This document shows, in pieces, positions 1 to 59,515 of a stretch of 59,515 bases of DNA (positions within the stretch are counted from its first letter, which is position 1; the number at the start of each line of letters is the position of its first letter). The notes under the pieces are model-generated. The model was given only the letters and a program-made list of their open reading frames with translations. It made no database searches and was not told where the DNA came from. The position numbers were made by a program, and so were the translations under genes. This stretch comes from a virus. Its lineage: Duplodnaviria > Caudoviricetes. The DNA lies in the IMG/VR virus record IMGVR_UViG_3300022699_000433, positions 1 through 59,515 of that record; one strand, given 5' to 3'.

Positions 1-277
1 TGTGCCTTAGGCCCTGCGCCTCAAGCCATTTTTTTTATTATCCGTGACGCCGATAAAGCCGGCCATGTAGTAGTTCAAGGAATTTATGCACGCTCTGCAT
101 GAGCGTCCCGTATTAAGGGCTGGCTCCTTTGGCTCAAAGGCATGAATTGCCCTGCCCTCTTGGTCTTTCGTGGTATTGATGCCTTGAGTTATTCAACATA
201 GTCAATTACGTCCCATAGTTCATTTGCTGCCTCAATAAGGTCAGCCTCGAATTTCATTTACCTCGGAAAAAGGCAGC

Positions 278-2305
278 TTAATTTATGCCTAACGCCTTCA
301 TTGCAGCCGTCAATGGATCGCCGTAGAATACAGGATCCACTCTTTCCACGATATCGGCTGAGACTTCGAGAAAATTGCGCTTGCTTTCGATAGGTATCAG
401 GGCACGGCGAGCCCCATTATCCATACCAACTTGGAGCGGTTCAGCGAGGGAGCGGACTCCCTTGATATTTCCCTGGATGGTAAGATCACCTAGAATGAGC
501 AGAGCCGGCAAGGAGGAGTGCTTTTTGAGCGCTGAATAGATCGCCACGAGCAAGGCAATACCAGCGTCGCATGATATGTGGTTCCCGAGGAGATCAACAG
601 CCTCCACATAGAAGTCAGTGGTGGCAAAAGTCTGGGCTATTCCCATATCCACTTTGTGTCCTTGAATATACGCAAAGGCTCTCTGGATGGAATCTTTCAT
701 GCTGGCATCAATACCACCTGAAATTTTCAACTTGCCTGTTCCGGGAGAGCAACCTACCTCCAGTCGATAGAGCCCTACCTTTCCTTGATCATCTACGGAG
801 GCGGTGTAAACTGAGCCCGGTGCTAATGGATCTATGGATATAAGATTCCGTCCCCCCTCTTCCGGCACCCCCACAAACCGTTCATCCCTCGTCTCATTGT
901 CAATGTAGGAGAAAGATGTTTGATAATATTCAAACGAGCCCATCTTCTTGAGCTGTTCCTTCACCCGGCGGCGCCCCTCAAGGGCGATATCGACTAGCTC
1001 TGCCATCTCCTCTTTGCGGATGTCCTGATGAGGGTAAATCAGTTTGGCGAGACCGGAGACCGTCTTTCGTACCGCTTTGACATCACGGGCATTAAGGTGC
1101 GAGCCAAGAGAAAAATAGGAGTCAACAATTTCAGAAAAATTATGCCGGCGCAGTTCTCGTAAAGCCTCCGCCAGGTAATCGACGACAAACCCGTAATGTT
1201 CGGTAAAGAACTCCATCTGCATCTTGGGGATTTCCCAGCCGGGAATGTAGAAGTGAATCCGGTCGAGAAATGCCATATCCTCCCTCACCACATCCGGCAG
1301 GGGTGTAAACAGATGAGACGATTTCACCATCACTTCAACAGGCTGGTTGGTATTTCCAAAAAAAGCGACCGATGCCATGCCCGTAAGGGCTTCTTTTCCC
1401 CTTGCAAACGTTCCTGATTCGCAATAGGTTTTAAGGGTGGTAACCACCTCCTTGGGCATTTTCTGAAGATCGGCGACTTCATCAAATCCGACCGCATCCC
1501 AGAGCCCTACCAAACCCATTCTTCCACTGGCCATGTTGTAAAATAGGTTGGCAACGGTTGTTGGACCGGTGAGCAAAATGACATAGGGAGATAGTTCCTG
1601 ATAGGCAAATGATTTCCCGGTACCTCGTGGCCCAAGCTCTATGAAGTTGTAATTCTGCTCACACAGGGGTATCATTCTGGCCAAAAGAAAAAGTTTTGCT
1701 CTTTGGTCAAAACGGCTTGGCTCCAGGCCTATGCTCCTCACCAAGAGATCGATCCATTCATCGTTGGTAAACTCGCTCCGGCAGCGCTTATAGTCCTCAA
1801 AATCGAATGTTCCAAGCTGAATGGGTTGTAGGGTATCTATCCAAAACGGGCTCCGTTTGCCTTTGGCCTCTTCATCGAACTCGTGTCTGATGTCAACCTG
1901 CGCCCATATGCCGCCCATGAGTAGTCTGTCATATTGTCGAATGTAATGCTCCGGGATATGGACGTATTTGTGACTAAAGTTTACGAACTCCGCCCAATAT
2001 TTATCATCATTGGATAGATACCGCACTTTCAGTTTATCAATGAGGGTGTGCTTTCCTTTTTCCCTCACGAAAGATTGGGCCTTGTTAGCTTCATCAGGTC
2101 TTACAAAATTCTCCGTAAGCGTGGAGTTGACCACTCGCAGGCCGGCTTCGATGGCCGATGGATCATCAGTAGCGCAATACTTGCCGAGAAGATACTCAAG
2201 GACGAAAACCGGCACATTGGCCCCGACCTTCACCTTTCGGACGAGGTCCTTTCGCACCACCTTCCCGGCGAAAACCTTTGTTGATTTGCTGTCAAGTTCG
2301 GGCAT
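278..2305 (-). CDS. brxL: BREX Lon-like AAA+ protein BrxL
   Basis: 675 aa; N-terminal VPVFVLEYLLGKYC motif; Walker A ELGPRGTGKS; C-terminal Lon-like domain; last gene of the BREX operon. Confidence 0.93.
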   Translation of the reverse strand: MPELDSKSTKVFAGKVVRKDLVRKVKVGANVPVFVLEYLLGKYCATDDPSAIEAGLRVVNSTLTENFVRPDEANKAQSFVREKGKHTLIDKLKVRYLSNDDKYWAEFVNFSHKYVHIPEHYIRQYDRLLMGGIWAQVDIRHEFDEEAKGKRSPFWIDTLQPIQLGTFDFEDYKRCRSEFTNDEWIDLLVRSIGLEPSRFDQRAKLFLLARMIPLCEQNYNFIELGPRGTGKSFAYQELSPYVILLTGPTTVANLFYNMASGRMGLVGLWDAVGFDEVADLQKMPKEVVTTLKTYCESGTFARGKEALTGMASVAFFGNTNQPVEVMVKSSHLFTPLPDVVREDMAFLDRIHFYIPGWEIPKMQMEFFTEHYGFVVDYLAEALRELRRHNFSEIVDSYFSLGSHLNARDVKAVRKTVSGLAKLIYPHQDIRKEEMAELVDIALEGRRRVKEQLKKMGSFEYYQTSFSYIDNETRDERFVGVPEEGGRNLISIDPLAPGSVYTASVDDQGKVGLYRLEVGCSPGTGKLKISGGIDASMKDSIQRAFAYIQGHKVDMGIAQTFATTDFYVEAVDLLGNHISCDAGIALLVAIYSALKKHSSLPALLILGDLTIQGNIKGVRSLAEPLQVGMDNGARRALIPIESKRNFLEVSADIVERVDPVFYGDPLTAAMKALGIN

Positions 2306-2316
2306 TGCCCCTCTCC

Positions 2317-4911
2317 TTACAGTGCAATAGATACTTCGATGTTCTCCAGCCGGGCCAATTCAACCCCCGTTGCGGCATCAAGCAAATACACCGTCACCGT
2401 CTTTTGGTTCGGCTCATCAATGATCATAAGCGTGATGGTGTTAGGAGTTGTTTTTCTGGGATCGTTTTCATCTTTACGGAGCGCAACATCTCCTGTCGAT
2501 TCCTCAAAACCGTACGATGCACTCACTGGCCGGGAAATTGATTTGCTTTTTGCGCGCAGCTCAATACGGACCTTGGGCGGATCAAAATCGAACAGCCCTG
2601 TATTCACACCGGCGACCTGTACTGAGAAAAACCGAGTTGAGAGTTTCTGGCTCCCGGGAGTGAGTGTCCATGCGATTCCAAGCGGAAGCCCAGGAGTTTG
2701 TTTTGCCGATGGGCCGATGGCCATGACCGGAACGAGCAGTTCTTGAGGTGATAGACCTCCATGGAAGTACGCACGTGCACCGCCTTTACATTTGAAACAA
2801 CCAAAGGTCCACGGAGTGGCGAGGTCGAATTCGCCTTGCATATCCAGATCCCGCAGATGCATGCGAAGAGCGGCGTCGTCAGCCGTCCCCCCATGCCCCA
2901 CCCAGACACGGCGATGCAGGTCATACGTATCGCCGCCGGGGGCTTCTATCTTCATATCCTCACTCACTTCCTCACCGAAAAGATGTCCATGATCCGCTGC
3001 TAGGATAATCCGTTCTACACCTAAATCATCAAGCACCCGGAGACCTCGCCTCAGGTCGTTCAGCACCCCATCCATTTGCCGCCTGGCCTGCGCGATGTTG
3101 TCTTTTTCGCAGAGTTCGTCAATCTCCTGGGAAGTCACAAGGATCAACTGACCATTTTCGATACCCTCCCGAACCTTTTTCGAGGGTTTGGGCAGGAGAC
3201 TCTCGAGCTTGGTATCGTAAACCTCAACGCCGGCATGTTCCTTCAAAAACATCACTCGGTCATTCCGGTCCTTAATCACTGTCCCCTTGATCTCCAGGGC
3301 CAATTTGCCGGTTGCCCCTGGAACCACCGTCACCCCCTCATGGGCTCCGGGCAGAAGGGCAGCCATACCGATCTCAGTGACGGTAGGGACAGCAGCGATG
3401 GCAACATGCAGCTCGATCTCGAAGCTTTCTGTAAGTAAACGCACTAACTCACGACCCATCTCAAAGCGAAGCGCATCCACCCACACATAGGCAACCTTGC
3501 CGTTACCCAGGGTAGGCTTTACAAACCGTTCGAAAACGTCCCGCTGGCGTATAATATGCTTGTCAAGCGGGGCTTCCTTCACTCGGCTCAGGAAACAGCG
3601 GGCAACCTCAGAGCCTACCTCCATATAGCGCTGCCGAGCGCGTATCACCAGTTTTTCAATACTCTCCTGGTCATAGCCGTACGGTTCGAAGTTGTACCAT
3701 CGACTCTCCATGTGACGGTGGTTGGTATCCAGCAAACACCAAGGCTCCGCGCCCTCAGCATACTCCTTGATTATCCCGGTGACTGATGCCGGAGCCGTTT
3801 TCACCGCGTTCTCGACCCGATCAGCCGTGAGCAGCACCTCGGCAGCCGCAGCTACCAGCGCCCAGCGGGCCTGAAGTTTTGGTTCTGCATCGCACCAGAA
3901 GCGAGATAAGCGGGATTCAGCCAGGGTCAACATATAGCCGTCTGTTTGCTCAAGAAGCCGGTCCTCGGCATGTCGCAAGAGAGCCCTTTCCCCCGCCGGG
4001 AATGTTTCAACATTGGCCGCCGCATTTGGCTCAAACGTCAAGGCTGCAAGGTTGAACTCCTCTTCCACCCGGCGGGCGGCATCCACATAGCTATCCCGCA
4101 GATCACGCCGCAGACGCCACGAACGGGCTACGGCCGCGCACGCAGCAGTAGTGGCAGGTGTTACGGCAACCGGAACGGAGGCCAGTTCCTGTGGAACAAA
4201 GTCGCCAAGACCAGAGATGAAATCAGTCATCAGAACATGCCGGGCCAGGGGCTGCCGAAGCTCCTCCAGTCCTGCCCCCTCAGAGGACTCGAACTCGAAC
4301 TCGCGCCGCAAAAGTTCCGCAAGTTCGCCCTTCGCATCCTTTCTTATAATGCTCTCGTCAAACCGGTCGCTATCAAGAAAAGAAAGGGCAACTTCCTGTG
4401 AGTTGCCGGTACCGAAGATGAGTGCGATCGCTCCCTTGGAGATCTCACCGCCTTTATCAGCCAGGTCATCGAGGTCGGCCAAGCTAAGGTTTCCAGCCTC
4501 GGCCTGCTTTTCCACGTGGTTTGCCGTCTCTTCGCCTAGGATATCTTTCAGGGCGTTGCGGGCCAAAACGGCCAGCCGGGTATTTCGTGCCGGGGGCTGC
4601 TGGCCCGGCTGCATGGTAACACCCGCAGCCTCCAGCTCAATGAGGGCATGATGGGTCTGGTCCTGAGCTACCGGCACATAGACCACCAGACGAGGAGGCT
4701 CTTCGCTGTCCATGAGTTTTCTTTGATCGATCTCCCATCGGAGTTGGATGAAGCTTCCGTCATAGCGAAGAATGGTCGTATCTTGAATATCAAGTGCTTC
4801 CAGAGCTCCGGTATATTCACCATCCGGGTCATACCAAACCACCAGGCCGTGATCGTTTACCTGTTTGGCGATCAGGCCGATGAGATGCTCTGTTACGGTC
4901 CCGATGCTCAT
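2317..4911 (-). CDS. pglZ: BREX PglZ (alkaline-phosphatase superfamily)
   Basis: 864 aa; motifs WVDALRFE, PTVTEIGMAALLP, ADHGH, FHGGLSPQE; operon position. Confidence 0.93.
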   Translation of the reverse strand: MSIGTVTEHLIGLIAKQVNDHGLVVWYDPDGEYTGALEALDIQDTTILRYDGSFIQLRWEIDQRKLMDSEEPPRLVVYVPVAQDQTHHALIELEAAGVTMQPGQQPPARNTRLAVLARNALKDILGEETANHVEKQAEAGNLSLADLDDLADKGGEISKGAIALIFGTGNSQEVALSFLDSDRFDESIIRKDAKGELAELLRREFEFESSEGAGLEELRQPLARHVLMTDFISGLGDFVPQELASVPVAVTPATTAACAAVARSWRLRRDLRDSYVDAARRVEEEFNLAALTFEPNAAANVETFPAGERALLRHAEDRLLEQTDGYMLTLAESRLSRFWCDAEPKLQARWALVAAAAEVLLTADRVENAVKTAPASVTGIIKEYAEGAEPWCLLDTNHRHMESRWYNFEPYGYDQESIEKLVIRARQRYMEVGSEVARCFLSRVKEAPLDKHIIRQRDVFERFVKPTLGNGKVAYVWVDALRFEMGRELVRLLTESFEIELHVAIAAVPTVTEIGMAALLPGAHEGVTVVPGATGKLALEIKGTVIKDRNDRVMFLKEHAGVEVYDTKLESLLPKPSKKVREGIENGQLILVTSQEIDELCEKDNIAQARRQMDGVLNDLRRGLRVLDDLGVERIILAADHGHLFGEEVSEDMKIEAPGGDTYDLHRRVWVGHGGTADDAALRMHLRDLDMQGEFDLATPWTFGCFKCKGGARAYFHGGLSPQELLVPVMAIGPSAKQTPGLPLGIAWTLTPGSQKLSTRFFSVQVAGVNTGLFDFDPPKVRIELRAKSKSISRPVSASYGFEESTGDVALRKDENDPRKTTPNTITLMIIDEPNQKTVTVYLLDAATGVELARLENIEVSIAL

Positions 4912-6311
4912 TTCTTTTCCTCTACCACTTCCCAGTACCCGCCTTTGGCCGGTCCAATGCGCCGCAACCGCTTCTGTTCCTGCAATTTCTGGATATTTCG
5001 CTCGATGGATCGTTCAGTCACTCCAATCATTGAGGCCAAATCGGGGATGGTCAAATATCTGTCCTCTTTGAGCGCCGCCAAGATTCTCCCCGACGTTTTT
5101 CCCGACGTTTTTCCCGACGTTTTCGGTGAACCTGGGACCAGCTTCAGTTCCTCAACAGGCGTTCGGTGTATCTTGGCAGTGAACAGGCAACCATCTCGAT
5201 CGTCGGCAAAATCGATCCGCGGCCAGGCTTCGAGAGCCCGTTTGATGCCTGAACCGAGGCCGTGATAGGGCAGCAGGCCCTTGGCTACATAAGAGACCAA
5301 GATAGGGTTCCGGATATTCGAATTGCCGGCCAGAATCTTTTCCACGGTCAGATTGTTCGGCAGATGCCCGGGGCTGATGATTTCGATGCGGTTGTCGAAA
5401 ATGAACAGGCGAACCGGTGCGCTCACCAGATAGTCGCGGTGCACCAAAGCGTTCACCAATAGTTCCTCAAACACGCTTTCCGGAATCTCGGGCAGACCGG
5501 GGGCATTTACGCCACGGCCGGCCTGCACTTTATAGAGGTTTCGCATGACAAAAGCCAGGGCATCGTCGAAGACCTTCCGGAGCGGTCCGGAGAAATCTTC
5601 AGTGTCGATATAGTCTGTGCCATGAATTTCGTTGCCGGGGTAACGCATGGCCTTGATTACGAACTGGGGTTTGATCCATTCCGGACGTTCGGCGAACAGC
5701 AGTACCCCGGCCAGATTGAGCATGCCATCGTCGGCTGCAAGGTTCATGTTCTGCAACAACCGGGTCAGTTCCTCAGGATCATCAGGGAATTCTCGCTTGT
5801 AAAAGTCTCGTAGAAAGTCTCGAAACCGCAACTTGTCCAAGACTTCTATTCCTGCCTTCGTCGGCAATTCATCCGCATGAAACTGATCGGTGATCTGAAA
5901 GAGGCGCCTGAGCTCCTCCTTGGAGTTCACCCGCCGTTTGTCCGCTCCTGACTTGAGCCAGATGACACCGTTTTTGTCGAAATAGGGCTTGTCTATCCCC
6001 TTGGGAACGGTCAACACGATAACAACCCTCTCCTCGCCAACGGAAACATTCTCGGTCTTAACCGCCAAAGGACTGCGGACCAATTGGCTGGCGGCATTGC
6101 TGATCATCTGATTGATGCGGGCCACATCTTCCGTTGAAAGGCCTGGAATCGAACCGTCGTCCGCCACGCCAATAAGAATAATCCCGCCATCAGCATTGGC
6201 AAAGGCTGCCATCTCCGAGGCCAGAGATTCCCCGTTGTGGATGTCCTCCTTAAATTGGCGGGTACTGTCCTCACCCAAGGCCACCAAGCGCAGCAGGTCA
6301 TCACTATTCAT
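4908..6311 (-). CDS. AlbA_2/Schlafen-like domain + HATPase_c_4-like domain + C-terminal HTH protein
   Basis: 467 aa; GEDSTRQFK...AFANADGGIILIGVADDG, ELLVNALVHRDY, IEIISPG, C-terminal HTH; overlaps both pglX and pglZ. Confidence 0.85.
   Translation of the reverse strand: MNSDDLLRLVALGEDSTRQFKEDIHNGESLASEMAAFANADGGIILIGVADDGSIPGLSTEDVARINQMISNAASQLVRSPLAVKTENVSVGEERVVIVLTVPKGIDKPYFDKNGVIWLKSGADKRRVNSKEELRRLFQITDQFHADELPTKAGIEVLDKLRFRDFLRDFYKREFPDDPEELTRLLQNMNLAADDGMLNLAGVLLFAERPEWIKPQFVIKAMRYPGNEIHGTDYIDTEDFSGPLRKVFDDALAFVMRNLYKVQAGRGVNAPGLPEIPESVFEELLVNALVHRDYLVSAPVRLFIFDNRIEIISPGHLPNNLTVEKILAGNSNIRNPILVSYVAKGLLPYHGLGSGIKRALEAWPRIDFADDRDGCLFTAKIHRTPVEELKLVPGSPKTSGKTSGKTSGRILAALKEDRYLTIPDLASMIGVTERSIERNIQKLQEQKRLRRIGPAKGGYWEVVEEKK
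5089..5123. repeat. 12-bp tandem repeat x3 (CCCGACGTTTTT) encoding a KTSG linker
   Basis: Read directly; third copy one base short. Confidence 0.9.
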
Positions 6312-9300
6312 CTGCCGGCACCTCAGTATTGTCTATTTCTTCCTGAATAACTCTCCGTTTGGCTTTCACGGGCTCAATCTCGCAAAGGTATTCAAAGCCA
6401 TGGGCAATGGCAATTGAGCGATCTTTCTTGCAGCGTTCCTTTACCCGTTCGGGCCAGAGTTGAAATGCAATATGGGACCAGTCATATGCGCCTTCCTGAA
6501 GCCCTTCCCAGTATTTTTTGGGCTCACTCCAGGGGACCAGTTCCCACAGGGGCGCAATATTCAAAATCACGCCGTCATTGAGATCAAAATCTAGATGAAA
6601 ATCCGCGGCCCTGCGGAGCTTGCCCGCAAAGTCATGCAGCTCGGAGACGAATTGATGCTGGCGGTCCATCTCCTTTTCGATCTGCTTGGCCTCGCGTCCC
6701 GAGCTTCCCGCTGCTTCTTTTCGGCCCCGCAAGGATTTCAGGCGATCCTCCTCCAGACGAATCTTGGGCTCCACGTAATTGAGCAACGCCTTGAAAAGGA
6801 TGTCCTTGTCCAGGCGGTGATAGTAGAGCCACAGACCATAATTGCCCTTGGCAGAGCGCAGATACCAATAGATGGGAGCCTTTCGGCGGCTCTTGGAATA
6901 GCGTTTTACATGATCCATCCAGAATCCGCCGTTTCCCGGCTTTCGGAAATAGTCGCGCAGATCCCGCACGCCGAGGATTTCACAGGCCTCCTGCTCGATG
7001 GCCTCGGCACGGTCTTTCCAGATCACCTCCAGCACCTCTCGGACCCGGCGAACGATGTCATCCTCATGCCCGGGATCGTCCACCAGGATCCCGTCCCAAT
7101 CGATACGTATGGGGTAATCAAATGGCACATCCTCGGGCTTGGCCGGCAGGCCGTCTGGTCCTTGGAGCATGCCCGGGGGGCAGAGGGGGAGTGGGTCGAA
7201 GGGATCTGGAAGTTCTGGTGGCTGTTGTTCACCTGTGGTAAAAAGAATGTTCCAGCGGCCAAACACGTTTCCTACAAAATAGGAAATCACGGCCTTTACA
7301 ATATTGGTGTTGACTCCATTAGGAATCATGTCATCAGGGTTATTACTTGAGAATTTTCCTTCGTTTGTATAAGTATCATTTGTTGCTGTCTCTGTAGCTC
7401 TAAAGTTCCTAGCTAACAATATAAAATTTTCCAATTCACCAGACTCTATACCCGATTCCATCCATAAGAAGTTTTCGGCAGCTTTAAGAATCTCATATAC
7501 TTTTCTTCGAATGTTTTCATTTTTCGATGCTTTTTGAATAGCAATATTTTTTAGAGAATTATCTATTCCTTCAAACAATGCAAAGAATAGGGGAGAAGTC
7601 TCGTCAGATTTTTGTAGAGCTTGAGGAAGAGACGTAACATCCTTGGCAAGGCTTACCAGTTGTTGATCTGGAGCCTCAGCTAGCGAAGGTATTGGCAGAG
7701 AAGCCAATATACCACTTTCATGTTTCCGATCAGCAGTAAGGCAAGATAAGAAACAATTATATGTTTCAGTATTAAGAAAAATCATTAATTTCAAAAGTGA
7801 ATGTTTAGACTTGTCTTTTGTTTCAATGAAACGTGAAGCATGGCCGAAAACATGCCCGGGCGGACACGGTTGAGCACCAATTCCTTTATCTGAAATGTAT
7901 GGGCAAACGATGCCTTTCTTATCATAGGCCGCCTCATTTCTAAAATAACTTCCTTTGAAATTCTTTAGGATAGTACCATTTTGTTTCCAATAAACTAGCA
8001 TTTGTGATGGGTTTTCGAATGGCCTAAATTCACCCCCTTTTAGAAAGCGTTTCCAAGGGGGATCACTGACAAAATTAGGACTTATTTCATGCCAAAGCCT
8101 TAAAAATCTGAAATCATCCCCTGTTGTTAATCCCACCCTTACATTGCCGATAGAAGGATTCCGTTTCCCGATCGACTCTTCGCCAAGGCATTTCCACTGA
8201 AGAAATAGATTCGCTATTTGTTCCGGCACCCAATAGGATATAGCCAAGCCAGGTAATTTATGAAAGAATTCTAATTCCCGTACCCAAACTTTGTCTGCAG
8301 AGCCTGATCCTGCCAAAGCATTAAGTTGAGTTACTAATTCTTTTTCATAGTCCTGGGAGCCTCTTAATCCAAAGGCTATAATAAAGAATTTTTGTTGAAA
8401 ACTTTTGCAGATTATGTTTAAGGCTGCCCTTACGGTAGCTCCATCAAGAACACCGATGCCCATTTCAGCAAGAATTGACAACCGACCATCTCTATCGACA
8501 CCCACAAGATTCTTTCTTAGCTCATAGAATGAAGGTAAATGTAAATAGGTTCTTGACGTAATTGATCCGTTCAACCCATTCTTACGAGTCAAAACGAGAG
8601 ACCGTTCAATAAATGCTGCGTAAAGATCGTTGCCGGTATTCTTATACGCACTTGACAAATAACTATGCGCTTTAGAACTGGGAACGCCAAACGGGGGATT
8701 CATCAGCACTACGTCATAACGTTTGCGGCAGAAATCGATGAAGGAAAAACCTCGGGCAGCGTCTTCGGCGAACAATCGGCGTCTGATCACAAGGCCGTTT
8801 TCCAACCGCTCCGCATACTCCTTCAGCGCATCCAATATCCGGTCTTCCGCTTGGTCCCAAAATTGTTCGTCGGTCACCCCCGATAAATCGAAGCGCAATT
8901 GCTGCTGCTCGGGTTTCGGTTTTACCATTTCGGGGAAGAGCACAGCCTGTTCTATCTTAGGCCCTTCTAACCACTGTTTTCTGGCCTCGGCGATGGCATC
9001 CTTAATCTCCTCCTCGATCTTGAGCAGTGAACCGGCCTCTCCGGAGAGTTTCATCTTCTGGAAAACTATTTCTACGAGTTGACCTAGAACTTGAGGCTGT
9101 AGGGTAGCCATGAACTCCTTTAACAAATCCGCCTCGCCCGGCATAGGTTCGGCGCAAACGATGTTGGAGCGGGTAATCTTTGGGCGCGCACTGTTCTGCA
9201 ACCCCAGCTCCTGGTAAGCACGCTGAGAACGCAGCCACAGGGCCAACGCTGCAATTTGTGTGGCCCGCAAGTCGATGTCAATGCCATGCAAGTTGTGCTT

Positions 9301-10437
9301 GAGGATCAGGCCCGGTACAGCACTCTGGAGATCTTCAATCGCCGGGTATTCTTTCCTCAATGCAGCGCTTAGGTCCGGATCATCGTATGCTTCCTCGTAA
9401 ATGGCCTGGAGCAGGTCAAAGCAGTAGAGCAAAAAGTGGCCGGAGCCGCAGGCAGGATCAAGTACCTTGACTTCACGCGGGTCCTTTTTGGGCCTGTAAG
9501 GGATGTAAACAGGTTGCTTGAGCAATTCCTCCTGCGACAGGTCTTCGCGCGCCTCTTTTGATTCCACGGGAGACTGTTCACCTTCTTTCAGAAATATCTC
9601 TGTGGGCCGTCGCACCAGATACTTGCAACGATCCTTAATGATGGTCTTGCCCTTTCGCATCTCGTACCAGATGCGGCCAAGGGTGTTATCGGTAAGGAAC
9701 TCCACTACATAACGAGGGGTGAAGAACTGGTTGCGAAAGGCAAGTTCATAGGAATTACGCGGGGCCTGGCTTTCCTTGCGGGCCTTTTCGCGCAGCTCTT
9801 TCGGTGTGAAATACTGGTATACCCAACCGATGGTTTCGTCTTGGGACCAGATGTTTTGCAGTTCGTCATCGTTGATCAGGGCCAACACCACGTCCAGGAC
9901 CCGTTGCGGCGGGTAGATTCGATTTGCCGGGTCGTTGGGGTTAAAGAGGACGCCGATCTCCTGGGAGAGGGTTCCGCCCAACCAGTCGAGAAAGTTTCTA
10001 TAGGCCATGTCCTGCCGGCCGCTCTTATGGAGCTTTTCAGCCTCCGGGTGGTCAGCGAGATAAAAGAAAAAACCCTGGGACTTGAGCCCGCGGCTGACAG
10101 CTTCGCGGATGAGTCCTCGCGACTCCATCATCTTGTAGGCACAAAGTCGGTTGAGGTGAGTAAAGGCAATCTCACGGATAAGCTGTTCCAGCGCTTCGGC
10201 TGGTTGGTAGCCGATAGCCCGGATGTGCTCCAGGTGGTCCACGAGGTCCTGACGGTAAGCACGGTCCTCTTCGGTGAGATGCGCCATGCGGGCCTCGTCC
10301 TCGATCTGAACCTCGCCCTTCTTCCGCCCCGTATAAATGCCGAAGCGCCCCTGGAGGGCCTGGGCCGTCGAGTTTTCCAACAGCTTCCTGCACTGGGTCA
10401 CGACGCCGCGCAGCTTGTTTCGTATGGACTGATCCAT
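6304..10437 (-). CDS. pglX: BREX adenine methyltransferase PglX
   Basis: 1377 aa; QFFTPRYVV, motif I VLDPACGSGHF, motif IV NPPF, C-terminal YSKSRRKAPIYW and DLNDGV. Confidence 0.93.
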   Translation of the reverse strand: MDQSIRNKLRGVVTQCRKLLENSTAQALQGRFGIYTGRKKGEVQIEDEARMAHLTEEDRAYRQDLVDHLEHIRAIGYQPAEALEQLIREIAFTHLNRLCAYKMMESRGLIREAVSRGLKSQGFFFYLADHPEAEKLHKSGRQDMAYRNFLDWLGGTLSQEIGVLFNPNDPANRIYPPQRVLDVVLALINDDELQNIWSQDETIGWVYQYFTPKELREKARKESQAPRNSYELAFRNQFFTPRYVVEFLTDNTLGRIWYEMRKGKTIIKDRCKYLVRRPTEIFLKEGEQSPVESKEAREDLSQEELLKQPVYIPYRPKKDPREVKVLDPACGSGHFLLYCFDLLQAIYEEAYDDPDLSAALRKEYPAIEDLQSAVPGLILKHNLHGIDIDLRATQIAALALWLRSQRAYQELGLQNSARPKITRSNIVCAEPMPGEADLLKEFMATLQPQVLGQLVEIVFQKMKLSGEAGSLLKIEEEIKDAIAEARKQWLEGPKIEQAVLFPEMVKPKPEQQQLRFDLSGVTDEQFWDQAEDRILDALKEYAERLENGLVIRRRLFAEDAARGFSFIDFCRKRYDVVLMNPPFGVPSSKAHSYLSSAYKNTGNDLYAAFIERSLVLTRKNGLNGSITSRTYLHLPSFYELRKNLVGVDRDGRLSILAEMGIGVLDGATVRAALNIICKSFQQKFFIIAFGLRGSQDYEKELVTQLNALAGSGSADKVWVRELEFFHKLPGLAISYWVPEQIANLFLQWKCLGEESIGKRNPSIGNVRVGLTTGDDFRFLRLWHEISPNFVSDPPWKRFLKGGEFRPFENPSQMLVYWKQNGTILKNFKGSYFRNEAAYDKKGIVCPYISDKGIGAQPCPPGHVFGHASRFIETKDKSKHSLLKLMIFLNTETYNCFLSCLTADRKHESGILASLPIPSLAEAPDQQLVSLAKDVTSLPQALQKSDETSPLFFALFEGIDNSLKNIAIQKASKNENIRRKVYEILKAAENFLWMESGIESGELENFILLARNFRATETATNDTYTNEGKFSSNNPDDMIPNGVNTNIVKAVISYFVGNVFGRWNILFTTGEQQPPELPDPFDPLPLCPPGMLQGPDGLPAKPEDVPFDYPIRIDWDGILVDDPGHEDDIVRRVREVLEVIWKDRAEAIEQEACEILGVRDLRDYFRKPGNGGFWMDHVKRYSKSRRKAPIYWYLRSAKGNYGLWLYYHRLDKDILFKALLNYVEPKIRLEEDRLKSLRGRKEAAGSSGREAKQIEKEMDRQHQFVSELHDFAGKLRRAADFHLDFDLNDGVILNIAPLWELVPWSEPKKYWEGLQEGAYDWSHIAFQLWPERVKERCKKDRSIAIAHGFEYLCEIEPVKAKRRVIQEEIDNTEVPADE

Positions 10438-10440
10438 GAA

Positions 10441-13400
10441 TCACTCCACCACGATCTTTACGCCCTCGTTGAGCAGCTTGAGCAGGTAGTCTTGCAGACG
10501 AGCCACAGCGCTCCTAATTTGATCCGCTGATTCAAATGATCCGGATAAGTGTTCAGATATACGAACCCGTTCGATCTTGACCTCAGGCGGTGTCGTCAAC
10601 CGCTGGATTTCGGAGACGACCTTGGCAAACAGGCCGCCAAGGGCTGCGATATCCGATTCCATCTGGCTGACACCGGCCCGGCACGCATTGCAGACAAGGC
10701 TCGTTTCCGGGAAACCTGCCTGTGCCGGCACGGCAGACAGGTCCTTCTCCGCACAACCCCGTGAGGTCAGCGCAGAGAGCACCGGTTCCTGCATGGACTC
10801 AGGCACCTGATCCCATTCCGGTCGCCCCTTGATCTTCTCTATCGCATCCTGGTACTGCATAGCTCGCTCGTGATGGGTCTTTTGGTAGAGTTCACGATAC
10901 CGGGTTTCGATTTCCTGCGCTTTCGCTTCGATTTCGCCCATGGAATCGAAGAAGGCCTCGGACTCCAACAACTCGCGAAGCTCTTTGCCCTTTGCAGCGA
11001 TCTCATCTTGGCCGCGCTCTTCAAACACGCGGGACATTTCATCGGCGGCCAGCCGGGCTTTTTTCAGGGTGGCCAGGCCCTTTTCGTTCAGACACTCGGC
11101 GATCTTGCGGAGTCGTTCGCGGCTTTCTTTTAGGGAGGTTGCGCCGCCTGCCAGAAGGTTCACACAATCATCGGCCGAGCCGTTCTGGATGTTCGCCAGG
11201 GCCTCCCCGTATTCCTCCACTATGGGCAGCACCGGCAAATACCGGGCCTTGGCTTCCGCTATGATCGGGATGACTTCTTTGCTCTCCGTGTCGGCATACT
11301 CCTTTGCGGCTGCTCCGATGGCGTTTTTCTCAACATCTACGGTCTTTCCGGTGAGACCCTCATAGCTCTGAACCGCCTGAGTGAGGGTCTTCAGATCCAC
11401 TGGTTTGATCGGGGTAAAGATGGCCGATTTGAACTTCGTATTGTTGATGAAGGGCTCCCGGCTTCGCGGTTCGGTGAAGGAGTCGAATTTCTGACCGCCG
11501 AAGGACACCTCGATGACGCCGGCACGGAACAGCACCGCGAGGACCAGCCGGAGCACGTCGCGTTCCCATCCATAGGGCGTGCCGTTGAATCGGCCCTCAA
11601 GTGCCTTGCCGAGGCACGCTTCACGATTCCCGTATTCATGCTGGCCGATCAGGTAGTCCCGCACTTCCTTGGCGATGTCCGCGTTCTGATTTGGGACATA
11701 GTTCGCTCCCTCTTTGATGACCAGCCCCAGGCCCCGTTCGCCCGCATAAAAGACTTGAGGGAGCGCCTTGAGGTCGGCCGCCTTCAGGAAGACATCGGGT
11801 TCATCACCGCGCAACGCACGTGAACCCATCTCCAGCTTTCGGTAGAGATCGGGAACGATCTGTTCCAGGAACTTCTTGATGATTTCGCCCAGATTTTTGC
11901 CCAGAGATGATGCGTCTTTAGCCACGCCGCGAAACATACCTGTTCCTTGTTCCAGTACCTCGGTGGTTTTGTCCCTGAGCCGGGATTCGAAGTTCAAGAC
12001 GAGGTTTTTTTCATCCTGAAGGCAGGTGGCCTGCTCACTTGAAATCTTGCTCTGCGCTCGAAGCTGATCGTATTTTTCAACCATCTTCCGGGAGGCAAAG
12101 AGTTGAGCCACCAGTTCGTCTATCTCAGGGGAAAGGGAGAAAGTCCAGTAGAGATCGTTTTCGTGGTTCTTCTGCCGACTTTCGTCCCGAATCTCGCTGA
12201 TCCGGTTGGATAGCCCGCTGTCATCCTCGGCCATAGCCACGGACATCTTGATATCGCCTTCATCACCAACGGGCGTACCGTCAACGGTGATTCCGGTTCG
12301 GAAGGTACGATAGTCCTTGTGCCGGTAGGTCCGAAGGGCAGGTTCGCTAAAAATCGAGCGCAGGGCATTTCGGACAATTTCGTTGCGGTCGCGAGGTTTG
12401 GGATCGAAGGTGTTCTTCTCGGTTTCCCAGTTCTTCTCTTGGGCAGTCTGGAGCTTCCAACCGTCCTCGGTGTTGCGGATGAACTGCGCATCGGAGAGTT
12501 TCTTAATAGCTGTCTCGACCTGGGCAACCGGTGCCGGATCCCCGACCTCGTCTATCAGGAAAGCAGCGATGTTCGCCTCGGTTCGAGGCAGGTCCCGCAC
12601 GAATTCGAGGAGACAGATCGCCTTAGCAACTCGAAGCGTCCAGTCCGTATCCTGCTCACCTTCCTGCCTGTGCGTGCCCGCACGCAGACAGGTGAATCGT
12701 TCGCTGATTTCATGGATGTCGGTGCGCCGCTCGTTCGAAAGGTTACCCTCGACCAACTCGTACACGCGATCCAATGTCACTAAGGTGCCAACCGGGCTTG
12801 CGGCGAGATTCGTCCGATTGGATACAAGCATCTCGTACGCCTGTTTGATGATCGTCCTGTTGCTTCCGCCAAAATGCCTTGGAGCTCCAGGCTGCAGGCG
12901 AATTCCCGACATGATGCTGATGCCGATATCAATGTAATGCGGCGGATACGGATAGAACTGGATAAAATCTTCTTCACTGACCGCTGTTCGGCGCGAGGTG
13001 CGCTCCAGCCGCAAGGCGGCATTGAGCGCGCCCTGGTTCTCGATGTAGAGCTTCCGGAGGATGGGCAGCGCATCGCCTTTCTTTGCCAGGACACGACGTG
13101 TGGCCACCTCGCGAATGTCCGACGGCGCGAGGTCGACACGATAGCGGAAACGGTCCTGAAGCTTGGCAAGTTCGACGCGCTTTGAATCGATGGCGGCAAC
13201 CACCTCGTCAAGTTTTTCCTGAGAGGTCACGACAATCCAACAGGGTGCCGGTATCTTTCTTGCCTTCAACAGGTTCCTGCCTACCTTACCAAACTCCTCT
13301 ATGGTGGCCCGCAGATCTTCGATCTTGTCACCGCTTCGGGCGACATGCTGGCCGACTTCATCGATAACGATAACAAGGGCCTCTCCAGGCCGTCTTCGCC

Positions 13401-14142
13401 CAAAGAGTTCGAATGTACGGTGGACAACGGTACTCACGCTGATTGCCGCGTCACGAGTACGCTGGGTTTGCGCCCAGGAGTCTGCGGAGGGATATATCTC
13501 TGGATAGAGGGAGTGCAGGACTGCACTCGCCCTTGATAGCCGTTGTGCGCCCTTGCGGACGAGCTGCCAATCCTGTCCGTGAATCTCCCTGCACGTGGAG
13601 ATGAACTGCTCCAACTTGTTCTCTGCTTCGAGCTCTATCTCCAGTTCAGCTAGGTCGAAATCCTCGGCGTAGCCGAGCTCCCTCAAGACACACGTATAAA
13701 TGAATTCCGCTATGCGTTGCGTAACCCGCCGGGTGTCCTGCTCCTTGCCGATGTCGAAGAGAATGACTTCCGTGGGGTACCGTGCATTGATAAGGTCTAT
13801 CAGATTCGCGACCTGCTCACCTTCGATCTGCTGTTTGAATAACGTTGCAAAGTCCTGTCCTAGAACCTTTCTATTCTCCAGGGCATATCCAAGGTTCTTA
13901 GCAAACGAACTTTTACCGGAGCCAAAGAATCCCGAAATCCAGACGCCCACGCTCTCATGAGGATCTGACGGGGCTTCTGCAATAGCGTTCAGGAGAACAG
14001 CATACTGATCCCGAATGCTGTCCGTAGCAATGTATTCGGTGATTTCCGAATACACTGACTGTTCATCGCTTTGATCGACCTGGATAATCTCTTCAATCGT
14101 CCGGCTCAGATCTCTCGAAAGGAGTTCGCCAATCGTTTTCAT
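10441..14142 (-). CDS. brxC: BREX P-loop ATPase BrxC
   Basis: WISGFFGSGKSSF Walker A, IVIDEVGQ Walker B, VTSQE; ATG at 14142 follows an AGGAGAG RBS (ORF track starts at 14166). Confidence 0.93.
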   Translation of the reverse strand: MKTIGELLSRDLSRTIEEIIQVDQSDEQSVYSEITEYIATDSIRDQYAVLLNAIAEAPSDPHESVGVWISGFFGSGKSSFAKNLGYALENRKVLGQDFATLFKQQIEGEQVANLIDLINARYPTEVILFDIGKEQDTRRVTQRIAEFIYTCVLRELGYAEDFDLAELEIELEAENKLEQFISTCREIHGQDWQLVRKGAQRLSRASAVLHSLYPEIYPSADSWAQTQRTRDAAISVSTVVHRTFELFGRRRPGEALVIVIDEVGQHVARSGDKIEDLRATIEEFGKVGRNLLKARKIPAPCWIVVTSQEKLDEVVAAIDSKRVELAKLQDRFRYRVDLAPSDIREVATRRVLAKKGDALPILRKLYIENQGALNAALRLERTSRRTAVSEEDFIQFYPYPPHYIDIGISIMSGIRLQPGAPRHFGGSNRTIIKQAYEMLVSNRTNLAASPVGTLVTLDRVYELVEGNLSNERRTDIHEISERFTCLRAGTHRQEGEQDTDWTLRVAKAICLLEFVRDLPRTEANIAAFLIDEVGDPAPVAQVETAIKKLSDAQFIRNTEDGWKLQTAQEKNWETEKNTFDPKPRDRNEIVRNALRSIFSEPALRTYRHKDYRTFRTGITVDGTPVGDEGDIKMSVAMAEDDSGLSNRISEIRDESRQKNHENDLYWTFSLSPEIDELVAQLFASRKMVEKYDQLRAQSKISSEQATCLQDEKNLVLNFESRLRDKTTEVLEQGTGMFRGVAKDASSLGKNLGEIIKKFLEQIVPDLYRKLEMGSRALRGDEPDVFLKAADLKALPQVFYAGERGLGLVIKEGANYVPNQNADIAKEVRDYLIGQHEYGNREACLGKALEGRFNGTPYGWERDVLRLVLAVLFRAGVIEVSFGGQKFDSFTEPRSREPFINNTKFKSAIFTPIKPVDLKTLTQAVQSYEGLTGKTVDVEKNAIGAAAKEYADTESKEVIPIIAEAKARYLPVLPIVEEYGEALANIQNGSADDCVNLLAGGATSLKESRERLRKIAECLNEKGLATLKKARLAADEMSRVFEERGQDEIAAKGKELRELLESEAFFDSMGEIEAKAQEIETRYRELYQKTHHERAMQYQDAIEKIKGRPEWDQVPESMQEPVLSALTSRGCAEKDLSAVPAQAGFPETSLVCNACRAGVSQMESDIAALGGLFAKVVSEIQRLTTPPEVKIERVRISEHLSGSFESADQIRSAVARLQDYLLKLLNEGVKIVVE
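10715..10741. repeat. 27-nt REP-like palindrome within brxC
   Basis: CCTGCCTGTGCCGGCACGGCAGACAGG; same ends as the element at 12663. Confidence 0.8.
12663..12692. repeat. 30-nt REP-like palindrome within brxC
   Basis: CCTGCCTGTGCGTGCCCGCACGCAGACAGG; stem TGCGTGC/GCACGCA. Confidence 0.8.
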
Positions 14143-14158
14143 GTGCTCTCCTTGGCTA

Positions 14159-14740
14159 CTAGCCATATATTTTTACCCGATAGTTTCCCAATACATCACG
14201 CTCTTTAAGGGCCATAAACCGCAAGCCGGTTGTCCCTTCAATAGTACCTGGATAGAAAAGGATCGTGGTTAGTGATGTCTTGCCCTGCATCTGATCAAGC
14301 AACTTGGAGATGTGATAGATCCCAGGAGCCATTACTGCTGAGCGCAGCAGAAAAACAACTTGCATGGAGGGATTCAAATCTTGAAGGCGCTCCGTCAGGA
14401 GCTCTGCAAGAGGCCGCCAATCTCGGTCCGACAGATACGTGGTGATCTGCTCCTGGGCTGCAAGGAAGCCCCGCTCTTTTTCGAGGGCAACAACCGCCTC
14501 GATGCCTTCCGTATCCTCAATGGCCTTCCAGAGAAGATCCGACATGTGAATGATACCGGTATTTCTGTCCATATCTTCCAGCCGAGTAGCCAGCAACCGT
14601 GCTTCTCGACGAAGCGTCCATTCTTCCTCAGGGTCGTAGCGAAAGATGGCGAAGGGCAGATCGTGATACACGCTGATCCGAGGTGGCTCAGTCTTGAGGT
14701 CATCTTCAAGGATCTGTATTCGATCACCGAGCGATGACAT
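14159..14740 (-). CDS. brxB: BREX BrxB (DUF1788-like)
   Basis: 193 aa; FAIFRYDPEEEW, ILFYPG, C-terminal GNYR; position between brxA and brxC. Confidence 0.85.
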   Translation of the reverse strand: MSSLGDRIQILEDDLKTEPPRISVYHDLPFAIFRYDPEEEWTLRREARLLATRLEDMDRNTGIIHMSDLLWKAIEDTEGIEAVVALEKERGFLAAQEQITTYLSDRDWRPLAELLTERLQDLNPSMQVVFLLRSAVMAPGIYHISKLLDQMQGKTSLTTILFYPGTIEGTTGLRFMALKERDVLGNYRVKIYG

Positions 14741-15542
14741 CTACGTACTCCTCAAGGGTGGTTGCTAAAAATGTCAGCCGGGTAACGCTCCCTGCCACAT
14801 GGTATTCAAGCAGGCCATGCTGATGGGCCTCCAACAGCAAGCGTTCAACCCATTCTCGATGAAGGAAGAACAACTTCCACTCAGCCAGGTCAAGGAGTTT
14901 CGTTCCTGATGGCTGATGCTGCTTTAAGTAAAACGCAATGTATGCGAATGCTTGAAGGGACAAGTAGGTTGGGGCAATGCGTTTTTTGACTTCTCCTTGA
15001 AGAACCCCAAAATCGCGAAGCGTTGCAAGCAAACCCTGAGTAACTCTACGAATGGTAGAGTCTCCCCAAGCGCCTGAGGTCTTACCGTCTTTGACCCATT
15101 CGGTCAACGTGTGCTCGACCTCAAGGACATCAATATCCATATTCCCCTTCGCCTGCTTAGGCACTAAATACTCTATGACCAAATCCTTGAGGAGCAAATC
15201 TGCGCGGGCGGAGTGAAAATAGAGAATCCGATCGACAGTGTTCCCATCAAATTGCCGTTTCACCAGAGTGGCTAAGGCCCTGGCAACAGCTTCTTCAGCA
15301 AGGTATCTTTGTCGGAAAATGGCAAGTATGTCCTCAGCCCTAGATCGAGAGGTTTTTCCGAGCAGGTTCTGGCTTCGCACGCGCTGGAGATTTTCATTGA
15401 CTGAAAGGCCAGAGTCCCAACAGGACAGAAGAGCCTTCGTGTCTGGCAGGAGTGCCCCAGCCTTTATGATCTTGCTGCTATATGGCTGCGAGACGGAATG
15501 GCCCTCCCCAACGGTATCCCTTTTGTCCTGGACCATAGTCAT
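14724..15542 (-). CDS. brxA: BREX BrxA (DUF1819-like)
   Basis: 272 aa; YSSKIIKAGALL, WGDSTIRRV, LRDFGVL; first gene of the operon. Confidence 0.85.
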   Translation of the reverse strand: MTMVQDKRDTVGEGHSVSQPYSSKIIKAGALLPDTKALLSCWDSGLSVNENLQRVRSQNLLGKTSRSRAEDILAIFRQRYLAEEAVARALATLVKRQFDGNTVDRILYFHSARADLLLKDLVIEYLVPKQAKGNMDIDVLEVEHTLTEWVKDGKTSGAWGDSTIRRVTQGLLATLRDFGVLQGEVKKRIAPTYLSLQAFAYIAFYLKQHQPSGTKLLDLAEWKLFFLHREWVERLLLEAHQHGLLEYHVAGSVTRLTFLATTLEEYVDVIAR

Positions 15543-15700
15543 GTCTACAAGTGGAATTGGAATTGTATATTCTTTGATTTATTCATGGAGTCTTTTCTAT
15601 ACTAGGGCCTATCAAAAATTGTACGAAACATCCACATTTATTCCCACTCAAGGTTCAAATGGCTGATTGTAGTTTCAACGTGATCCTTTTCGGAACCGTT

Positions 15701-15881
15701 TCAGAGCTCACGGACTGCGACTGCTTTATATTCCCCAATGAGACCTTCATAGGCGAAGCTGAAGTAGCGGTTGTCGCCGATAATGATATGGTCAAAGAAG
15801 CTGATGTCCCGTTGCCCTAGCTGCCATCATGGGGCTTTTGGTAAACCGCTTATCAGCACCACTTGGAGTTCTCGAGCCGGA
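15701..15881 (-). pseudogene. radC: RadC/JAB-domain C-terminal fragment, frameshifted
   Basis: SGSRTPSGADKRFTK...AARATG, then in another frame DISFFDHIIIGDNRYFSFAYEGLI, matching the RadC C-terminus; N-terminal part absent. Confidence 0.75.
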
Positions 15882-16228
15882 TAAAACTTTAAAGCGATCA
15901 AGTCCGTAATTCAAAGGGAAAATAACTATTAGGTGGAGTTGCATGCAGATAACGTCTTGTCTACAGGCACTGGGAGACATCGGGCAGCCTGGGTGTTTTG
16001 TGTTGGGAAGACATGAAAGGAACTTGTTCTTTTACTAACAGAAGAATTGCGGAAAGGCAACCGGAATATCTAAGGAGTGATACGGAAGGTATATGGGTAA
16101 TCCTAAAAGGGCATAAGGCATACGACGCAAACCAGATTGGAATAGGTAAGGGTACAGGGTCAAGATGAGGCTGTGCGGCTGAAAAATTGGGATGCGGGGA
16201 AATGAGCTACATGATCACCCTGATGATT

Positions 16229-16291
16229 CCTGAGATCTCCACTCGAAACTTGAAGATATCAGCCATCTTAAAACCTGTGATCTGTCTGCCC
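16229..16291. repeat. ~63-bp dispersed repeat, copy 1 (copy 2 at 31424-31486)
   Basis: CCTGAGATCTCCACTCGAAACTTGAAGATATCAGCCA...CCTGTGATCTGTCTGCCC. Confidence 0.8.
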
Positions 16292-16515
16292 TTTTAGCGG
16301 TGATCTTCTGCGCTGTTCCCTTCTCCAAGGATCCCTTTTTTATGTTTAATTCCCTAATCTAAAATAAACTCGGCAGAGAAAACCCACCTTTTCAGATAAA
16401 GCTAGTGGCAATTTTTTGGTAACCCAACAGCCAGGTCATGCCAATTATTTGTCATGTTGGATATCGCGATACCGTAACTATATGAAATGTAGAGTAATCG
16501 AAGATTGAGCTTGTT

Positions 16516-16531
16516 TGGCATCTGTTTTGCT
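16516..16531 (+). promoter_or_regulatory. sigma-54 -24/-12 promoter
   Basis: TGGCATCTGTTTTGCT with canonical GG-N10-GC spacing; enhancer-like boxes upstream (TGGCAATTTTTTGGTA, GCCAATTATTTTGTCA). Confidence 0.6.
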
Positions 16532-16539
16532 CTAAAAAG

Positions 16540-16596
16540 GTTCTGTTACCTCCTTACCCCGAAAAGGCAGGGCTCAGCACAGGCCCTGCCTTTGAT
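16540..16596 (+). ncRNA. putative sigma-54-dependent small RNA with anti-Shine-Dalgarno-like segment
   Basis: Follows the promoter: TACCTCCTTA, then 11-bp hairpin AAAGGCAGGGC/GCCCTGCCTTT; no ORF. Confidence 0.4.
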
Positions 16597-16939
16597 TCAG
16601 GGACATCGTTCAACCGAGAGTGCGTTCCGGGCATCCTGGAATCATATGGGTACGTAATCCCGAGCAAAGGAGAACCGGACATGGTACCTGTTGATAGCGA
16701 GAGCCCCTCGGGATACATGGGAGGGTATTACAGAAATAGCTCTTTCCCGCGAAGCTACCGAAATCTAACTGAGGAGCATGTTGCTGAGGACTTGTTATTC
16801 TTTTTTAGGTCGATCTTTCCTCTCACGCTCACTCGATGCATCAATGTTGCCGTTGTCATCAATCCATCCCCACAATTGATACCCATCTTTGAAGAAAACT
16901 CATTGACATGCAAAAAGGTTTAGACTATGCAGGCGGGTC

Positions 16940-17083
16940 ATGACCAAAGAGAAATTGCTAGAGATTATCACTGACCTCCTGAAGGCAGATCTTGACTTGG
17001 GGTTCCTGCTCAAACTAGAAGAAGATGAACTCGAGAAACTGGTTGCCTGCATCCGCGATAGAGTTGAACAGTTCGGGAAGTGA
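16940..17083 (+). CDS. small helical hypothetical protein (47 aa)
   Basis: MTKEKLLEIITDLLKADLDLGFLLKLEEDELEKLVACIRDRVEQFGK; TTGACA upstream; below ORF-track cutoff. Confidence 0.55.
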   Translation: MTKEKLLEIITDLLKADLDLGFLLKLEEDELEKLVACIRDRVEQFGK

Positions 17084-17131
17084 TGCTCTCCCCTCGTTTC
17101 CCTCTACTGCTTCACCTCCGAGAGTCAAATA

Positions 17132-17527
17132 ACTGCTGACTATGTCTTTCTGAATAGGTATGGGAGACCAATACGATCAGGGCCATTAAACAAGCGTATT
17201 TGGAGTAAAGTCCTTAAAAAAAGAGGAATAAAATACAGGGCAGTGATGCAGACAAGACATACATTCGCAACCCTGATGCTGGATGGATTTGAAAGTCCTG
17301 GTTGGGTAGCTAAAATGATGGGTCATACATCACTTAAAATGATTTACGATCATTATTATTCATACATAAAGAACTATCAGTCGGAGGATGGGCAGAAATT
17401 TATAGAAAGGGTTTACAGTCCCATCATGAAAGAAAATAAAAAAACTACCTCATTTCTACCTCAGCAACAAAAAGAGGGAATTAGGCTTCAACCTAACTGC
17501 CTTGAATTATTGGGTAAAACAGAGTAG
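17132..17527 (+). pseudogene. tyrosine integrase C-terminal remnant
   Basis: DYVFLNRYGRPI...QTRHTFATLML...VAKMMGHTSLKMIYDHY; in-frame stop upstream at 17081; ends 4 bp before the tRNA fragment. Confidence 0.8.
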
Positions 17528-17531
17528 CAAG

Positions 17532-17580
17532 TGGTCGGGACGACTGGATTTGAACCAGCGACCCCAGCGTCCCGAACGCT
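17532..17580 (-). tRNA. 3' half of tRNA-Pro(CGG); prophage att site, not an intact tRNA
   Basis: Minus strand AGCG TT CGG GA CGCTG GGGTC GCTGG TTCAAAT CCAGT CGTCCCG ACCA; no D-arm or 5' acceptor strand upstream. Confidence 0.88.
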
Positions 17581-17649
17581 CAATTCATAAAGAAAGCCTC
17601 ATCCAGTGGGTGTTTAAGAGGGTGTTCTCCTGACTAACAAATTGTTTGT

Positions 17650-18705
17650 TCATTTGTGCTTTTTACTCTTGTTTTTAGGAATGGTAATGGCCGGCAGCAT
17701 CTCTACCGTGGAGCGAAGCAGGGTCATGTCGCTGTGCTGGTAGATGCGGGCGGTGGTATCGGGCCGGGAGTGGCCGAGGATGTCGGCTGTCGGCCGTGTG
17801 CCCCCTCCCATTGAAAGGATCGCAGTGGCAAAAGCGTGACGGAAGGCGTAGGGAGTAAGCTTGCGCCTGATGCCGGCTTTTTCTTTGGCTGTTCTAAAGC
17901 TTTTGATGATCCGGTTCACGGGCCTGCCGCGAAAGGTAATGATGGGACCTTGAGAATCAGCTGCTTGTCGACGCCATTTCTTGAGTTGTGCCGTTAACAC
18001 CGGGTGCAGCGGTGCCCTCCTGAAAACAGGTCCTCCCTTCCGGCTTGAGCGAATGAGGATGGTTCGCTCCTTAAAATCTACATCAGCCCAGGTAAGCTTC
18101 AAAAGTTCCGTGGCACCGGGCCGGATCCCTGTGTAATAGCTGATAACCAAAGCCTTGACCAGGTGCGGCGGGCAGTATTGCAATAACCGATTGATTTCAT
18201 CGAGGGTGGGAGGGTTAATGATCTCATCGTCCCTGGTCGGCTTTTTGTAGCCGGCGATAGGGTTGTGCATGATGTGCCGTCGGGATACCGCCCAGTTGAT
18301 GATAGCCTGGATGTCGGAGAGCTCCCGGTGCACGGTGGTGCGTTTTACACCCTGCTGCAGGCGCCTGGCCACATATTGATCCATGCGGCGCATCGTAAGC
18401 GCAAGTATATTGGCAGTGCCCAGCTCGGGGAGGATAACGCTTTTCAGTTTATAGTAAAGCGCATTGCTGCTGCTGGTGGCAAGCAGGCCTTGTTTAGCCT
18501 CCAGGTATTGGTTGGCAAGATCTTCGAAGGTGGGGGCGTATTCGCCGGGCGTGCGTTTTTGATAGGGCCTGAGATCGAGTTCGTCGTTTCGTTCGCGCGC
18601 CTTCCGCTCGCCCTCCAGGCCCCGTCCGAAATATTCCCATCTGACTTTGCCGTCTTCCCGGTGCACCACCGCCCAGCGGCCGTCTTTGCGAAGATGTACA
18701 GACAT
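17650..18705 (-). CDS. phage tyrosine integrase
   Basis: 351 aa; YTGIRP, YAFRHAFAT, LGHSRPDTTARIY; adjacent to att. Confidence 0.93.
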   Translation of the reverse strand: MSVHLRKDGRWAVVHREDGKVRWEYFGRGLEGERKARERNDELDLRPYQKRTPGEYAPTFEDLANQYLEAKQGLLATSSSNALYYKLKSVILPELGTANILALTMRRMDQYVARRLQQGVKRTTVHRELSDIQAIINWAVSRRHIMHNPIAGYKKPTRDDEIINPPTLDEINRLLQYCPPHLVKALVISYYTGIRPGATELLKLTWADVDFKERTILIRSSRKGGPVFRRAPLHPVLTAQLKKWRRQAADSQGPIITFRGRPVNRIIKSFRTAKEKAGIRRKLTPYAFRHAFATAILSMGGGTRPTADILGHSRPDTTARIYQHSDMTLLRSTVEMLPAITIPKNKSKKHK

Positions 18706-18727
18706 AGTATTTTTTATTTAATGATGG

Positions 18728-19261
18728 TCAACATCCCCCGCTTTTGAGTTTTTTTTCCTGTTCATATTTGATTCGTTCATAGAAGCCGTGGATCTTCTCG
18801 ATGATCTGCTGGAACCGATTTAGCTCATGATCCCGGATATAGAGCATTTCCTTGACCAGCCGCAAGGCGTATTCGGGATCATAGAGGATTGTCCTGAACT
18901 CTTGAATGGCCCTTTCCTGTGCAAGAGTATAGTCAGGTAAAGGCCGGTCGTCGATCGTCGATTCTGGGGCATCCTCGCTGCCGTGAGAAGGTGATTTCGC
19001 AATACCGAATATTTCCTGTTCATGCTTTCCGAAGAAAACCCACTCGATTGCCATCCAGCCGAGATCTTCTCTCTGAAGCATAGCTTTAAGCAGCCGATCA
19101 TTCAAAGGAACCTTCCCTTGTTTCATGTCACTCAAGCTTGATTGGGCTATTTGCGCCTGTTCTGCCAGTGCATTCTGTCGTATTTTTTTGTGATCGAGAA
19201 TTCGATTCAATCGTTCTGCTTGAGCCATCTGATTCAGGTATTTTGAATTATTATTCGTCAT
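18728..19261 (-). CDS. CI-like XRE-family repressor
   Basis: HTH IRQNALAEQAQIAQSSLSDMKQGK; divergent from the early operon. Confidence 0.75.
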   Translation of the reverse strand: MTNNNSKYLNQMAQAERLNRILDHKKIRQNALAEQAQIAQSSLSDMKQGKVPLNDRLLKAMLQREDLGWMAIEWVFFGKHEQEIFGIAKSPSHGSEDAPESTIDDRPLPDYTLAQERAIQEFRTILYDPEYALRLVKEMLYIRDHELNRFQQIIEKIHGFYERIKYEQEKKLKSGGC

Positions 19262-19275
19262 AGCGAACTTTTTCC

Positions 19276-19303
19276 TTGACAAGGATTCGGTATTACGTAT
19301 CCT
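19276..19303 (+). promoter_or_regulatory. rightward early promoter
   Basis: TTGACA-N16-TATCCT in the cI/cro intergenic region. Confidence 0.5.
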
Positions 19304-19369
19304 AGGACCTACCTAACCGCCACGTGCTAGCAACCCATCGCAAAATGCTACGAAAGGAGGGTATTAGCC

Positions 19370-19678
19370 ATGGCAATACCTCTTAATAACCTTTCTATGT
19401 ATCATAAGACACAGGAAAAACCAAGCAAAAACGCCCGGGCTCTTCAGACCTTGAAAGACCTGGGATACTCGCTCACAAACATCCGCCTTTGTTTCTCGAA
19501 GCTCACCGGCATTAGTCAACCCGCCATCGCAGAGGAGCTCAAGATCTCCCGGCAAAACGTGACGCTGCACTTAGGCGGGTACCGGAGCAATCGTCTGATC
19601 CAAGCGAAGATCGCCGAGCTCTACGAGGTGCCGGTGGAGGAGTTTTTCCATGTCCCTCAGGAAGATCACGCCGACTGA
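19370..19678 (+). CDS. Cro-like HTH regulator
   Basis: GISQPAIAEELKISRQNVTLHLGG...IAELYEVPVEEFF; GGAGG RBS. Confidence 0.75.
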   Translation: MAIPLNNLSMYHKTQEKPSKNARALQTLKDLGYSLTNIRLCFSKLTGISQPAIAEELKISRQNVTLHLGGYRSNRLIQAKIAELYEVPVEEFFHVPQEDHAD

Positions 19679-19898
19679 TCTGGCGATCCACAGCATTGAT
19701 GAGATGATCAAAGAGCTCAAGCTCAGACGGGCGGAGCTGGTTGCAACCCTGCCGAAGGGCAGGAACACGGCCGCCGAGGGGAAAGTTTATAACCCCCGGA
19801 CGGGCAAAAAAGAGCCCTACGGCCATACCGCCAAAACGAAAGGAGGCCGCCGTGAACACGGCTCAGCGGAGCAAACGGGCACGGCAGATTATGCGTGA
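19650..19898 (+). CDS. phage hypothetical protein
   Basis: 82 aa ORF in the early operon. Confidence 0.5.
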   Translation: MSLRKITPTDLAIHSIDEMIKELKLRRAELVATLPKGRNTAAEGKVYNPRTGKKEPYGHTAKTKGGRREHGSAEQTGTADYA

Positions 19899-20067
19899 AG
19901 CCCGGTTTGCAGGTTTGTTCCGGAACTTTCAACATCCCTCCCACGTCCCTACGGGCGATCAAAAATTCATCCGCCGGATAGCGGAGCGGCGGCCCTTTAT
20001 TATGTACCGGATCCCCGGCGCACGGAATCCGTTGCCGGGGATTTTCTCTATGGAGCAAGGGCGATGA
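19852..20067 (+). CDS. phage hypothetical protein
   Basis: GTG after AGGAGG; overlaps the previous ORF. Confidence 0.45.
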   Translation: MNTAQRSKRARQIMREARFAGLFRNFQHPSHVPTGDQKFIRRIAERRPFIMYRIPGARNPLPGIFSMEQGR

Positions 20068-20153
20068 GCAAAGAAGCCCGGATGCTGACGAACGTGAGCA
20101 TCATCACGGGGATCTTCGGGTTGGTTTGTTTCTTGATCACGATCTTTCTATGA
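20064..20153 (+). CDS. small membrane peptide (29 aa)
   Basis: ATGA coupling; hydrophobic C-terminus. Confidence 0.4.
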   Translation: MSKEARMLTNVSIITGIFGLVCFLITIFL

Positions 20154-20165
20154 AAGGCGGGCGTT

Positions 20166-20354
20166 ATGAACATGAACGATTATATTTTCGACTGCGAAGA
20201 AGCGCTGCGGCTGGCTCTCGGTAATAGGCGCCGCGCCCGAGGGCGAAGAAAGCAGGGCGCGACGCCGGGCACGAGGCGCAGGCCCCGCCCGCAGGCTTCA
20301 AGCAATAGGGCAGCCGGAGAAGACAAAGACGAGGCAGATCATGAACGCACTTGA
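20166..20354 (+). CDS. Arg-rich hypothetical protein
   Basis: 62 aa; fits operon packing. Confidence 0.4.
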   Translation: MNMNDYIFDCEEALRLALGNRRRARGRRKQGATPGTRRRPRPQASSNRAAGEDKDEADHERT

Positions 20355-20598
20355 CCGACAAGTCGGCGGCAGCCATTACAAGCAGTACAAAATTCAACCC
20401 TATGAGTTTTTTATCGTTAATAAAATCCCCCACCATAAGGCAGCCATAATCCGCCGGATCCTCCGCTATGATCATCCGACCGGCGGCGGAGTAAAGGACC
20501 TTAACAAGATCATGCATGAAGTAGAAATGATTAAGGAACTGGAAGGATGGGAAGAAAACCCTAAAGAGCAAAAAGACAGTAAACCAGGTTCAGAATAA
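20341..20598 (+). CDS. DUF3310-like phage protein
   Basis: RQVGGSHYK...IQP...KDLNK motif pattern. Confidence 0.75.
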   Translation: MNALDRQVGGSHYKQYKIQPYEFFIVNKIPHHKAAIIRRILRYDHPTGGGVKDLNKIMHEVEMIKELEGWEENPKEQKDSKPGSE

Positions 20599-20617
20599 AA
20601 CGTGAAAGGCCCGAGCC

Positions 20618-20950
20618 ATGATCACCATACGAATCGAACGACACGACAGGGACAACATTGCCAAGTTATGGCACTTGATTGACGAAGGCTGGTCGGTGCT
20701 TTCGGTGACCTGCAATTACAAACGCAAGATCTACACCATAAGGCTGACGGAAGACCCGTGGCCTGCGGCAATGCTAACCTGTCCGGTATGTAAACAGCGG
20801 CGGAGGCCGTGCGATTTTACCTTCGAAGAAACCCAGGGTGAATTTGCGTGCACCTATTGCCGGCCGCGGGTGTATCACGGCCGGCACGTAACGAAAGGAG
20901 TCAGCTGTGGCTATTACGAAAATCAACGATCAGTGGGCCACCAAGGATGA
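20618..20950 (+). CDS. hypothetical zinc-finger protein
   Basis: CPVC...CTYC. Confidence 0.5.
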   Translation: MITIRIERHDRDNIAKLWHLIDEGWSVLSVTCNYKRKIYTIRLTEDPWPAAMLTCPVCKQRRRPCDFTFEETQGEFACTYCRPRVYHGRHVTKGVSCGYYENQRSVGHQG

Positions 20951-21218
20951 ATTTGAGAGTGAGGAATTTGAGGGGGCTATGATCAAGGAGCAAGTGCGTG
21001 TGTACCTTGATTCAAAAACGTTTGGGCAGCTCCTAGAGCTGGGCGAACAGCACGGCATCTTTGCTGATCAGAAGGCACAGGCGTTTCTCTACGAAAAGCT
21101 CGGCAAGAAACGCAAGAGTTGGAAGAGCTGCAAGAAATCGGAGCTCAAACGGGTGTTTCTGGAATCCGGCGTGGATCTGGCCGGCAAGGTGCCCGCTGAG
21201 ATTTTACGGATTGAATGA
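20907..21218 (+). CDS. phage hypothetical protein
   Basis: 103 aa; GTG after AAGGAG. Confidence 0.6.
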   Translation: MAITKINDQWATKDEFESEEFEGAMIKEQVRVYLDSKTFGQLLELGEQHGIFADQKAQAFLYEKLGKKRKSWKSCKKSELKRVFLESGVDLAGKVPAEILRIE

Positions 21219-21233
21219 AGGCCGGAGGTATAG

Positions 21234-21371
21234 ATGGGCGAGAGCATAGAAACCATCAGCGCCATAATTCTGTTTCTAGGGCTGTTCGTTCGATACCCCA
21301 GGATTGCCATAGCCGTGGCATACCTGATCGGCATGAGTAACGGATTATATGTAGCATATCATTTGGCGTGA
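21234..21371 (+). CDS. small membrane protein (45 aa)
   Basis: GGAGG RBS; hydrophobic sequence. Confidence 0.45.
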   Translation: MGESIETISAIILFLGLFVRYPRIAIAVAYLIGMSNGLYVAYHLA

Positions 21372-21390
21372 AAGACGGCAGGCTGAGCCG

Positions 21391-21642
21391 GTGAAAGAGA
21401 TCGTGTTCAAGGACGGCCACAAGATTACCACCCCTTGGCTGCGGAGCGAAGAAGCCGCGGCTTACTGCGGTCTGGCGAAGAGCTCGTTTTACCGAAAAGC
21501 GACCGGTGTCCCTTTCGGCGGCAGCGGCAGCCAGCGTATGTACCACGTGGACGTGCTCGACGACTGGATGGCCGGCAAACTGGAAGTGCCCTTTGAGCCG
21601 GAAGGAAAAAGCGGCGTCGAGGTGGTGACCGACGAGGCATGA
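21391..21642 (+). CDS. excisionase/AlpA-like HTH protein
   Basis: WLRSEEAAAYCGLAKSSFYRK...YHVDVLDDWM. Confidence 0.75.
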   Translation: MKEIVFKDGHKITTPWLRSEEAAAYCGLAKSSFYRKATGVPFGGSGSQRMYHVDVLDDWMAGKLEVPFEPEGKSGVEVVTDEA

Positions 21643-21698
21643 AGGCCAGCAGGGGATCCTGAGAAAGCATGTATAGACACGAGGAGATTGAGATCATT

Positions 21699-21842
21699 AT
21701 GGAATTTATCATGATGCGGATCAATGCGCACTGGCACTGGCTGGGGCCGCTCTTGCTCGGCTGCCTGGTCGTGATGCTGGCATGGGTGATTATGGACATC
21801 GTAAGAGGCGAATACAGCGAGAAAAGAGATCGCTATGTTTGA
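21699..21842 (+). CDS. small membrane protein (47 aa)
   Basis: GAGGAG upstream; WLGPLLLGCLVVMLAWVIM segment. Confidence 0.4.
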   Translation: MEFIMMRINAHWHWLGPLLLGCLVVMLAWVIMDIVRGEYSEKRDRYV

Positions 21843-22112
21843 GATCGTAATCAAGAAAAAGGCGGAGATCATAGAAAAAGAAGGCTACGAGTGGCAAGTG
21901 ATCGGCGAGACCGTCATGAACCATGAAGAGATCGAGCAGCTTTCGAGCAGAACATACGGCAGAGAGTTAAATAGCTAGGATTTGAAAAAAAACTCTACGG
22001 GTACACGCCTGTAATAAATAAGGCCGTGGTGAAAGAGATCGAAATCTTGCGTCAGAGGGTCGAGGATCTGGACCTGGTGGCCGTGATCAGGGCGATCAAC
22101 AAGATCGATTAA
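21835..22112 (+). pseudogene. probable frameshifted phage gene
   Basis: MFEIVIKKK... stops at 21976; protein-like continuation KLYGYTPVINK...LDLVAVIRAINKID in the -1 frame. Confidence 0.4.
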
Positions 22113-22117
22113 AGGAG

Positions 22118-22705
22118 GTGACGATAATGAATGCAGAGCTTACGTCGACCGATGGTCTGCGACTGATTGCAAAGGAACGGATTAGGCAGATTGAAGAGGA
22201 AGGCTGGATTGCGGCGCATGATGATCTTTATAACCCAGACGGTGAACTCTTGGCCGCCGCGGTTTGTTATGCAACGCCCATGAAGGTTTTTAAAAAAGAA
22301 AAATTACATGGCGGGCTTCAATTTGTGGATCCCTGGCCATGGAGTATGGACCTCGATAAGCGGATGGTCTATGGGGTGAACCGCCGAGACTACGCAGGCG
22401 TGATCCCCGATCCGGAGACCTATACACAGCTAGAGAAGATTGATTTGCTGGCAAAAGCAGGGGCTCTTATCGCGGCCGAGATCGACCGGGAAATGCGAAC
22501 GCTGCTTGACGGCCCTGCCTCGAACCAAGTGAAGCGATTTATGGCCCATCATCTGATCGAGGTTTTGGGCGGGAGAGATGAGGACAACGTATGGGAGATC
22601 TACTGCGAGTGGTGTGCAAAAGAAAATACCCCGATAGTGGGCCGAAACCAGTTTACGATACAGTTCAAGGCACTTATTGCTCGGATAGAGAATGAAGAGC
22701 GTTGA
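22118..22705 (+). CDS. phage hypothetical protein
   Basis: ERIRQIEEEGW..HDD, PWPW, AKAGALIAAEIDR pattern typical of phage early genes; C-terminus resembles a D5-type winged helix. Confidence 0.7.
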   Translation: MTIMNAELTSTDGLRLIAKERIRQIEEEGWIAAHDDLYNPDGELLAAAVCYATPMKVFKKEKLHGGLQFVDPWPWSMDLDKRMVYGVNRRDYAGVIPDPETYTQLEKIDLLAKAGALIAAEIDREMRTLLDGPASNQVKRFMAHHLIEVLGGRDEDNVWEIYCEWCAKENTPIVGRNQFTIQFKALIARIENEER

Positions 22706-22859
22706 TGAGATTGTCAGTGAAATCGCCGAGCGGTCGCTTGCAGTGAATGGACCGAATGAGGTTTCAAATCTCTATACGGTCATGATGGAGATACATCGCG
22801 CGGTCGGCGATCTCATGGCGCAGATTCTAGAGCAAAAGAGGAACGCGAAAGGAGCATAA
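22692..22859 (+). CDS. small hypothetical protein (55 aa)
   Basis: Fills the gap between two ORFs with tight junctions. Confidence 0.45.
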   Translation: MKSVDEIVSEIAERSLAVNGPNEVSNLYTVMMEIHRAVGDLMAQILEQKRNAKGA

Positions 22860-23618
22860 ATGAACCTGGAACGATATGTCGTCTATGACGTAGAAGTGCT
22901 TAGGGATCCCGCAACGGTTGATGGCGCTTGGGATAATCCCGAAGCCCTGGGCTTTGCCTCTGCGGTGGTCTATTCGTATGAAACAAATCGCTACCATTTC
23001 TTTTTGCACCTGAAGCAACGGAAAGATCTGCTGCGGTTTTTAACAGGCAAAATTGCCGTCAGTTTTAACGGGATCAAGTTCGACTCTCGGGTGCTGCTCG
23101 GCAACAACCGCGAGCTGGATGCAGACGGTTGCACCCGCACAGACGGCCGCACCGGCAAGGATATTCTGTGGTGGGATAACTACGATATCCTGCTTGAGTA
23201 CATCAAAGCCACGTTTGGTTTTGAAACCGTGGCCGAGGCCGAGGAAAAGCTCGGCGACAAAGCTATCCATGATGGTACGTTCAGCCTGGACGGGCTGGGT
23301 GAAGGCACTCTGGGTATGCGAAAATCCGGCCACGGCGCCGCAGCTCCGTATCTGTATGATGCGGGCCGGTGGTTGGAGCTGCTTGCCTACAACCTCCAGG
23401 ATGTGAGGATTACCAAACACCTCTTCGATTTTGTCCTCGCTCATGGTTTTGTGTTCGACCGGCTCGGTCGGGCCGTGAAGCTCGAGACAATCCCTCAATC
23501 ATCACATGCCGTATTCGCAGAACAGCGGTGTGTTTGCCCAATTTGCGGTCAACCGCACCCATATCGCAGCAGTGGCGGGTCTGGCTGTGGTACCGGCACG
23601 GATCAACCTTTGGTTTGA
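22860..23618 (+). CDS. RNase H-like (DEDD) 3'-5' exonuclease
   Basis: YDVE, SFNGIKFD, YNLQDV. Confidence 0.8.
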   Translation: MNLERYVVYDVEVLRDPATVDGAWDNPEALGFASAVVYSYETNRYHFFLHLKQRKDLLRFLTGKIAVSFNGIKFDSRVLLGNNRELDADGCTRTDGRTGKDILWWDNYDILLEYIKATFGFETVAEAEEKLGDKAIHDGTFSLDGLGEGTLGMRKSGHGAAAPYLYDAGRWLELLAYNLQDVRITKHLFDFVLAHGFVFDRLGRAVKLETIPQSSHAVFAEQRCVCPICGQPHPYRSSGGSGCGTGTDQPLV

Positions 23619-23835
23619 TCCGAGCTGCGTAATGCCGGGAGAGGTGCAGTTTTATGTGGATTTTTATGAGGCGAGGGACGGCGGCTATCCCTATCTGCAT
23701 AATTCCAGGCGCGTGGCTATCCTAGATGCGACAAAACTCACGCCCGAGGAGATAGAGAAAATAATCCTCATTAATACCAAACACTTTAATCGGCGATGGA
23801 CCTACCGAAAAACCTATCAACCAACAATTGGATAG
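23506..23835 (+). CDS. hypothetical protein (start may be 23632)
   Basis: ORF in operon; overlaps the exonuclease tail. Confidence 0.35.
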   Translation: MPYSQNSGVFAQFAVNRTHIAAVAGLAVVPARINLWFDPSCVMPGEVQFYVDFYEARDGGYPYLHNSRRVAILDATKLTPEEIEKIILINTKHFNRRWTYRKTYQPTIG

Positions 23836-23896
23836 GGTTTGTGATGAAACGCATACGGGACTTCCGGAACTTTAAAAAGCAACAAAATGAGCAGTA

Positions 23897-24619
23897 ATGC
23901 CGAAACGAGTGTATGATCTATTCTTCGAACCGGGCGAGGTGGTGGAGATCCGCGCGTTCGGCCTCGCCGGCAAAAACAGGGCCTGGCAGGACTATGCCCG
24001 GAAAAACGCCGCCGTTTCAGGCTACTTTAATAATGCCGAGGACTTCGCCCGCAGCGCCCAGGCCCTGGAGGTCGCCAAGGCGACCGGGGTGTATTTCACC
24101 CTCAACCCCTGTGATCCTTCCCTGCTTGCCCGGGCCAATAACCGCCTCGTGGCACAGCCGAAAGCCACCACCAGCGACCAAAATATCAAGTGTCTGCGGT
24201 GGCTGCCCATTGACCTGGATCCCAAGCGGCCATCGGAGATCAGCGCCACCGACCAGGAGATAAAAGAAGCCGAGACCCTCGCCCGCGACATTACCCACTG
24301 GCTGGAGGGAGACCTGGGTTTTTCCAGGGGTATTAGGGGCTTTTCGGGCAATGGGTACCACATCGTGTACCGTCTGCCGGATCTGCCCAACGACGATGAG
24401 CACAAAGGGCTGATCAAAAAGGCACTCCAGGCGATTGAGGAGAAATTCCGGAACACCAACGTCCTGGTCGACCTCACCGTGTTCAACCCGGCCCGGATCT
24501 GGAAACTTTACGGGACCACCGGCAGGAAGGGCGATTCAACCCCCGATCGGCCGCATCGCAAAAGCTACCTCTTTTCTGAGCAGGCGGCCACGTTGTCGGA
24601 GGTGGAGGTGACCGTGTGA
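23897..24619 (+). CDS. AEP-like primase catalytic domain
   Basis: VYFTLNP, IDLD, SGNGYH, NPARIWKLYGT. Confidence 0.8.
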   Translation: MPKRVYDLFFEPGEVVEIRAFGLAGKNRAWQDYARKNAAVSGYFNNAEDFARSAQALEVAKATGVYFTLNPCDPSLLARANNRLVAQPKATTSDQNIKCLRWLPIDLDPKRPSEISATDQEIKEAETLARDITHWLEGDLGFSRGIRGFSGNGYHIVYRLPDLPNDDEHKGLIKKALQAIEEKFRNTNVLVDLTVFNPARIWKLYGTTGRKGDSTPDRPHRKSYLFSEQAATLSEVEVTV

Positions 24620-26451
24620 ACCTGGAACAGCTGAAGCAGCTGGCCGCCATGGCTCCCGTGGAGGAGTCCCCCTATCCCCCCGCCCCCGCGCAAGGACCGA
24701 AGACCGCTTCCAGACGAGGCGAGGTCCGGCCTATGGAGAACACCCTCGGCACCCTTGAGCTGGGGGCGTACCTCACCCACTACGGCATCGACTACAAGAC
24801 CAAGCAGCAGGGTGCGCTGACCCTCTATCTACTCAAAGAGTGCGTCTTCGATCCCAACCACAGCCCCTACGAGGCCTCTATCTGCTATTCCCCTACCCCG
24901 CCGTTTCTGACCTACCAGTGTTTTCATCAAAGCTGCCGGGGCAAGACCTGGAAAGAAGCCCGGCGGGCGATCTCGGGCGCTGATTCGCTGGCCCCTTTCT
25001 GCGCCAACTACGATCCCCAGTGGAAGCAAAAGAAATCGGAGCTCGGTACCCGGTTGATGGTCGACCTGGATATCGGCCCGGTGGACCCTTTAGAGACAAG
25101 GAGTGATATCATGGTGCACGGACAACCCCTGCCCCCTCCGCGGGAAATAGACCCCCTGGAGTTCTTTGATCTGCGGGGCAAACGACCCCAGTTCGTCGAG
25201 AACTGGATGGCGAAGTACCTGGCCGCCCAGCTCGGACCGATCTGCTACACCGAGGGCGTGTATTGGCGCTATGAGGGAGGCGTGTGGAAGGAGTTTCCCC
25301 AGGAGGTGATCAGGCAGACGGCCCAGCAGGCCATGAAAGACAGAGTCAAGTCCACCTACATCGACAACAGCATGAAGATCCTGGCCGCCCTGGTGAAGCG
25401 CACCGAGGCCCAGTGGACGACCGACGACCGGTATGTCAACTGCAGAAACGGCATGGTGGACCTCAAGGAGGCCGCGCTCCTGCCGCATGACCCGGCCTAC
25501 CGGAGCAGGACCCAGATTCCCTGCAACTTCGACATGAACGCCACCTATGACCGGTGGCTGCGGTTCCTGGAGGAAGTGTTTCCCGAGGATGACCAGAAAA
25601 AGCCCGGCGAGCTCGGCAAGGCGGATCTGCTCCAGCAGTTCTTCGGCTATTGCCTGCTCGGTGACTGCCGGTACCAGAAGGCCTTGTTCTTATACGGGGT
25701 GGGTGCCAACGGCAAGAGTACGGCCATCAATGCCCTCATCTCCGTTTTGGGGATCGAGAACACCTCCACGCTCACCATCGAGGACATGTCGGAGCGGTTC
25801 ACCACCCATTTCCTCCAGGGGAAGCTCCTCAACTTCGCCACCGAGACCAACACCCGAAACCCCATGGACACCGAGAAGTTCAAGGCTGCGGTGCGGGGCG
25901 ATCCCCTGAAGGCCGAGCGGAAGTACGGCTCTCCCTACAACTTCTCACCCACGGCCAAGTGGGTGGTGGCCATGAACGAGGCCCCGGTCATCCCGGATAA
26001 GACCCCGGGGTTCACCCGGAGCATCATCGTGCTCGAGTTCAAGCACCGATTCGTGGGCGGCGAGATCGACTACGGCCTCGGCGAGAAGCTGGGCGCAGAG
26101 CGGGACGGGATCTTCATGTGGACCCTGTTCGGCCTGGAGCGGCTGCTCAAGCGAAACGGCTTTGCTATTCCCTCCAAGGTCGAAGAGGAAGGCCGGGAGT
26201 TTATGCGGGCGCTGAACCCCTTGCTGCTCTTTGTTGATGAGGAATGCACTATGGGACCCCAGGAGGAAGTAGGAAGCACCGAGTTCTACAATCGGTATAA
26301 GGAGTGGTGCAGCGACGGGCACAACCGGCCGCTCAGCAGGAACAAGTTCGCCGACCAGATCCTCATGCACTGGCCGGAAGTGACCAAGGGATGGATTGGA
26401 GAGACGACGCAAAGGAAACGTGGCTTCAAGGGGATAGGGTTAAAAGTCTAA
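24616..26451 (+). CDS. P4/D5-family SF3 helicase with N-terminal Zn-binding region
   Basis: NCRNGMVDL, GVGANGKST Walker A, C..H..CFHQSC, C-terminal YKEWC winged helix. Confidence 0.9.
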   Translation: MNLEQLKQLAAMAPVEESPYPPAPAQGPKTASRRGEVRPMENTLGTLELGAYLTHYGIDYKTKQQGALTLYLLKECVFDPNHSPYEASICYSPTPPFLTYQCFHQSCRGKTWKEARRAISGADSLAPFCANYDPQWKQKKSELGTRLMVDLDIGPVDPLETRSDIMVHGQPLPPPREIDPLEFFDLRGKRPQFVENWMAKYLAAQLGPICYTEGVYWRYEGGVWKEFPQEVIRQTAQQAMKDRVKSTYIDNSMKILAALVKRTEAQWTTDDRYVNCRNGMVDLKEAALLPHDPAYRSRTQIPCNFDMNATYDRWLRFLEEVFPEDDQKKPGELGKADLLQQFFGYCLLGDCRYQKALFLYGVGANGKSTAINALISVLGIENTSTLTIEDMSERFTTHFLQGKLLNFATETNTRNPMDTEKFKAAVRGDPLKAERKYGSPYNFSPTAKWVVAMNEAPVIPDKTPGFTRSIIVLEFKHRFVGGEIDYGLGEKLGAERDGIFMWTLFGLERLLKRNGFAIPSKVEEEGREFMRALNPLLLFVDEECTMGPQEEVGSTEFYNRYKEWCSDGHNRPLSRNKFADQILMHWPEVTKGWIGETTQRKRGFKGIGLKV

Positions 26452-26674
26452 TGATTCAGTGAGGAATAAAGGACAGTATCGTCTGCTTCTGGGCTTCCCT
26501 CTCTCTTGCATTTTTCTAATGACCGATTTGAGGGTGTGAGAATGAAAAAGGTGCACGTTTTTGAACTATCTTCTTGCATGGATTTGCCTAATGAGAACGG
26601 AACTATAGGAATTCCTGAAAACCCGCGCCCCTTCTGCGTTTTGTAATTTTGACCAACCAAAAAGTGAATAAAGC

Positions 26675-26820
26675 GGTGCACGTTCTGCACGTTCTGCACG
26701 GTTTTTTTCTATTTTATTTTTTCTGTGTACTTCATTTGATCGCGCATAGGTATAAAAATACAAAGTAAAAAAATAGATTAAGATAGGTAAAAAGCGTGCA
26801 GAACGTGCAGAACGTGCACC
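26675..26820. promoter_or_regulatory. putative phage replication origin
   Basis: Perfect 26-bp inverted repeats (26675-26700, 26795-26820) made of 9-bp TGCACGTTC units flanking a 94-bp AT-rich spacer, just after the helicase. Confidence 0.7.
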
Positions 26821-27222
26821 TTCAGGTTCGAGTTGAGATCCAACAATGACTTAAATGATGGCTGCCGTGTATATTTCTGGGGTGCGATTGCAGACCGGAG
26901 GAGATCAATTCAGATGAGAAGGCGACAGCTGGGCGGTATCTCTCATAAAATGAGAGGGGGAGGGGAAGCCATAAGGGCAAAGCGGCTCGCCGCCGCAATG
27001 GCTCAACATCATTTCATGGTTGCCGCGGATATGAATTGAACCGGGCTCACGATATGAATTTGAAGCGCCGAGCTCGGGCTCCTCCCCTTCCAGGTTCACT
27101 TAGAGGAAAAAGCAGGCATGAGACCTGGTCCAGGAGTATGAAGAGGATCGCCCACAAGAGGGATTCTTGGACCAGGTGAAAAAGAGGCGAAAATGGGCGT
27201 TTTTTCATCCGATGCAATGAAT

Positions 27223-27328
27223 AAAAACGATCGTTTTTCTTACTCCCTGACTGTCAAAGAATATCCTTTACATCATTATATGAATGATGGTAATATCAGC
27301 CCGAAATGGAGGTTTTCTTTGACAGTCA
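27223..27328. promoter_or_regulatory. res-like site upstream of the serine recombinase
   Basis: Palindrome AAAAACGATCGTTTTT (27223-27238); 14-bp inverted pair TGACTGTCAAAGAA (27248-27261) / TTCTTTGACAGTCA (27315-27328). Confidence 0.55.
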
Positions 27329-27347
27329 CTGGAAAGGGAGACAAAAC

Positions 27348-27947
27348 ATGGCAAAAGTCACAGCATACATCCGGGTGAGCAGCGACAAGCAAGACGTCGA
27401 GAATCAGCGTCTTGAGATCCTCAAGCTGGCCAACGAACAAGACCTCGGTTCAGTCACCTTCATCGAGGAGACCATCTCCGGGAGAAAGTCCTGGCATGAG
27501 CGTAGGCTTGCCCAGGTGATCGAAGAGCTCAAAGAAGGCGATGCGCTCATCGTGGCCGAGCTCTCCAGGCTCGGGAGATCCATGTTGGAGATCATGGAAA
27601 TCCTCAGTATGGCCACCCAGCGGTATATCAAGGTCTACGCCTCCAAGGGCAACTGGCAGCTCGACGGATCGATGCAGTCCAAGATCATCGCCATGGTCCT
27701 GGCCATGGCAGCCGAAATAGAGCGGGATTTGATATCGCAGCGCACCAAAGCGGCCCTGGCCACCAAGAAGGCAGCCGGCGTCAAGCTGGGAAGACCTTCC
27801 GGGCCTGGCAAGTCCAAGCTTGATCCCCGGAAAGATGAGATCCTGGAGCTCCTGGAACTCGGGGTAACAAAAAAGAGAGTAGCCCAAAAGATGGAAACCA
27901 ACGTCGGTAATTTAAATCATTGGCTGAAGAAGCGGGCCTTGGGGTGA
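27348..27947 (+). CDS. small serine recombinase (resolvase/invertase)
   Basis: AYIRVSSDKQ, LSRLGRS, ERDLISQRTK, GVKLGRP, C-terminal HTH; GGGAG RBS. Confidence 0.93.
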   Translation: MAKVTAYIRVSSDKQDVENQRLEILKLANEQDLGSVTFIEETISGRKSWHERRLAQVIEELKEGDALIVAELSRLGRSMLEIMEILSMATQRYIKVYASKGNWQLDGSMQSKIIAMVLAMAAEIERDLISQRTKAALATKKAAGVKLGRPSGPGKSKLDPRKDEILELLELGVTKKRVAQKMETNVGNLNHWLKKRALG

Positions 27948-28284
27948 GCGCCACGCTGAACTGGCTGCTGGGAGTTGAGTTTGAGGCAAGACAAGAAGAG
28001 GATTTTAGAAACGTCGAAAATCGGAAATCCGGGGATCGGAGTCCCGTCCCCCGTCATCACCTTGGCTGCTGTGGAAATTTGCCAACTTTTTACTCTCACC
28101 TATATCCTTGATCGAAATTAAGGGGAAGAGGGGAAGTTGATAATATGTGTTATCACGATAAGCAATTGAGCTTTATGATCCATTCTCCATGAAACGAAGA
28201 AAACAATCTGCGAATGGGCATGGTTTTAGAAACCAAAAAAAGATATTAATCCCCACCTCGCTGCCCATTAGGCTTTTATAGCTG

Positions 28285-28334
28285 AATGATATCCAAAGAT
28301 ATCTAGTCTGTTCTCAAATCTGGATCGTGGCAAG
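28285..28334. repeat. 50-bp direct repeat, copy 1
   Basis: 46/50 identical to 31590-31639 by manual alignment. Confidence 0.85.
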
Positions 28335-28638
28335 AGATCCGCAATCCTACTGTATCCAACTAGACCACAATATCTTGAAGTTAAGGCTATTTTTCTAGTA
28401 TAGTGGAAATGATCATTTTTAACTGGCACCCAGACATCAGCAGAATTGTTGAATTTGTCGGAATTCAAGGATAATGCAAGTATTGTTGACCGCAATGGAG
28501 GCTTCGAAGGTTCAGGTTTATTTGGGTATATGTCTTAAATTTGACAAAACTAAAGGTTAGGAAATCAAGTCGAAAAAATGAGGATCGTGGTTGTATTCAT
28601 CTCGATTATAAAAACCATCCGAGTGGAGAACCGAAAAG

Positions 28639-29361
28639 ATGGCAAACAAGGAAAAAGGTAAAGTCAAAAAATCACGGAAAATCTTTATCTCAACGGCACA
28701 CATCATCCTCCCGCACATAATCGGGAAGCTCGACTACATGGAGCGTTTCAAATACTTCACTATCTCCGCAATCGAGAGTGAGAAGAAGGACATCCAGGAA
28801 AGCTTTGCCAAAGCTACTGATGGGAAGAACGAGGAGGAGATTGAAAGGTATATGGACTGGGCAGGCGAGGACTACTACCTGGTCAAGGATATATTCTCCA
28901 AAATCAGTCTGAACTCCTTTGTCATTATACTTTATTCTTATATAGAGGATGGACTCAACACCTTTAGCGATGTCCTATATTCTGACCAGAGACAGAAGTG
29001 CAAAGTGCACGGTGGCAACCCTATCCAGATCAGGTATATTGATATGAAAGGGAAAGGTATCGACCGAGCCAAGGTCTACCTTGAAAAGGTATTCGGAGTT
29101 GACCTCCAGGCCGGAATGCAATCTTGGCAGGAGATAAAGGCCTTGCAGAAAATTCGGAACGTCATTGTCCATGAAGATGGTTGGGCAAGCGACGACATGC
29201 CAAATGATTCATGCATAAAGGATTGCATGAAGAAGGGGCAGATAGAGATTGAGCGAAGAAGTGACGGAAGACTTGGTAAAGTCATCGTAAAGTCAGGGTA
29301 TCTCGACCGTATTCTTGAGCAGACAAAATTATTTTTCAGTAATATAAAATGGCAAGACTGA
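28639..29361 (+). CDS. HEPN-like protein
   Basis: 240 aa helical; LYSYIE helix and RNVIVH (RxxxxH). Confidence 0.65.
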   Translation: MANKEKGKVKKSRKIFISTAHIILPHIIGKLDYMERFKYFTISAIESEKKDIQESFAKATDGKNEEEIERYMDWAGEDYYLVKDIFSKISLNSFVIILYSYIEDGLNTFSDVLYSDQRQKCKVHGGNPIQIRYIDMKGKGIDRAKVYLEKVFGVDLQAGMQSWQEIKALQKIRNVIVHEDGWASDDMPNDSCIKDCMKKGQIEIERRSDGRLGKVIVKSGYLDRILEQTKLFFSNIKWQD

Positions 29362-29401
29362 TGAGATGCAAAAAACATATAGGTAACATTAGGAAAATAA
29401 C

Positions 29402-30220
29402 ATGCCAAAAGTAGTTCCTAGCCAAGTTGTTGAAGTAATAGATCAAGTCTTTCCTAATGCAAAGGATCAAAAAGATACTAAGCAGAATCGTTTTTCTATT
29501 GGTAGAACATACCAAAATGAATTGGCGGCAATAGTTGAGCTTGTCGATCAGATTCCAGCAGAGTTGATAAAGCTTGACCCAAAAGATTACACAGCCCTCC
29601 AATTGGCTGTTACTGCAATAGAAAATACATTACCTACATGGAAACGACGCGAATATGGATTGGATTGTATACATGGTCATGGAAACCTCAACCCCGTTAC
29701 AATAATCAGAAATGCTCTTTCCGAATGCCCAGATGAAGGGGTATCAAAATCGGTATCTGATTTAACCTTTATATCCGTTCAAGAGTTGAGAGAAAGCCTG
29801 CGAATCGACATTAGCTCAGCAAATCAGGCATTTCAAAATGGTGAATGGAAAGCCGCTACTGTACTTGCTGGAGCAACAATCGAAGCTATTTTGCTATATG
29901 TACTGCATACGGTGCAGGATTCCGATCCGTCCAAAATATCATCATCTATAACCACACTTGTTTCAAATGATATTCTTGGGAGTTCTCCCGGGAATGATCT
30001 TGATAAATGGTCACTCCATCCATTAACAGAAGTTGCCGCCGACCTCAGCTTGATTAGAGAGGAAACTGCAATTCAAATAAGGATAGCACGTGACTTTAGA
30101 AATCTTATTCATCCTGGGGTTTCTGTGCGAAAAAACATAGTTTGCAATAGAGGAACAGCACTTTCAGCATTAGCAGCACTTGAGCATACTATAAATGATC
30201 TAAGTGCAAATTCACCGTAA
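29402..30220 (+). CDS. HEPN/DUF4145-like protein
   Basis: 272 aa; KAATVLAGATIEAIL and RDFRNLIHP. Confidence 0.65.
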   Translation: MPKVVPSQVVEVIDQVFPNAKDQKDTKQNRFSIGRTYQNELAAIVELVDQIPAELIKLDPKDYTALQLAVTAIENTLPTWKRREYGLDCIHGHGNLNPVTIIRNALSECPDEGVSKSVSDLTFISVQELRESLRIDISSANQAFQNGEWKAATVLAGATIEAILLYVLHTVQDSDPSKISSSITTLVSNDILGSSPGNDLDKWSLHPLTEVAADLSLIREETAIQIRIARDFRNLIHPGVSVRKNIVCNRGTALSALAALEHTINDLSANSP

Positions 30221-30236
30221 ACTGGATTGAAGCAAT

Positions 30237-30309
30237 GTTTAACATCAGCTTTGAGAAGGATGCTCATTCCACCTCGCTTCATTCGCATCTCTCAAGCTTG
30301 TCGTTATGC
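30237..30309 (+). other. integron attC site
   Basis: R'' GTTTAAC-N5-L'' CTTTGAGA ... L' TCTCAAG-N6-R' GTTATGC with one extrahelical base. Confidence 0.8.
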
Positions 30310-30378
30310 GGATGTTTCTTTTTCTGTGATCTTTGACCGGAAATCATCTTAATATATTTTAATAGAGGGTTCTATATA

Positions 30379-31137
30379 ATGAAAAATAATTTAATAAAAT
30401 CAATTGAGGTATTCATAGAGCAAATTGTAGAATGCCGAGATAAATGGACAACCAAAGGAAGGCCGTGGTTCAGAGGCCAAAGAATAGATAGGCCATTACT
30501 TCCCCGATTATTCAGAGAACATTATGATGAGAATGAACTTGTTCAGATATTTAGGATGAAAGCTCCTATGCTATATGAAACACCAAATAAAAGCGAATGG
30601 GATAAATGGCTGTGCCTTATGCAGCATTCAGGTGCCCCCACAAGATTACTTGATTGGACAGAAGGAGCGTTGATTGCCTTATATTTTGCAATATATAAAT
30701 TTAACAAAAAAAACAGTAAACCTGTTGTATGGATGATGGACCCATTAATCCTTAATCAAATATCAATTGGTCAATTGATATACCCGCTTTCATTTTCTGG
30801 GCCGGGAATAAAAAATTTTCATTATGCATTTGAGAAAAGTTTAGACGCCTACGAAAAACCGGTAGCTCTTTATCCTGTAGAAGTCCATATAAGAATGAGT
30901 GTCCAAAAGAGTTGTTTCACTATACATGGAATTGACAACCGTAGTATAGAAGAGATTTTCTCTAATACTCATTTATTAAAGGAGAATTATTTAGTTAAAT
31001 TTAACATAGATATTAATTCTTGCGAAGAAATGTTGTCTATATTGAAGACCCTAGGCATTTCCCATTCCACTCTTTTCCCCGACATTGACGGTCTTGGATT
31101 TGAATTATCACAATATAAAATGATTGAAGCCAATTGA
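30379..31137 (+). CDS. FRG domain protein
   Basis: WFRGQ, MQHSGAPTRLLDWT, RMSVQKSCF, LFPDIDG. Confidence 0.9.
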   Translation: MKNNLIKSIEVFIEQIVECRDKWTTKGRPWFRGQRIDRPLLPRLFREHYDENELVQIFRMKAPMLYETPNKSEWDKWLCLMQHSGAPTRLLDWTEGALIALYFAIYKFNKKNSKPVVWMMDPLILNQISIGQLIYPLSFSGPGIKNFHYAFEKSLDAYEKPVALYPVEVHIRMSVQKSCFTIHGIDNRSIEEIFSNTHLLKENYLVKFNIDINSCEEMLSILKTLGISHSTLFPDIDGLGFELSQYKMIEAN

Positions 31138-31423
31138 GATGAAAAAATTACGATTTCTGCTATATTAGTAGCCACAGATATTTAGGTATTATCATTCAGC
31201 TCATAAGAAAATCAATTTCTGCAAATTAAAGAATACGATAAAGATTAATGAAATATATCGATATTCAAGTGTGATTATCCTATTCTTGAGTTACAACCAG
31301 CTTTTACGTATCAATCATATCAGAAGTAATCATTAGCGACACCGCAACATATTGTATAGCCCGGATCACGGCCAAAAGCTGCGATCACTGCTATATAGGG
31401 CAGTTTTCTTTTCAGCCTTGAAA

Positions 31424-31486
31424 CCTGAGATTTCCACTGGAAACCTGAAAATATCAGCCACCCCAAACCCCTGTGATCTGTCTGCC
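31424..31486. repeat. ~63-bp dispersed repeat, copy 2
   Basis: CCTGAGATTTCCACTGGAAACCTGAAAATATCAGCCA...CCTGTGATCTGTCTGCCC; same orientation as 16229-16291. Confidence 0.8.
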
Positions 31487-31589
31487 CCATCCGGATTGTG
31501 TCTCTCATTGCCGGTAGTCTGCGATTTTGGGCAAGAATCAATAACACTGAATTTATGAGCGAGCTCCTCGCTGGCGAATACGTTAACTA

Positions 31590-31639
31590 AATGATATTCA
31601 AAGATCTCTGGTCTGTTCTCAAGTCTGGATCGTGGCAAG
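31590..31639. repeat. 50-bp direct repeat, copy 2
   Basis: AATGATATTCAAAGATCTCTGGTCTGTTCTCAAGTCTGGATCGTGGCAAG. Confidence 0.85.
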
Positions 31640-31826
31640 GTGTCTTAAACTAAAACTTATCAATTTTCACTACTCAAAATCTTTCATCTAGATTGTATGT
31701 GCCTTTTCTATGGTGGGATTTTACTAATATGTTGTTGTCTTTCTCTCTTCTATTTCTCCTCTACTCCACCACTACGCCCGCCTCGCCCTCTCTCGCTTTG
31801 CTCGCTCGGCCCGTATTGAGATTTGT

Positions 31827-32516
31827 TTAAGGTGAATGATCTGTTGCAGAAATTCTTATCTTTTCCTTTGCTTTTTCAAAATCGTCTGTGCATCCACCAT
31901 TCCATTCAATATAAAAATATTGAGAATTAGATTTAGCGTTTTCCGCAAATACTTTTATTTCGAAACAATATTTTCCGGGACCAAATGCAGATCTTTGGCC
32001 AGTAGTGGGAGATTCATCCGAAAGAATGAATTTATCAGGATGCGTAGTCCTGAACATGCCAAGAGCAAATTGATAGGGCTTTCTAGGTATTAAATTTCTT
32101 TCACCTCCACCTCCAAAAGCCCACAGGAGATTTTTTGGAAGCCAATTTATGTCTTTTACCCACTTCCCCGCCTTATTATCCCATACAGATAGTATTACTG
32201 GTTGGCAGCTGTTAGCCAGTGTTTTGCCGTTATTAATGAGGGGTATAGTAATCGGATAACTAAATCCAGCTTGTTCGTTTTTTCTATTGAGTAATGGTGC
32301 TTGCCGAAAATATGGAGGCTCTTGTTCAAATGGCATGAATTCCAAGATAGGACGGTTAAACCGGATAAGTATCCCTTGTTGAAAAACAGCCCAAACAACC
32401 GCAGAGACAGTACCTATAGCCGCCATTGCTATCCAAAATAAACGACCGAAACATATTGCACCAACCACAATTATAGCAAGAATTAGTATAACTGATCCGA
32501 TTATGATTGCAGTCAA
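31827..32516 (-). CDS. membrane-anchored hypothetical protein
   Basis: 229 aa; two N-terminal hydrophobic helices, then a beta-rich domain; start uncertain. Confidence 0.6.
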   Translation of the reverse strand: MTAIIIGSVILILAIIVVGAICFGRLFWIAMAAIGTVSAVVWAVFQQGILIRFNRPILEFMPFEQEPPYFRQAPLLNRKNEQAGFSYPITIPLINNGKTLANSCQPVILSVWDNKAGKWVKDINWLPKNLLWAFGGGGERNLIPRKPYQFALGMFRTTHPDKFILSDESPTTGQRSAFGPGKYCFEIKVFAENAKSNSQYFYIEWNGGCTDDFEKAKEKIRISATDHSP

Positions 32517-32700
32517 TCGTTTGCTCCAACACTCTTTATAGATTCTCTACCCCCCGGCCGGTCACAAGACTCGGGACGCTATGTCCCTCTCGAAATGCTC
32601 CAATGCAAAAGTCATTCGTACCTGGTTGAATCCGATCCTACGAAGCAACATGATATAAAACGGCGAGCGAGTAATTCCTTTTTACGGGATTGATCTAATC

Positions 32701-33642
32701 CTATTTTTCTTTTCTGTGGATCTTATCGTGACAAACCGTGCAAAGGGTTATTAAGTTATCTTTGATGTTCTCACCGCCTTTCACGTGGTGCTTGACATGA
32801 TGCAATTCCAAATGCCGAGGATCCGAGGGATTCCATTCTTTATGCATCCAGCCGCATTCACGGCACTTATATCCATCGCGACGCAGGACCTCTCTTCTGA
32901 CATCATCGGGAATATGTCGATCATGTTCCGGACTCCGCCGATCAGCCTGCAGGACATAAATCCCGATGCCTAAATCAGGCCGACCGGTTGATTTTGTCAC
33001 CACCGGCCAACCAAATTCCGTGCGAAGCTCACGCACACGCCGCGCCCATTCCGTTTTATCCCCGGCGACGTAGCGCAGTTCTTCCCCGGTGACTCCAACC
33101 CCCACATTCGCCCGGAGAAAGCTCAGGATTTTGTCACGCACGGAACCGGGTTGCTTGCGGATCGTGTTCGCGATATTCCACCGTAAAGCCGCTTCACGGT
33201 CCTGTTCGGCGGTGAGCAGCACGTACTGACTGGGTTTCATGGTCTTGAATTCGGACGGCACTTCCGCATCCTCGGCTTCGCCCATCTCAGTAATTGTGAC
33301 GCCGCTCGCGATCGCCCAGCCGAATTGAACTCTGAGCTCGCGTACCCGCCTCGCATATTCCTGAATACCGGCAACGACAAGTAATTCGTCCCCGTCAATA
33401 ATGGTCCGGGGATACTTGCGGAAGTAGTAAAGAATTCGCTCCCTTGCCGATGCAGCATATTCGACCGGGATCAATGACTTGCCCAGGTCGCGCAATCCGT
33501 GAAAGATCGGAACCAAAGCAAGTACTTTTACCCGAAGTTCTCCCGATCGAAGTTCCGCTTCGAAATTTCTGATCAGCTCTTCGACTCTACTCCGAACGGC
33601 TTCGGTTTCTATCTGTTTCCGCTTGCTTCCCCTGCTTGTCAT
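32701..33642 (-). CDS. HNH endonuclease, probable restriction enzyme
   Basis: CRECG...ELHH...N..DNLITLCTVCH; duplicated ARRVRELR..FGW modules; coupled to vsr and the MTase. Confidence 0.85.
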   Translation of the reverse strand: MTSRGSKRKQIETEAVRSRVEELIRNFEAELRSGELRVKVLALVPIFHGLRDLGKSLIPVEYAASARERILYYFRKYPRTIIDGDELLVVAGIQEYARRVRELRVQFGWAIASGVTITEMGEAEDAEVPSEFKTMKPSQYVLLTAEQDREAALRWNIANTIRKQPGSVRDKILSFLRANVGVGVTGEELRYVAGDKTEWARRVRELRTEFGWPVVTKSTGRPDLGIGIYVLQADRRSPEHDRHIPDDVRREVLRRDGYKCRECGWMHKEWNPSDPRHLELHHVKHHVKGGENIKDNLITLCTVCHDKIHRKEK

Positions 33643-34045
33643 CTAAGAATCTTTCCAGCTTCCGCAACAGTTTTGCAGGCCTCCGGGTTTCGCATTCCCA
33701 GACTACCAGCACTTTCCATCCCATGCGCCGCAATGTCCGTTGGAATCGCTTATCGCGGTTCATGGTTTGATCAAGTTTCTTGTTCCAAAAGTCCGTATTC
33801 GTTTTCGGGCGCTTTGATCGCGAGCAACCCTTGTGCCCGTGCCAAAAGCAGCCGTGCACGAAAATCACCTTGCCGTGCCGCGGCAAAACAATATCCGGAT
33901 TGCCCGGAAGATCGCGTCGATGAATCCGAAACCGAAATCCCATGCGATGAACGAACGATCGAACCACGATCTCCGGCTTTGTATCGCGCCCCTTGACCCG
34001 ACTCATGATCCAGCTGCGCTTCTCCTTTGAGAAAACATCGGTCAT
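33587..34045 (-). CDS. vsr: very short patch repair endonuclease
   Basis: RSWIMSRVKGRDTKPE, LPGNPDIV, FVHGCFWHGH, VVWECE. Confidence 0.95.
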   Translation of the reverse strand: MTDVFSKEKRSWIMSRVKGRDTKPEIVVRSFVHRMGFRFRIHRRDLPGNPDIVLPRHGKVIFVHGCFWHGHKGCSRSKRPKTNTDFWNKKLDQTMNRDKRFQRTLRRMGWKVLVVWECETRRPAKLLRKLERFLDDKQGKQAETDRNRSRSE

Positions 34046-34046
34046 T

Positions 34047-35285
34047 TCACCGGTCGTTCATCGTTAGAAGCAGGTACACAACATCGGCAACGCGGGCGGC
34101 GAGCAAAGGGGGGACTGCATTACCGATCTGTTTTGCAATCTCGATTTTTGTGCCGGCAAAAGAAAAATCATCGGGGAACGTTTGGAACCGCGCGGCTTCT
34201 CTGTGTGTAATCGGTCGATGTTGTTGCGGATGAAGATATCGGCCCTTTTCGGGCTTGAAGAATTCCGTCCGGATCGTAAACGCCGGTTTATCCCACCACA
34301 GCCTTCCAAATAGATCCGTACCCCCGGTTTTTTTCCGTATCCAGCAGTCCGGCGTAAGATCGGGGGCGATTCGCTGTAAGTCAAACCGATTCATCCCTTC
34401 GGCCGGTACGGCTCTGTATCTTTTCCGGCTCAATTCGGTCGGGTTGCGGCCGAAATGTAGATCCAACGGAGGCTCGGCACTTGTGATTTCAGTTCCTTCG
34501 GGAAGAGGCAAGTCACCTATAGCATCTCTAACGGTTTTCCATTTTTCACAATTCGGCATGTGATTATTGTCGTGATTAAAAAAAGAGCTCGGTTGAACGC
34601 TGTTTCCGTTTGGATTGTAATGAGTTTTCCTGGGAGGAAACAATATTGCAGGATCAGCAAATTTGCATCCTATGATAAAGGCGCGAATGCGTGTTTGAGG
34701 GACACCGTAATCGGCGGAAAGGAGCTTGGCCTGCCAAACCTTGAAACCTAGAGATTTCGCCATTCCGACAATCTCGTCGTGCTCAAAGGTACCTAATAGA
34801 TAAGGAACATTTTCCATAACAAACACGGAAGCCCCGGCCCGATCAACTATCTCAAAAAAAGGTCTCCATAATTCTTTTCTTGGATCGTTCTCTCGATTTT
34901 TGTTCAAAAGACTGAAGCCTTGACAGGGAGGCCCTCCAATCACCACATCGGCTTCCGGAATTTCAAGCTCACTATCATCTAAAAACTCGATTATATCGCC
35001 AAAGACACAGTGCCCACCAAAATTTTTGTTATAAGTATCGACACAAAATTTATTATTATCGTTGGCCCAAATCGGCTTGAAGAGGTGACCGAAACGCTCC
35101 GAAAATCCCAATGACATCCCGCCTGCGCCAGAAAAAAGGTCGATAAGGTGAAAGTTTGTCTCCTTTTTTAAGAGATCACCGGCACAGCGAGCTTCGTAGA
35201 TTTCCTCATCCTTTCTCAGGATATGATTTCTATCAATGTTTATCGCATTATCGGTTAAGGGCATCCCGACCCGTATTTCATTCAA
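34047..35285 (-). CDS. C5-cytosine DNA methyltransferase
   Basis: DLFSGAGG, GGPPCQGFS, ENV, QTRIR, QIGNAVPP; start uncertain. Confidence 0.95.
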   Translation of the reverse strand: MNEIRVGMPLTDNAINIDRNHILRKDEEIYEARCAGDLLKKETNFHLIDLFSGAGGMSLGFSERFGHLFKPIWANDNNKFCVDTYNKNFGGHCVFGDIIEFLDDSELEIPEADVVIGGPPCQGFSLLNKNRENDPRKELWRPFFEIVDRAGASVFVMENVPYLLGTFEHDEIVGMAKSLGFKVWQAKLLSADYGVPQTRIRAFIIGCKFADPAILFPPRKTHYNPNGNSVQPSSFFNHDNNHMPNCEKWKTVRDAIGDLPLPEGTEITSAEPPLDLHFGRNPTELSRKRYRAVPAEGMNRFDLQRIAPDLTPDCWIRKKTGGTDLFGRLWWDKPAFTIRTEFFKPEKGRYLHPQQHRPITHREAARFQTFPDDFSFAGTKIEIAKQIGNAVPPLLAARVADVVYLLLTMNDR

Positions 35286-35570
35286 GAGATATTAAATTAG
35301 TCAAAACGTCCTGCTTCACCGTTTACAATATCTAGTTTATGCTATTAAGGATTACACCAATATATTGTATAAGGTCAATATTAAAATCGATTGAATCTAT
35401 ATACTATAGATAGACCATCCGTCCTCTATTAGTTAGGCGCTCAGTCGAGTCATTACGTCTCACCCGATAGAGGATTCTCAAAATATTTGCTGAGAGCCTC
35501 AACAGCGATTTCCTCCGTTGCCTCGCCCGCTTTGCCGCTTCACGGTGGAGGAATGCGACCAGGATCTCTG

Positions 35571-35628
35571 GCGAGGGATTGCGCGCTCAGTGCGCTATTC
35601 CTCGTCGCTGTCCATGTCATTGTTGGCC
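35571..35628 (-). other. truncated attC (R''/L'' half only)
   Basis: GGCCAAC-N5-CATGGACA plus hairpin GCGACGAGG...CCTCGC; L'/R' absent; R'' is complementary to GTTGGCC at the cassette start. Confidence 0.65.
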
Positions 35629-36479
35629 GTCTCCTTTTGTTCCAGTTCTTTTAGGCTAACTCCTTTCTCGTTCTTCCATGCGATGAGTCCGTTTGCGTGG
35701 CCGCCATGGATGACCGAGGCGGCGGCGCTGGGACTTGAGAATTCATAGTCTTTTGCGAAAACAAGCCTATCTGTTTCTTTGGTGAGAGTGCCTTCGGAGA
35801 GGAGTTGAGAACGGACAGTCGAAGGATATGGATACTTCTTGACGGAAGGCCGTTCTTCAAGAACAGCCTCTGATCCCTTTAGAACAAGAAAGCCGTTCTC
35901 TGTTGGCCGACCACTTGCCTTTACCATCTTGATGGTGCAGGTCAATAGTTCAGAGGGTGTAACCGGCAGGGAGAGCTTGACGACGGGCTTGAGAAAATCC
36001 TGTCCAAGGACTGGTAGTAGTTGCTCAACCTTTGCCAAGAACACATTCATGTCTGCCGCATCGGACTCAGGAAGGTGGGATCCGCTTGCGTTCGTGTTTT
36101 CCAACTCAAACCGGTCTGCCGCCTTCGTCATCTCGATAAGTTTACCTTCAAGGTATTTGATGTGGGCCTTGGTGAGGTTTTCGTCCTTGCTGACGAAGAA
36201 AATGACGGTCTTCCAAAAATCCCGATCGAAATGCCCCTTCAGCCTTGATCCGACGATTTCGGCCTCACCGACGTAGACCCTCGGCTTCCCCGTTTCGGCG
36301 TTTATTCCGGTCAGAAAGTAGATCCCCGGCTTCTTCGCTTCCTCTCGTTGCAGGACCAGCTCTAGCTGTGACCGTGGGCCTGCCACAGCTTTACCTGTCC
36401 AATTCGATATTTCCGCTGTTCTAATGGAGGCCGGATCACCTTCCGCCAAAAATATCTTTACCGTTGCTGTCTCTTTCAT
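35595..36479 (-). CDS. GIY-YIG nuclease-family protein with DUF4357-like C-terminus (gene cassette)
   Basis: GIYFL...VYVGE, KYLE, FSSPSAAASVIHGGHANGLIAWK; AAGGAG RBS right after the attC core. Confidence 0.88.
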   Translation of the reverse strand: MKETATVKIFLAEGDPASIRTAEISNWTGKAVAGPRSQLELVLQREEAKKPGIYFLTGINAETGKPRVYVGEAEIVGSRLKGHFDRDFWKTVIFFVSKDENLTKAHIKYLEGKLIEMTKAADRFELENTNASGSHLPESDAADMNVFLAKVEQLLPVLGQDFLKPVVKLSLPVTPSELLTCTIKMVKASGRPTENGFLVLKGSEAVLEERPSVKKYPYPSTVRSQLLSEGTLTKETDRLVFAKDYEFSSPSAAASVIHGGHANGLIAWKNEKGVSLKELEQKETANNDMDSDEE

Positions 36480-36489
36480 ATCTCTCCTT

Positions 36490-36613
36490 GGCCAACGCTC
36501 TGCTTCACAGGGCACAAAAGGTATGCGGACTGTAGGCGCAGTGCGTTTAATGATGAAGCTATTTTTGCCAAAGCCGCCCGCCTTTTGTTCTCCTGTGCAA
36601 GCGGTTGTTATGT
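36490..36613 (-). other. integron attC site (124 bp)
   Basis: R'' ACATAAC-N5-L'' CTTGCACA (extrahelical G) ... L' TGTGAAG-N6-R' GTTGGCC. Confidence 0.88.
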
Positions 36614-36617
36614 AATT

Positions 36618-37424
36618 TTATTTGAGTATTCTAACAATCTCGCCCAATAGAACATCTATATCATTTGAAAAATTAACCTGTGTCGTATTTGGAAGAGATT
36701 CTTTTCTCCTAATTTGTGTATGCAAATGTTGGTCTGCAATTTTTCTTGATGAATTTTCAAGATGCTGCATAGATTCTTTGAAAGATCTCGAGCCGCCATA
36801 ATTATTAGCTACTTCCAGAAATGTTTTATATGAAAAAATGGGCGGAACATGATCAAGCAAAACCCTTGTCAGTGTGATAATAGAAATATTACACTGGTTT
36901 TTGTAACACGTATTTAATTCTTCCAGAATTTTGATCAGCCGCGATAGATCAAAATACGTAGCTGCAATTTCTTTCAACTCCTCTAAGCGTGATCTATCCA
37001 CGTATTGCCGGTCTTGTGATGTGTCATTTGATGACTCACCATTTTGTTTGATTTTCAATCGTAGTTCTTTCTGAAGAATTGAGACCAAATTATTGGTCCT
37101 ATCCATATCTGGAGTATCGCAGGTAATAAACAAATCGCCATGATATCTTGATTCTATATAGATTACAGAAGAACCATCGCTTTTAGGGTAATAGCTGAAC
37201 AAAAGGCAGGAAACGGCATTATGATTTATTTCTGAAATGGCGTCCAAGTCATTCCAACCTAAATTTTTTGTTTCACTAATTCCATTAGCATGATTAAGAT
37301 GTGCAGTTAAGGAACACTTCTTTTCATCAATACCCAGAAAAATTGGCAGTTGCTTGAAGGCGTTTTTTATTTGACCCGGTTTAAAGGTAATTGGATGGTA
37401 AAATCTTGAAAGACTTGCACTCAA
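36618..37424 (-). CDS. hypothetical protein (gene cassette)
   Basis: 268 aa between two attC sites; C-terminal LSRLIKILEELN...RVLLDHVPPIF...RKIADQHLH domain. Confidence 0.75.
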   Translation of the reverse strand: MSASLSRFYHPITFKPGQIKNAFKQLPIFLGIDEKKCSLTAHLNHANGISETKNLGWNDLDAISEINHNAVSCLLFSYYPKSDGSSVIYIESRYHGDLFITCDTPDMDRTNNLVSILQKELRLKIKQNGESSNDTSQDRQYVDRSRLEELKEIAATYFDLSRLIKILEELNTCYKNQCNISIITLTRVLLDHVPPIFSYKTFLEVANNYGGSRSFKESMQHLENSSRKIADQHLHTQIRRKESLPNTTQVNFSNDIDVLLGEIVRILK

Positions 37425-37452
37425 ATCATTTCTCCTAAATACTGAGTATTAG

Positions 37453-37520
37453 ACATAACGCCGAATTAACCGGCAGCCGGGCGCTCTTTTCCGGCTGTCC
37501 GGTTGAATGAGATGTTATAT
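37453..37520 (-). other. integron attC site (68 bp)
   Basis: R'' ATATAAC-N5-L'' ATTCAACC ... L' GGTTAAT-N5-R' GTTATGT; stem CAGCCGG/CCGGCTG; two extrahelical bases. Confidence 0.88.
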
Positions 37521-37560
37521 GGCATTTATTTATCTCTCAAAATCTGTGTTTAAATTCTCA

Positions 37561-37761
37561 CTATTGAATATATTCTTGATAATATTGACAGTTTCTGCAA
37601 TAAGCCCGAGCCTTTTCAACCTCCGGTAAGGTGACTGTATCAAGATCCTCACCTGACTTTTTTTCGTGCCAAAGAAAGGCTCTATTAACAATATCCTGTT
37701 TTGGGCATCGCTTCTGCATAAAGGGCAAACAAGTTAGCCATCGGTCTTCATTTTCTTGCAT
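37561..37761 (-). CDS. small Cys-containing protein (66 aa)
   Basis: ATG after AAGGAG; C..C..CRNC. Confidence 0.5.
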   Translation of the reverse strand: MQENEDRWLTCLPFMQKRCPKQDIVNRAFLWHEKKSGEDLDTVTLPEVEKARAYCRNCQYYQEYIQ

Positions 37762-37792
37762 TTTGGACTCCTTCCATAAACTGTCCCCATGA

Positions 37793-38632
37793 TTATATCT
37801 TATCCGCTTTCTCCCTGTTACAATGCTCACACAATATTTGAATATTCCTTTCGGTATTGCTTCCCCCTTTTGAAAGTGGGATTATATGATCAAATTCCAA
37901 ATTTTCTTTACTGCCGCATTTGACACATTGCCCACCATCCCTTCTCCAAACAAACATCCTGACGCTTTCGGATATTGGCTCTCTGGATATTCCTGTTTCA
38001 GACGCTAATCGTTCAATTATTTCTAGTTCCTTTTGGAATTTCTCAAGCTTTTTCTGCTCTCTTACGTAATACTTTTTTATTATTAACTTCTGGTCTTCTT
38101 CGCTATGAATATCAGCGGTATTAAAATAGTAAAGATTATCTTTGTATATATAGAACGTAAATACACTAAATGTTTCTGCTATTTCTCGCTTCTTATCATC
38201 TATTTTATTTCGCGCGACTTCCACCCTCTCTTCAAATTTAGCCAAAGCTTCTCCATATTTATCTTGGGCTCTTTCATTTTTGTCATCGTCTCTCATGCTC
38301 GCGAGCAGTTTTCTTTCCTGAAGGTTATCATATGCTCTATTCCAAGACGAAGACGTGGGAGAGGGAAGATTTTCAGGCACATAAGTATGATGAAAGGCGG
38401 GCCGACTGGGGGGCACATTTGGAATTTTGATGTTGCTACAGTCGATATCCGATAAAATTCCAGTGATAGGTTGTGGTTCATGCATTTGGTTATTACAAAC
38501 TTCGTGTAAAGGCTTCGCTGAGGAAAACAAGATTGAGCATGGGCGTCCACATATTTTTATTGTGATCTGATCAAACTTTTTTTTCTTATCTCCCGGTTTA
38601 ATAAATCCCCTGCTTAAAATTTTCAACGCCAT
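37793..38632 (-). CDS. HNH endonuclease
   Basis: VWRRDGGQCVKCG...EFDHIIPLSKGGSN...NIQILCEHCNREK; AGGAGG RBS. Confidence 0.9.
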   Translation of the reverse strand: MALKILSRGFIKPGDKKKKFDQITIKICGRPCSILFSSAKPLHEVCNNQMHEPQPITGILSDIDCSNIKIPNVPPSRPAFHHTYVPENLPSPTSSSWNRAYDNLQERKLLASMRDDDKNERAQDKYGEALAKFEERVEVARNKIDDKKREIAETFSVFTFYIYKDNLYYFNTADIHSEEDQKLIIKKYYVREQKKLEKFQKELEIIERLASETGISREPISESVRMFVWRRDGGQCVKCGSKENLEFDHIIPLSKGGSNTERNIQILCEHCNREKADKI

Positions 38633-38704
38633 ATGAAGCCTCCTAAATCATGGGCGTTTTTAAGCAGACAAAAAGTAGGCATAAATTTTCCTATAAATCT
38701 TTTA

Positions 38705-39196
38705 TTAAATAGCATTGTCATGTTCTATTATTACTGCTTTTGCCTTTAAAAAGCCTTTTTCATGGCTTGATCCTCTTAATTCGGTGAGAGGACCCTGCTT
38801 GTTCGGTGGGGACTCTGGAATCTGGACATATTGTTCTATTCCACTTGCATCAACCATTTGCCAGAACGATTCATCTGGACGGGTTGTCCGTTCCTCATAA
38901 TTGGCATGATGAAGGAGGCAACTGCTTGCCGCCATATTAGAAACGGCAATCAGTGCGAAAGGCATTTGGTCAATACTCTTGTCTTTTATATCTATGCGTT
39001 GAAGATTTATGCAGATTACCACTCCTGCATCGCATGTTGAAGCAACGACAACAGCTTCGCAACATTTTCCCCTGAGCCCTTCAGGAATGATTGAGGGGAT
39101 GCAATCTTGATTTAATACACGATATTCTCCTGGATCACAAATCCTGCTAACCTCCTCAACTTCCTCCTTTTCCACATGAAAGAACTGACACTTCAT
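38705..39196 (-). CDS. hypothetical protein, first gene after the attI-like region
   Basis: 163 aa ORF; AGGGGG upstream. Confidence 0.6.
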   Translation of the reverse strand: MKCQFFHVEKEEVEEVSRICDPGEYRVLNQDCIPSIIPEGLRGKCCEAVVVASTCDAGVVICINLQRIDIKDKSIDQMPFALIAVSNMAASSCLLHHANYEERTTRPDESFWQMVDASGIEQYVQIPESPPNKQGPLTELRGSSHEKGFLKAKAVIIEHDNAI

Positions 39197-39203
39197 TTTT
39201 GTC

Positions 39204-39285
39204 CCCCTAAACATATATCATTGTGGATAGATGGAAAATTTTCTATATATTACCCTTATACAACAGAATATTTTCCACCTATTCC
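39204..39285 (-). other. attI-like region
   Basis: Between the intI remnant and the first array gene; imperfect inverted repeat GGATAGATGGAAAAT / ATTTTCCACCTATTCC; imperfect core GTTTAGG. Confidence 0.4.
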
Positions 39286-39349
39286 TATATTTTGGATTAA
39301 GATGCTGAAAATAACGCACTGATTTTTCACATTTTCTCAATATAATTTT

Positions 39350-39433
39350 ACGGAAAATAAGGCAAAATTCAGATCAGTTCTGCACCTCAAGCTTATGGAT
39401 CAGGTGCGGCAGGTACTTCGCTAGCTTCATTGC
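39350..39433 (+). pseudogene. intI: integron integrase 5' remnant
   Basis: ACG in place of ATG, then ENKAKFRSVLHLKLMDQVRQVLR*LHC, resembling the IntI N-terminal KL(L/M)DQVR..LR..HY motif; divergent from the attC array. Confidence 0.7.
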
Positions 39434-39619
39434 GAGCAGCATAGCCCAGGTAACATGTTTCTTCATATTGACCTACGCTGTATCGGGGTAGTTTATATAT
39501 ACTCCCTACAGTTTTGAAACCGGGTTTGTCAAGGTTTTTGATGAGCAAGGGGGATACGGCAACCATAGACCGAGAATATGGAAAAAATCATTGTCAAGTA
39601 TTTTTTATGAAAAAGTTTT

Positions 39620-39654
39620 GTCTCACCGTGTCTCAATCCGTCTCGGTGCGTCTC
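39620..39654. repeat. four GTCTC units at 10-bp period upstream of the packaging operon
   Basis: GTCTC at 39620, 39630, 39640, 39650. Confidence 0.75.
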
Positions 39655-39788
39655 AATGAGAGCCCTCCTTTTTGATCGGCAATTCAATTCAAAAAACCCG
39701 TGCTATAGTTTTATTCAAAAGAATACTGCAGCTCGATCTATTCATTCATAGCAAGCCGTCAGATGATTAGTTTGCATCGTTTATAACC

Positions 39789-40445
39789 ATGGCCGCTAAA
39801 ACCACCAAGATAGAGAAGCACAACCTGGGGCCGCGCGTCCTGCGGATGCTGTTGAAAGAGGGCAAGACCAGCGCCCAGATCGCCGAAACGCTCACCAGGG
39901 AAGGCATCAAGATTTCACAGCCCACGGTGTCGCGGTTTATTAAGGCGCAGCGGGAGAACGCCCGCGACGAGGTGCAGGATATCCTGCACGACCACGTCCA
40001 GAGGGAGCTGCCCAAGGACCTCACGGCGCTGGAGGAAATGGAGCGGATCTGTTTGGCCTGGGCGCAAGAGGAGCCCGATACCACGGCGGAACGGGTATCG
40101 CTCTGGCAAAAGGTGATGGAGCAGATCCCCGTATGGAGAGAGAAGATCATCACCTATTCGGATTTGGAAACCAAGGACAAGGCGCAGGTGATCCGCGGCT
40201 TCATCGAGCAGGTCACCCGCTGGCTCCTCGAAGATATCAACATACAGAAACAGCGCATCAACGCCATGCGCATGGCAACGAGCATCATCGATACCAAACT
40301 GAAATACTCCGGCGTTCTCCGGGAAGACGAAGGAAGCAATATTATCATCGCCGGGCAGGACGACCGGCAAGCGGATACCGGCGAGAGCGACGGCGACGGG
40401 TACAAAACCTTGCACGTGGTAGGAAAAGAGACCCATGGCGAATGA
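39789..40445 (+). CDS. probable terminase small subunit (HTH)
   Basis: KTSAQIAETL...ISQPTVSRFI HTH; directly upstream of and overlapping the large subunit. Confidence 0.65.
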   Translation: MAAKTTKIEKHNLGPRVLRMLLKEGKTSAQIAETLTREGIKISQPTVSRFIKAQRENARDEVQDILHDHVQRELPKDLTALEEMERICLAWAQEEPDTTAERVSLWQKVMEQIPVWREKIITYSDLETKDKAQVIRGFIEQVTRWLLEDINIQKQRINAMRMATSIIDTKLKYSGVLREDEGSNIIIAGQDDRQADTGESDGDGYKTLHVVGKETHGE

Positions 40446-41883
40446 TCTCGTATTCAAGCTGAGCCCTACGCAGCTCAAGTTCGTGATGACCGACGCCCAG
40501 GTGGCCCACATCGTCGGCCCCATGGGTGAAGGCAAGACCTACGCGGGCGTGGCCGGTCTGATCGTGCACGCCCGGCGCTGCCGCACGAACATCCGCACGG
40601 CCCTTATCCGGGATACCCACCAAAACATCAAGACCTCCACCATCCCCGACATCAGGGAATACCTCGGCCCCTGGGTGGAGTTCAAAGACAACGAAAAGAA
40701 GATGATCATCAAGAGCAGCCCCCGGGTCGAATGCGATATGTTCGGCATCGACGACGAGGCCTCCATCTCGAAGCTCCAGGGTCCGCAGTACGCGGCTATA
40801 TGGCTGGAGGAGCCGGCCCCTATCTACGAGAAGGCCAACGCGGGGCTGCCCAGAGAAGTATACAACATGGCGCTGGCCCGGGCCTCGCGCCAGCGCGGCA
40901 CCACCATGCGGGTGCAGATCAGCCAGAACCCGGCCGACGAAGAGCATTGGACCAGCAGGCTTACCGACGAACCGGCCGAGATGACCATCTACCTTCCGGA
41001 GCTCGAGGAGTACGTCACCATCCGCAAGGATACCTTCTGGATCCCCCGGGGGGAGAATAGGTACCTGAGCCCGCTTACCCGCGCGGCCACCTTTATGGCC
41101 TTCAAGGACGACCCCGCCAAGCTCCAGCGCTACGTCAAGGGCGAGACCGCAACCGTATACCGCGGCAAGAAGGTCACCCCGTCCTACTCCCCGGCCATCC
41201 ACCGCAGCCCTCTGGTACTCCCCCTGCTGCCCGGGCGCGAAGCGATTATGATGTGGGATTCCTGGCTCAATCCGTGCTGCGTGATCGGGCAGTATAACAG
41301 CTTCAACCAGCTGGTGATCCACGACGCGCTCCTGGGGGACCGGATCGGGGTGAAAGAGCTCGCCGAAGGGGAGCTGGATATCCTGCTCGCAAGCCCCAAG
41401 TACAAGGGCAAGATCAAGACGTGGCGCCTCATCGGCGACCGGACGATGCTTAATCCGGATCAATCCAGCTCGCGGTCCTCGGCCGCGAACTATCTCCGGG
41501 ATCGCTTCAAGGCGCATTTCGAGCCAGGCCCCGCCCATTGGCGGGCCATCAAAGAGCCACTCAACCATTCCTTCACGCGGCTTCTCACCGAAGGAAGGCC
41601 CGCGGTGATCCTGTCGCAATCCGCGACGATCCTCCATCGTGCGCTCAACGGCGGGTGGCACTATAAGACCGACAACTCCGGCAACATCATCGGCGACAAG
41701 CCGGTGAAAGACGAGCATTCCCATCCCGGCGACGCCTACGCAAACGGCATCTCGATCCTTATGCCCTACAACCCGCGCAAGGAGCTCAAGAAGGCCAAAA
41801 ACGAACAGCGCACAGGCCTGGTCAGGGGGTACCGTACCACGTACCGCCGGCCGAGGCACGAGGAAGGCGTCATGGGGATATAA
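40435..41883 (+). CDS. terminase large subunit
   Basis: GPMGEGKT, AIWLEE, NP, nuclease residues WD...GD...SHPGDA. Confidence 0.88.
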   Translation: MANDLVFKLSPTQLKFVMTDAQVAHIVGPMGEGKTYAGVAGLIVHARRCRTNIRTALIRDTHQNIKTSTIPDIREYLGPWVEFKDNEKKMIIKSSPRVECDMFGIDDEASISKLQGPQYAAIWLEEPAPIYEKANAGLPREVYNMALARASRQRGTTMRVQISQNPADEEHWTSRLTDEPAEMTIYLPELEEYVTIRKDTFWIPRGENRYLSPLTRAATFMAFKDDPAKLQRYVKGETATVYRGKKVTPSYSPAIHRSPLVLPLLPGREAIMMWDSWLNPCCVIGQYNSFNQLVIHDALLGDRIGVKELAEGELDILLASPKYKGKIKTWRLIGDRTMLNPDQSSSRSSAANYLRDRFKAHFEPGPAHWRAIKEPLNHSFTRLLTEGRPAVILSQSATILHRALNGGWHYKTDNSGNIIGDKPVKDEHSHPGDAYANGISILMPYNPRKELKKAKNEQRTGLVRGYRTTYRRPRHEEGVMGI

Positions 41884-41896
41884 CAGGAGTGGGTAT

Positions 41897-42073
41897 ATGC
41901 CGAAAGCGGAGGTCAGAAAGCGGGGCGGCAGTAAACGCACCGTTACCGTTAAACCGTCGCCCGGTACGTATATGCACTGCGAGGTCGTTCCCAGGAAAGG
42001 TCCCCGGGGCGGGCATACCGTGTGCGGGCCGCTGAAGCACGTGAAGAAGAAGCCGAAAAAGGCCCTGGGATAA
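41897..42073 (+). CDS. small basic protein (58 aa)
   Basis: AGGAG RBS; MPKAEVRKRGG...HTVCGPLKHVKKK. Confidence 0.55.
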   Translation: MPKAEVRKRGGSKRTVTVKPSPGTYMHCEVVPRKGPRGGHTVCGPLKHVKKKPKKALG

Positions 42074-42091
42074 CAGGAGGCGCCCTACGAA

Positions 42092-42343
42092 ATGGCCAGA
42101 TTCGATAAGTTCTGGGAGATGAAGGAAGGCGGACCCTATGAAGAGGGCCAGCAGGTGTTTAAGTGCACCAAGTGCGGAGCCGTGAGCTATCATCCGGAAG
42201 GATGGAACGGGGAGCCGGACTGCACGGAATGTTCAGCGAAATGTCAAGACGAGATGGGGGATTGGAATCCGGGGGAAAAGAGCACCGAGTACCGCAGGAA
42301 TTTCGACCGGGTTTTCCCTCATGCCCCGGGAGCGAATCTATGA
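42092..42343 (+). CDS. small zinc-finger protein
   Basis: AGGAGG RBS; CTKC...CTECSAKC. Confidence 0.6.
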   Translation: MARFDKFWEMKEGGPYEEGQQVFKCTKCGAVSYHPEGWNGEPDCTECSAKCQDEMGDWNPGEKSTEYRRNFDRVFPHAPGANL

Positions 42344-42378
42344 TCAAAACCACCGCCTTTGACGGGGAGGGGTACTAG

Positions 42379-44334
42379 ATGGCGTTCGATCTGGGAGAGG
42401 ATCCCCAGGAATACCTGCTGCGGCGCAAGCGGCAGATCGACCGGCTCCAGGATCACTACGGCATCCTCGACGAGCAGGAGCTCAGGGAGCGCGAAGAAGC
42501 CGCCACCGCCTATGCGGGCGAGAACGAGCACCACTTCGTGGAATACTGCCATGACTGCATCAGCCAATCGGTCGAAGCCAGCAAGCCGATTCGCCGCGTG
42601 CAGCGAGACTGCTGGAACGTGTACAACGAAAACGAGCCGGTGACCTACCGGGACAAGGAGGATTGGCAGGCCCACACCGTGGTGCCCAAGCCGTTTGAAA
42701 CGGTGCAGTACGGATCTTCCGCCGTGAAAAAGGCCTTTTCTCCTAATTTTCTGACCATCCAGAACAGCAGAAATAAGCAGAGCGAGGCATTTTGGCAGAA
42801 GACCATGGACTATCAGCTCAACAAGAGCCACGCGAATTTTATCCTCGCCTTCACCGACGCCACCACCATGGCCCTGGCCGTGGGCGTGAGCATGGAGATG
42901 AAGCCGCGCTTCGTGCCCGGATTCGGGCTTCAGTACGCGCTCATCGAGCCGTGGAAGATCCACCGCGATCCCGACGCCCTGTCCCGGGATCCGCAATCCG
43001 GCATGTATTGGATACACCAGGAGTGGCTGGATTATTTCACGCTGAAGCAGGCCGAGAAAAACGGCAGGTATTTCGACGTGGCCCGGGTCAAGGAAACCAA
43101 ACACCAGGATCCCTCAAACCCTTTTATGACCAAAGAGGCGATTGCCGCGCGGAAGGATATGCTCTGGCAGCGCTCGAAATTCAGGACCATGTCGCTTACC
43201 TCGGAGTTTTGGGGCATCGTACTCGATCCCCGGGGCGAGGTCCTGCTTCCCAAGGCGACCTTCACCGTGGCCGGCGGGCGGGTAATCGAAAAACCCCGCC
43301 CGGTTCCCTACAAGCAGCTGCGCTGGCCGGGGATCTCGTTCTCGCCCGTGCCCCATCTCCTCCGTCACGGCGGCCGAGGGCTGCTCGAGGGCATTATCAC
43401 GATTTGGGAGGCCATGAACAACATTATGTGCCTGCACCAGGATTTTCTCCAGTGGCTGGTTAATCCCCCCAAGGAGATCAACGTGGACGCGTTGGTGGAT
43501 TCCAACGATTCGGCGCAGTGGCCGGGCAAGGAGAACCTGGTTAAAGACACCGTTTCCGGGCAGCAGGCGATCCGGACCGAGCAGCGCCGCTCCCGCACGA
43601 ACGACGTACTGGCCAATCTCCAATACTACGACCAACTGTTCCAGCGAGGATCGTTCGTCACCGACCCCGTGCAGGGTCTGCCCGGGTACCGCAAGGAGAT
43701 CACCTACCGCGAGGCGGCCCAGAACCTGGACCAGGCCCTGAGCGTGTACAGTCTTTTAGGGGAAAACCTGGAGGACGGCGCCATTTCCTCCATCAGCGCG
43801 GGAGCGGAAGTTATCGAATACAGCGCCGGGTATCACGACTATCTCGAGCTGTTTGACGAGGATACCCTTACCGAGATGGGTATTGTCCCGGACCCGGAAA
43901 ACGAGCGCGGCGTGAGCGGGATCCCGGCCTTTGACGGCACGTTCCACGTGAGCGGCATCCAAGCCCTGATGAAGGACATGGAAGCCTTGGCCAATATCAA
44001 AGACGTCATTATCCCGCTCTCTGAGCGGCCGCGGTACGCAGCCTATATCAAGCCCTATAACGTGCTCAAATCCATTGAGATCAGAACCAACCTCACCGAT
44101 GAGGATATCATCGCGAGCGAGGATGAAGTCACGGTGATCGACACGCAGCTGGAGCTGAAACAGGCCGAGGAGCAGGAGGCAATCGACCGGATGAAGGAGC
44201 TCCAGGAGGCCCTGGGGATCGCCGAACTGGCTCAGAAACTCGACGAGATCGCCACTATGAGCAGCAAGGAGAAAGCGGCGGCCATCAAGGGTATGGTCGC
44301 TAAAAAGCCAACGGAACAAACGGAGGCGGCATAA
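42379..44334 (+). CDS. portal protein
   Basis: 651 aa between terminase and scaffold; podovirus-portal-like size and motifs (IEPWKIHRDPDA). Confidence 0.78.
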   Translation: MAFDLGEDPQEYLLRRKRQIDRLQDHYGILDEQELREREEAATAYAGENEHHFVEYCHDCISQSVEASKPIRRVQRDCWNVYNENEPVTYRDKEDWQAHTVVPKPFETVQYGSSAVKKAFSPNFLTIQNSRNKQSEAFWQKTMDYQLNKSHANFILAFTDATTMALAVGVSMEMKPRFVPGFGLQYALIEPWKIHRDPDALSRDPQSGMYWIHQEWLDYFTLKQAEKNGRYFDVARVKETKHQDPSNPFMTKEAIAARKDMLWQRSKFRTMSLTSEFWGIVLDPRGEVLLPKATFTVAGGRVIEKPRPVPYKQLRWPGISFSPVPHLLRHGGRGLLEGIITIWEAMNNIMCLHQDFLQWLVNPPKEINVDALVDSNDSAQWPGKENLVKDTVSGQQAIRTEQRRSRTNDVLANLQYYDQLFQRGSFVTDPVQGLPGYRKEITYREAAQNLDQALSVYSLLGENLEDGAISSISAGAEVIEYSAGYHDYLELFDEDTLTEMGIVPDPENERGVSGIPAFDGTFHVSGIQALMKDMEALANIKDVIIPLSERPRYAAYIKPYNVLKSIEIRTNLTDEDIIASEDEVTVIDTQLELKQAEEQEAIDRMKELQEALGIAELAQKLDEIATMSSKEKAAAIKGMVAKKPTEQTEAA

Positions 44335-44663
44335 TGCCGGGCGGTTTACAATCGGGAGCCGACATTGATCCCTTGACCAGGATCCCCGTCGAAAGAGAGA
44401 CCGCGGCGAAGACCGTGGAACGCGAACAGCAGGAAGAAAAAACACTGCGCGAGCAGGCCGAATTTTTGAACATCGTCTCTTCGGCCGAAGGTTCGCGGCT
44501 GATCGACATCATCGCCAAGAGACTCGAAAATCGGATCGATGAACTCATCAACAATGATCCGGAGGCCACGGCCTACGCGCACCTACTGAAAGAGGTGGGC
44601 AGAAAAGAAACCCTGGCCCGGCGGGCCGTGGATAAGCTCTATAACCGCCACCGTGAGCGTTGA
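44334..44663 (+). CDS. phage hypothetical protein
   Basis: TAATG coupling to the portal; GGAGG RBS. Confidence 0.65.
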   Translation: MPGGLQSGADIDPLTRIPVERETAAKTVEREQQEEKTLREQAEFLNIVSSAEGSRLIDIIAKRLENRIDELINNDPEATAYAHLLKEVGRKETLARRAVDKLYNRHRER

Positions 44664-44884
44664 TGAAACGAGTCCATAAAAACCGACGGCACGGCAAAGC
44701 ACGATATTGTGTGATATGCGGCGGCCGCTTATCCATGTATAACACGACGGATCGCTGCTTTTGCCATGATCCGCTGGTCAAGCCCGATCAAAACCCGTTG
44801 TCGTGGGAGCACCTGATAAACCCCACCAGGGCCACGGGCATAGAGACAACCAGGATGCACTATGACGGCGATGAATCTCAGTAA
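44660..44884 (+). CDS. small zinc-finger protein
   Basis: CVICG...CFCH. Confidence 0.5.
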   Translation: MMKRVHKNRRHGKARYCVICGGRLSMYNTTDRCFCHDPLVKPDQNPLSWEHLINPTRATGIETTRMHYDGDESQ

Positions 44885-44984
44885 AAAGGATGGAACATGC
44901 GGTAACGCCAATCAGCGAAAAAGTGAATAACGGGTAATTGAAGCAGGCGGCAGACCCGCCCGCTTCATCCAACCAAAAAGAAAC

Positions 44985-45033
44985 AAGGGTTCTCACTGGC
45001 GCGCCAGAACCGAGTGAGAGCCCTTTTCTTTTT
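44985..45033 (+). terminator. intrinsic terminator-like hairpin before the scaffold gene
   Basis: AAGGGTTCTCACT / AGTGAGAGCCCTT followed by a T tract. Confidence 0.55.
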
Positions 45034-45069
45034 GGCAAACCGATAATCGCACACGTGAAGGAGGACGGA

Positions 45070-46089
45070 ATGACAACCGGCAACGAGCAGGACCACCTGG
45101 ACCTGGACAAGGTGATGCAGGAGGGACTGGAGAAATTTGAAGGAGAACTCGCCGAGGCCGCCTCAGACGACTCCGACCAGCCCGGATCGCAACCGGCCAG
45201 CCCTGCGGACCAAAAACCACCTGAACACCCCGAAACCCCCGAGGAGAAGCCCGCGGATACCGAGGAGAGCCCTCCGGAACATCCCGAGGAAGGCCCCGCA
45301 GAGACCGAGGAGACCCCTCCGGAACACACCGAAGAAAAGCCTTCCAAACCCCGGTTCAAATCACACCAGGAAGCCGAGGAAGGCTACCGCAATCTCCAGT
45401 CTAAGACGACCAAAGCCGAGCAGGAGAACGCGCGGCTGAAAAAAGAGCTCGACGAGCTCAAAGGCGCGAAGGAGCGGGAACAAGAGGCGGAACGGCTCGC
45501 GCAGGAGTTCGAGACGTTCGCCGCCGACAAGTACCGGGAGGCCCTCGAGGCGATCGACGAACTCGATCCCGATGACGACGGGTACAACGTCAATGTCTCC
45601 AAGATCTGGGCCAAGCGGGACGGGGATATCAGGCGCTTTGAACGTGAACACGGCACAACGGGCGTGCAACCGGCGCAGCCGGGCACGGAGGAGCAGCCCG
45701 CCGCGGAGATCAAAACCGATGACGATGCCAGGACCTATGTGGCCGAACAGGCACAGGAAGCGGGCATCGATCCGGAGGATCCCGGCTGGCAGTTTCTCTG
45801 CACGCAGGCGCCGTCGGAGTTGGACGGCAGGAAATTGAGCTTCGAAGAGCAGGTCCAATGGGCTCTCGATGAAAAAAAGAACTACGACGAGTACCGCACT
45901 TCCAGGCAGAAACAGACGGAGCAGGAGCGGCAAGCGGCAGCGAAAAAGCGGAGCGAGGAGCACCAGGAGAAAGAACTCTCGCTCGGCAGAGGCGCGAGCA
46001 GCTCCAGAAAAAAAGGAGCTGAAGAGGAAAGCAAACCGGTAAGCCTCAATGACGCCCTTGATGCCGTGATGGAAGAGCGGCGCTTGTAA
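45070..46089 (+). CDS. capsid scaffolding protein
   Basis: Acidic, P/E-rich N-terminus, coiled coil (AEEGYRNLQSK); precedes the capsid gene; GGAGG RBS. Confidence 0.75.
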   Translation: MTTGNEQDHLDLDKVMQEGLEKFEGELAEAASDDSDQPGSQPASPADQKPPEHPETPEEKPADTEESPPEHPEEGPAETEETPPEHTEEKPSKPRFKSHQEAEEGYRNLQSKTTKAEQENARLKKELDELKGAKEREQEAERLAQEFETFAADKYREALEAIDELDPDDDGYNVNVSKIWAKRDGDIRRFEREHGTTGVQPAQPGTEEQPAAEIKTDDDARTYVAEQAQEAGIDPEDPGWQFLCTQAPSELDGRKLSFEEQVQWALDEKKNYDEYRTSRQKQTEQERQAAAKKRSEEHQEKELSLGRGASSSRKKGAEEESKPVSLNDALDAVMEERRL

Positions 46090-46121
46090 GTCCGTACAGC
46101 GGATAAAGGAGGTTATAGGCT

Positions 46122-47087
46122 ATGGGAGCAACATTCAGTTGGGCGTTAGACGCCGCGAGCGGTGTCTATAAGAACCATGCACTGTCCGGGGAACTCCTGA
46201 AAGTAGCCGCACGGAAGTTCAAGTTCGTGCAGTTTTCCAAGAAAGAGGATTCCTACGGCAAGGGCAAGGGTGAATCCATCACCCTGATTTACTACAAACC
46301 ATTGGCGCAACCCGCCTCGGCCCAGCTCGAGGAGAACACCAGGATCGCCATCGACCAGCTCACCATGGGTAAGCAGTCCATTACCATTAAAGAGTGGGGG
46401 CGCGGCGTGGAGTACACCGAGCTCGCCAGGCAGCTGTCCAAGTTCGATCTGAAGGAACCCGCGCAGAAGGCCCTCGTCGACCAGATGGACGAGGCCATGG
46501 ACAACGCCTGTGCGGCGGAGTTCACCGGGACCGACGCCAAGATCATCTTTATTCCCACGTCGCTGACCGGCGGCACGTGGGACACCGACGGGACCCCGAG
46601 CACCACGGCGCTCGTGAACGTGACCAAGCACCATATAGCCACCATCCGCGACTATATGATCAAGGATCTCCACGTTCCCTTTTTCACCGGGGATCACTTT
46701 GTGGGGCTCATGTCCACCAAAGGGCTCAGGGGTCTGCGGGACGACAAGGTCATCGAGGCCTGGAACCTCTACCTCCGGAAGGGAGACCTTATTTACAAAG
46801 GCGAGATCGGCCAGGTGGAAAGCGTCCGGTGCGTGGAGGTGACCAATGAGAACGCCCTGAGCAATTCCAAGGGCTCGGGCAACGTACTCGGTGAAGGCGT
46901 GATCTTCGGAGAGGACGCGGTGGCGCGCATCGAGATTGAATTTCCGCATCTCCGCGCGCAACCAAACTATACCGCCGATTTCGGCCGTCGGCACGCCGTT
47001 GCATGGTACGGGACCGTGGCGTTCGGGGTGAAGTTTCCCACCGCCACCGACCGGGAGGCCAAAATCGTGCGGATCACCTCCGGATAA
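46122..47087 (+). CDS. major capsid protein, N4-gp56-like
   Basis: GKGKGESIT, ITIKEWGRGV, GEIG, DFGRRHAVAWYG; AAGGAGG RBS. Confidence 0.85.
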   Translation: MGATFSWALDAASGVYKNHALSGELLKVAARKFKFVQFSKKEDSYGKGKGESITLIYYKPLAQPASAQLEENTRIAIDQLTMGKQSITIKEWGRGVEYTELARQLSKFDLKEPAQKALVDQMDEAMDNACAAEFTGTDAKIIFIPTSLTGGTWDTDGTPSTTALVNVTKHHIATIRDYMIKDLHVPFFTGDHFVGLMSTKGLRGLRDDKVIEAWNLYLRKGDLIYKGEIGQVESVRCVEVTNENALSNSKGSGNVLGEGVIFGEDAVARIEIEFPHLRAQPNYTADFGRRHAVAWYGTVAFGVKFPTATDREAKIVRITSG

Positions 47088-47096
47088 AGATAAACC

Positions 47097-47123
47097 GGGT
47101 CCGCGGCTTGTGCCCGCGGACCT
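47097..47123 (+). terminator. stem-loop after the capsid gene
   Basis: GGTCCGCGG/CCGCGGACC stem; no T tract, so it may stabilise mRNA rather than terminate. Confidence 0.4.
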
Positions 47124-47159
47124 GCAACCACGTAACCACTAAGCGAGGAGGATTGTACG

Positions 47160-47621
47160 ATGCTACGATCAGCTGAACAAATAAAACTGGATCCGCAGTA
47201 TATCGTCGATTACGACGACGCCGCCGGGATTGATTGCGATCAGACCCCGGCGGACGTGGCGGTATTCGTCATCCCCTTTAAGTGCGAATTCGTCATGGCA
47301 TGCTGTGAGGTCACCGAAGCATGCGCCGGCGACACCACCACCCCAGCGGCCAAGTTCGACAAACGGCCCACCGGAGGAAACGACACCGGCAGAGGCGATG
47401 GGGATTTCGGGGAATTCAACCTTGAAACCACCGCCCAAGGCAAGGTGATGTACGACAAAGTAGCCCAGGGCCAAGAACTGGAACCGGGCGAGGAGATCGT
47501 GGTCGAGCTGACCACACAAGCCAGCGGTACCGGCGCAGCCGGGCATATACGGCCGTATATCCTCGTCAAATATATGCCCGAAACCCTTGCCAACCTCAGC
47601 AATATGGTTGAAACCACGTAA
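47160..47621 (+). CDS. virion structural protein (decoration-like)
   Basis: 153 aa beta-rich, after the capsid gene. Confidence 0.55.
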   Translation: MLRSAEQIKLDPQYIVDYDDAAGIDCDQTPADVAVFVIPFKCEFVMACCEVTEACAGDTTTPAAKFDKRPTGGNDTGRGDGDFGEFNLETTAQGKVMYDKVAQGQELEPGEEIVVELTTQASGTGAAGHIRPYILVKYMPETLANLSNMVETT

Positions 47622-47703
47622 TTCCGCGTGGCGGTGATTGCCGGGGATCCGGGCCGACCGGATCCCCTCAACCCATAATTTTACCGGAGAAGGAGCACAG
47701 GCT

Positions 47704-48174
47704 ATGACAGAACTAGCAAGCTCGGATGTAAGCGTGGACGTAGCGCCGGATAAACGCGACTTCGCGCACGGGGCAATCCAAAAGAACATGACCATAGCTG
47801 ACGTCACTTTCGGGGACGGGTCGCTGACCTATCCCGCGGGCGGCGTGCCCCTGCCTGCCATGGGACGCTTCGGATTCCAGCGGGAAGTACAGATCGCCTT
47901 GATCGAGGAGGCACCGGACAACGGCTTCCGGTATAAGTACGACCGTGCGAACAACAAAATCAAGATCTTCACCCAGGGCGTCACCACAGGCCCAACCGCG
48001 GCGGCAACCAACGAAAACGGCGCATTGGTGAAAGATTCGGCCGATGCCGAAGGAAGCGTCCGGCTGCCCAATACCGTAGCCGGCACCACCTATGATCTGG
48101 GCGGGATGATCGAGCTTCCCTCAAGTGTAGCGCCGGCGGAAGTTACGCTGCGGATGCTCATGGTAGGGGTATAG
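47704..48174 (+). CDS. virion structural protein
   Basis: TFGDGSLTYPAGGVPL, YKYDRANNKIKIF; AAGGAG RBS. Confidence 0.6.
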   Translation: MTELASSDVSVDVAPDKRDFAHGAIQKNMTIADVTFGDGSLTYPAGGVPLPAMGRFGFQREVQIALIEEAPDNGFRYKYDRANNKIKIFTQGVTTGPTAAATNENGALVKDSADAEGSVRLPNTVAGTTYDLGGMIELPSSVAPAEVTLRMLMVGV

Positions 48175-48283
48175 AAAATAAAGACGGGGAGAACCGGCGA
48201 ACCGGAGAATCGATGCGTAAAACATCTCCGTTTCACCGTTTCCCCGATGCGCCGGATCATTCTTTTTCACAAAGGAGCGGACA

Positions 48284-48883
48284 ATGACACAGGATCTATT
48301 CATCAAAGACACCGACCCGAAGACGGGCAAATCGTCGATGAAGAAGGTTACCATTATCAGGTCGTGGCAGGACGCGAGCGGCAAACAGCTCTACCTCCAC
48401 ATGAACGGGACCTATGGCTATAAGGACGGCTCACCGGTAAAAACCGCGCATGAGCTCGACGAGCTTATCCACGATAAGCACCAGGCGGCCGCGGCCAAGG
48501 CATGGTGGGAGCGCACGGGTAAAGCGCTCGCCGAGCAATTTTACGTCGAGAAAGACAAACAGGACGAGGAGCGCCAGCGCAGGCTTACCCCGGTACAGGG
48601 CGATCTCAGCGAACTTGACACGGCGGTCTACACCCGCCGGCCCGTCAACGACCGCCGGAAGAACGCCTGGTCCGGCCCCGGAACCTGGGTAACTTGGTTT
48701 ACCGCGAGACCCGAGTGGTGGGGTCTTGCCACCACCATTGAGATCCAGGGCTATCGCTACAAGCTGGTGGAGCCGGAGAGCGAGATCAGCGTGAGCGGGG
48801 ATGAAGAGCCGCCGGAAGAGCCGTCGGAAATGACACCGGCAGAAGACGAGCAGGAAGAAGGCGCAACGGCTACGTCCTTTTAA
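48284..48883 (+). CDS. phage hypothetical protein
   Basis: 199 aa; AAGGAG RBS. Confidence 0.65.
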   Translation: MTQDLFIKDTDPKTGKSSMKKVTIIRSWQDASGKQLYLHMNGTYGYKDGSPVKTAHELDELIHDKHQAAAAKAWWERTGKALAEQFYVEKDKQDEERQRRLTPVQGDLSELDTAVYTRRPVNDRRKNAWSGPGTWVTWFTARPEWWGLATTIEIQGYRYKLVEPESEISVSGDEEPPEEPSEMTPAEDEQEEGATATSF

Positions 48884-48896
48884 TGAGGCGTGAGCA

Positions 48897-49421
48897 ATGT
48901 CGTCGCGATGGGATACCTATTTCGATACCACGAAATGGCAGGCGGGCCGGAACGCCACCTGGGACGATTTGGAAAACAGATGGGACTTCTATCTGCCCGC
49001 AAACGAGACCGGCTCTATCGAGGTTAAAGACGGGGCAACGTGGCAGGTGATCTACCGTCCCGTTACGTGTTTCCCCACGATCCTCGGTTCCCTTAGCACG
49101 CATCGGTGGCTCGAGGACGCCGCCGGCGCCGTCCTCGGCGAATCGTCCGATCCGGATACGATTCAGTTTGCGCTCGGCTTCGGCGAGTACGACATAGCGA
49201 AATTGAAAATCACCAATCCGTTCGGGTTTGCCACCCATTACTATCTCATCGATCTCCAGTTCGAATGGGCTGTGACCGACATGGACATTCGAGTCTGTCC
49301 CCGCTGCCGCCGCTATTACATAGCAGACGAACGGATGTTCGAAGACACCGACCGCTGTCCGCACTGCGGGGCTATGGTTGAGCCGAGGGAATATTTCGGC
49401 GACGACGATATCCCGGTGTGA
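48897..49421 (+). CDS. hypothetical protein with C-terminal zinc ribbon
   Basis: CPRC...CPHC. Confidence 0.6.
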   Translation: MSSRWDTYFDTTKWQAGRNATWDDLENRWDFYLPANETGSIEVKDGATWQVIYRPVTCFPTILGSLSTHRWLEDAAGAVLGESSDPDTIQFALGFGEYDIAKLKITNPFGFATHYYLIDLQFEWAVTDMDIRVCPRCRRYYIADERMFEDTDRCPHCGAMVEPREYFGDDDIPV

Positions 49422-49470
49422 GGTTCAAGGGTTCACCGGTTTAAGAGAAAAAAACATGGGAGCAAAAACA

Positions 49471-49755
49471 ATGGCACTAGACAGCTATGAAAAGCGCGAA
49501 CAGCAGCGGACCTCGGCTAATTTCTTTTTCGGCGAGAAAGCCAAGGTTCAACCCAAAGGCATTGTCGATCTAAGCCTGAAGGACGACGTGACCATGATCG
49601 TGAAAGGAAAGGTCAAAACGGTAAGCATGCCCAATGCGGACGATTTCGAGCGCGGCAGCCGTATCGAGCTGGCCGTGACTTCGTGCGAGATCGTGGGTCC
49701 CGAGAAAAGGGTTACCCTGGAGGATGCCATTCAGGCGGCCAAGAAGACCGTATAG
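49471..49755 (+). CDS. phage hypothetical protein
   Basis: GGAG upstream; C-terminal VTLEDAI resembles the scaffold C-terminus VSLNDAL. Confidence 0.55.
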   Translation: MALDSYEKREQQRTSANFFFGEKAKVQPKGIVDLSLKDDVTMIVKGKVKTVSMPNADDFERGSRIELAVTSCEIVGPEKRVTLEDAIQAAKKTV

Positions 49756-49764
49756 GAGGCGGCA

Positions 49765-50691
49765 ATGGACGGCAAAAAACTAACCCGGGAGATGCTCGAC
49801 TGGCTCGATCAGCCTCTGGCGAGCGACCTCGAGGCAAACCAGCGAAGGATTTACGAGATGCTCGACCTGGCGGCCGGTATCTTTTGCCGGGAGACCTTTT
49901 GCCTGCATACTTCGGTGCAGATTACCACCGTTGCCGATAAGCAGAACTACGATCTACCGCCCGATTTTATCGAGCTTTACATGAAGAGCAGCAGAGGCCG
50001 CTATTTCATCAAATACTTTGACGGCTCGAACTATTCCTACCCGATCAGGACCAGCTACGAGAAGATCTTCCATACGTATGCGACCAACCCGAAGGCAATA
50101 CCGGGGCGATTTGCCGTTATCGACAAAGAAGAAACAGAAGATTTAATCCAGGGTACGGTAGATGAGTCGGAAGACCCCATGTACGGGGAAGTGGATCTAT
50201 TTGATGAAGATAAATCGTTCACCACCACGGATCGGGTCTATCCGCGGGATATCGTTCACAACGAGAAGGACGGTTCCACCGGATATGTCCTATCAATAGT
50301 CAATGAGCATTGGTTGAAAGTGGCCCTGTTTCTGGGAAAAGACAATCGTTTCGTCTTCGGCGAAATAATACCAACCTACACGATCCAGCCCGCGGCGGAG
50401 AAGCAAATCGTGCTCGATCAGCCCTCCTCTACAACCGGACATATCATGACCGTACCCTATATCTGTATGCCTGCGCCGGTATATTCGGACTACGGTTTCT
50501 GGCGCTTTCCTCCCCGGGTATGCAAGGCGATCGCCGCAGGAGCGGCCACCATCTACAAGCTGACCAAAGGCGGAAAAACGGCCACGGATGCAAAACAAAT
50601 CGGCGGGATCTTCGAGGCCGAGATCAAGCGGTACCGCTATGAGCTGGCTAAGGCAAATCATCAGGACTGGCATTATCGCAAGAGTTATTGA
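49765..50691 (+). CDS. head-tail adaptor-like protein
   Basis: ITTVADKQNYDLPPDF motif; position. Confidence 0.6.
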   Translation: MDGKKLTREMLDWLDQPLASDLEANQRRIYEMLDLAAGIFCRETFCLHTSVQITTVADKQNYDLPPDFIELYMKSSRGRYFIKYFDGSNYSYPIRTSYEKIFHTYATNPKAIPGRFAVIDKEETEDLIQGTVDESEDPMYGEVDLFDEDKSFTTTDRVYPRDIVHNEKDGSTGYVLSIVNEHWLKVALFLGKDNRFVFGEIIPTYTIQPAAEKQIVLDQPSSTTGHIMTVPYICMPAPVYSDYGFWRFPPRVCKAIAAGAATIYKLTKGGKTATDAKQIGGIFEAEIKRYRYELAKANHQDWHYRKSY

Positions 50692-50752
50692 ACACGGTCG
50701 TACCGGAGTTGCTCGTTTCATTGGTTTTATTGGTTTGCAAGGAGGATGATTC

Positions 50753-51361
50753 ATGGCACTCACCAAGGCAAATATCCACGCCGAGATCAGGAGCCTGCTC
50801 AACGAGGCGACCGCAGGGTTTTTCACCAATGAGGAAATCGACAGCTGGATCGACCAAGCCGCCATCGATATTTCATCCAAGACGCTTTGCTATGAGCAGT
50901 CCTCACCCATTACGTTAATGAAATATCAGATCGATTATGCCTATCCCATGAACTGCATCAAGGTGGTCGCCTGCCTCTACGACAATAAGGGGCTCGTCAG
51001 AATAGATCCGGAAAAACTCGGTAACCTCACCGGCAAACAGGGAGGCCCGCCGGGGTTTTTCTGCGACTGGGCCAAGAAGATCTATATCGAGCCGGTCCCT
51101 AATGAAGCCTACAACGGACAGTCGGTGACCGTGCTCTTTGCCGCGCAGACCAACGATATTACCAACATCGACGAGCAGTTCAAGGTGCACGCAATCCTGT
51201 TCGGGCTGTGGCGGGGCAAGCTCAAGGATCGAAAATACGGCGAGGCCTCCCAGGTGCTGAACAGCTATCTGAACTTCCTGCTCTTCAACCGGCAGGATCT
51301 CCTGGTGCGGGAGGTAACCGCACGGTCCGACCGGAAGATACCGGACAGCAAAAAGAGTTAA
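50753..51361 (+). CDS. head-tail adaptor protein
   Basis: IRSLLNE...FFTNEEIDSWIDQA, IYIEPVP. Confidence 0.7.
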   Translation: MALTKANIHAEIRSLLNEATAGFFTNEEIDSWIDQAAIDISSKTLCYEQSSPITLMKYQIDYAYPMNCIKVVACLYDNKGLVRIDPEKLGNLTGKQGGPPGFFCDWAKKIYIEPVPNEAYNGQSVTVLFAAQTNDITNIDEQFKVHAILFGLWRGKLKDRKYGEASQVLNSYLNFLLFNRQDLLVREVTARSDRKIPDSKKS

Positions 51362-51367
51362 AAAACC

Positions 51368-54300
51368 ATGGACGAAATAGTCGTACCGAACAAAGAGTTT
51401 CCCGAGTTCCCGCTTCCCATGCAAGGAGAGAGCGAGCCCGCGATCCCACGCAAACAGCTGCTTTTTACCGGCGAATGGGATCCCAGCGAGGATCCGCTCA
51501 AGCTGGGCGAGCAGAACTACGCGGTGCTTGAAAACCTGCGCTACCGGGACGTGGGTCTCGAAGGCGTATCCGGCTACACGAAGATTAACACCACCGCCCT
51601 TGCCACCTACCTGAAGGGACGGTCCGGGATCCAGCTCCAAAGCCCCTATGCCAACAAAAGCCATGTACTGATCCAGGCCGAAAACGCCGGGGAGACGGCC
51701 TCCCAGGTCCTGGAGAACCGGACCGCCGTTCCCGATCAGGGCGATTTTGAGAGCGCCCCGCTCCACACCGACGCATCAGGCGCCGGCCAGGGTCGGTTCG
51801 CGGCATGGCCGGAGGGCCACGTAGCCTACTGCAACGGCAAAGAGTCCTGCATCTATGCCGGTGATGAGATTCGCTGCGCGGGATTCTTCTCGATTTATAC
51901 ACCGAAGATAGTCCGCACCGATATCAGCTTTCACGACAACGGCGGGAGCGCGGACACCGTAGTCACGGAATCGAGCAATTTCAACAGCGCCGGATTCAAG
52001 GTGGGCCACGTTGTCACGATCACGGGCAGCACCAGCAATAATGTCAGCGCCCGGATCACCGCGGTTTCAACCGACGGGAAGACCATCACGTTCGAACCGG
52101 GCGTGCTCACCGATGAGGCCGCCGGCGACACCGTGAGTATTACCGTGAATTTCGCACAATATCACACCGAAACTACCGACTACACCCAACGAGTGACGGA
52201 CGCCGCCAACGCAATAGCCAGCTGTGCGGCGGTAAGCGGCACCACCGGTTATCTATGGGTGATGCTCAGCCCGCGGCCGTTGAGCGCCGTGCGATACAAG
52301 ATCAGGACGGCAAACACCGAGACCTCCGAGACGACCTGCCGGGTATGGGACGGCGAAAAACTCGCAGCCGTGATCAACCCCTCGGATGGGACGGTTTCGG
52401 CCGGCAAATCCATGGCCCAAGACGGCAGCTTCTCGTTCCATTCCACGGTGGGCTCCGCACAGCCGCTGCATTTCGAAGGGCTCTATCTGTATGCGTATAT
52501 ATTCGAGCTCAGCGCGGGAGCCGCCGAAATCCACCACGTGACCCTTACCGCGCCGTATCAGGAGATAATAGACATTTGGGACGGGATCAAACGGCACCCC
52601 GTTATGATGCAGGTGTCCCGGGGATTGACGGCCGAGACTACGGGCACCTCTTCAAACGGCACCATTACCACCGTGTATCCGACCGGATATGACCACAATA
52701 CGATTGCAGAAATCAGCGACGCCGACGATTACGAGGCCTTGCACGCTGGAACCGAGATCACGGCTAATTCAGTTTCAAGAACGGTAACTCAAAAAATCTT
52801 CACCCGGGCAATCAGTGTCACTCCGTATGAAGTATATTTTCGGGAGCCCTTTGGGTGGGAACATCCTACCGATGAGATTTATAGTTTCGGGTTGCGCCAA
52901 TCAGGATTCCAGGTCGGCGATATGGTAACCGTCAACAATTCCGACTATAACGACGGCACCTATGAGATCATTGGTATAACGGGCGGCGGCACAACGCTGC
53001 AAGTCAGCGGGGCACTGACCAACGAATACAAGGAAATCGGCGTTGGATTAAGCCGACCTGCAACGCGATACGTGGAGCTTGATCAATCGGTCGATTGGTA
53101 CAACGGCGGCAGCGGATACGCCTTTACGTATAAAAACCCGGTCGATGAGACCGGTACCGCGGATTACAAAGACTTTACCCTCGAAGTCAACGAACCGTCG
53201 TACGCCGATTTTCCGATCGGCGCGTTGATCGACGGCCTGGACTCCGCCAACCACATCCTTCTGGCGTTTGAAGAGCGCGTCTCCGCACTCCAGATCAACA
53301 TGATTGCCGACAAGGTGAATATTAATCCCGCCAATATCCGGGTCGGCTACTACAACGGCAGTCAATACGTCAGCCAGAAGATCATCTTCGACAGCTCTCA
53401 AGGCAAGCCCGGCAGCAGCGGCGCCGGCAAGAGCCTGAATAGAAGCGGCATGATTGCGATGGTGCCGCTCCACGAAAAGGATGAATTCAAACAGACGGTC
53501 TTCGGCGTTAACGCCTATTTCTATCAAATTACGTTCACCGCGACCCTCAGCGGCACCGAAGGCGGCGACGCCGAGGTGATCATCGATACCATCTATGGGA
53601 TCCCCGCGCAAAAGTCGGTCAAAGGCTATAAGTTTCCGGCCCTGTTCGGCGACGTTCCGCTTCTGTGCGGCCGCCTGGGCGGCAAGGAAGGCAACCGGGT
53701 CGATTACGGGGCGTCGGGCACCACCTGCGTGTTTAACGGCGATGATTCCAGCAACGGCACCCGCGGACCGCTGTATATCGGCGATAGCGAAGAGCTCACC
53801 GCGTTTTGCGAGGTATACAGCCGCTACGGACTCCAGATGACCAACATAGGGATTTTTACCAAGAATCGTCAAGTCCACCTTCTGGTAGGCAACACTACAG
53901 ACGAATGGCAGGTCCATTCCCTGTCCGGAACCGTGGGCTGTCCCGCCCCGCTTACCATGGACAGCTTCGATGTCGGCCGTACCCTCGCCGGTGATCCGCA
54001 GCGGCAGGTCGCCATGTGGCTCAGCTACAACGGCCCGGTGCTGTTTGAAAACGGCGTGCTCGATACCCGCGTAGGCTACAAGATACGCTGCTATTTCGAC
54101 AAGGACGATCCCCGCTGCATCAACTACGCGGCCATTGATAAAAGCCAGGGAAGGTTCGACCCGGACACCGGCACCTACCATTTGTTGATCCCGTCCGGAA
54201 CTGGACAAACCACCTTAAACGTGTGGCTTGCCTACGACCTGGTCCGCAACCGCTGGTATCGATTAGTTCCGGCGGGAACGGACCCCTATCCACAGGCGCT

Positions 54301-54733
54301 CATCAGGGTGGTGGATGCCAACGGCGCCCAGTACCTCTACGGATGCAGAGACAACGGCCACATGATGCGCCTTGAAAACGGCACCACATGGGACGGCGAG
54401 GGCATTGCTCAAAAGGTCGTCTTCGCCGACCAGGTACCAACCGGGGATGTATTCGACATTACGCTTCTCAGGAAGCTCAAGCTCTTCGCCGTGGCCGTTT
54501 CGGAAGACGTGAGCGTGGTGATCAAGCACTACAAAAACGGTTCGAGCTCGGGGACCAGCCTGGTGGGTGTTCCCCTGAAAGGTTCGACCCGGTTTATCAA
54601 ACACACCCAGAGCATCAATCTCGAGGGATGGTCGCATCAATTGGAATTTTCAGTCACCACCGTGAATACCGAAAAAGGCTTCCAGCCCTTAGGGCTGAGC
54701 TACCAATACGAGGTGATCAGGGCAGATGAGTAA
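51368..54733 (+). CDS. podovirus tail nozzle/tubular-protein-B-like protein
   Basis: 1121 aa beta-rich; LSGTVGCPAP, LAYDLVRNRW; follows the adaptors. Confidence 0.65.
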   Translation: MDEIVVPNKEFPEFPLPMQGESEPAIPRKQLLFTGEWDPSEDPLKLGEQNYAVLENLRYRDVGLEGVSGYTKINTTALATYLKGRSGIQLQSPYANKSHVLIQAENAGETASQVLENRTAVPDQGDFESAPLHTDASGAGQGRFAAWPEGHVAYCNGKESCIYAGDEIRCAGFFSIYTPKIVRTDISFHDNGGSADTVVTESSNFNSAGFKVGHVVTITGSTSNNVSARITAVSTDGKTITFEPGVLTDEAAGDTVSITVNFAQYHTETTDYTQRVTDAANAIASCAAVSGTTGYLWVMLSPRPLSAVRYKIRTANTETSETTCRVWDGEKLAAVINPSDGTVSAGKSMAQDGSFSFHSTVGSAQPLHFEGLYLYAYIFELSAGAAEIHHVTLTAPYQEIIDIWDGIKRHPVMMQVSRGLTAETTGTSSNGTITTVYPTGYDHNTIAEISDADDYEALHAGTEITANSVSRTVTQKIFTRAISVTPYEVYFREPFGWEHPTDEIYSFGLRQSGFQVGDMVTVNNSDYNDGTYEIIGITGGGTTLQVSGALTNEYKEIGVGLSRPATRYVELDQSVDWYNGGSGYAFTYKNPVDETGTADYKDFTLEVNEPSYADFPIGALIDGLDSANHILLAFEERVSALQINMIADKVNINPANIRVGYYNGSQYVSQKIIFDSSQGKPGSSGAGKSLNRSGMIAMVPLHEKDEFKQTVFGVNAYFYQITFTATLSGTEGGDAEVIIDTIYGIPAQKSVKGYKFPALFGDVPLLCGRLGGKEGNRVDYGASGTTCVFNGDDSSNGTRGPLYIGDSEELTAFCEVYSRYGLQMTNIGIFTKNRQVHLLVGNTTDEWQVHSLSGTVGCPAPLTMDSFDVGRTLAGDPQRQVAMWLSYNGPVLFENGVLDTRVGYKIRCYFDKDDPRCINYAAIDKSQGRFDPDTGTYHLLIPSGTGQTTLNVWLAYDLVRNRWYRLVPAGTDPYPQALIRVVDANGAQYLYGCRDNGHMMRLENGTTWDGEGIAQKVVFADQVPTGDVFDITLLRKLKLFAVAVSEDVSVVIKHYKNGSSSGTSLVGVPLKGSTRFIKHTQSINLEGWSHQLEFSVTTVNTEKGFQPLGLSYQYEVIRADE

Positions 54734-54860
54734 TAAAAGAAACGAGGGGGCTTCGGCTCGGGTAAGGCGGGATGGTAGGCGGGAAACGACATGAACCGGT
54801 AAAAGGGAGACTTGATAATCATGAGTATCACAATCAGCAATGAGAAAGGGGGTGGAAGTC

Positions 54861-54992
54861 ATGCCGCGAGGAGATAAGACAGGCCCGCCGGCAGGTTCGG
54901 GCGGACCGCACAGCGGCCAAGGCGGTGGCAAGGGAAGAGCTCCCGGCAAAGGGAGAGGCCGAAAAACCGGCGGCGGCAAGGGCGGGTGTTAA
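54861..54992 (+). CDS. Gly/Lys-rich peptide with DUF5320-like N-terminus (43 aa)
   Basis: MPRGDKTGPPAGSGGPHSGQGGGKGRAPGKGRGRKTGGGKGGC; GGGGG/GGAAG upstream. Confidence 0.55.
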   Translation: MPRGDKTGPPAGSGGPHSGQGGGKGRAPGKGRGRKTGGGKGGC

Positions 54993-55059
54993 CACACGTT
55001 AACAACCAGTCAACAACAATGAACAACATGGTGCTCAATCGCGCCCACAGGGGGATACC

Positions 55060-55578
55060 ATGGCTTCCCAGGCATTAGCCGATTACTACCTTGAAAAGTC
55101 ATATCGGAAGGCCGCTTCCACGCCGGCTTCGGTGCAGGCGTTGCCCGATGTGGGTGAGGTCACGCTCAGAGGCGTCATGGCAAAATCCGCAGCCGAACAA
55201 GAATCCCGGTCGGCCGCCGAGGATCTGGAGCTCGCCCGATCGCGGCTCGATGAGCGCGCGCGCCAGGCGCAGAATCGGCTCAGTCTGGAGCAGGATGAAC
55301 TGAGTGGCGCCCGGAAGGGCAACGTGTGGGCTACGGGGATCTCCCTGGCAAATCTGGCGCTGACCGGTTTAGGCGGCTACGCGCAGCTCAAGGAGGCCGA
55401 GAAGCACGAAAACCTCTACGAACGTATCCTTTCGCAGAAAAAAGATCTGTTAGATCTCAAACGGCGACAGCATGAGGATTTTTTGAACCTCGTCGAACCC
55501 TTTCTTACCACCGTGAAGGGATCCCGAAGGAGCTGGCACGAATCGCTGAAACCATCAAGCACGATACAGAGCACGTAG
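55060..55578 (+). CDS. putative internal virion/ejection protein
   Basis: Ala-rich helical protein with a hydrophobic Gly segment; position after the tail gene. Confidence 0.5.
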   Translation: MASQALADYYLEKSYRKAASTPASVQALPDVGEVTLRGVMAKSAAEQESRSAAEDLELARSRLDERARQAQNRLSLEQDELSGARKGNVWATGISLANLALTGLGGYAQLKEAEKHENLYERILSQKKDLLDLKRRQHEDFLNLVEPFLTTVKGSRRSWHESLKPSSTIQST

Positions 55579-55587
55579 GAGGCGCCC

Positions 55588-56676
55588 ATGGTCAACCTGG
55601 CACAGCTCTACAATCCGCAATATGAATCGGTGACGGGCAGAAAGCGGAAGATCCCCGCCACGGAATTCATACTCGCGCAGCTGCCCGCCATGCGCAAACG
55701 CTATGAGGACAAAGCGCGCTATGAATTAGAGGAAGAGAGCCTTGAACAGGAGCGGGGTATCCACGATGAGCAGATGGCCCTGGCCCGCAAACAAGCGCGT
55801 GAATCCAAAAAACAGGCCAGCGCAGCCACCGGTATCAACCTGGCGTCCTTAGGTCTCCAGACCGGGTACCTCGGCCATAAAATGGGATGGTGGGGCGAGA
55901 AGGGAACAACCAGCGGCGCAAATCTGGCCACCGTATCAGGCAAATCCGGCGGCGCCGCTGCGGCGCCCGCGGCGGAATCCGTTACCACAGCGCCGGTGGG
56001 CTCGAACGCATGGAACACGCCTGCTGCGGCCGGCGGCGCCGGGGCTGAATCGGCAAGCGCGGCATCGACTGCACCATCCGGTGCGGGAGGCACAAGCCTC
56101 GCCTCGCCCGCTCTCAAAACAGCGGGCGTTGCAGGGATGGAATACGGCGGAAGAAAATATGTGAATCCATGGGCCAGGGAGCAAGCAGGTAAGACCGGCG
56201 GGGTTCTGGAACTTACCGCACGGCGCGCCGGGCAGGGTGCGATTCTCGGCGGTGGATGGGGAGCGGTAGTCGGAGGCACGGTGGGCTTAGTAGAAGGCGT
56301 TCTCACCGAAGGAGAAGGCGCCTGTATGATTGTAACCGCGTGCACGGGCCGCGAATCCTATGAGGTGAATGTGGCTCGGGAGTACCGTGACCGGTTTGTG
56401 GGGGCGGCAACCCTGCGCGGCTACTACATGATCGCCGAGACGATCGTGCCCCTGATGAACCGCTGGAAATTGCTTCGGCGTCTGGTAAAGCGGACTCTGG
56501 TGGATCCGCTTATCGACCATGCATCGTGGGCATTATCCGCCGATGACCACGGCGTCGTCTCTGAACGGCCCCCAAACCGGTATACCGAAAAAGTGACCCA
56601 CGTTTTTTTGAAGGTCTGTCATTTCCTCGGCTCTTCGCGGAGCCGCTTTGTACGATCGAACGGCGAAACAGTATAG
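55588..56676 (+). CDS. putative ejection protein with Gly-zipper and CFI-box-CTERM-like C-terminus
   Basis: GAILGGGWGAVVGGTVGLV; ACMIVTACTG..EV..AREYRD...GYY. Confidence 0.55.
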   Translation: MVNLAQLYNPQYESVTGRKRKIPATEFILAQLPAMRKRYEDKARYELEEESLEQERGIHDEQMALARKQARESKKQASAATGINLASLGLQTGYLGHKMGWWGEKGTTSGANLATVSGKSGGAAAAPAAESVTTAPVGSNAWNTPAAAGGAGAESASAASTAPSGAGGTSLASPALKTAGVAGMEYGGRKYVNPWAREQAGKTGGVLELTARRAGQGAILGGGWGAVVGGTVGLVEGVLTEGEGACMIVTACTGRESYEVNVAREYRDRFVGAATLRGYYMIAETIVPLMNRWKLLRRLVKRTLVDPLIDHASWALSADDHGVVSERPPNRYTEKVTHVFLKVCHFLGSSRSRFVRSNGETV

Positions 56677-56688
56677 GAGGGACGAGCT

Positions 56689-57942
56689 ATGAATCCATAC
56701 GGCGCGGTACCGCGGGCGCTCGAAGGTACACGGCAAACCCTGCGGGAGATCATGACCGATTTTGTCTCCCAAAAGCTCCAGGAATCCAAACTCCAGCTGG
56801 CATTGGGCGAGATGGACCTGGAACGGAAAGCGCTCGAGCTCGAAGGCGAGAAAGAACGGGCGCGGACCGCCGTCGATCTATCGAAACTCGCCATGGAGCA
56901 AGGCTACCGGAAAGAGCGCCTCGGCCTTGATAAGAAGCGCCTTGCTGAAACAACCCGGCACGCTAAGGCCGCCGAAACAGCCGCCGAGCAGCGCCTCGGT
57001 GAGCAAGCCCGCCATGCCAAGGCCATGGAGAGCACCGCACAGCAGCGCGCCGATATTCTCCAAAGCCAAGAGGATTGGCTCAACGAAGCCAAGACGCCCG
57101 ACGTGTGGGCCGGGGAACTGGGCCTTTCACCCACCCAACAAGAGATCTTTCGTTCCTATTTTCCCGAAGGCACCTCGCTCAGCCGGCGGGATGTCCAGGA
57201 ACAGGTCAAAGACCTGAAGGAAAACCCCGTAATGCACTTCAAGTTTCGGTTGCTCGGCAACATCGACCGCCTCGAGGAGATGGGCTCCCGGCTCGCTGAC
57301 CCGGACTTGACCGCCGAGGACAAGAAAGCCCTGGAAGCGAATTACGACACCCTGTACGGCAAAACGCAGCGGCTGAAAACATTGGTTGATTATATCGATC
57401 AAGGCAAGACCAAGCTTACCCCCGAGCAGTACCGCGATCTGCGGGACGATGCCATGCTTGCCTGGGATACGCTCGATGAGGGCTCCAGGGAACGGCTCGG
57501 AGGCGACTATAAGAAATTCGAAAAGGCATACGTGGATGACTATACGGATATCCTCAAGAAAGGCAATCTGAATCTCAAAGAGCTCAAGCGCAAAAAAACC
57601 GCGGCCAAGCCGGGGACCGAAGATGTCGTCTCGGCAGTCAAGCTGGAGAAAAAGGAAACAAAACAGCTGATGGACGGCATCAACGAAATCGAGCGTGTAA
57701 AAGGCGCCGGCGCGGCAGACCGCGCCTTTGCGGCCATAAAGCGTTTTCTGGCCCAGGGTGAAAAGGAGCAGGCAAAAGACTTCATCGATATTGTGCTCGG
57801 ACGTGCAGCGCGGCAGGGGGCGAAAAAAGAAAAAACAGAGAGAAAAGAAACATCGGCATCAAAGGAAACACCCCGCCGCGAGCCGTCCCTGCAAGGCGGC
57901 AGTGGAGCGGTCAGCAACCTTAATCAGCTCATGATCCAATAG
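56689..57942 (+). CDS. putative ejection protein (coiled coil)
   Basis: 417 aa; duplicated RL.E..RHAKA.E repeat; AGGAGG RBS. Confidence 0.55.
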   Translation: MNPYGAVPRALEGTRQTLREIMTDFVSQKLQESKLQLALGEMDLERKALELEGEKERARTAVDLSKLAMEQGYRKERLGLDKKRLAETTRHAKAAETAAEQRLGEQARHAKAMESTAQQRADILQSQEDWLNEAKTPDVWAGELGLSPTQQEIFRSYFPEGTSLSRRDVQEQVKDLKENPVMHFKFRLLGNIDRLEEMGSRLADPDLTAEDKKALEANYDTLYGKTQRLKTLVDYIDQGKTKLTPEQYRDLRDDAMLAWDTLDEGSRERLGGDYKKFEKAYVDDYTDILKKGNLNLKELKRKKTAAKPGTEDVVSAVKLEKKETKQLMDGINEIERVKGAGAADRAFAAIKRFLAQGEKEQAKDFIDIVLGRAARQGAKKEKTERKETSASKETPRREPSLQGGSGAVSNLNQLMIQ

Positions 57943-57951
57943 GACAGCGAT

Positions 57952-59515
57952 ATGCCTCTGTTCAACACACTGGAGGAATTCGAAACAAGTCTCGGTGAAG
58001 GGATCCGGGAACTCCAAACAAAAGAAACACGGTTCCGGTCTACCGAGGAGTTTGAAAAGGCGTTGTACGGCGAGCATCCGCCTGCGGGTCTGCGCAATGC
58101 AGAAGAAAAGGCCGCCCTCGAACAGCGCGGCGTTCTCGGTGAAACTGTATCGGCACTGGGGGCAGGCCTCGTGGGTACCGCCGAGGCCGTCAGCGGCACC
58201 GCGGAGATGTTGCACGTCCCGGGAGCGGAAACCGCCCGCGAGTTTTGGCAAGAGTTGGGCGAACATGAAGCCTTACGAAGGCCGGAATATCTGGCAGAGG
58301 GTACGGTACTTGAGCACCCCGCACGCCTGATTGACTGGCGATGGTGGACCAGGAGCTTGGCGGAAAACGCACCGAACATGGCGGCTATGATGCTCCCCGG
58401 TTTAATGGTTATGAAAGGCGCCAAGCTGCTCGGATGGGGCACCCGGGCGATCAAAACCGCCGGTTTGGCAGGGGCTTGGTCCGGCGCCGCCACGGTGGAG
58501 GCGGGCTATGCCTACAGCCAGGCAAAGCGCGAGATGATGGAGCAGGGCTACAGTGAAGAGGACGCCGAGCGGACGGCATCAGCCGAGGGACTGGTAACCG
58601 GGGTGGTGAACGCCACGCTCGAGGTGCTGCCTTTTAAAGCGCTGTTCTTAAATAAAGTGGGTGCCCCCCGGATCTTAAAACGGATTATCCGCCAGGGATG
58701 GATCGAAGGATCCACGGAAACCGCACAGGAGGCGGTGAATATCTTTGTGGAGAAATTGGGCCACAAGCCGGATCAGGAGCTCTCGGACAATATCGGCAGG
58801 CTCATCGAATCCGGCCTGATCGGCGCGGCCCTGGGCGGCGGCGCCGCCCTCACCCTGGGTAAATACGCCGCCGAGGAAGAAGAGGAAGAAGCCAAGCCCC
58901 GAACAGAGATACGAGACGCATCCGGCATGCCCCACGCCGGCGACACGGTCATGGACATTGCCCAGGACGAATCACGCACCGAGGCGGTCGCCGAACGAAA
59001 CGAAGCCGACGAACAGGAGGCGATCAGAAAAAACGCCCGGGATCTCCTGAACAACATCATGGCCGAGGACGAAGCCGATCGGAGCCTGGAGGAGGCCCGG
59101 GCCGCTGAAGCAGAGACCCCGGACGTCGCAGCAGCCGAGCAGCCCGCACCGGGTCCGGAAGAAACGCCCTATACAGCCGAGTTCGCCCATTGGTGGGAAC
59201 CGGCTCCCGGCATGGAGCCGAAAGCCTTTTATAGCGTTACCGGCGGGAAATACGGCGAGAAGGCGAGCCACGTTTCGGCCCAAACGTTGAAAAAGCTCGG
59301 CGTCGAGATCCCCGAAACACCGCCTTCGCCGGAGACAGTTGCACCTGCGGAAAAAGAGCATGAAGCTTCGTTTGACGACATGGTGGACGAGGCCCGGCGC
59401 TGGAAGGGCGCGGCACGCAAGGCGGAGCGGGCTTACTCGGAAGCGGACAAAAAAGCCCGGCTGCGGCACTCGCGGATGACCACCAAGGGCGACCTCGACG
59501 CCTATTTGATGAAAC
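57952..59515 (+). CDS. large internal virion protein, truncated by the window end
   Basis: Starts MPLFNTLEEFETSLGE; Ala/Gly-rich; EGSTETAQE motif; no stop seen, so absent from the ORF track. Confidence 0.65.
   Translation, partial: MPLFNTLEEFETSLGEGIRELQTKETRFRSTEEFEKALYGEHPPAGLRNAEEKAALEQRGVLGETVSALGAGLVGTAEAVSGTAEMLHVPGAETAREFWQELGEHEALRRPEYLAEGTVLEHPARLIDWRWWTRSLAENAPNMAAMMLPGLMVMKGAKLLGWGTRAIKTAGLAGAWSGAATVEAGYAYSQAKREMMEQGYSEEDAERTASAEGLVTGVVNATLEVLPFKALFLNKVGAPRILKRIIRQGWIEGSTETAQEAVNIFVEKLGHKPDQELSDNIGRLIESGLIGAALGGGAALTLGKYAAEEEEEEAKPRTEIRDASGMPHAGDTVMDIAQDESRTEAVAERNEADEQEAIRKNARDLLNNIMAEDEADRSLEEARAAEAETPDVAAAEQPAPGPEETPYTAEFAHWWEPAPGMEPKAFYSVTGGKYGEKASHVSAQTLKKLGVEIPETPPSPETVAPAEKEHEASFDDMVDEARRWKGAARKAERAYSEADKKARLRHSRMTTKGDLDAYLMK

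Follow-up and report, generated by a model that had tools for sequence, protein, structure and literature searches.

Organization of the locus

The DNA analyzed here, the IMG/VR record IMGVR_UViG_3300022699_000433, is a linear fragment of 59,515 bases, 69% complete, which we refer to at its full length as the window. It belongs to a temperate phage of sulfate-reducer-type bacteria (Desulfobacterota-type). The left 15.5 kb of the record contain a BREX system and may be host DNA. The block described below lies within the phage, in a variable slot with the primase on one side and the terminase on the other, i.e. between a replication module (D5 primase, resolvase) and the DNA-packaging genes, just upstream of the latter; its GC content is 0.36-0.44, versus about 0.60 outside. 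As noticed in a first-pass annotation of the same DNA, which had described the block as a decayed integron in a prophage, five minus-strand genes run divergently from a plus-strand intI stub, an arrangement that can be followed in the open reading frame list and the Pfam results. Read from right to left, the block would comprise the intI stub, the attI region, cassette 1 with a canonical attC site, cassette 2 with a degenerate attC site, and cassette 3, whose own attC would have been lost.

All cassette genes are located on the minus strand. The proximal cassette 1 (37521-39257) contains three ORFs with no attC between them: one of 169 aa that belongs to no family (38705-39214), one of 279 aa encoding an HNH endonuclease (37793-38632; Pfam HNH, E=8.6e-13, and PHROG HNH families), and one of 89 aa, or 66 aa from an internal ATG (37561-37830). 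The single gene of cassette 2 (36618-37424) encodes a protein of 268 aa from a large uncharacterised family whose C-terminal domain is conserved and for which 840 homologues at E<=0.001 were found among 1273 candidates; DUF4145/AbiJ-like leads were obtained only at 0.84-0.85. One homologue, on contig G159:C2, lies in the canonical orientation between attC sites of 58.5 and 36.6 bits; this contig has four attC matches, and its genome has 25 together with an IntI at 392 bits. The gene of cassette 3 (35595-36479, with an alternative GTG start at 36515) encodes a GIY-YIG-like/DUF4357 protein that matches the PADLOC defence-candidate family PDC-S14 (342.7 bits), DUF4357 (E=3e-20) and phrog_12629; the GIY-YIG match itself, 12.5 bits, is below the cut-off. 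The cassettes number two or three, and some of them are likely to be anti-phage.

The intI remnant and the putative attI region

The intI pseudogene stub (39350-39445, plus strand) is supported by read-through translation, tblastn, DNA alignment and the multiple alignment A6. Where the ATG start would be expected (39350) it reads ACG; ~24 codons, TENKAKFRSVLHLKLMDQVRQVLR, come next, and then an in-frame TAG at 39422-39424 where the homologues have a Tyr codon. Downstream of the TAG the similarity is full of indels and fades, and the remainder of intI, roughly 300 codons, is absent; the intact intI of a complete integron, which encodes a tyrosine recombinase with the IntI-specific insertion, is thus replaced by a stub of ~24 codons. 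The mutated start and the nonsense codon had both been pointed out in the first-pass annotation, and they stand up to comparison with homologues: the query 39200-39560 found matches at E<=0.01 in 70 of the 401 genomes of the class to which the host-lineage genome G001 belongs, the best one with 71% identity over query bases 16-230 (E=1.5e-21). The segment 39216-39445 is 67-71% identical over about 197-220 bases to the attI-plus-intI-start regions of Desulfobacterota integrons, with matches of this length at nine places in seven genomes (G192, G061, G144, G092, G028, G040 and G039).

One of these genomes (G092, locus L158) has an intact IntI reading frame after the element. Truncated stubs were observed in four of the five platform homologues examined (L155, L156, L157 and L159), and decayed intI stubs are therefore frequent in the same bacterial class. 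The mean column identity of alignment A6 is 75%. The ACG of the window stands opposite ATG in three of the five rows, the other two being shifted by a 7-base insertion, and an ATG-GAA start is present in the translations of all five homologues; the TAG stands opposite TAT in four rows and TGT in one. Additionally, the 5' end of the G001 intI shares 83% identity with the remnant across 40 bases.

Alignment of the stub region with the intI locus of G059 gave a DNA score of 111, compared with maxima of 73 in 300 shuffles, 74 in 300 Markov resamples, 68 in 218 AT-rich window pieces and 62 in 1046 other pieces. The expected similarity of the remnant peptide to IntI was recovered by tblastn with the true IntI of G059 (29.6 bits; the 90th percentile of 94 random pieces was 22.7) but not by protein profiles or by comparison with IntI1: the TIGR02249 profile matched only the phage integrase in the window (39 bits) and not the stub, the PF13495 search returned nothing at E<=10, Pfam returned nothing for the read-through peptide, and BLASTP of the stub against IntI1 found nothing at E<=100. 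The assignment as intI has DNA and short-peptide homology to lineage-specific integrons as its basis.

The adjacent region (39216-39349, plus strand), recognized by the inverted repeat I2, the genome matches and A6, is homologous to what separates attC arrays from intI in related genomes. In a complete integron attI lies beside intI and upstream of it, heading an array of co-oriented cassettes that run divergently from intI and each end in an attC. Within the window region, repeats of the TGGAAAAT/ATTTTCCA type form an inverted pair with arms at 39227-39244 and 39265-39282, the core ATACAAC lies between the arms (39258-39264), and a second, degraded repeat pair comes after the first. Query bases 16-92 (of 39200-39560) show 74-86% identity in many genomes, and the homologues have ATATAAC or ATAAAAC in the column of the window core. 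Of 14 loci searched, seven had matches, and six of these (L151, L155, L157, L160, L161 and L162) have a same-strand attC upstream of the element. The attI-like region proposed earlier is thus confirmed as a homologue of the Desulfobacterota attI region; since copies of the first inverted repeat alone, without an intI fragment, occur in many genomes, we regard its identity as attI, as opposed to another array-associated element, as putative.

attC sites and cassette junctions

An attC is an imperfect palindrome with R''/R' cores (RYYYAAC ... GTTRRRY), an inner L''/L' pair and short unpaired spacers, and extrahelical bases on the 3' arm of its bottom strand determine strand choice. We searched all 59,515 bases on both strands, with filters off, using a covariance model (R1) trained on only 10 class-1 integron attC bottom strands, with no phage input. 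The sole significant match was 37453-37520 on the plus strand (43.9 bits, E=4e-9), the E-values of the attC models being rough because calibration was short; the runner-up in the whole window scored 9.8 bits (E=4.6). Held-out real attC sites score 18-56 bits under R1, and in five Desulfobacterota MAGs (19 Mb) the same model gave two matches at E<=0.01 among the 150 candidates scored per genome. Model R2 gave 47.6 bits (E=4.9e-10) for the same segment. The match coincides exactly with a complete attC site that had been proposed from the sequence alone; it is the attC of cassette 1.

The site carries the cores ACATAAC ... GTTATAT. In the predicted fold the R box is paired, the spacers are unpaired and 4 nt long, the L box has 3 bp, and beyond a bulged G come 6 bp, then a bulged T and finally a stem of 7 bp (dG -15.7 kcal/mol, z=-3.6); the bulged G and T lie on the 3' arm, as in the co-folded aadA1 attC. 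No T-run follows the main stem. The bottom strand of this attC, the one significant site, is on the plus strand together with the stub, which is the strand expected for minus-strand cassettes divergent from intI. On the basis of the model matches and the fold, the site is probably still recombinogenic.

For cassette 2 a probable long, degenerate attC can be proposed at 36490-36613 (plus strand). The earlier claim of a complete site at this position holds for its ends and outer core, but not for its score: R2 aligned exactly these ends, at 10.7 bits (E=2.2), below significance and compared with at least 36 bits for 11 of 14 held-out real attC sites, R1 missed it at E<=10, and the fold has z=-1.3. 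Its 3' core GTTATGT is complementary at 7/7 positions to the 5' core of the neighbouring attC, with a self-complementarity of 3/7; among adjacent attC pairs in related phages, 7/7 complementarity was found at six of eight, and self-complementarity is mostly 3-4 of 7.

Cassette ends in integrons are complementary across junctions, with the crossover at G|TT. The ACATAAC at 37453 pairs with the GTTATGT at 36607-36613, a 7-mer with no other copy on the plus strand of the window (empirical P about 0.010-0.013), and the suggestion that this pair bounds the 268-aa gene is thereby upheld. The core ATATAAC expected at the junction between cassette 1 and attI is absent; the attI core ATACAAC matches it at 6/7 positions. 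At the distal end, GTTGGCC (35622-35628, plus strand) is a possible relic attC core. As first noted, it is complementary to the GGCCAAC at 36490, but as a boundary of the GIY-YIG gene it is weakened by the occurrence of three GTTGGCC copies within 900 bases (35061, 35622 and 35902). A half attC suggested at 35571-35628 did not survive: a targeted R2 search at the distal core gave -1.0 and -1.8 bits, and attC structure behind the core is absent.

Related phages and alternative explanations

Four relatives (L003, L014, L016 and L037) have the primase and TerS/TerL as syntenic neighbours, and the primase-to-TerS interval measures 13.3 kb in the window versus 1.4 kb in L003. As had been anticipated, the content of the interval before the terminase is variable; the cargo is different in every relative, and the cargo genes of the window were found in none of 16. 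Sites matching attC were detected upstream of TerL in 4 of the 22 loci having at least 5 kb of upstream flank (L020, five sites; L028 and L037, three each; L023, one). All 12 are on the TerL-coding strand, like the site in the window. The L020 record, a complete genome with terminal repeats, encodes no IntI. These arrays have perfect junction cores, and at the end of each stands an exact core that has no attC. Genes resembling intI are present in genomes of the host lineage; in G001 one scores 212 bits for half the model, and a related prophage is also present.

The platform homology, the canonical attC, the junction signature and the flanking genes that are neighbours in related phages are all directly observed, and they make it highly probable that the block at ~35.6-39.45 kb represents the decayed proximal end of a chromosomal integron of the Desulfobacterota type, now located inside a temperate phage. 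One could instead suppose that a terminator or chance palindrome lies in a phage moron region and that the IntI resemblance is noise, given that phage accessory regions abound in HNH genes and hairpins, that protein profiles miss the stub and that the second and third attC sites are non-significant. The R1 match, obtained with a model trained on class-1 sites only, and the genome matches of 39200-39560, with DNA homology to integron platforms far above all controls, already contradict this supposition. A main stem without a T-run also speaks against it, and we consider its probability negligible. A fragment of a bacterial chromosomal integron might also have been joined to the phage by misassembly, or left by mis-trimming of a provirus. 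The incompleteness of the linear record, the possible host origin of its BREX end, the fall in GC content at the block and the poor assembly of integron arrays in MAGs would fit such an origin. It is nevertheless very improbable, as the block is flanked left and right by phage genes that are syntenic neighbours in relatives, and related phages, including one with a complete genome, have attC arrays in the same interval.

The arrays in relatives also bear on whether the slot is an active, phage-adapted cassette platform, in which attC sites are kept in a fixed slot before the terminase and host IntI acting in trans swaps accessory genes there, the intI stub being incidental. Their common strand, perfect junctions and changing cargo, and the complete L020 genome, agree with such a platform. 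However, the window has only one sound attC site, no excision or exchange event was observed, and blastn found the attI/intI platform to be absent from the relatives. The ORFs of the relatives lie on the same strand as the attC bottom strand, opposite to normal cassettes, so that their arrays may have a different history, and L023 shares one identical attC site with L037 and is therefore perhaps not an independent lineage. We regard this alternative as unlikely for the window. The broader proposition that terminase-upstream attC sites serve a temperate Desulfobacterota phage lineage for accessory-gene exchange, with host integrases in trans, is somewhat less doubtful and is offered only tentatively; the attC bottom strand would then be fixed relative to the phage backbone and not to the cargo genes, and the window would record a moment when the donor platform had itself been carried in.

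Under the decayed-integron interpretation, an integron integrase would have assembled the array, most likely while it was part of a bacterial chromosome, by cutting folded bottom strands at G|TT, and the platform would have entered the phage as a block, or decay would have come after capture. The intI stub is inactivated, with the ACG at the start-codon position and the nonsense codon, then indels and the loss of roughly 300 codons. Cassette movement driven by the element itself would be impossible; a host IntI supplied in trans could still act on the intact attC and perhaps on attI. The cargo of nucleases and defence candidates probably helps the lysogen against other phages.

Comparison with known integrons

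The first-pass annotation did not know such an arrangement to be common in temperate phages, but pieces of integrons in phages had already been reported. The arrangement is rare, and the phage cases were first described in 2023, when, in the account of Qi, Rajabal, Ghaly, Tetu and Gillings (PMC9892861), 10,705 phage genomes yielded 3 complete integrons, 1 In0 and 17 CALINs, with phage attC sites recognised by IntI1. As described there, those phages resemble the window in being temperate, in having truncated intI, attI (putative in the window), attC sites and cassettes, and in their restriction/modification- and defence-related cargo. Whereas those cases came from Vibrio, E. coli P1, Shewanella, Tetrasphaera, Polaribacter and Pseudoalteromonas phages in NCBI, the phage of the window is uncultivated and Desulfobacterota-type; its platform is lineage-specific, its intI is heavily decayed, and it has one sound attC. 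It would thus extend the 2023 reports past Proteobacteria and a few cultured phages to a phage of an environmental anaerobe lineage that carries an integron platform, beyond stray attC sites. That attC arrays recur in relatives, one a complete genome, suggests that the carriage of cassettes by phages is perhaps commoner in metagenomic viruses than cultured-phage counts indicate. Candidate sites for IntI-dependent exchange between phage and host are 37453-37520, the junctions 37458/37459 and the core 36607-36613.

A CALIN, as defined for IntegronFinder (Cury et al. 2016, PMC4889954; Neron et al. 2022, PMC9024848), is a cluster of at least two attC sites that pass the model threshold within a few kb, without an integrase nearby. 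The window has one significant and one sub-threshold site 840 bases apart, and a default CALIN call might not be made because only one is significant. Like CALINs, SALINs (a term used in bioRxiv 10.1101/2024.07.02.601686) and sedentary chromosomal integrons with an inactivated integrase, the element has attC-bounded cassettes without a working intI; it differs in lying within a phage genome and not in a chromosome. Integron cassettes have been presented as stores of defence against phages (Darracq et al., bioRxiv 10.1101/2024.07.02.601686; Kieffer et al., bioRxiv 10.1101/2024.07.02.601719), and according to these preprints some of the defence systems are found in prophages too. The term PDC-S14 does not occur in the main text of the former. 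Both these stores and the window carry compact nucleases or defence candidates, those of the window being the PDC-S14 and HNH proteins predicted from sequence, and the window would tie integron cassettes as defence-gene stores to the variable cargo slots of temperate phages.

Position of the integron remains in the phage genome

The window is an entire IMG/VR virus record, which is linear and 59,515 bases long, with a completeness of 69% according to CheckV. The replication module includes a D5-type primase-helicase (24616-26451) and a resolvase/invertase (27306-27947), and the genes of the small and large terminase subunits (TerS and TerL) and of the portal protein follow from position 39789. 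Between the two modules lies an AT-rich block (about 28.1-39.7 kb) with a GC content of 0.36-0.46, compared with about 0.60 in the structural genes, and the integron remains, which the first-pass annotation had placed at 35571-39433, sit at the right end of this block. The minus strand carries, at 278-15,542, a type 1 BREX system that looks complete, with BrxA, BrxB, a BrxC-like protein, an Eco57I/MmeI-type methylase, a Schlafen AlbA_2/HATPase protein, PglZ and BrxL; it adjoins the phage-type tyrosine integrase (17650-18705) and may be either host flank or cargo at the prophage end.

The interval between primase and terminase was compared in related loci. Its length is 1.4 kb in L003, whose TerL is 67% identical to that of the window, 3.1 kb in L016, about 7.5 kb in both L014 and L037, and 13.3 kb in the window, and none of the cargo genes of the window was found in the 16 relatives examined. 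Since gene-order comparison shows the primase and terminase genes to be neighbours in the relatives, and since the cargo has no counterpart there, the integron fragment is not host flank but cargo that occupies a variable slot. At the DNA level, the sequence shared by the window with 64 related loci is limited to the resolvase and a piece of 84 bases that follows it. This piece (28008-28091) lies after the resolvase gene and has conserved counterparts in L014 (87% over 55 bases), L004 and L067. All the cargo found to the right of it occurs in the window alone, and the piece may represent the left border of the slot.

Covariance models and the first attC site

A search of the window against Rfam gave no match at the gathering score and seven irrelevant weak ones in 31000-40000. 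As Rfam has no attC family, we built our own covariance models. In 13 class-1 integron regions taken from plasmid records, 22 attC sites were delimited behind annotated cassette genes. MAFFT alignments of all 22 and then of 13 of these real sites put the L boxes in the wrong register, and 12 sites were left out. The first model, R1, consists of the bottom strands of 10 attC sites aligned in register by MAFFT, with R, L and proximal stem pairs and no phage input, whereas the broader model R2 comprises 14 class-1 sites and eight sites from related phages, the window itself being left out. Held-out real attC sites score 18-56 bits with R1, which misses 5 of 12 at E<=10 (qnrVC1, cupin, ereA2, L088 gcu and dfrA1); of 14 held-out sites, R2 detects 11, each with a score of at least 36 bits, and misses three. 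It is important to mention that, given these misses, failure of a model to find a site is weak evidence. In five Desulfobacterota MAGs, with only 150 candidates scored per genome, R1 gave two matches at E<=0.01.

When both strands of the window were searched with R1 and with the filters off, a single significant match was obtained, with 43.9 bits and E=4e-9 (47.6 bits with R2); it lies on the plus strand at 37453-37520, and the runner-up reached 9.8 bits. The attC site proposed by the first-pass annotation was therefore recovered base for base. The predicted fold of this site is a textbook attC fold: the R box is paired, the spacers of 4 nt are unpaired, and two helical segments of 3 bp and 6 bp, followed by a bulged G and a bulged T respectively, lead to a stem of 7 bp closed by a loop of 10 nt. 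The bottom strand of the site is the plus strand, as expected for cassettes encoded on the minus strand. The hairpin was also considered as a terminator, a reading that was rejected in view of the lack of a T-run after the main stem. An exact 22-base piece of the site is absent from the viral contigs.

The intI stub and the putative attI region

The remnant of intI, starting at 39350, was described in the first-pass annotation as having a start codon mutated to ACG and an in-frame TAG. Protein-level searches with IntI1 and with general profiles gave this description little backing: TIGR02249 matches only the phage integrase in the window and not the stub, PF13495 gives nothing in the window at E<=10, neither Pfam with the read-through peptide nor BLASTP of the stub peptide against IntI1 returned a match, and a permissive tblastn against IntI1 residues 14-28 shows only 7/15 identities. 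The result was different with an integrase of the appropriate lineage, the IntI (429.5 bits) of G059; this genome and the Desulfosarcina MAG in which a related prophage resides belong to one class. The N-terminus of this IntI is MESQSKFQPDPKLRLMDQVKEVLRYHH, and the read-through of the window is TENKAKFRSVLHLKLMDQVRQVLR*LH; their tblastn alignment scores 29.6 bits, against 22.7 bits at the 90th percentile of 94 random 801-base pieces.

The DNA alignment with the G059 intI locus begins about 140 bases ahead of the start position and takes in roughly the first 50 codons of the gene, with a score of 111, and the maxima of the controls are 73 (300 shuffles), 74 (300 Markov resamples), 68 (218 AT-rich pieces of the window) and 62 (1046 pieces of other loci). 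Using 39200-39560 as a query, matches were found at E<=0.01 in 70 of 401 genomes of that class, including nine places in seven genomes where about 197-220 bases are 67-71% identical (best E=1.5e-21). We named the region comprising the putative attI and the start of intI (39216-39445) the platform. An intact IntI frame follows the platform in the locus L158, and stubs of about 27 to 95 residues follow it in L155, L156, L157 and L159. In a six-way alignment of the window with five homologous rows (mean column identity 75%), the ACG of the window aligns with ATG in three rows, the other two being shifted by a 7-base insertion, and the translations show an ATG-GAA start in all five homologues; the TAG aligns with TAT in four rows and with TGT in one. 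Both statements on the decay of the gene, the ACG start and the in-frame stop, are therefore correct. A viral contig (L165) that was the sole match to the intI-start motif lacks IntI, platform and attC alike and proved to be unrelated.

Upstream of the stub there are two pairs of TGGAAAAT/ATTTTCCA-type repeats. The first pair contains the core ATACAAC in the window (39258-39264) and ATATAAC or ATAAAAC in the homologues. The exact ATATAAC that the first attC site predicts for the attI junction was not found at that junction in the window, where ATACAAC agrees with it at 6 of 7 positions. In six of the seven platform loci with an attC match, the attC site lies upstream of the element and shares its strand, which is also the arrangement in the window. 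From its position and homology we read the region upstream of the stub as a putative attI, given that the first repeat pair also occurs alone, without an intI fragment. This inverted-repeat pair (39216-39291) is found solitary, with 80-86% identity and sometimes in multiple copies, in many genomes of the class (L160-L164), often just downstream of attC sites. The solitary pair may be an attI relic, a binding site or a small mobile unit.

The second site and the junction cores

The second attC site proposed in the window (36490-36613) is aligned end to end by R2, with both boundaries exactly as first annotated, yet the score is only 10.7 bits and not significant (E=2.2). As R2 also misses 3 of 14 real sites, the site belongs to a class for which this model cannot vouch. 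Recombination crosses over between the G and the TT of the core, so that the outer core of one attC site and the inner core of the adjacent site are complementary. Accordingly, the 3' core of the second site (GTTATGT) and the 5' core of the first attC (ACATAAC) are complementary at 7/7 positions, whereas the second site's own two cores are complementary at only 3/7. GTTATGT has a single plus-strand copy in the whole window, and the empirical chance of such a core match in that 138-base spacer is 0.010-0.013. The same junction signature can be observed at 6 of 8 adjacent attC pairs of related phages. The junction rule provides independent support for the second site. The half attC proposed at 35571-35628 could not be upheld: a targeted search gave negative model scores, and only a 7-mer present three times nearby can be seen there.

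Cassette cargo and neighbouring genes

Cassette 1 encodes an HNH nuclease and two ORFs without a family. The product of cassette 3, in which a GIY-YIG gene had been seen, matches the defence candidate PDC-S14 (342.7 bits) and carries a DUF4357 domain; its GIY-YIG match is below threshold. The 268-aa protein of cassette 2 belongs to a large family (840 homologues), whose conserved C-terminal half (50-75% identity) is combined with diverse N-terminal regions in hundreds of metagenomic proteins, which sit mostly on short contigs; an 84%-identical homologue (P0002) lies on a 4.9-kb contig. Leads to the function of the family come only from DUF4145/AbiJ-like clusters (0.84-0.85). No close relatives of the gene were found in viral contigs. 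In the genome G159, attC sites of 58.5 and 36.6 bits flank a member of the family in canonical orientation, and this genome also encodes integron integrases above the family cut-off and has 25 attC matches.

Further features were observed in or near the AT-rich block. On the minus strand at 32701-35285, adjoining the distal end of the cassette array and outside it, lies an apparent type II restriction-modification set, with an HNH protein matching REase_II, Vsr and a C-5 cytosine methylase. A 56-base direct repeat (28279-28334 and 31584-31639, 89% identical) brackets a 3.3-kb unit of three plus-strand genes, one of which encodes an FRG-domain protein matching the defence candidate PDC-S15 (151 bits); the repeats look like the ends of a separate insertion. 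A weak attC-like site at 30237-30309 (minus strand as bottom strand; R2 13.1 bits, E=0.51) is located 17 bases past the stop of the plus-strand gene 29402-30220, in canonical orientation, with the cores GTTTAAC and GTTATGC and a bulged L box; inspection of its flanks by eye revealed no matching junction cores.

Comparison with other phage-borne elements

Among the 22 related loci with at least 5 kb of flank upstream of TerL, four (L020, L028, L037 and L023) have R1 attC matches there, and all 12 matches in related phages are on the TerL-coding strand. The arrays (L020, 3324-4822; L028, 3290-4883; L037, 4442-7248) have perfect junction cores, and at the end of each there is an exact core that lacks an attC site. 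The convincing ORFs between these attC sites are encoded by the strand that carries the attC bottom strand, an orientation opposite to that of normal cassettes; four bacterial loci have the normal orientation. L020 belongs to a complete genome record, which has terminal repeats but lacks IntI, and its array stops 14 bases short of an excisionase-like gene and the phage integrase.

A search of IMG/VR with one attC L-box pattern gave 48 contigs (L103-L150), 38 of them with attC matches at E<=0.01 (131 in all) and several with 5-10 attC sites in succession. Some of these contigs may be mis-binned integrons.

The significant attC site (E=4e-9), the homology of the platform (67-71%) and the position between primase and terminase make the element of the window a well-supported case of a real decayed integron in a temperate phage, as the first-pass annotation had proposed. 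A literature search gave no report of such elements in Desulfobacterota phages. As reported by Qi et al. 2023 (PMC9892861), a screen of 10,705 phage genomes yielded three complete integrons, one In0 and 17 CALINs, one case being a truncated intI in a P1 phage, and phage attC sites were shown to recombine with attI1. Phage-borne integron elements are thus already known from that study, and the window adds one further case.
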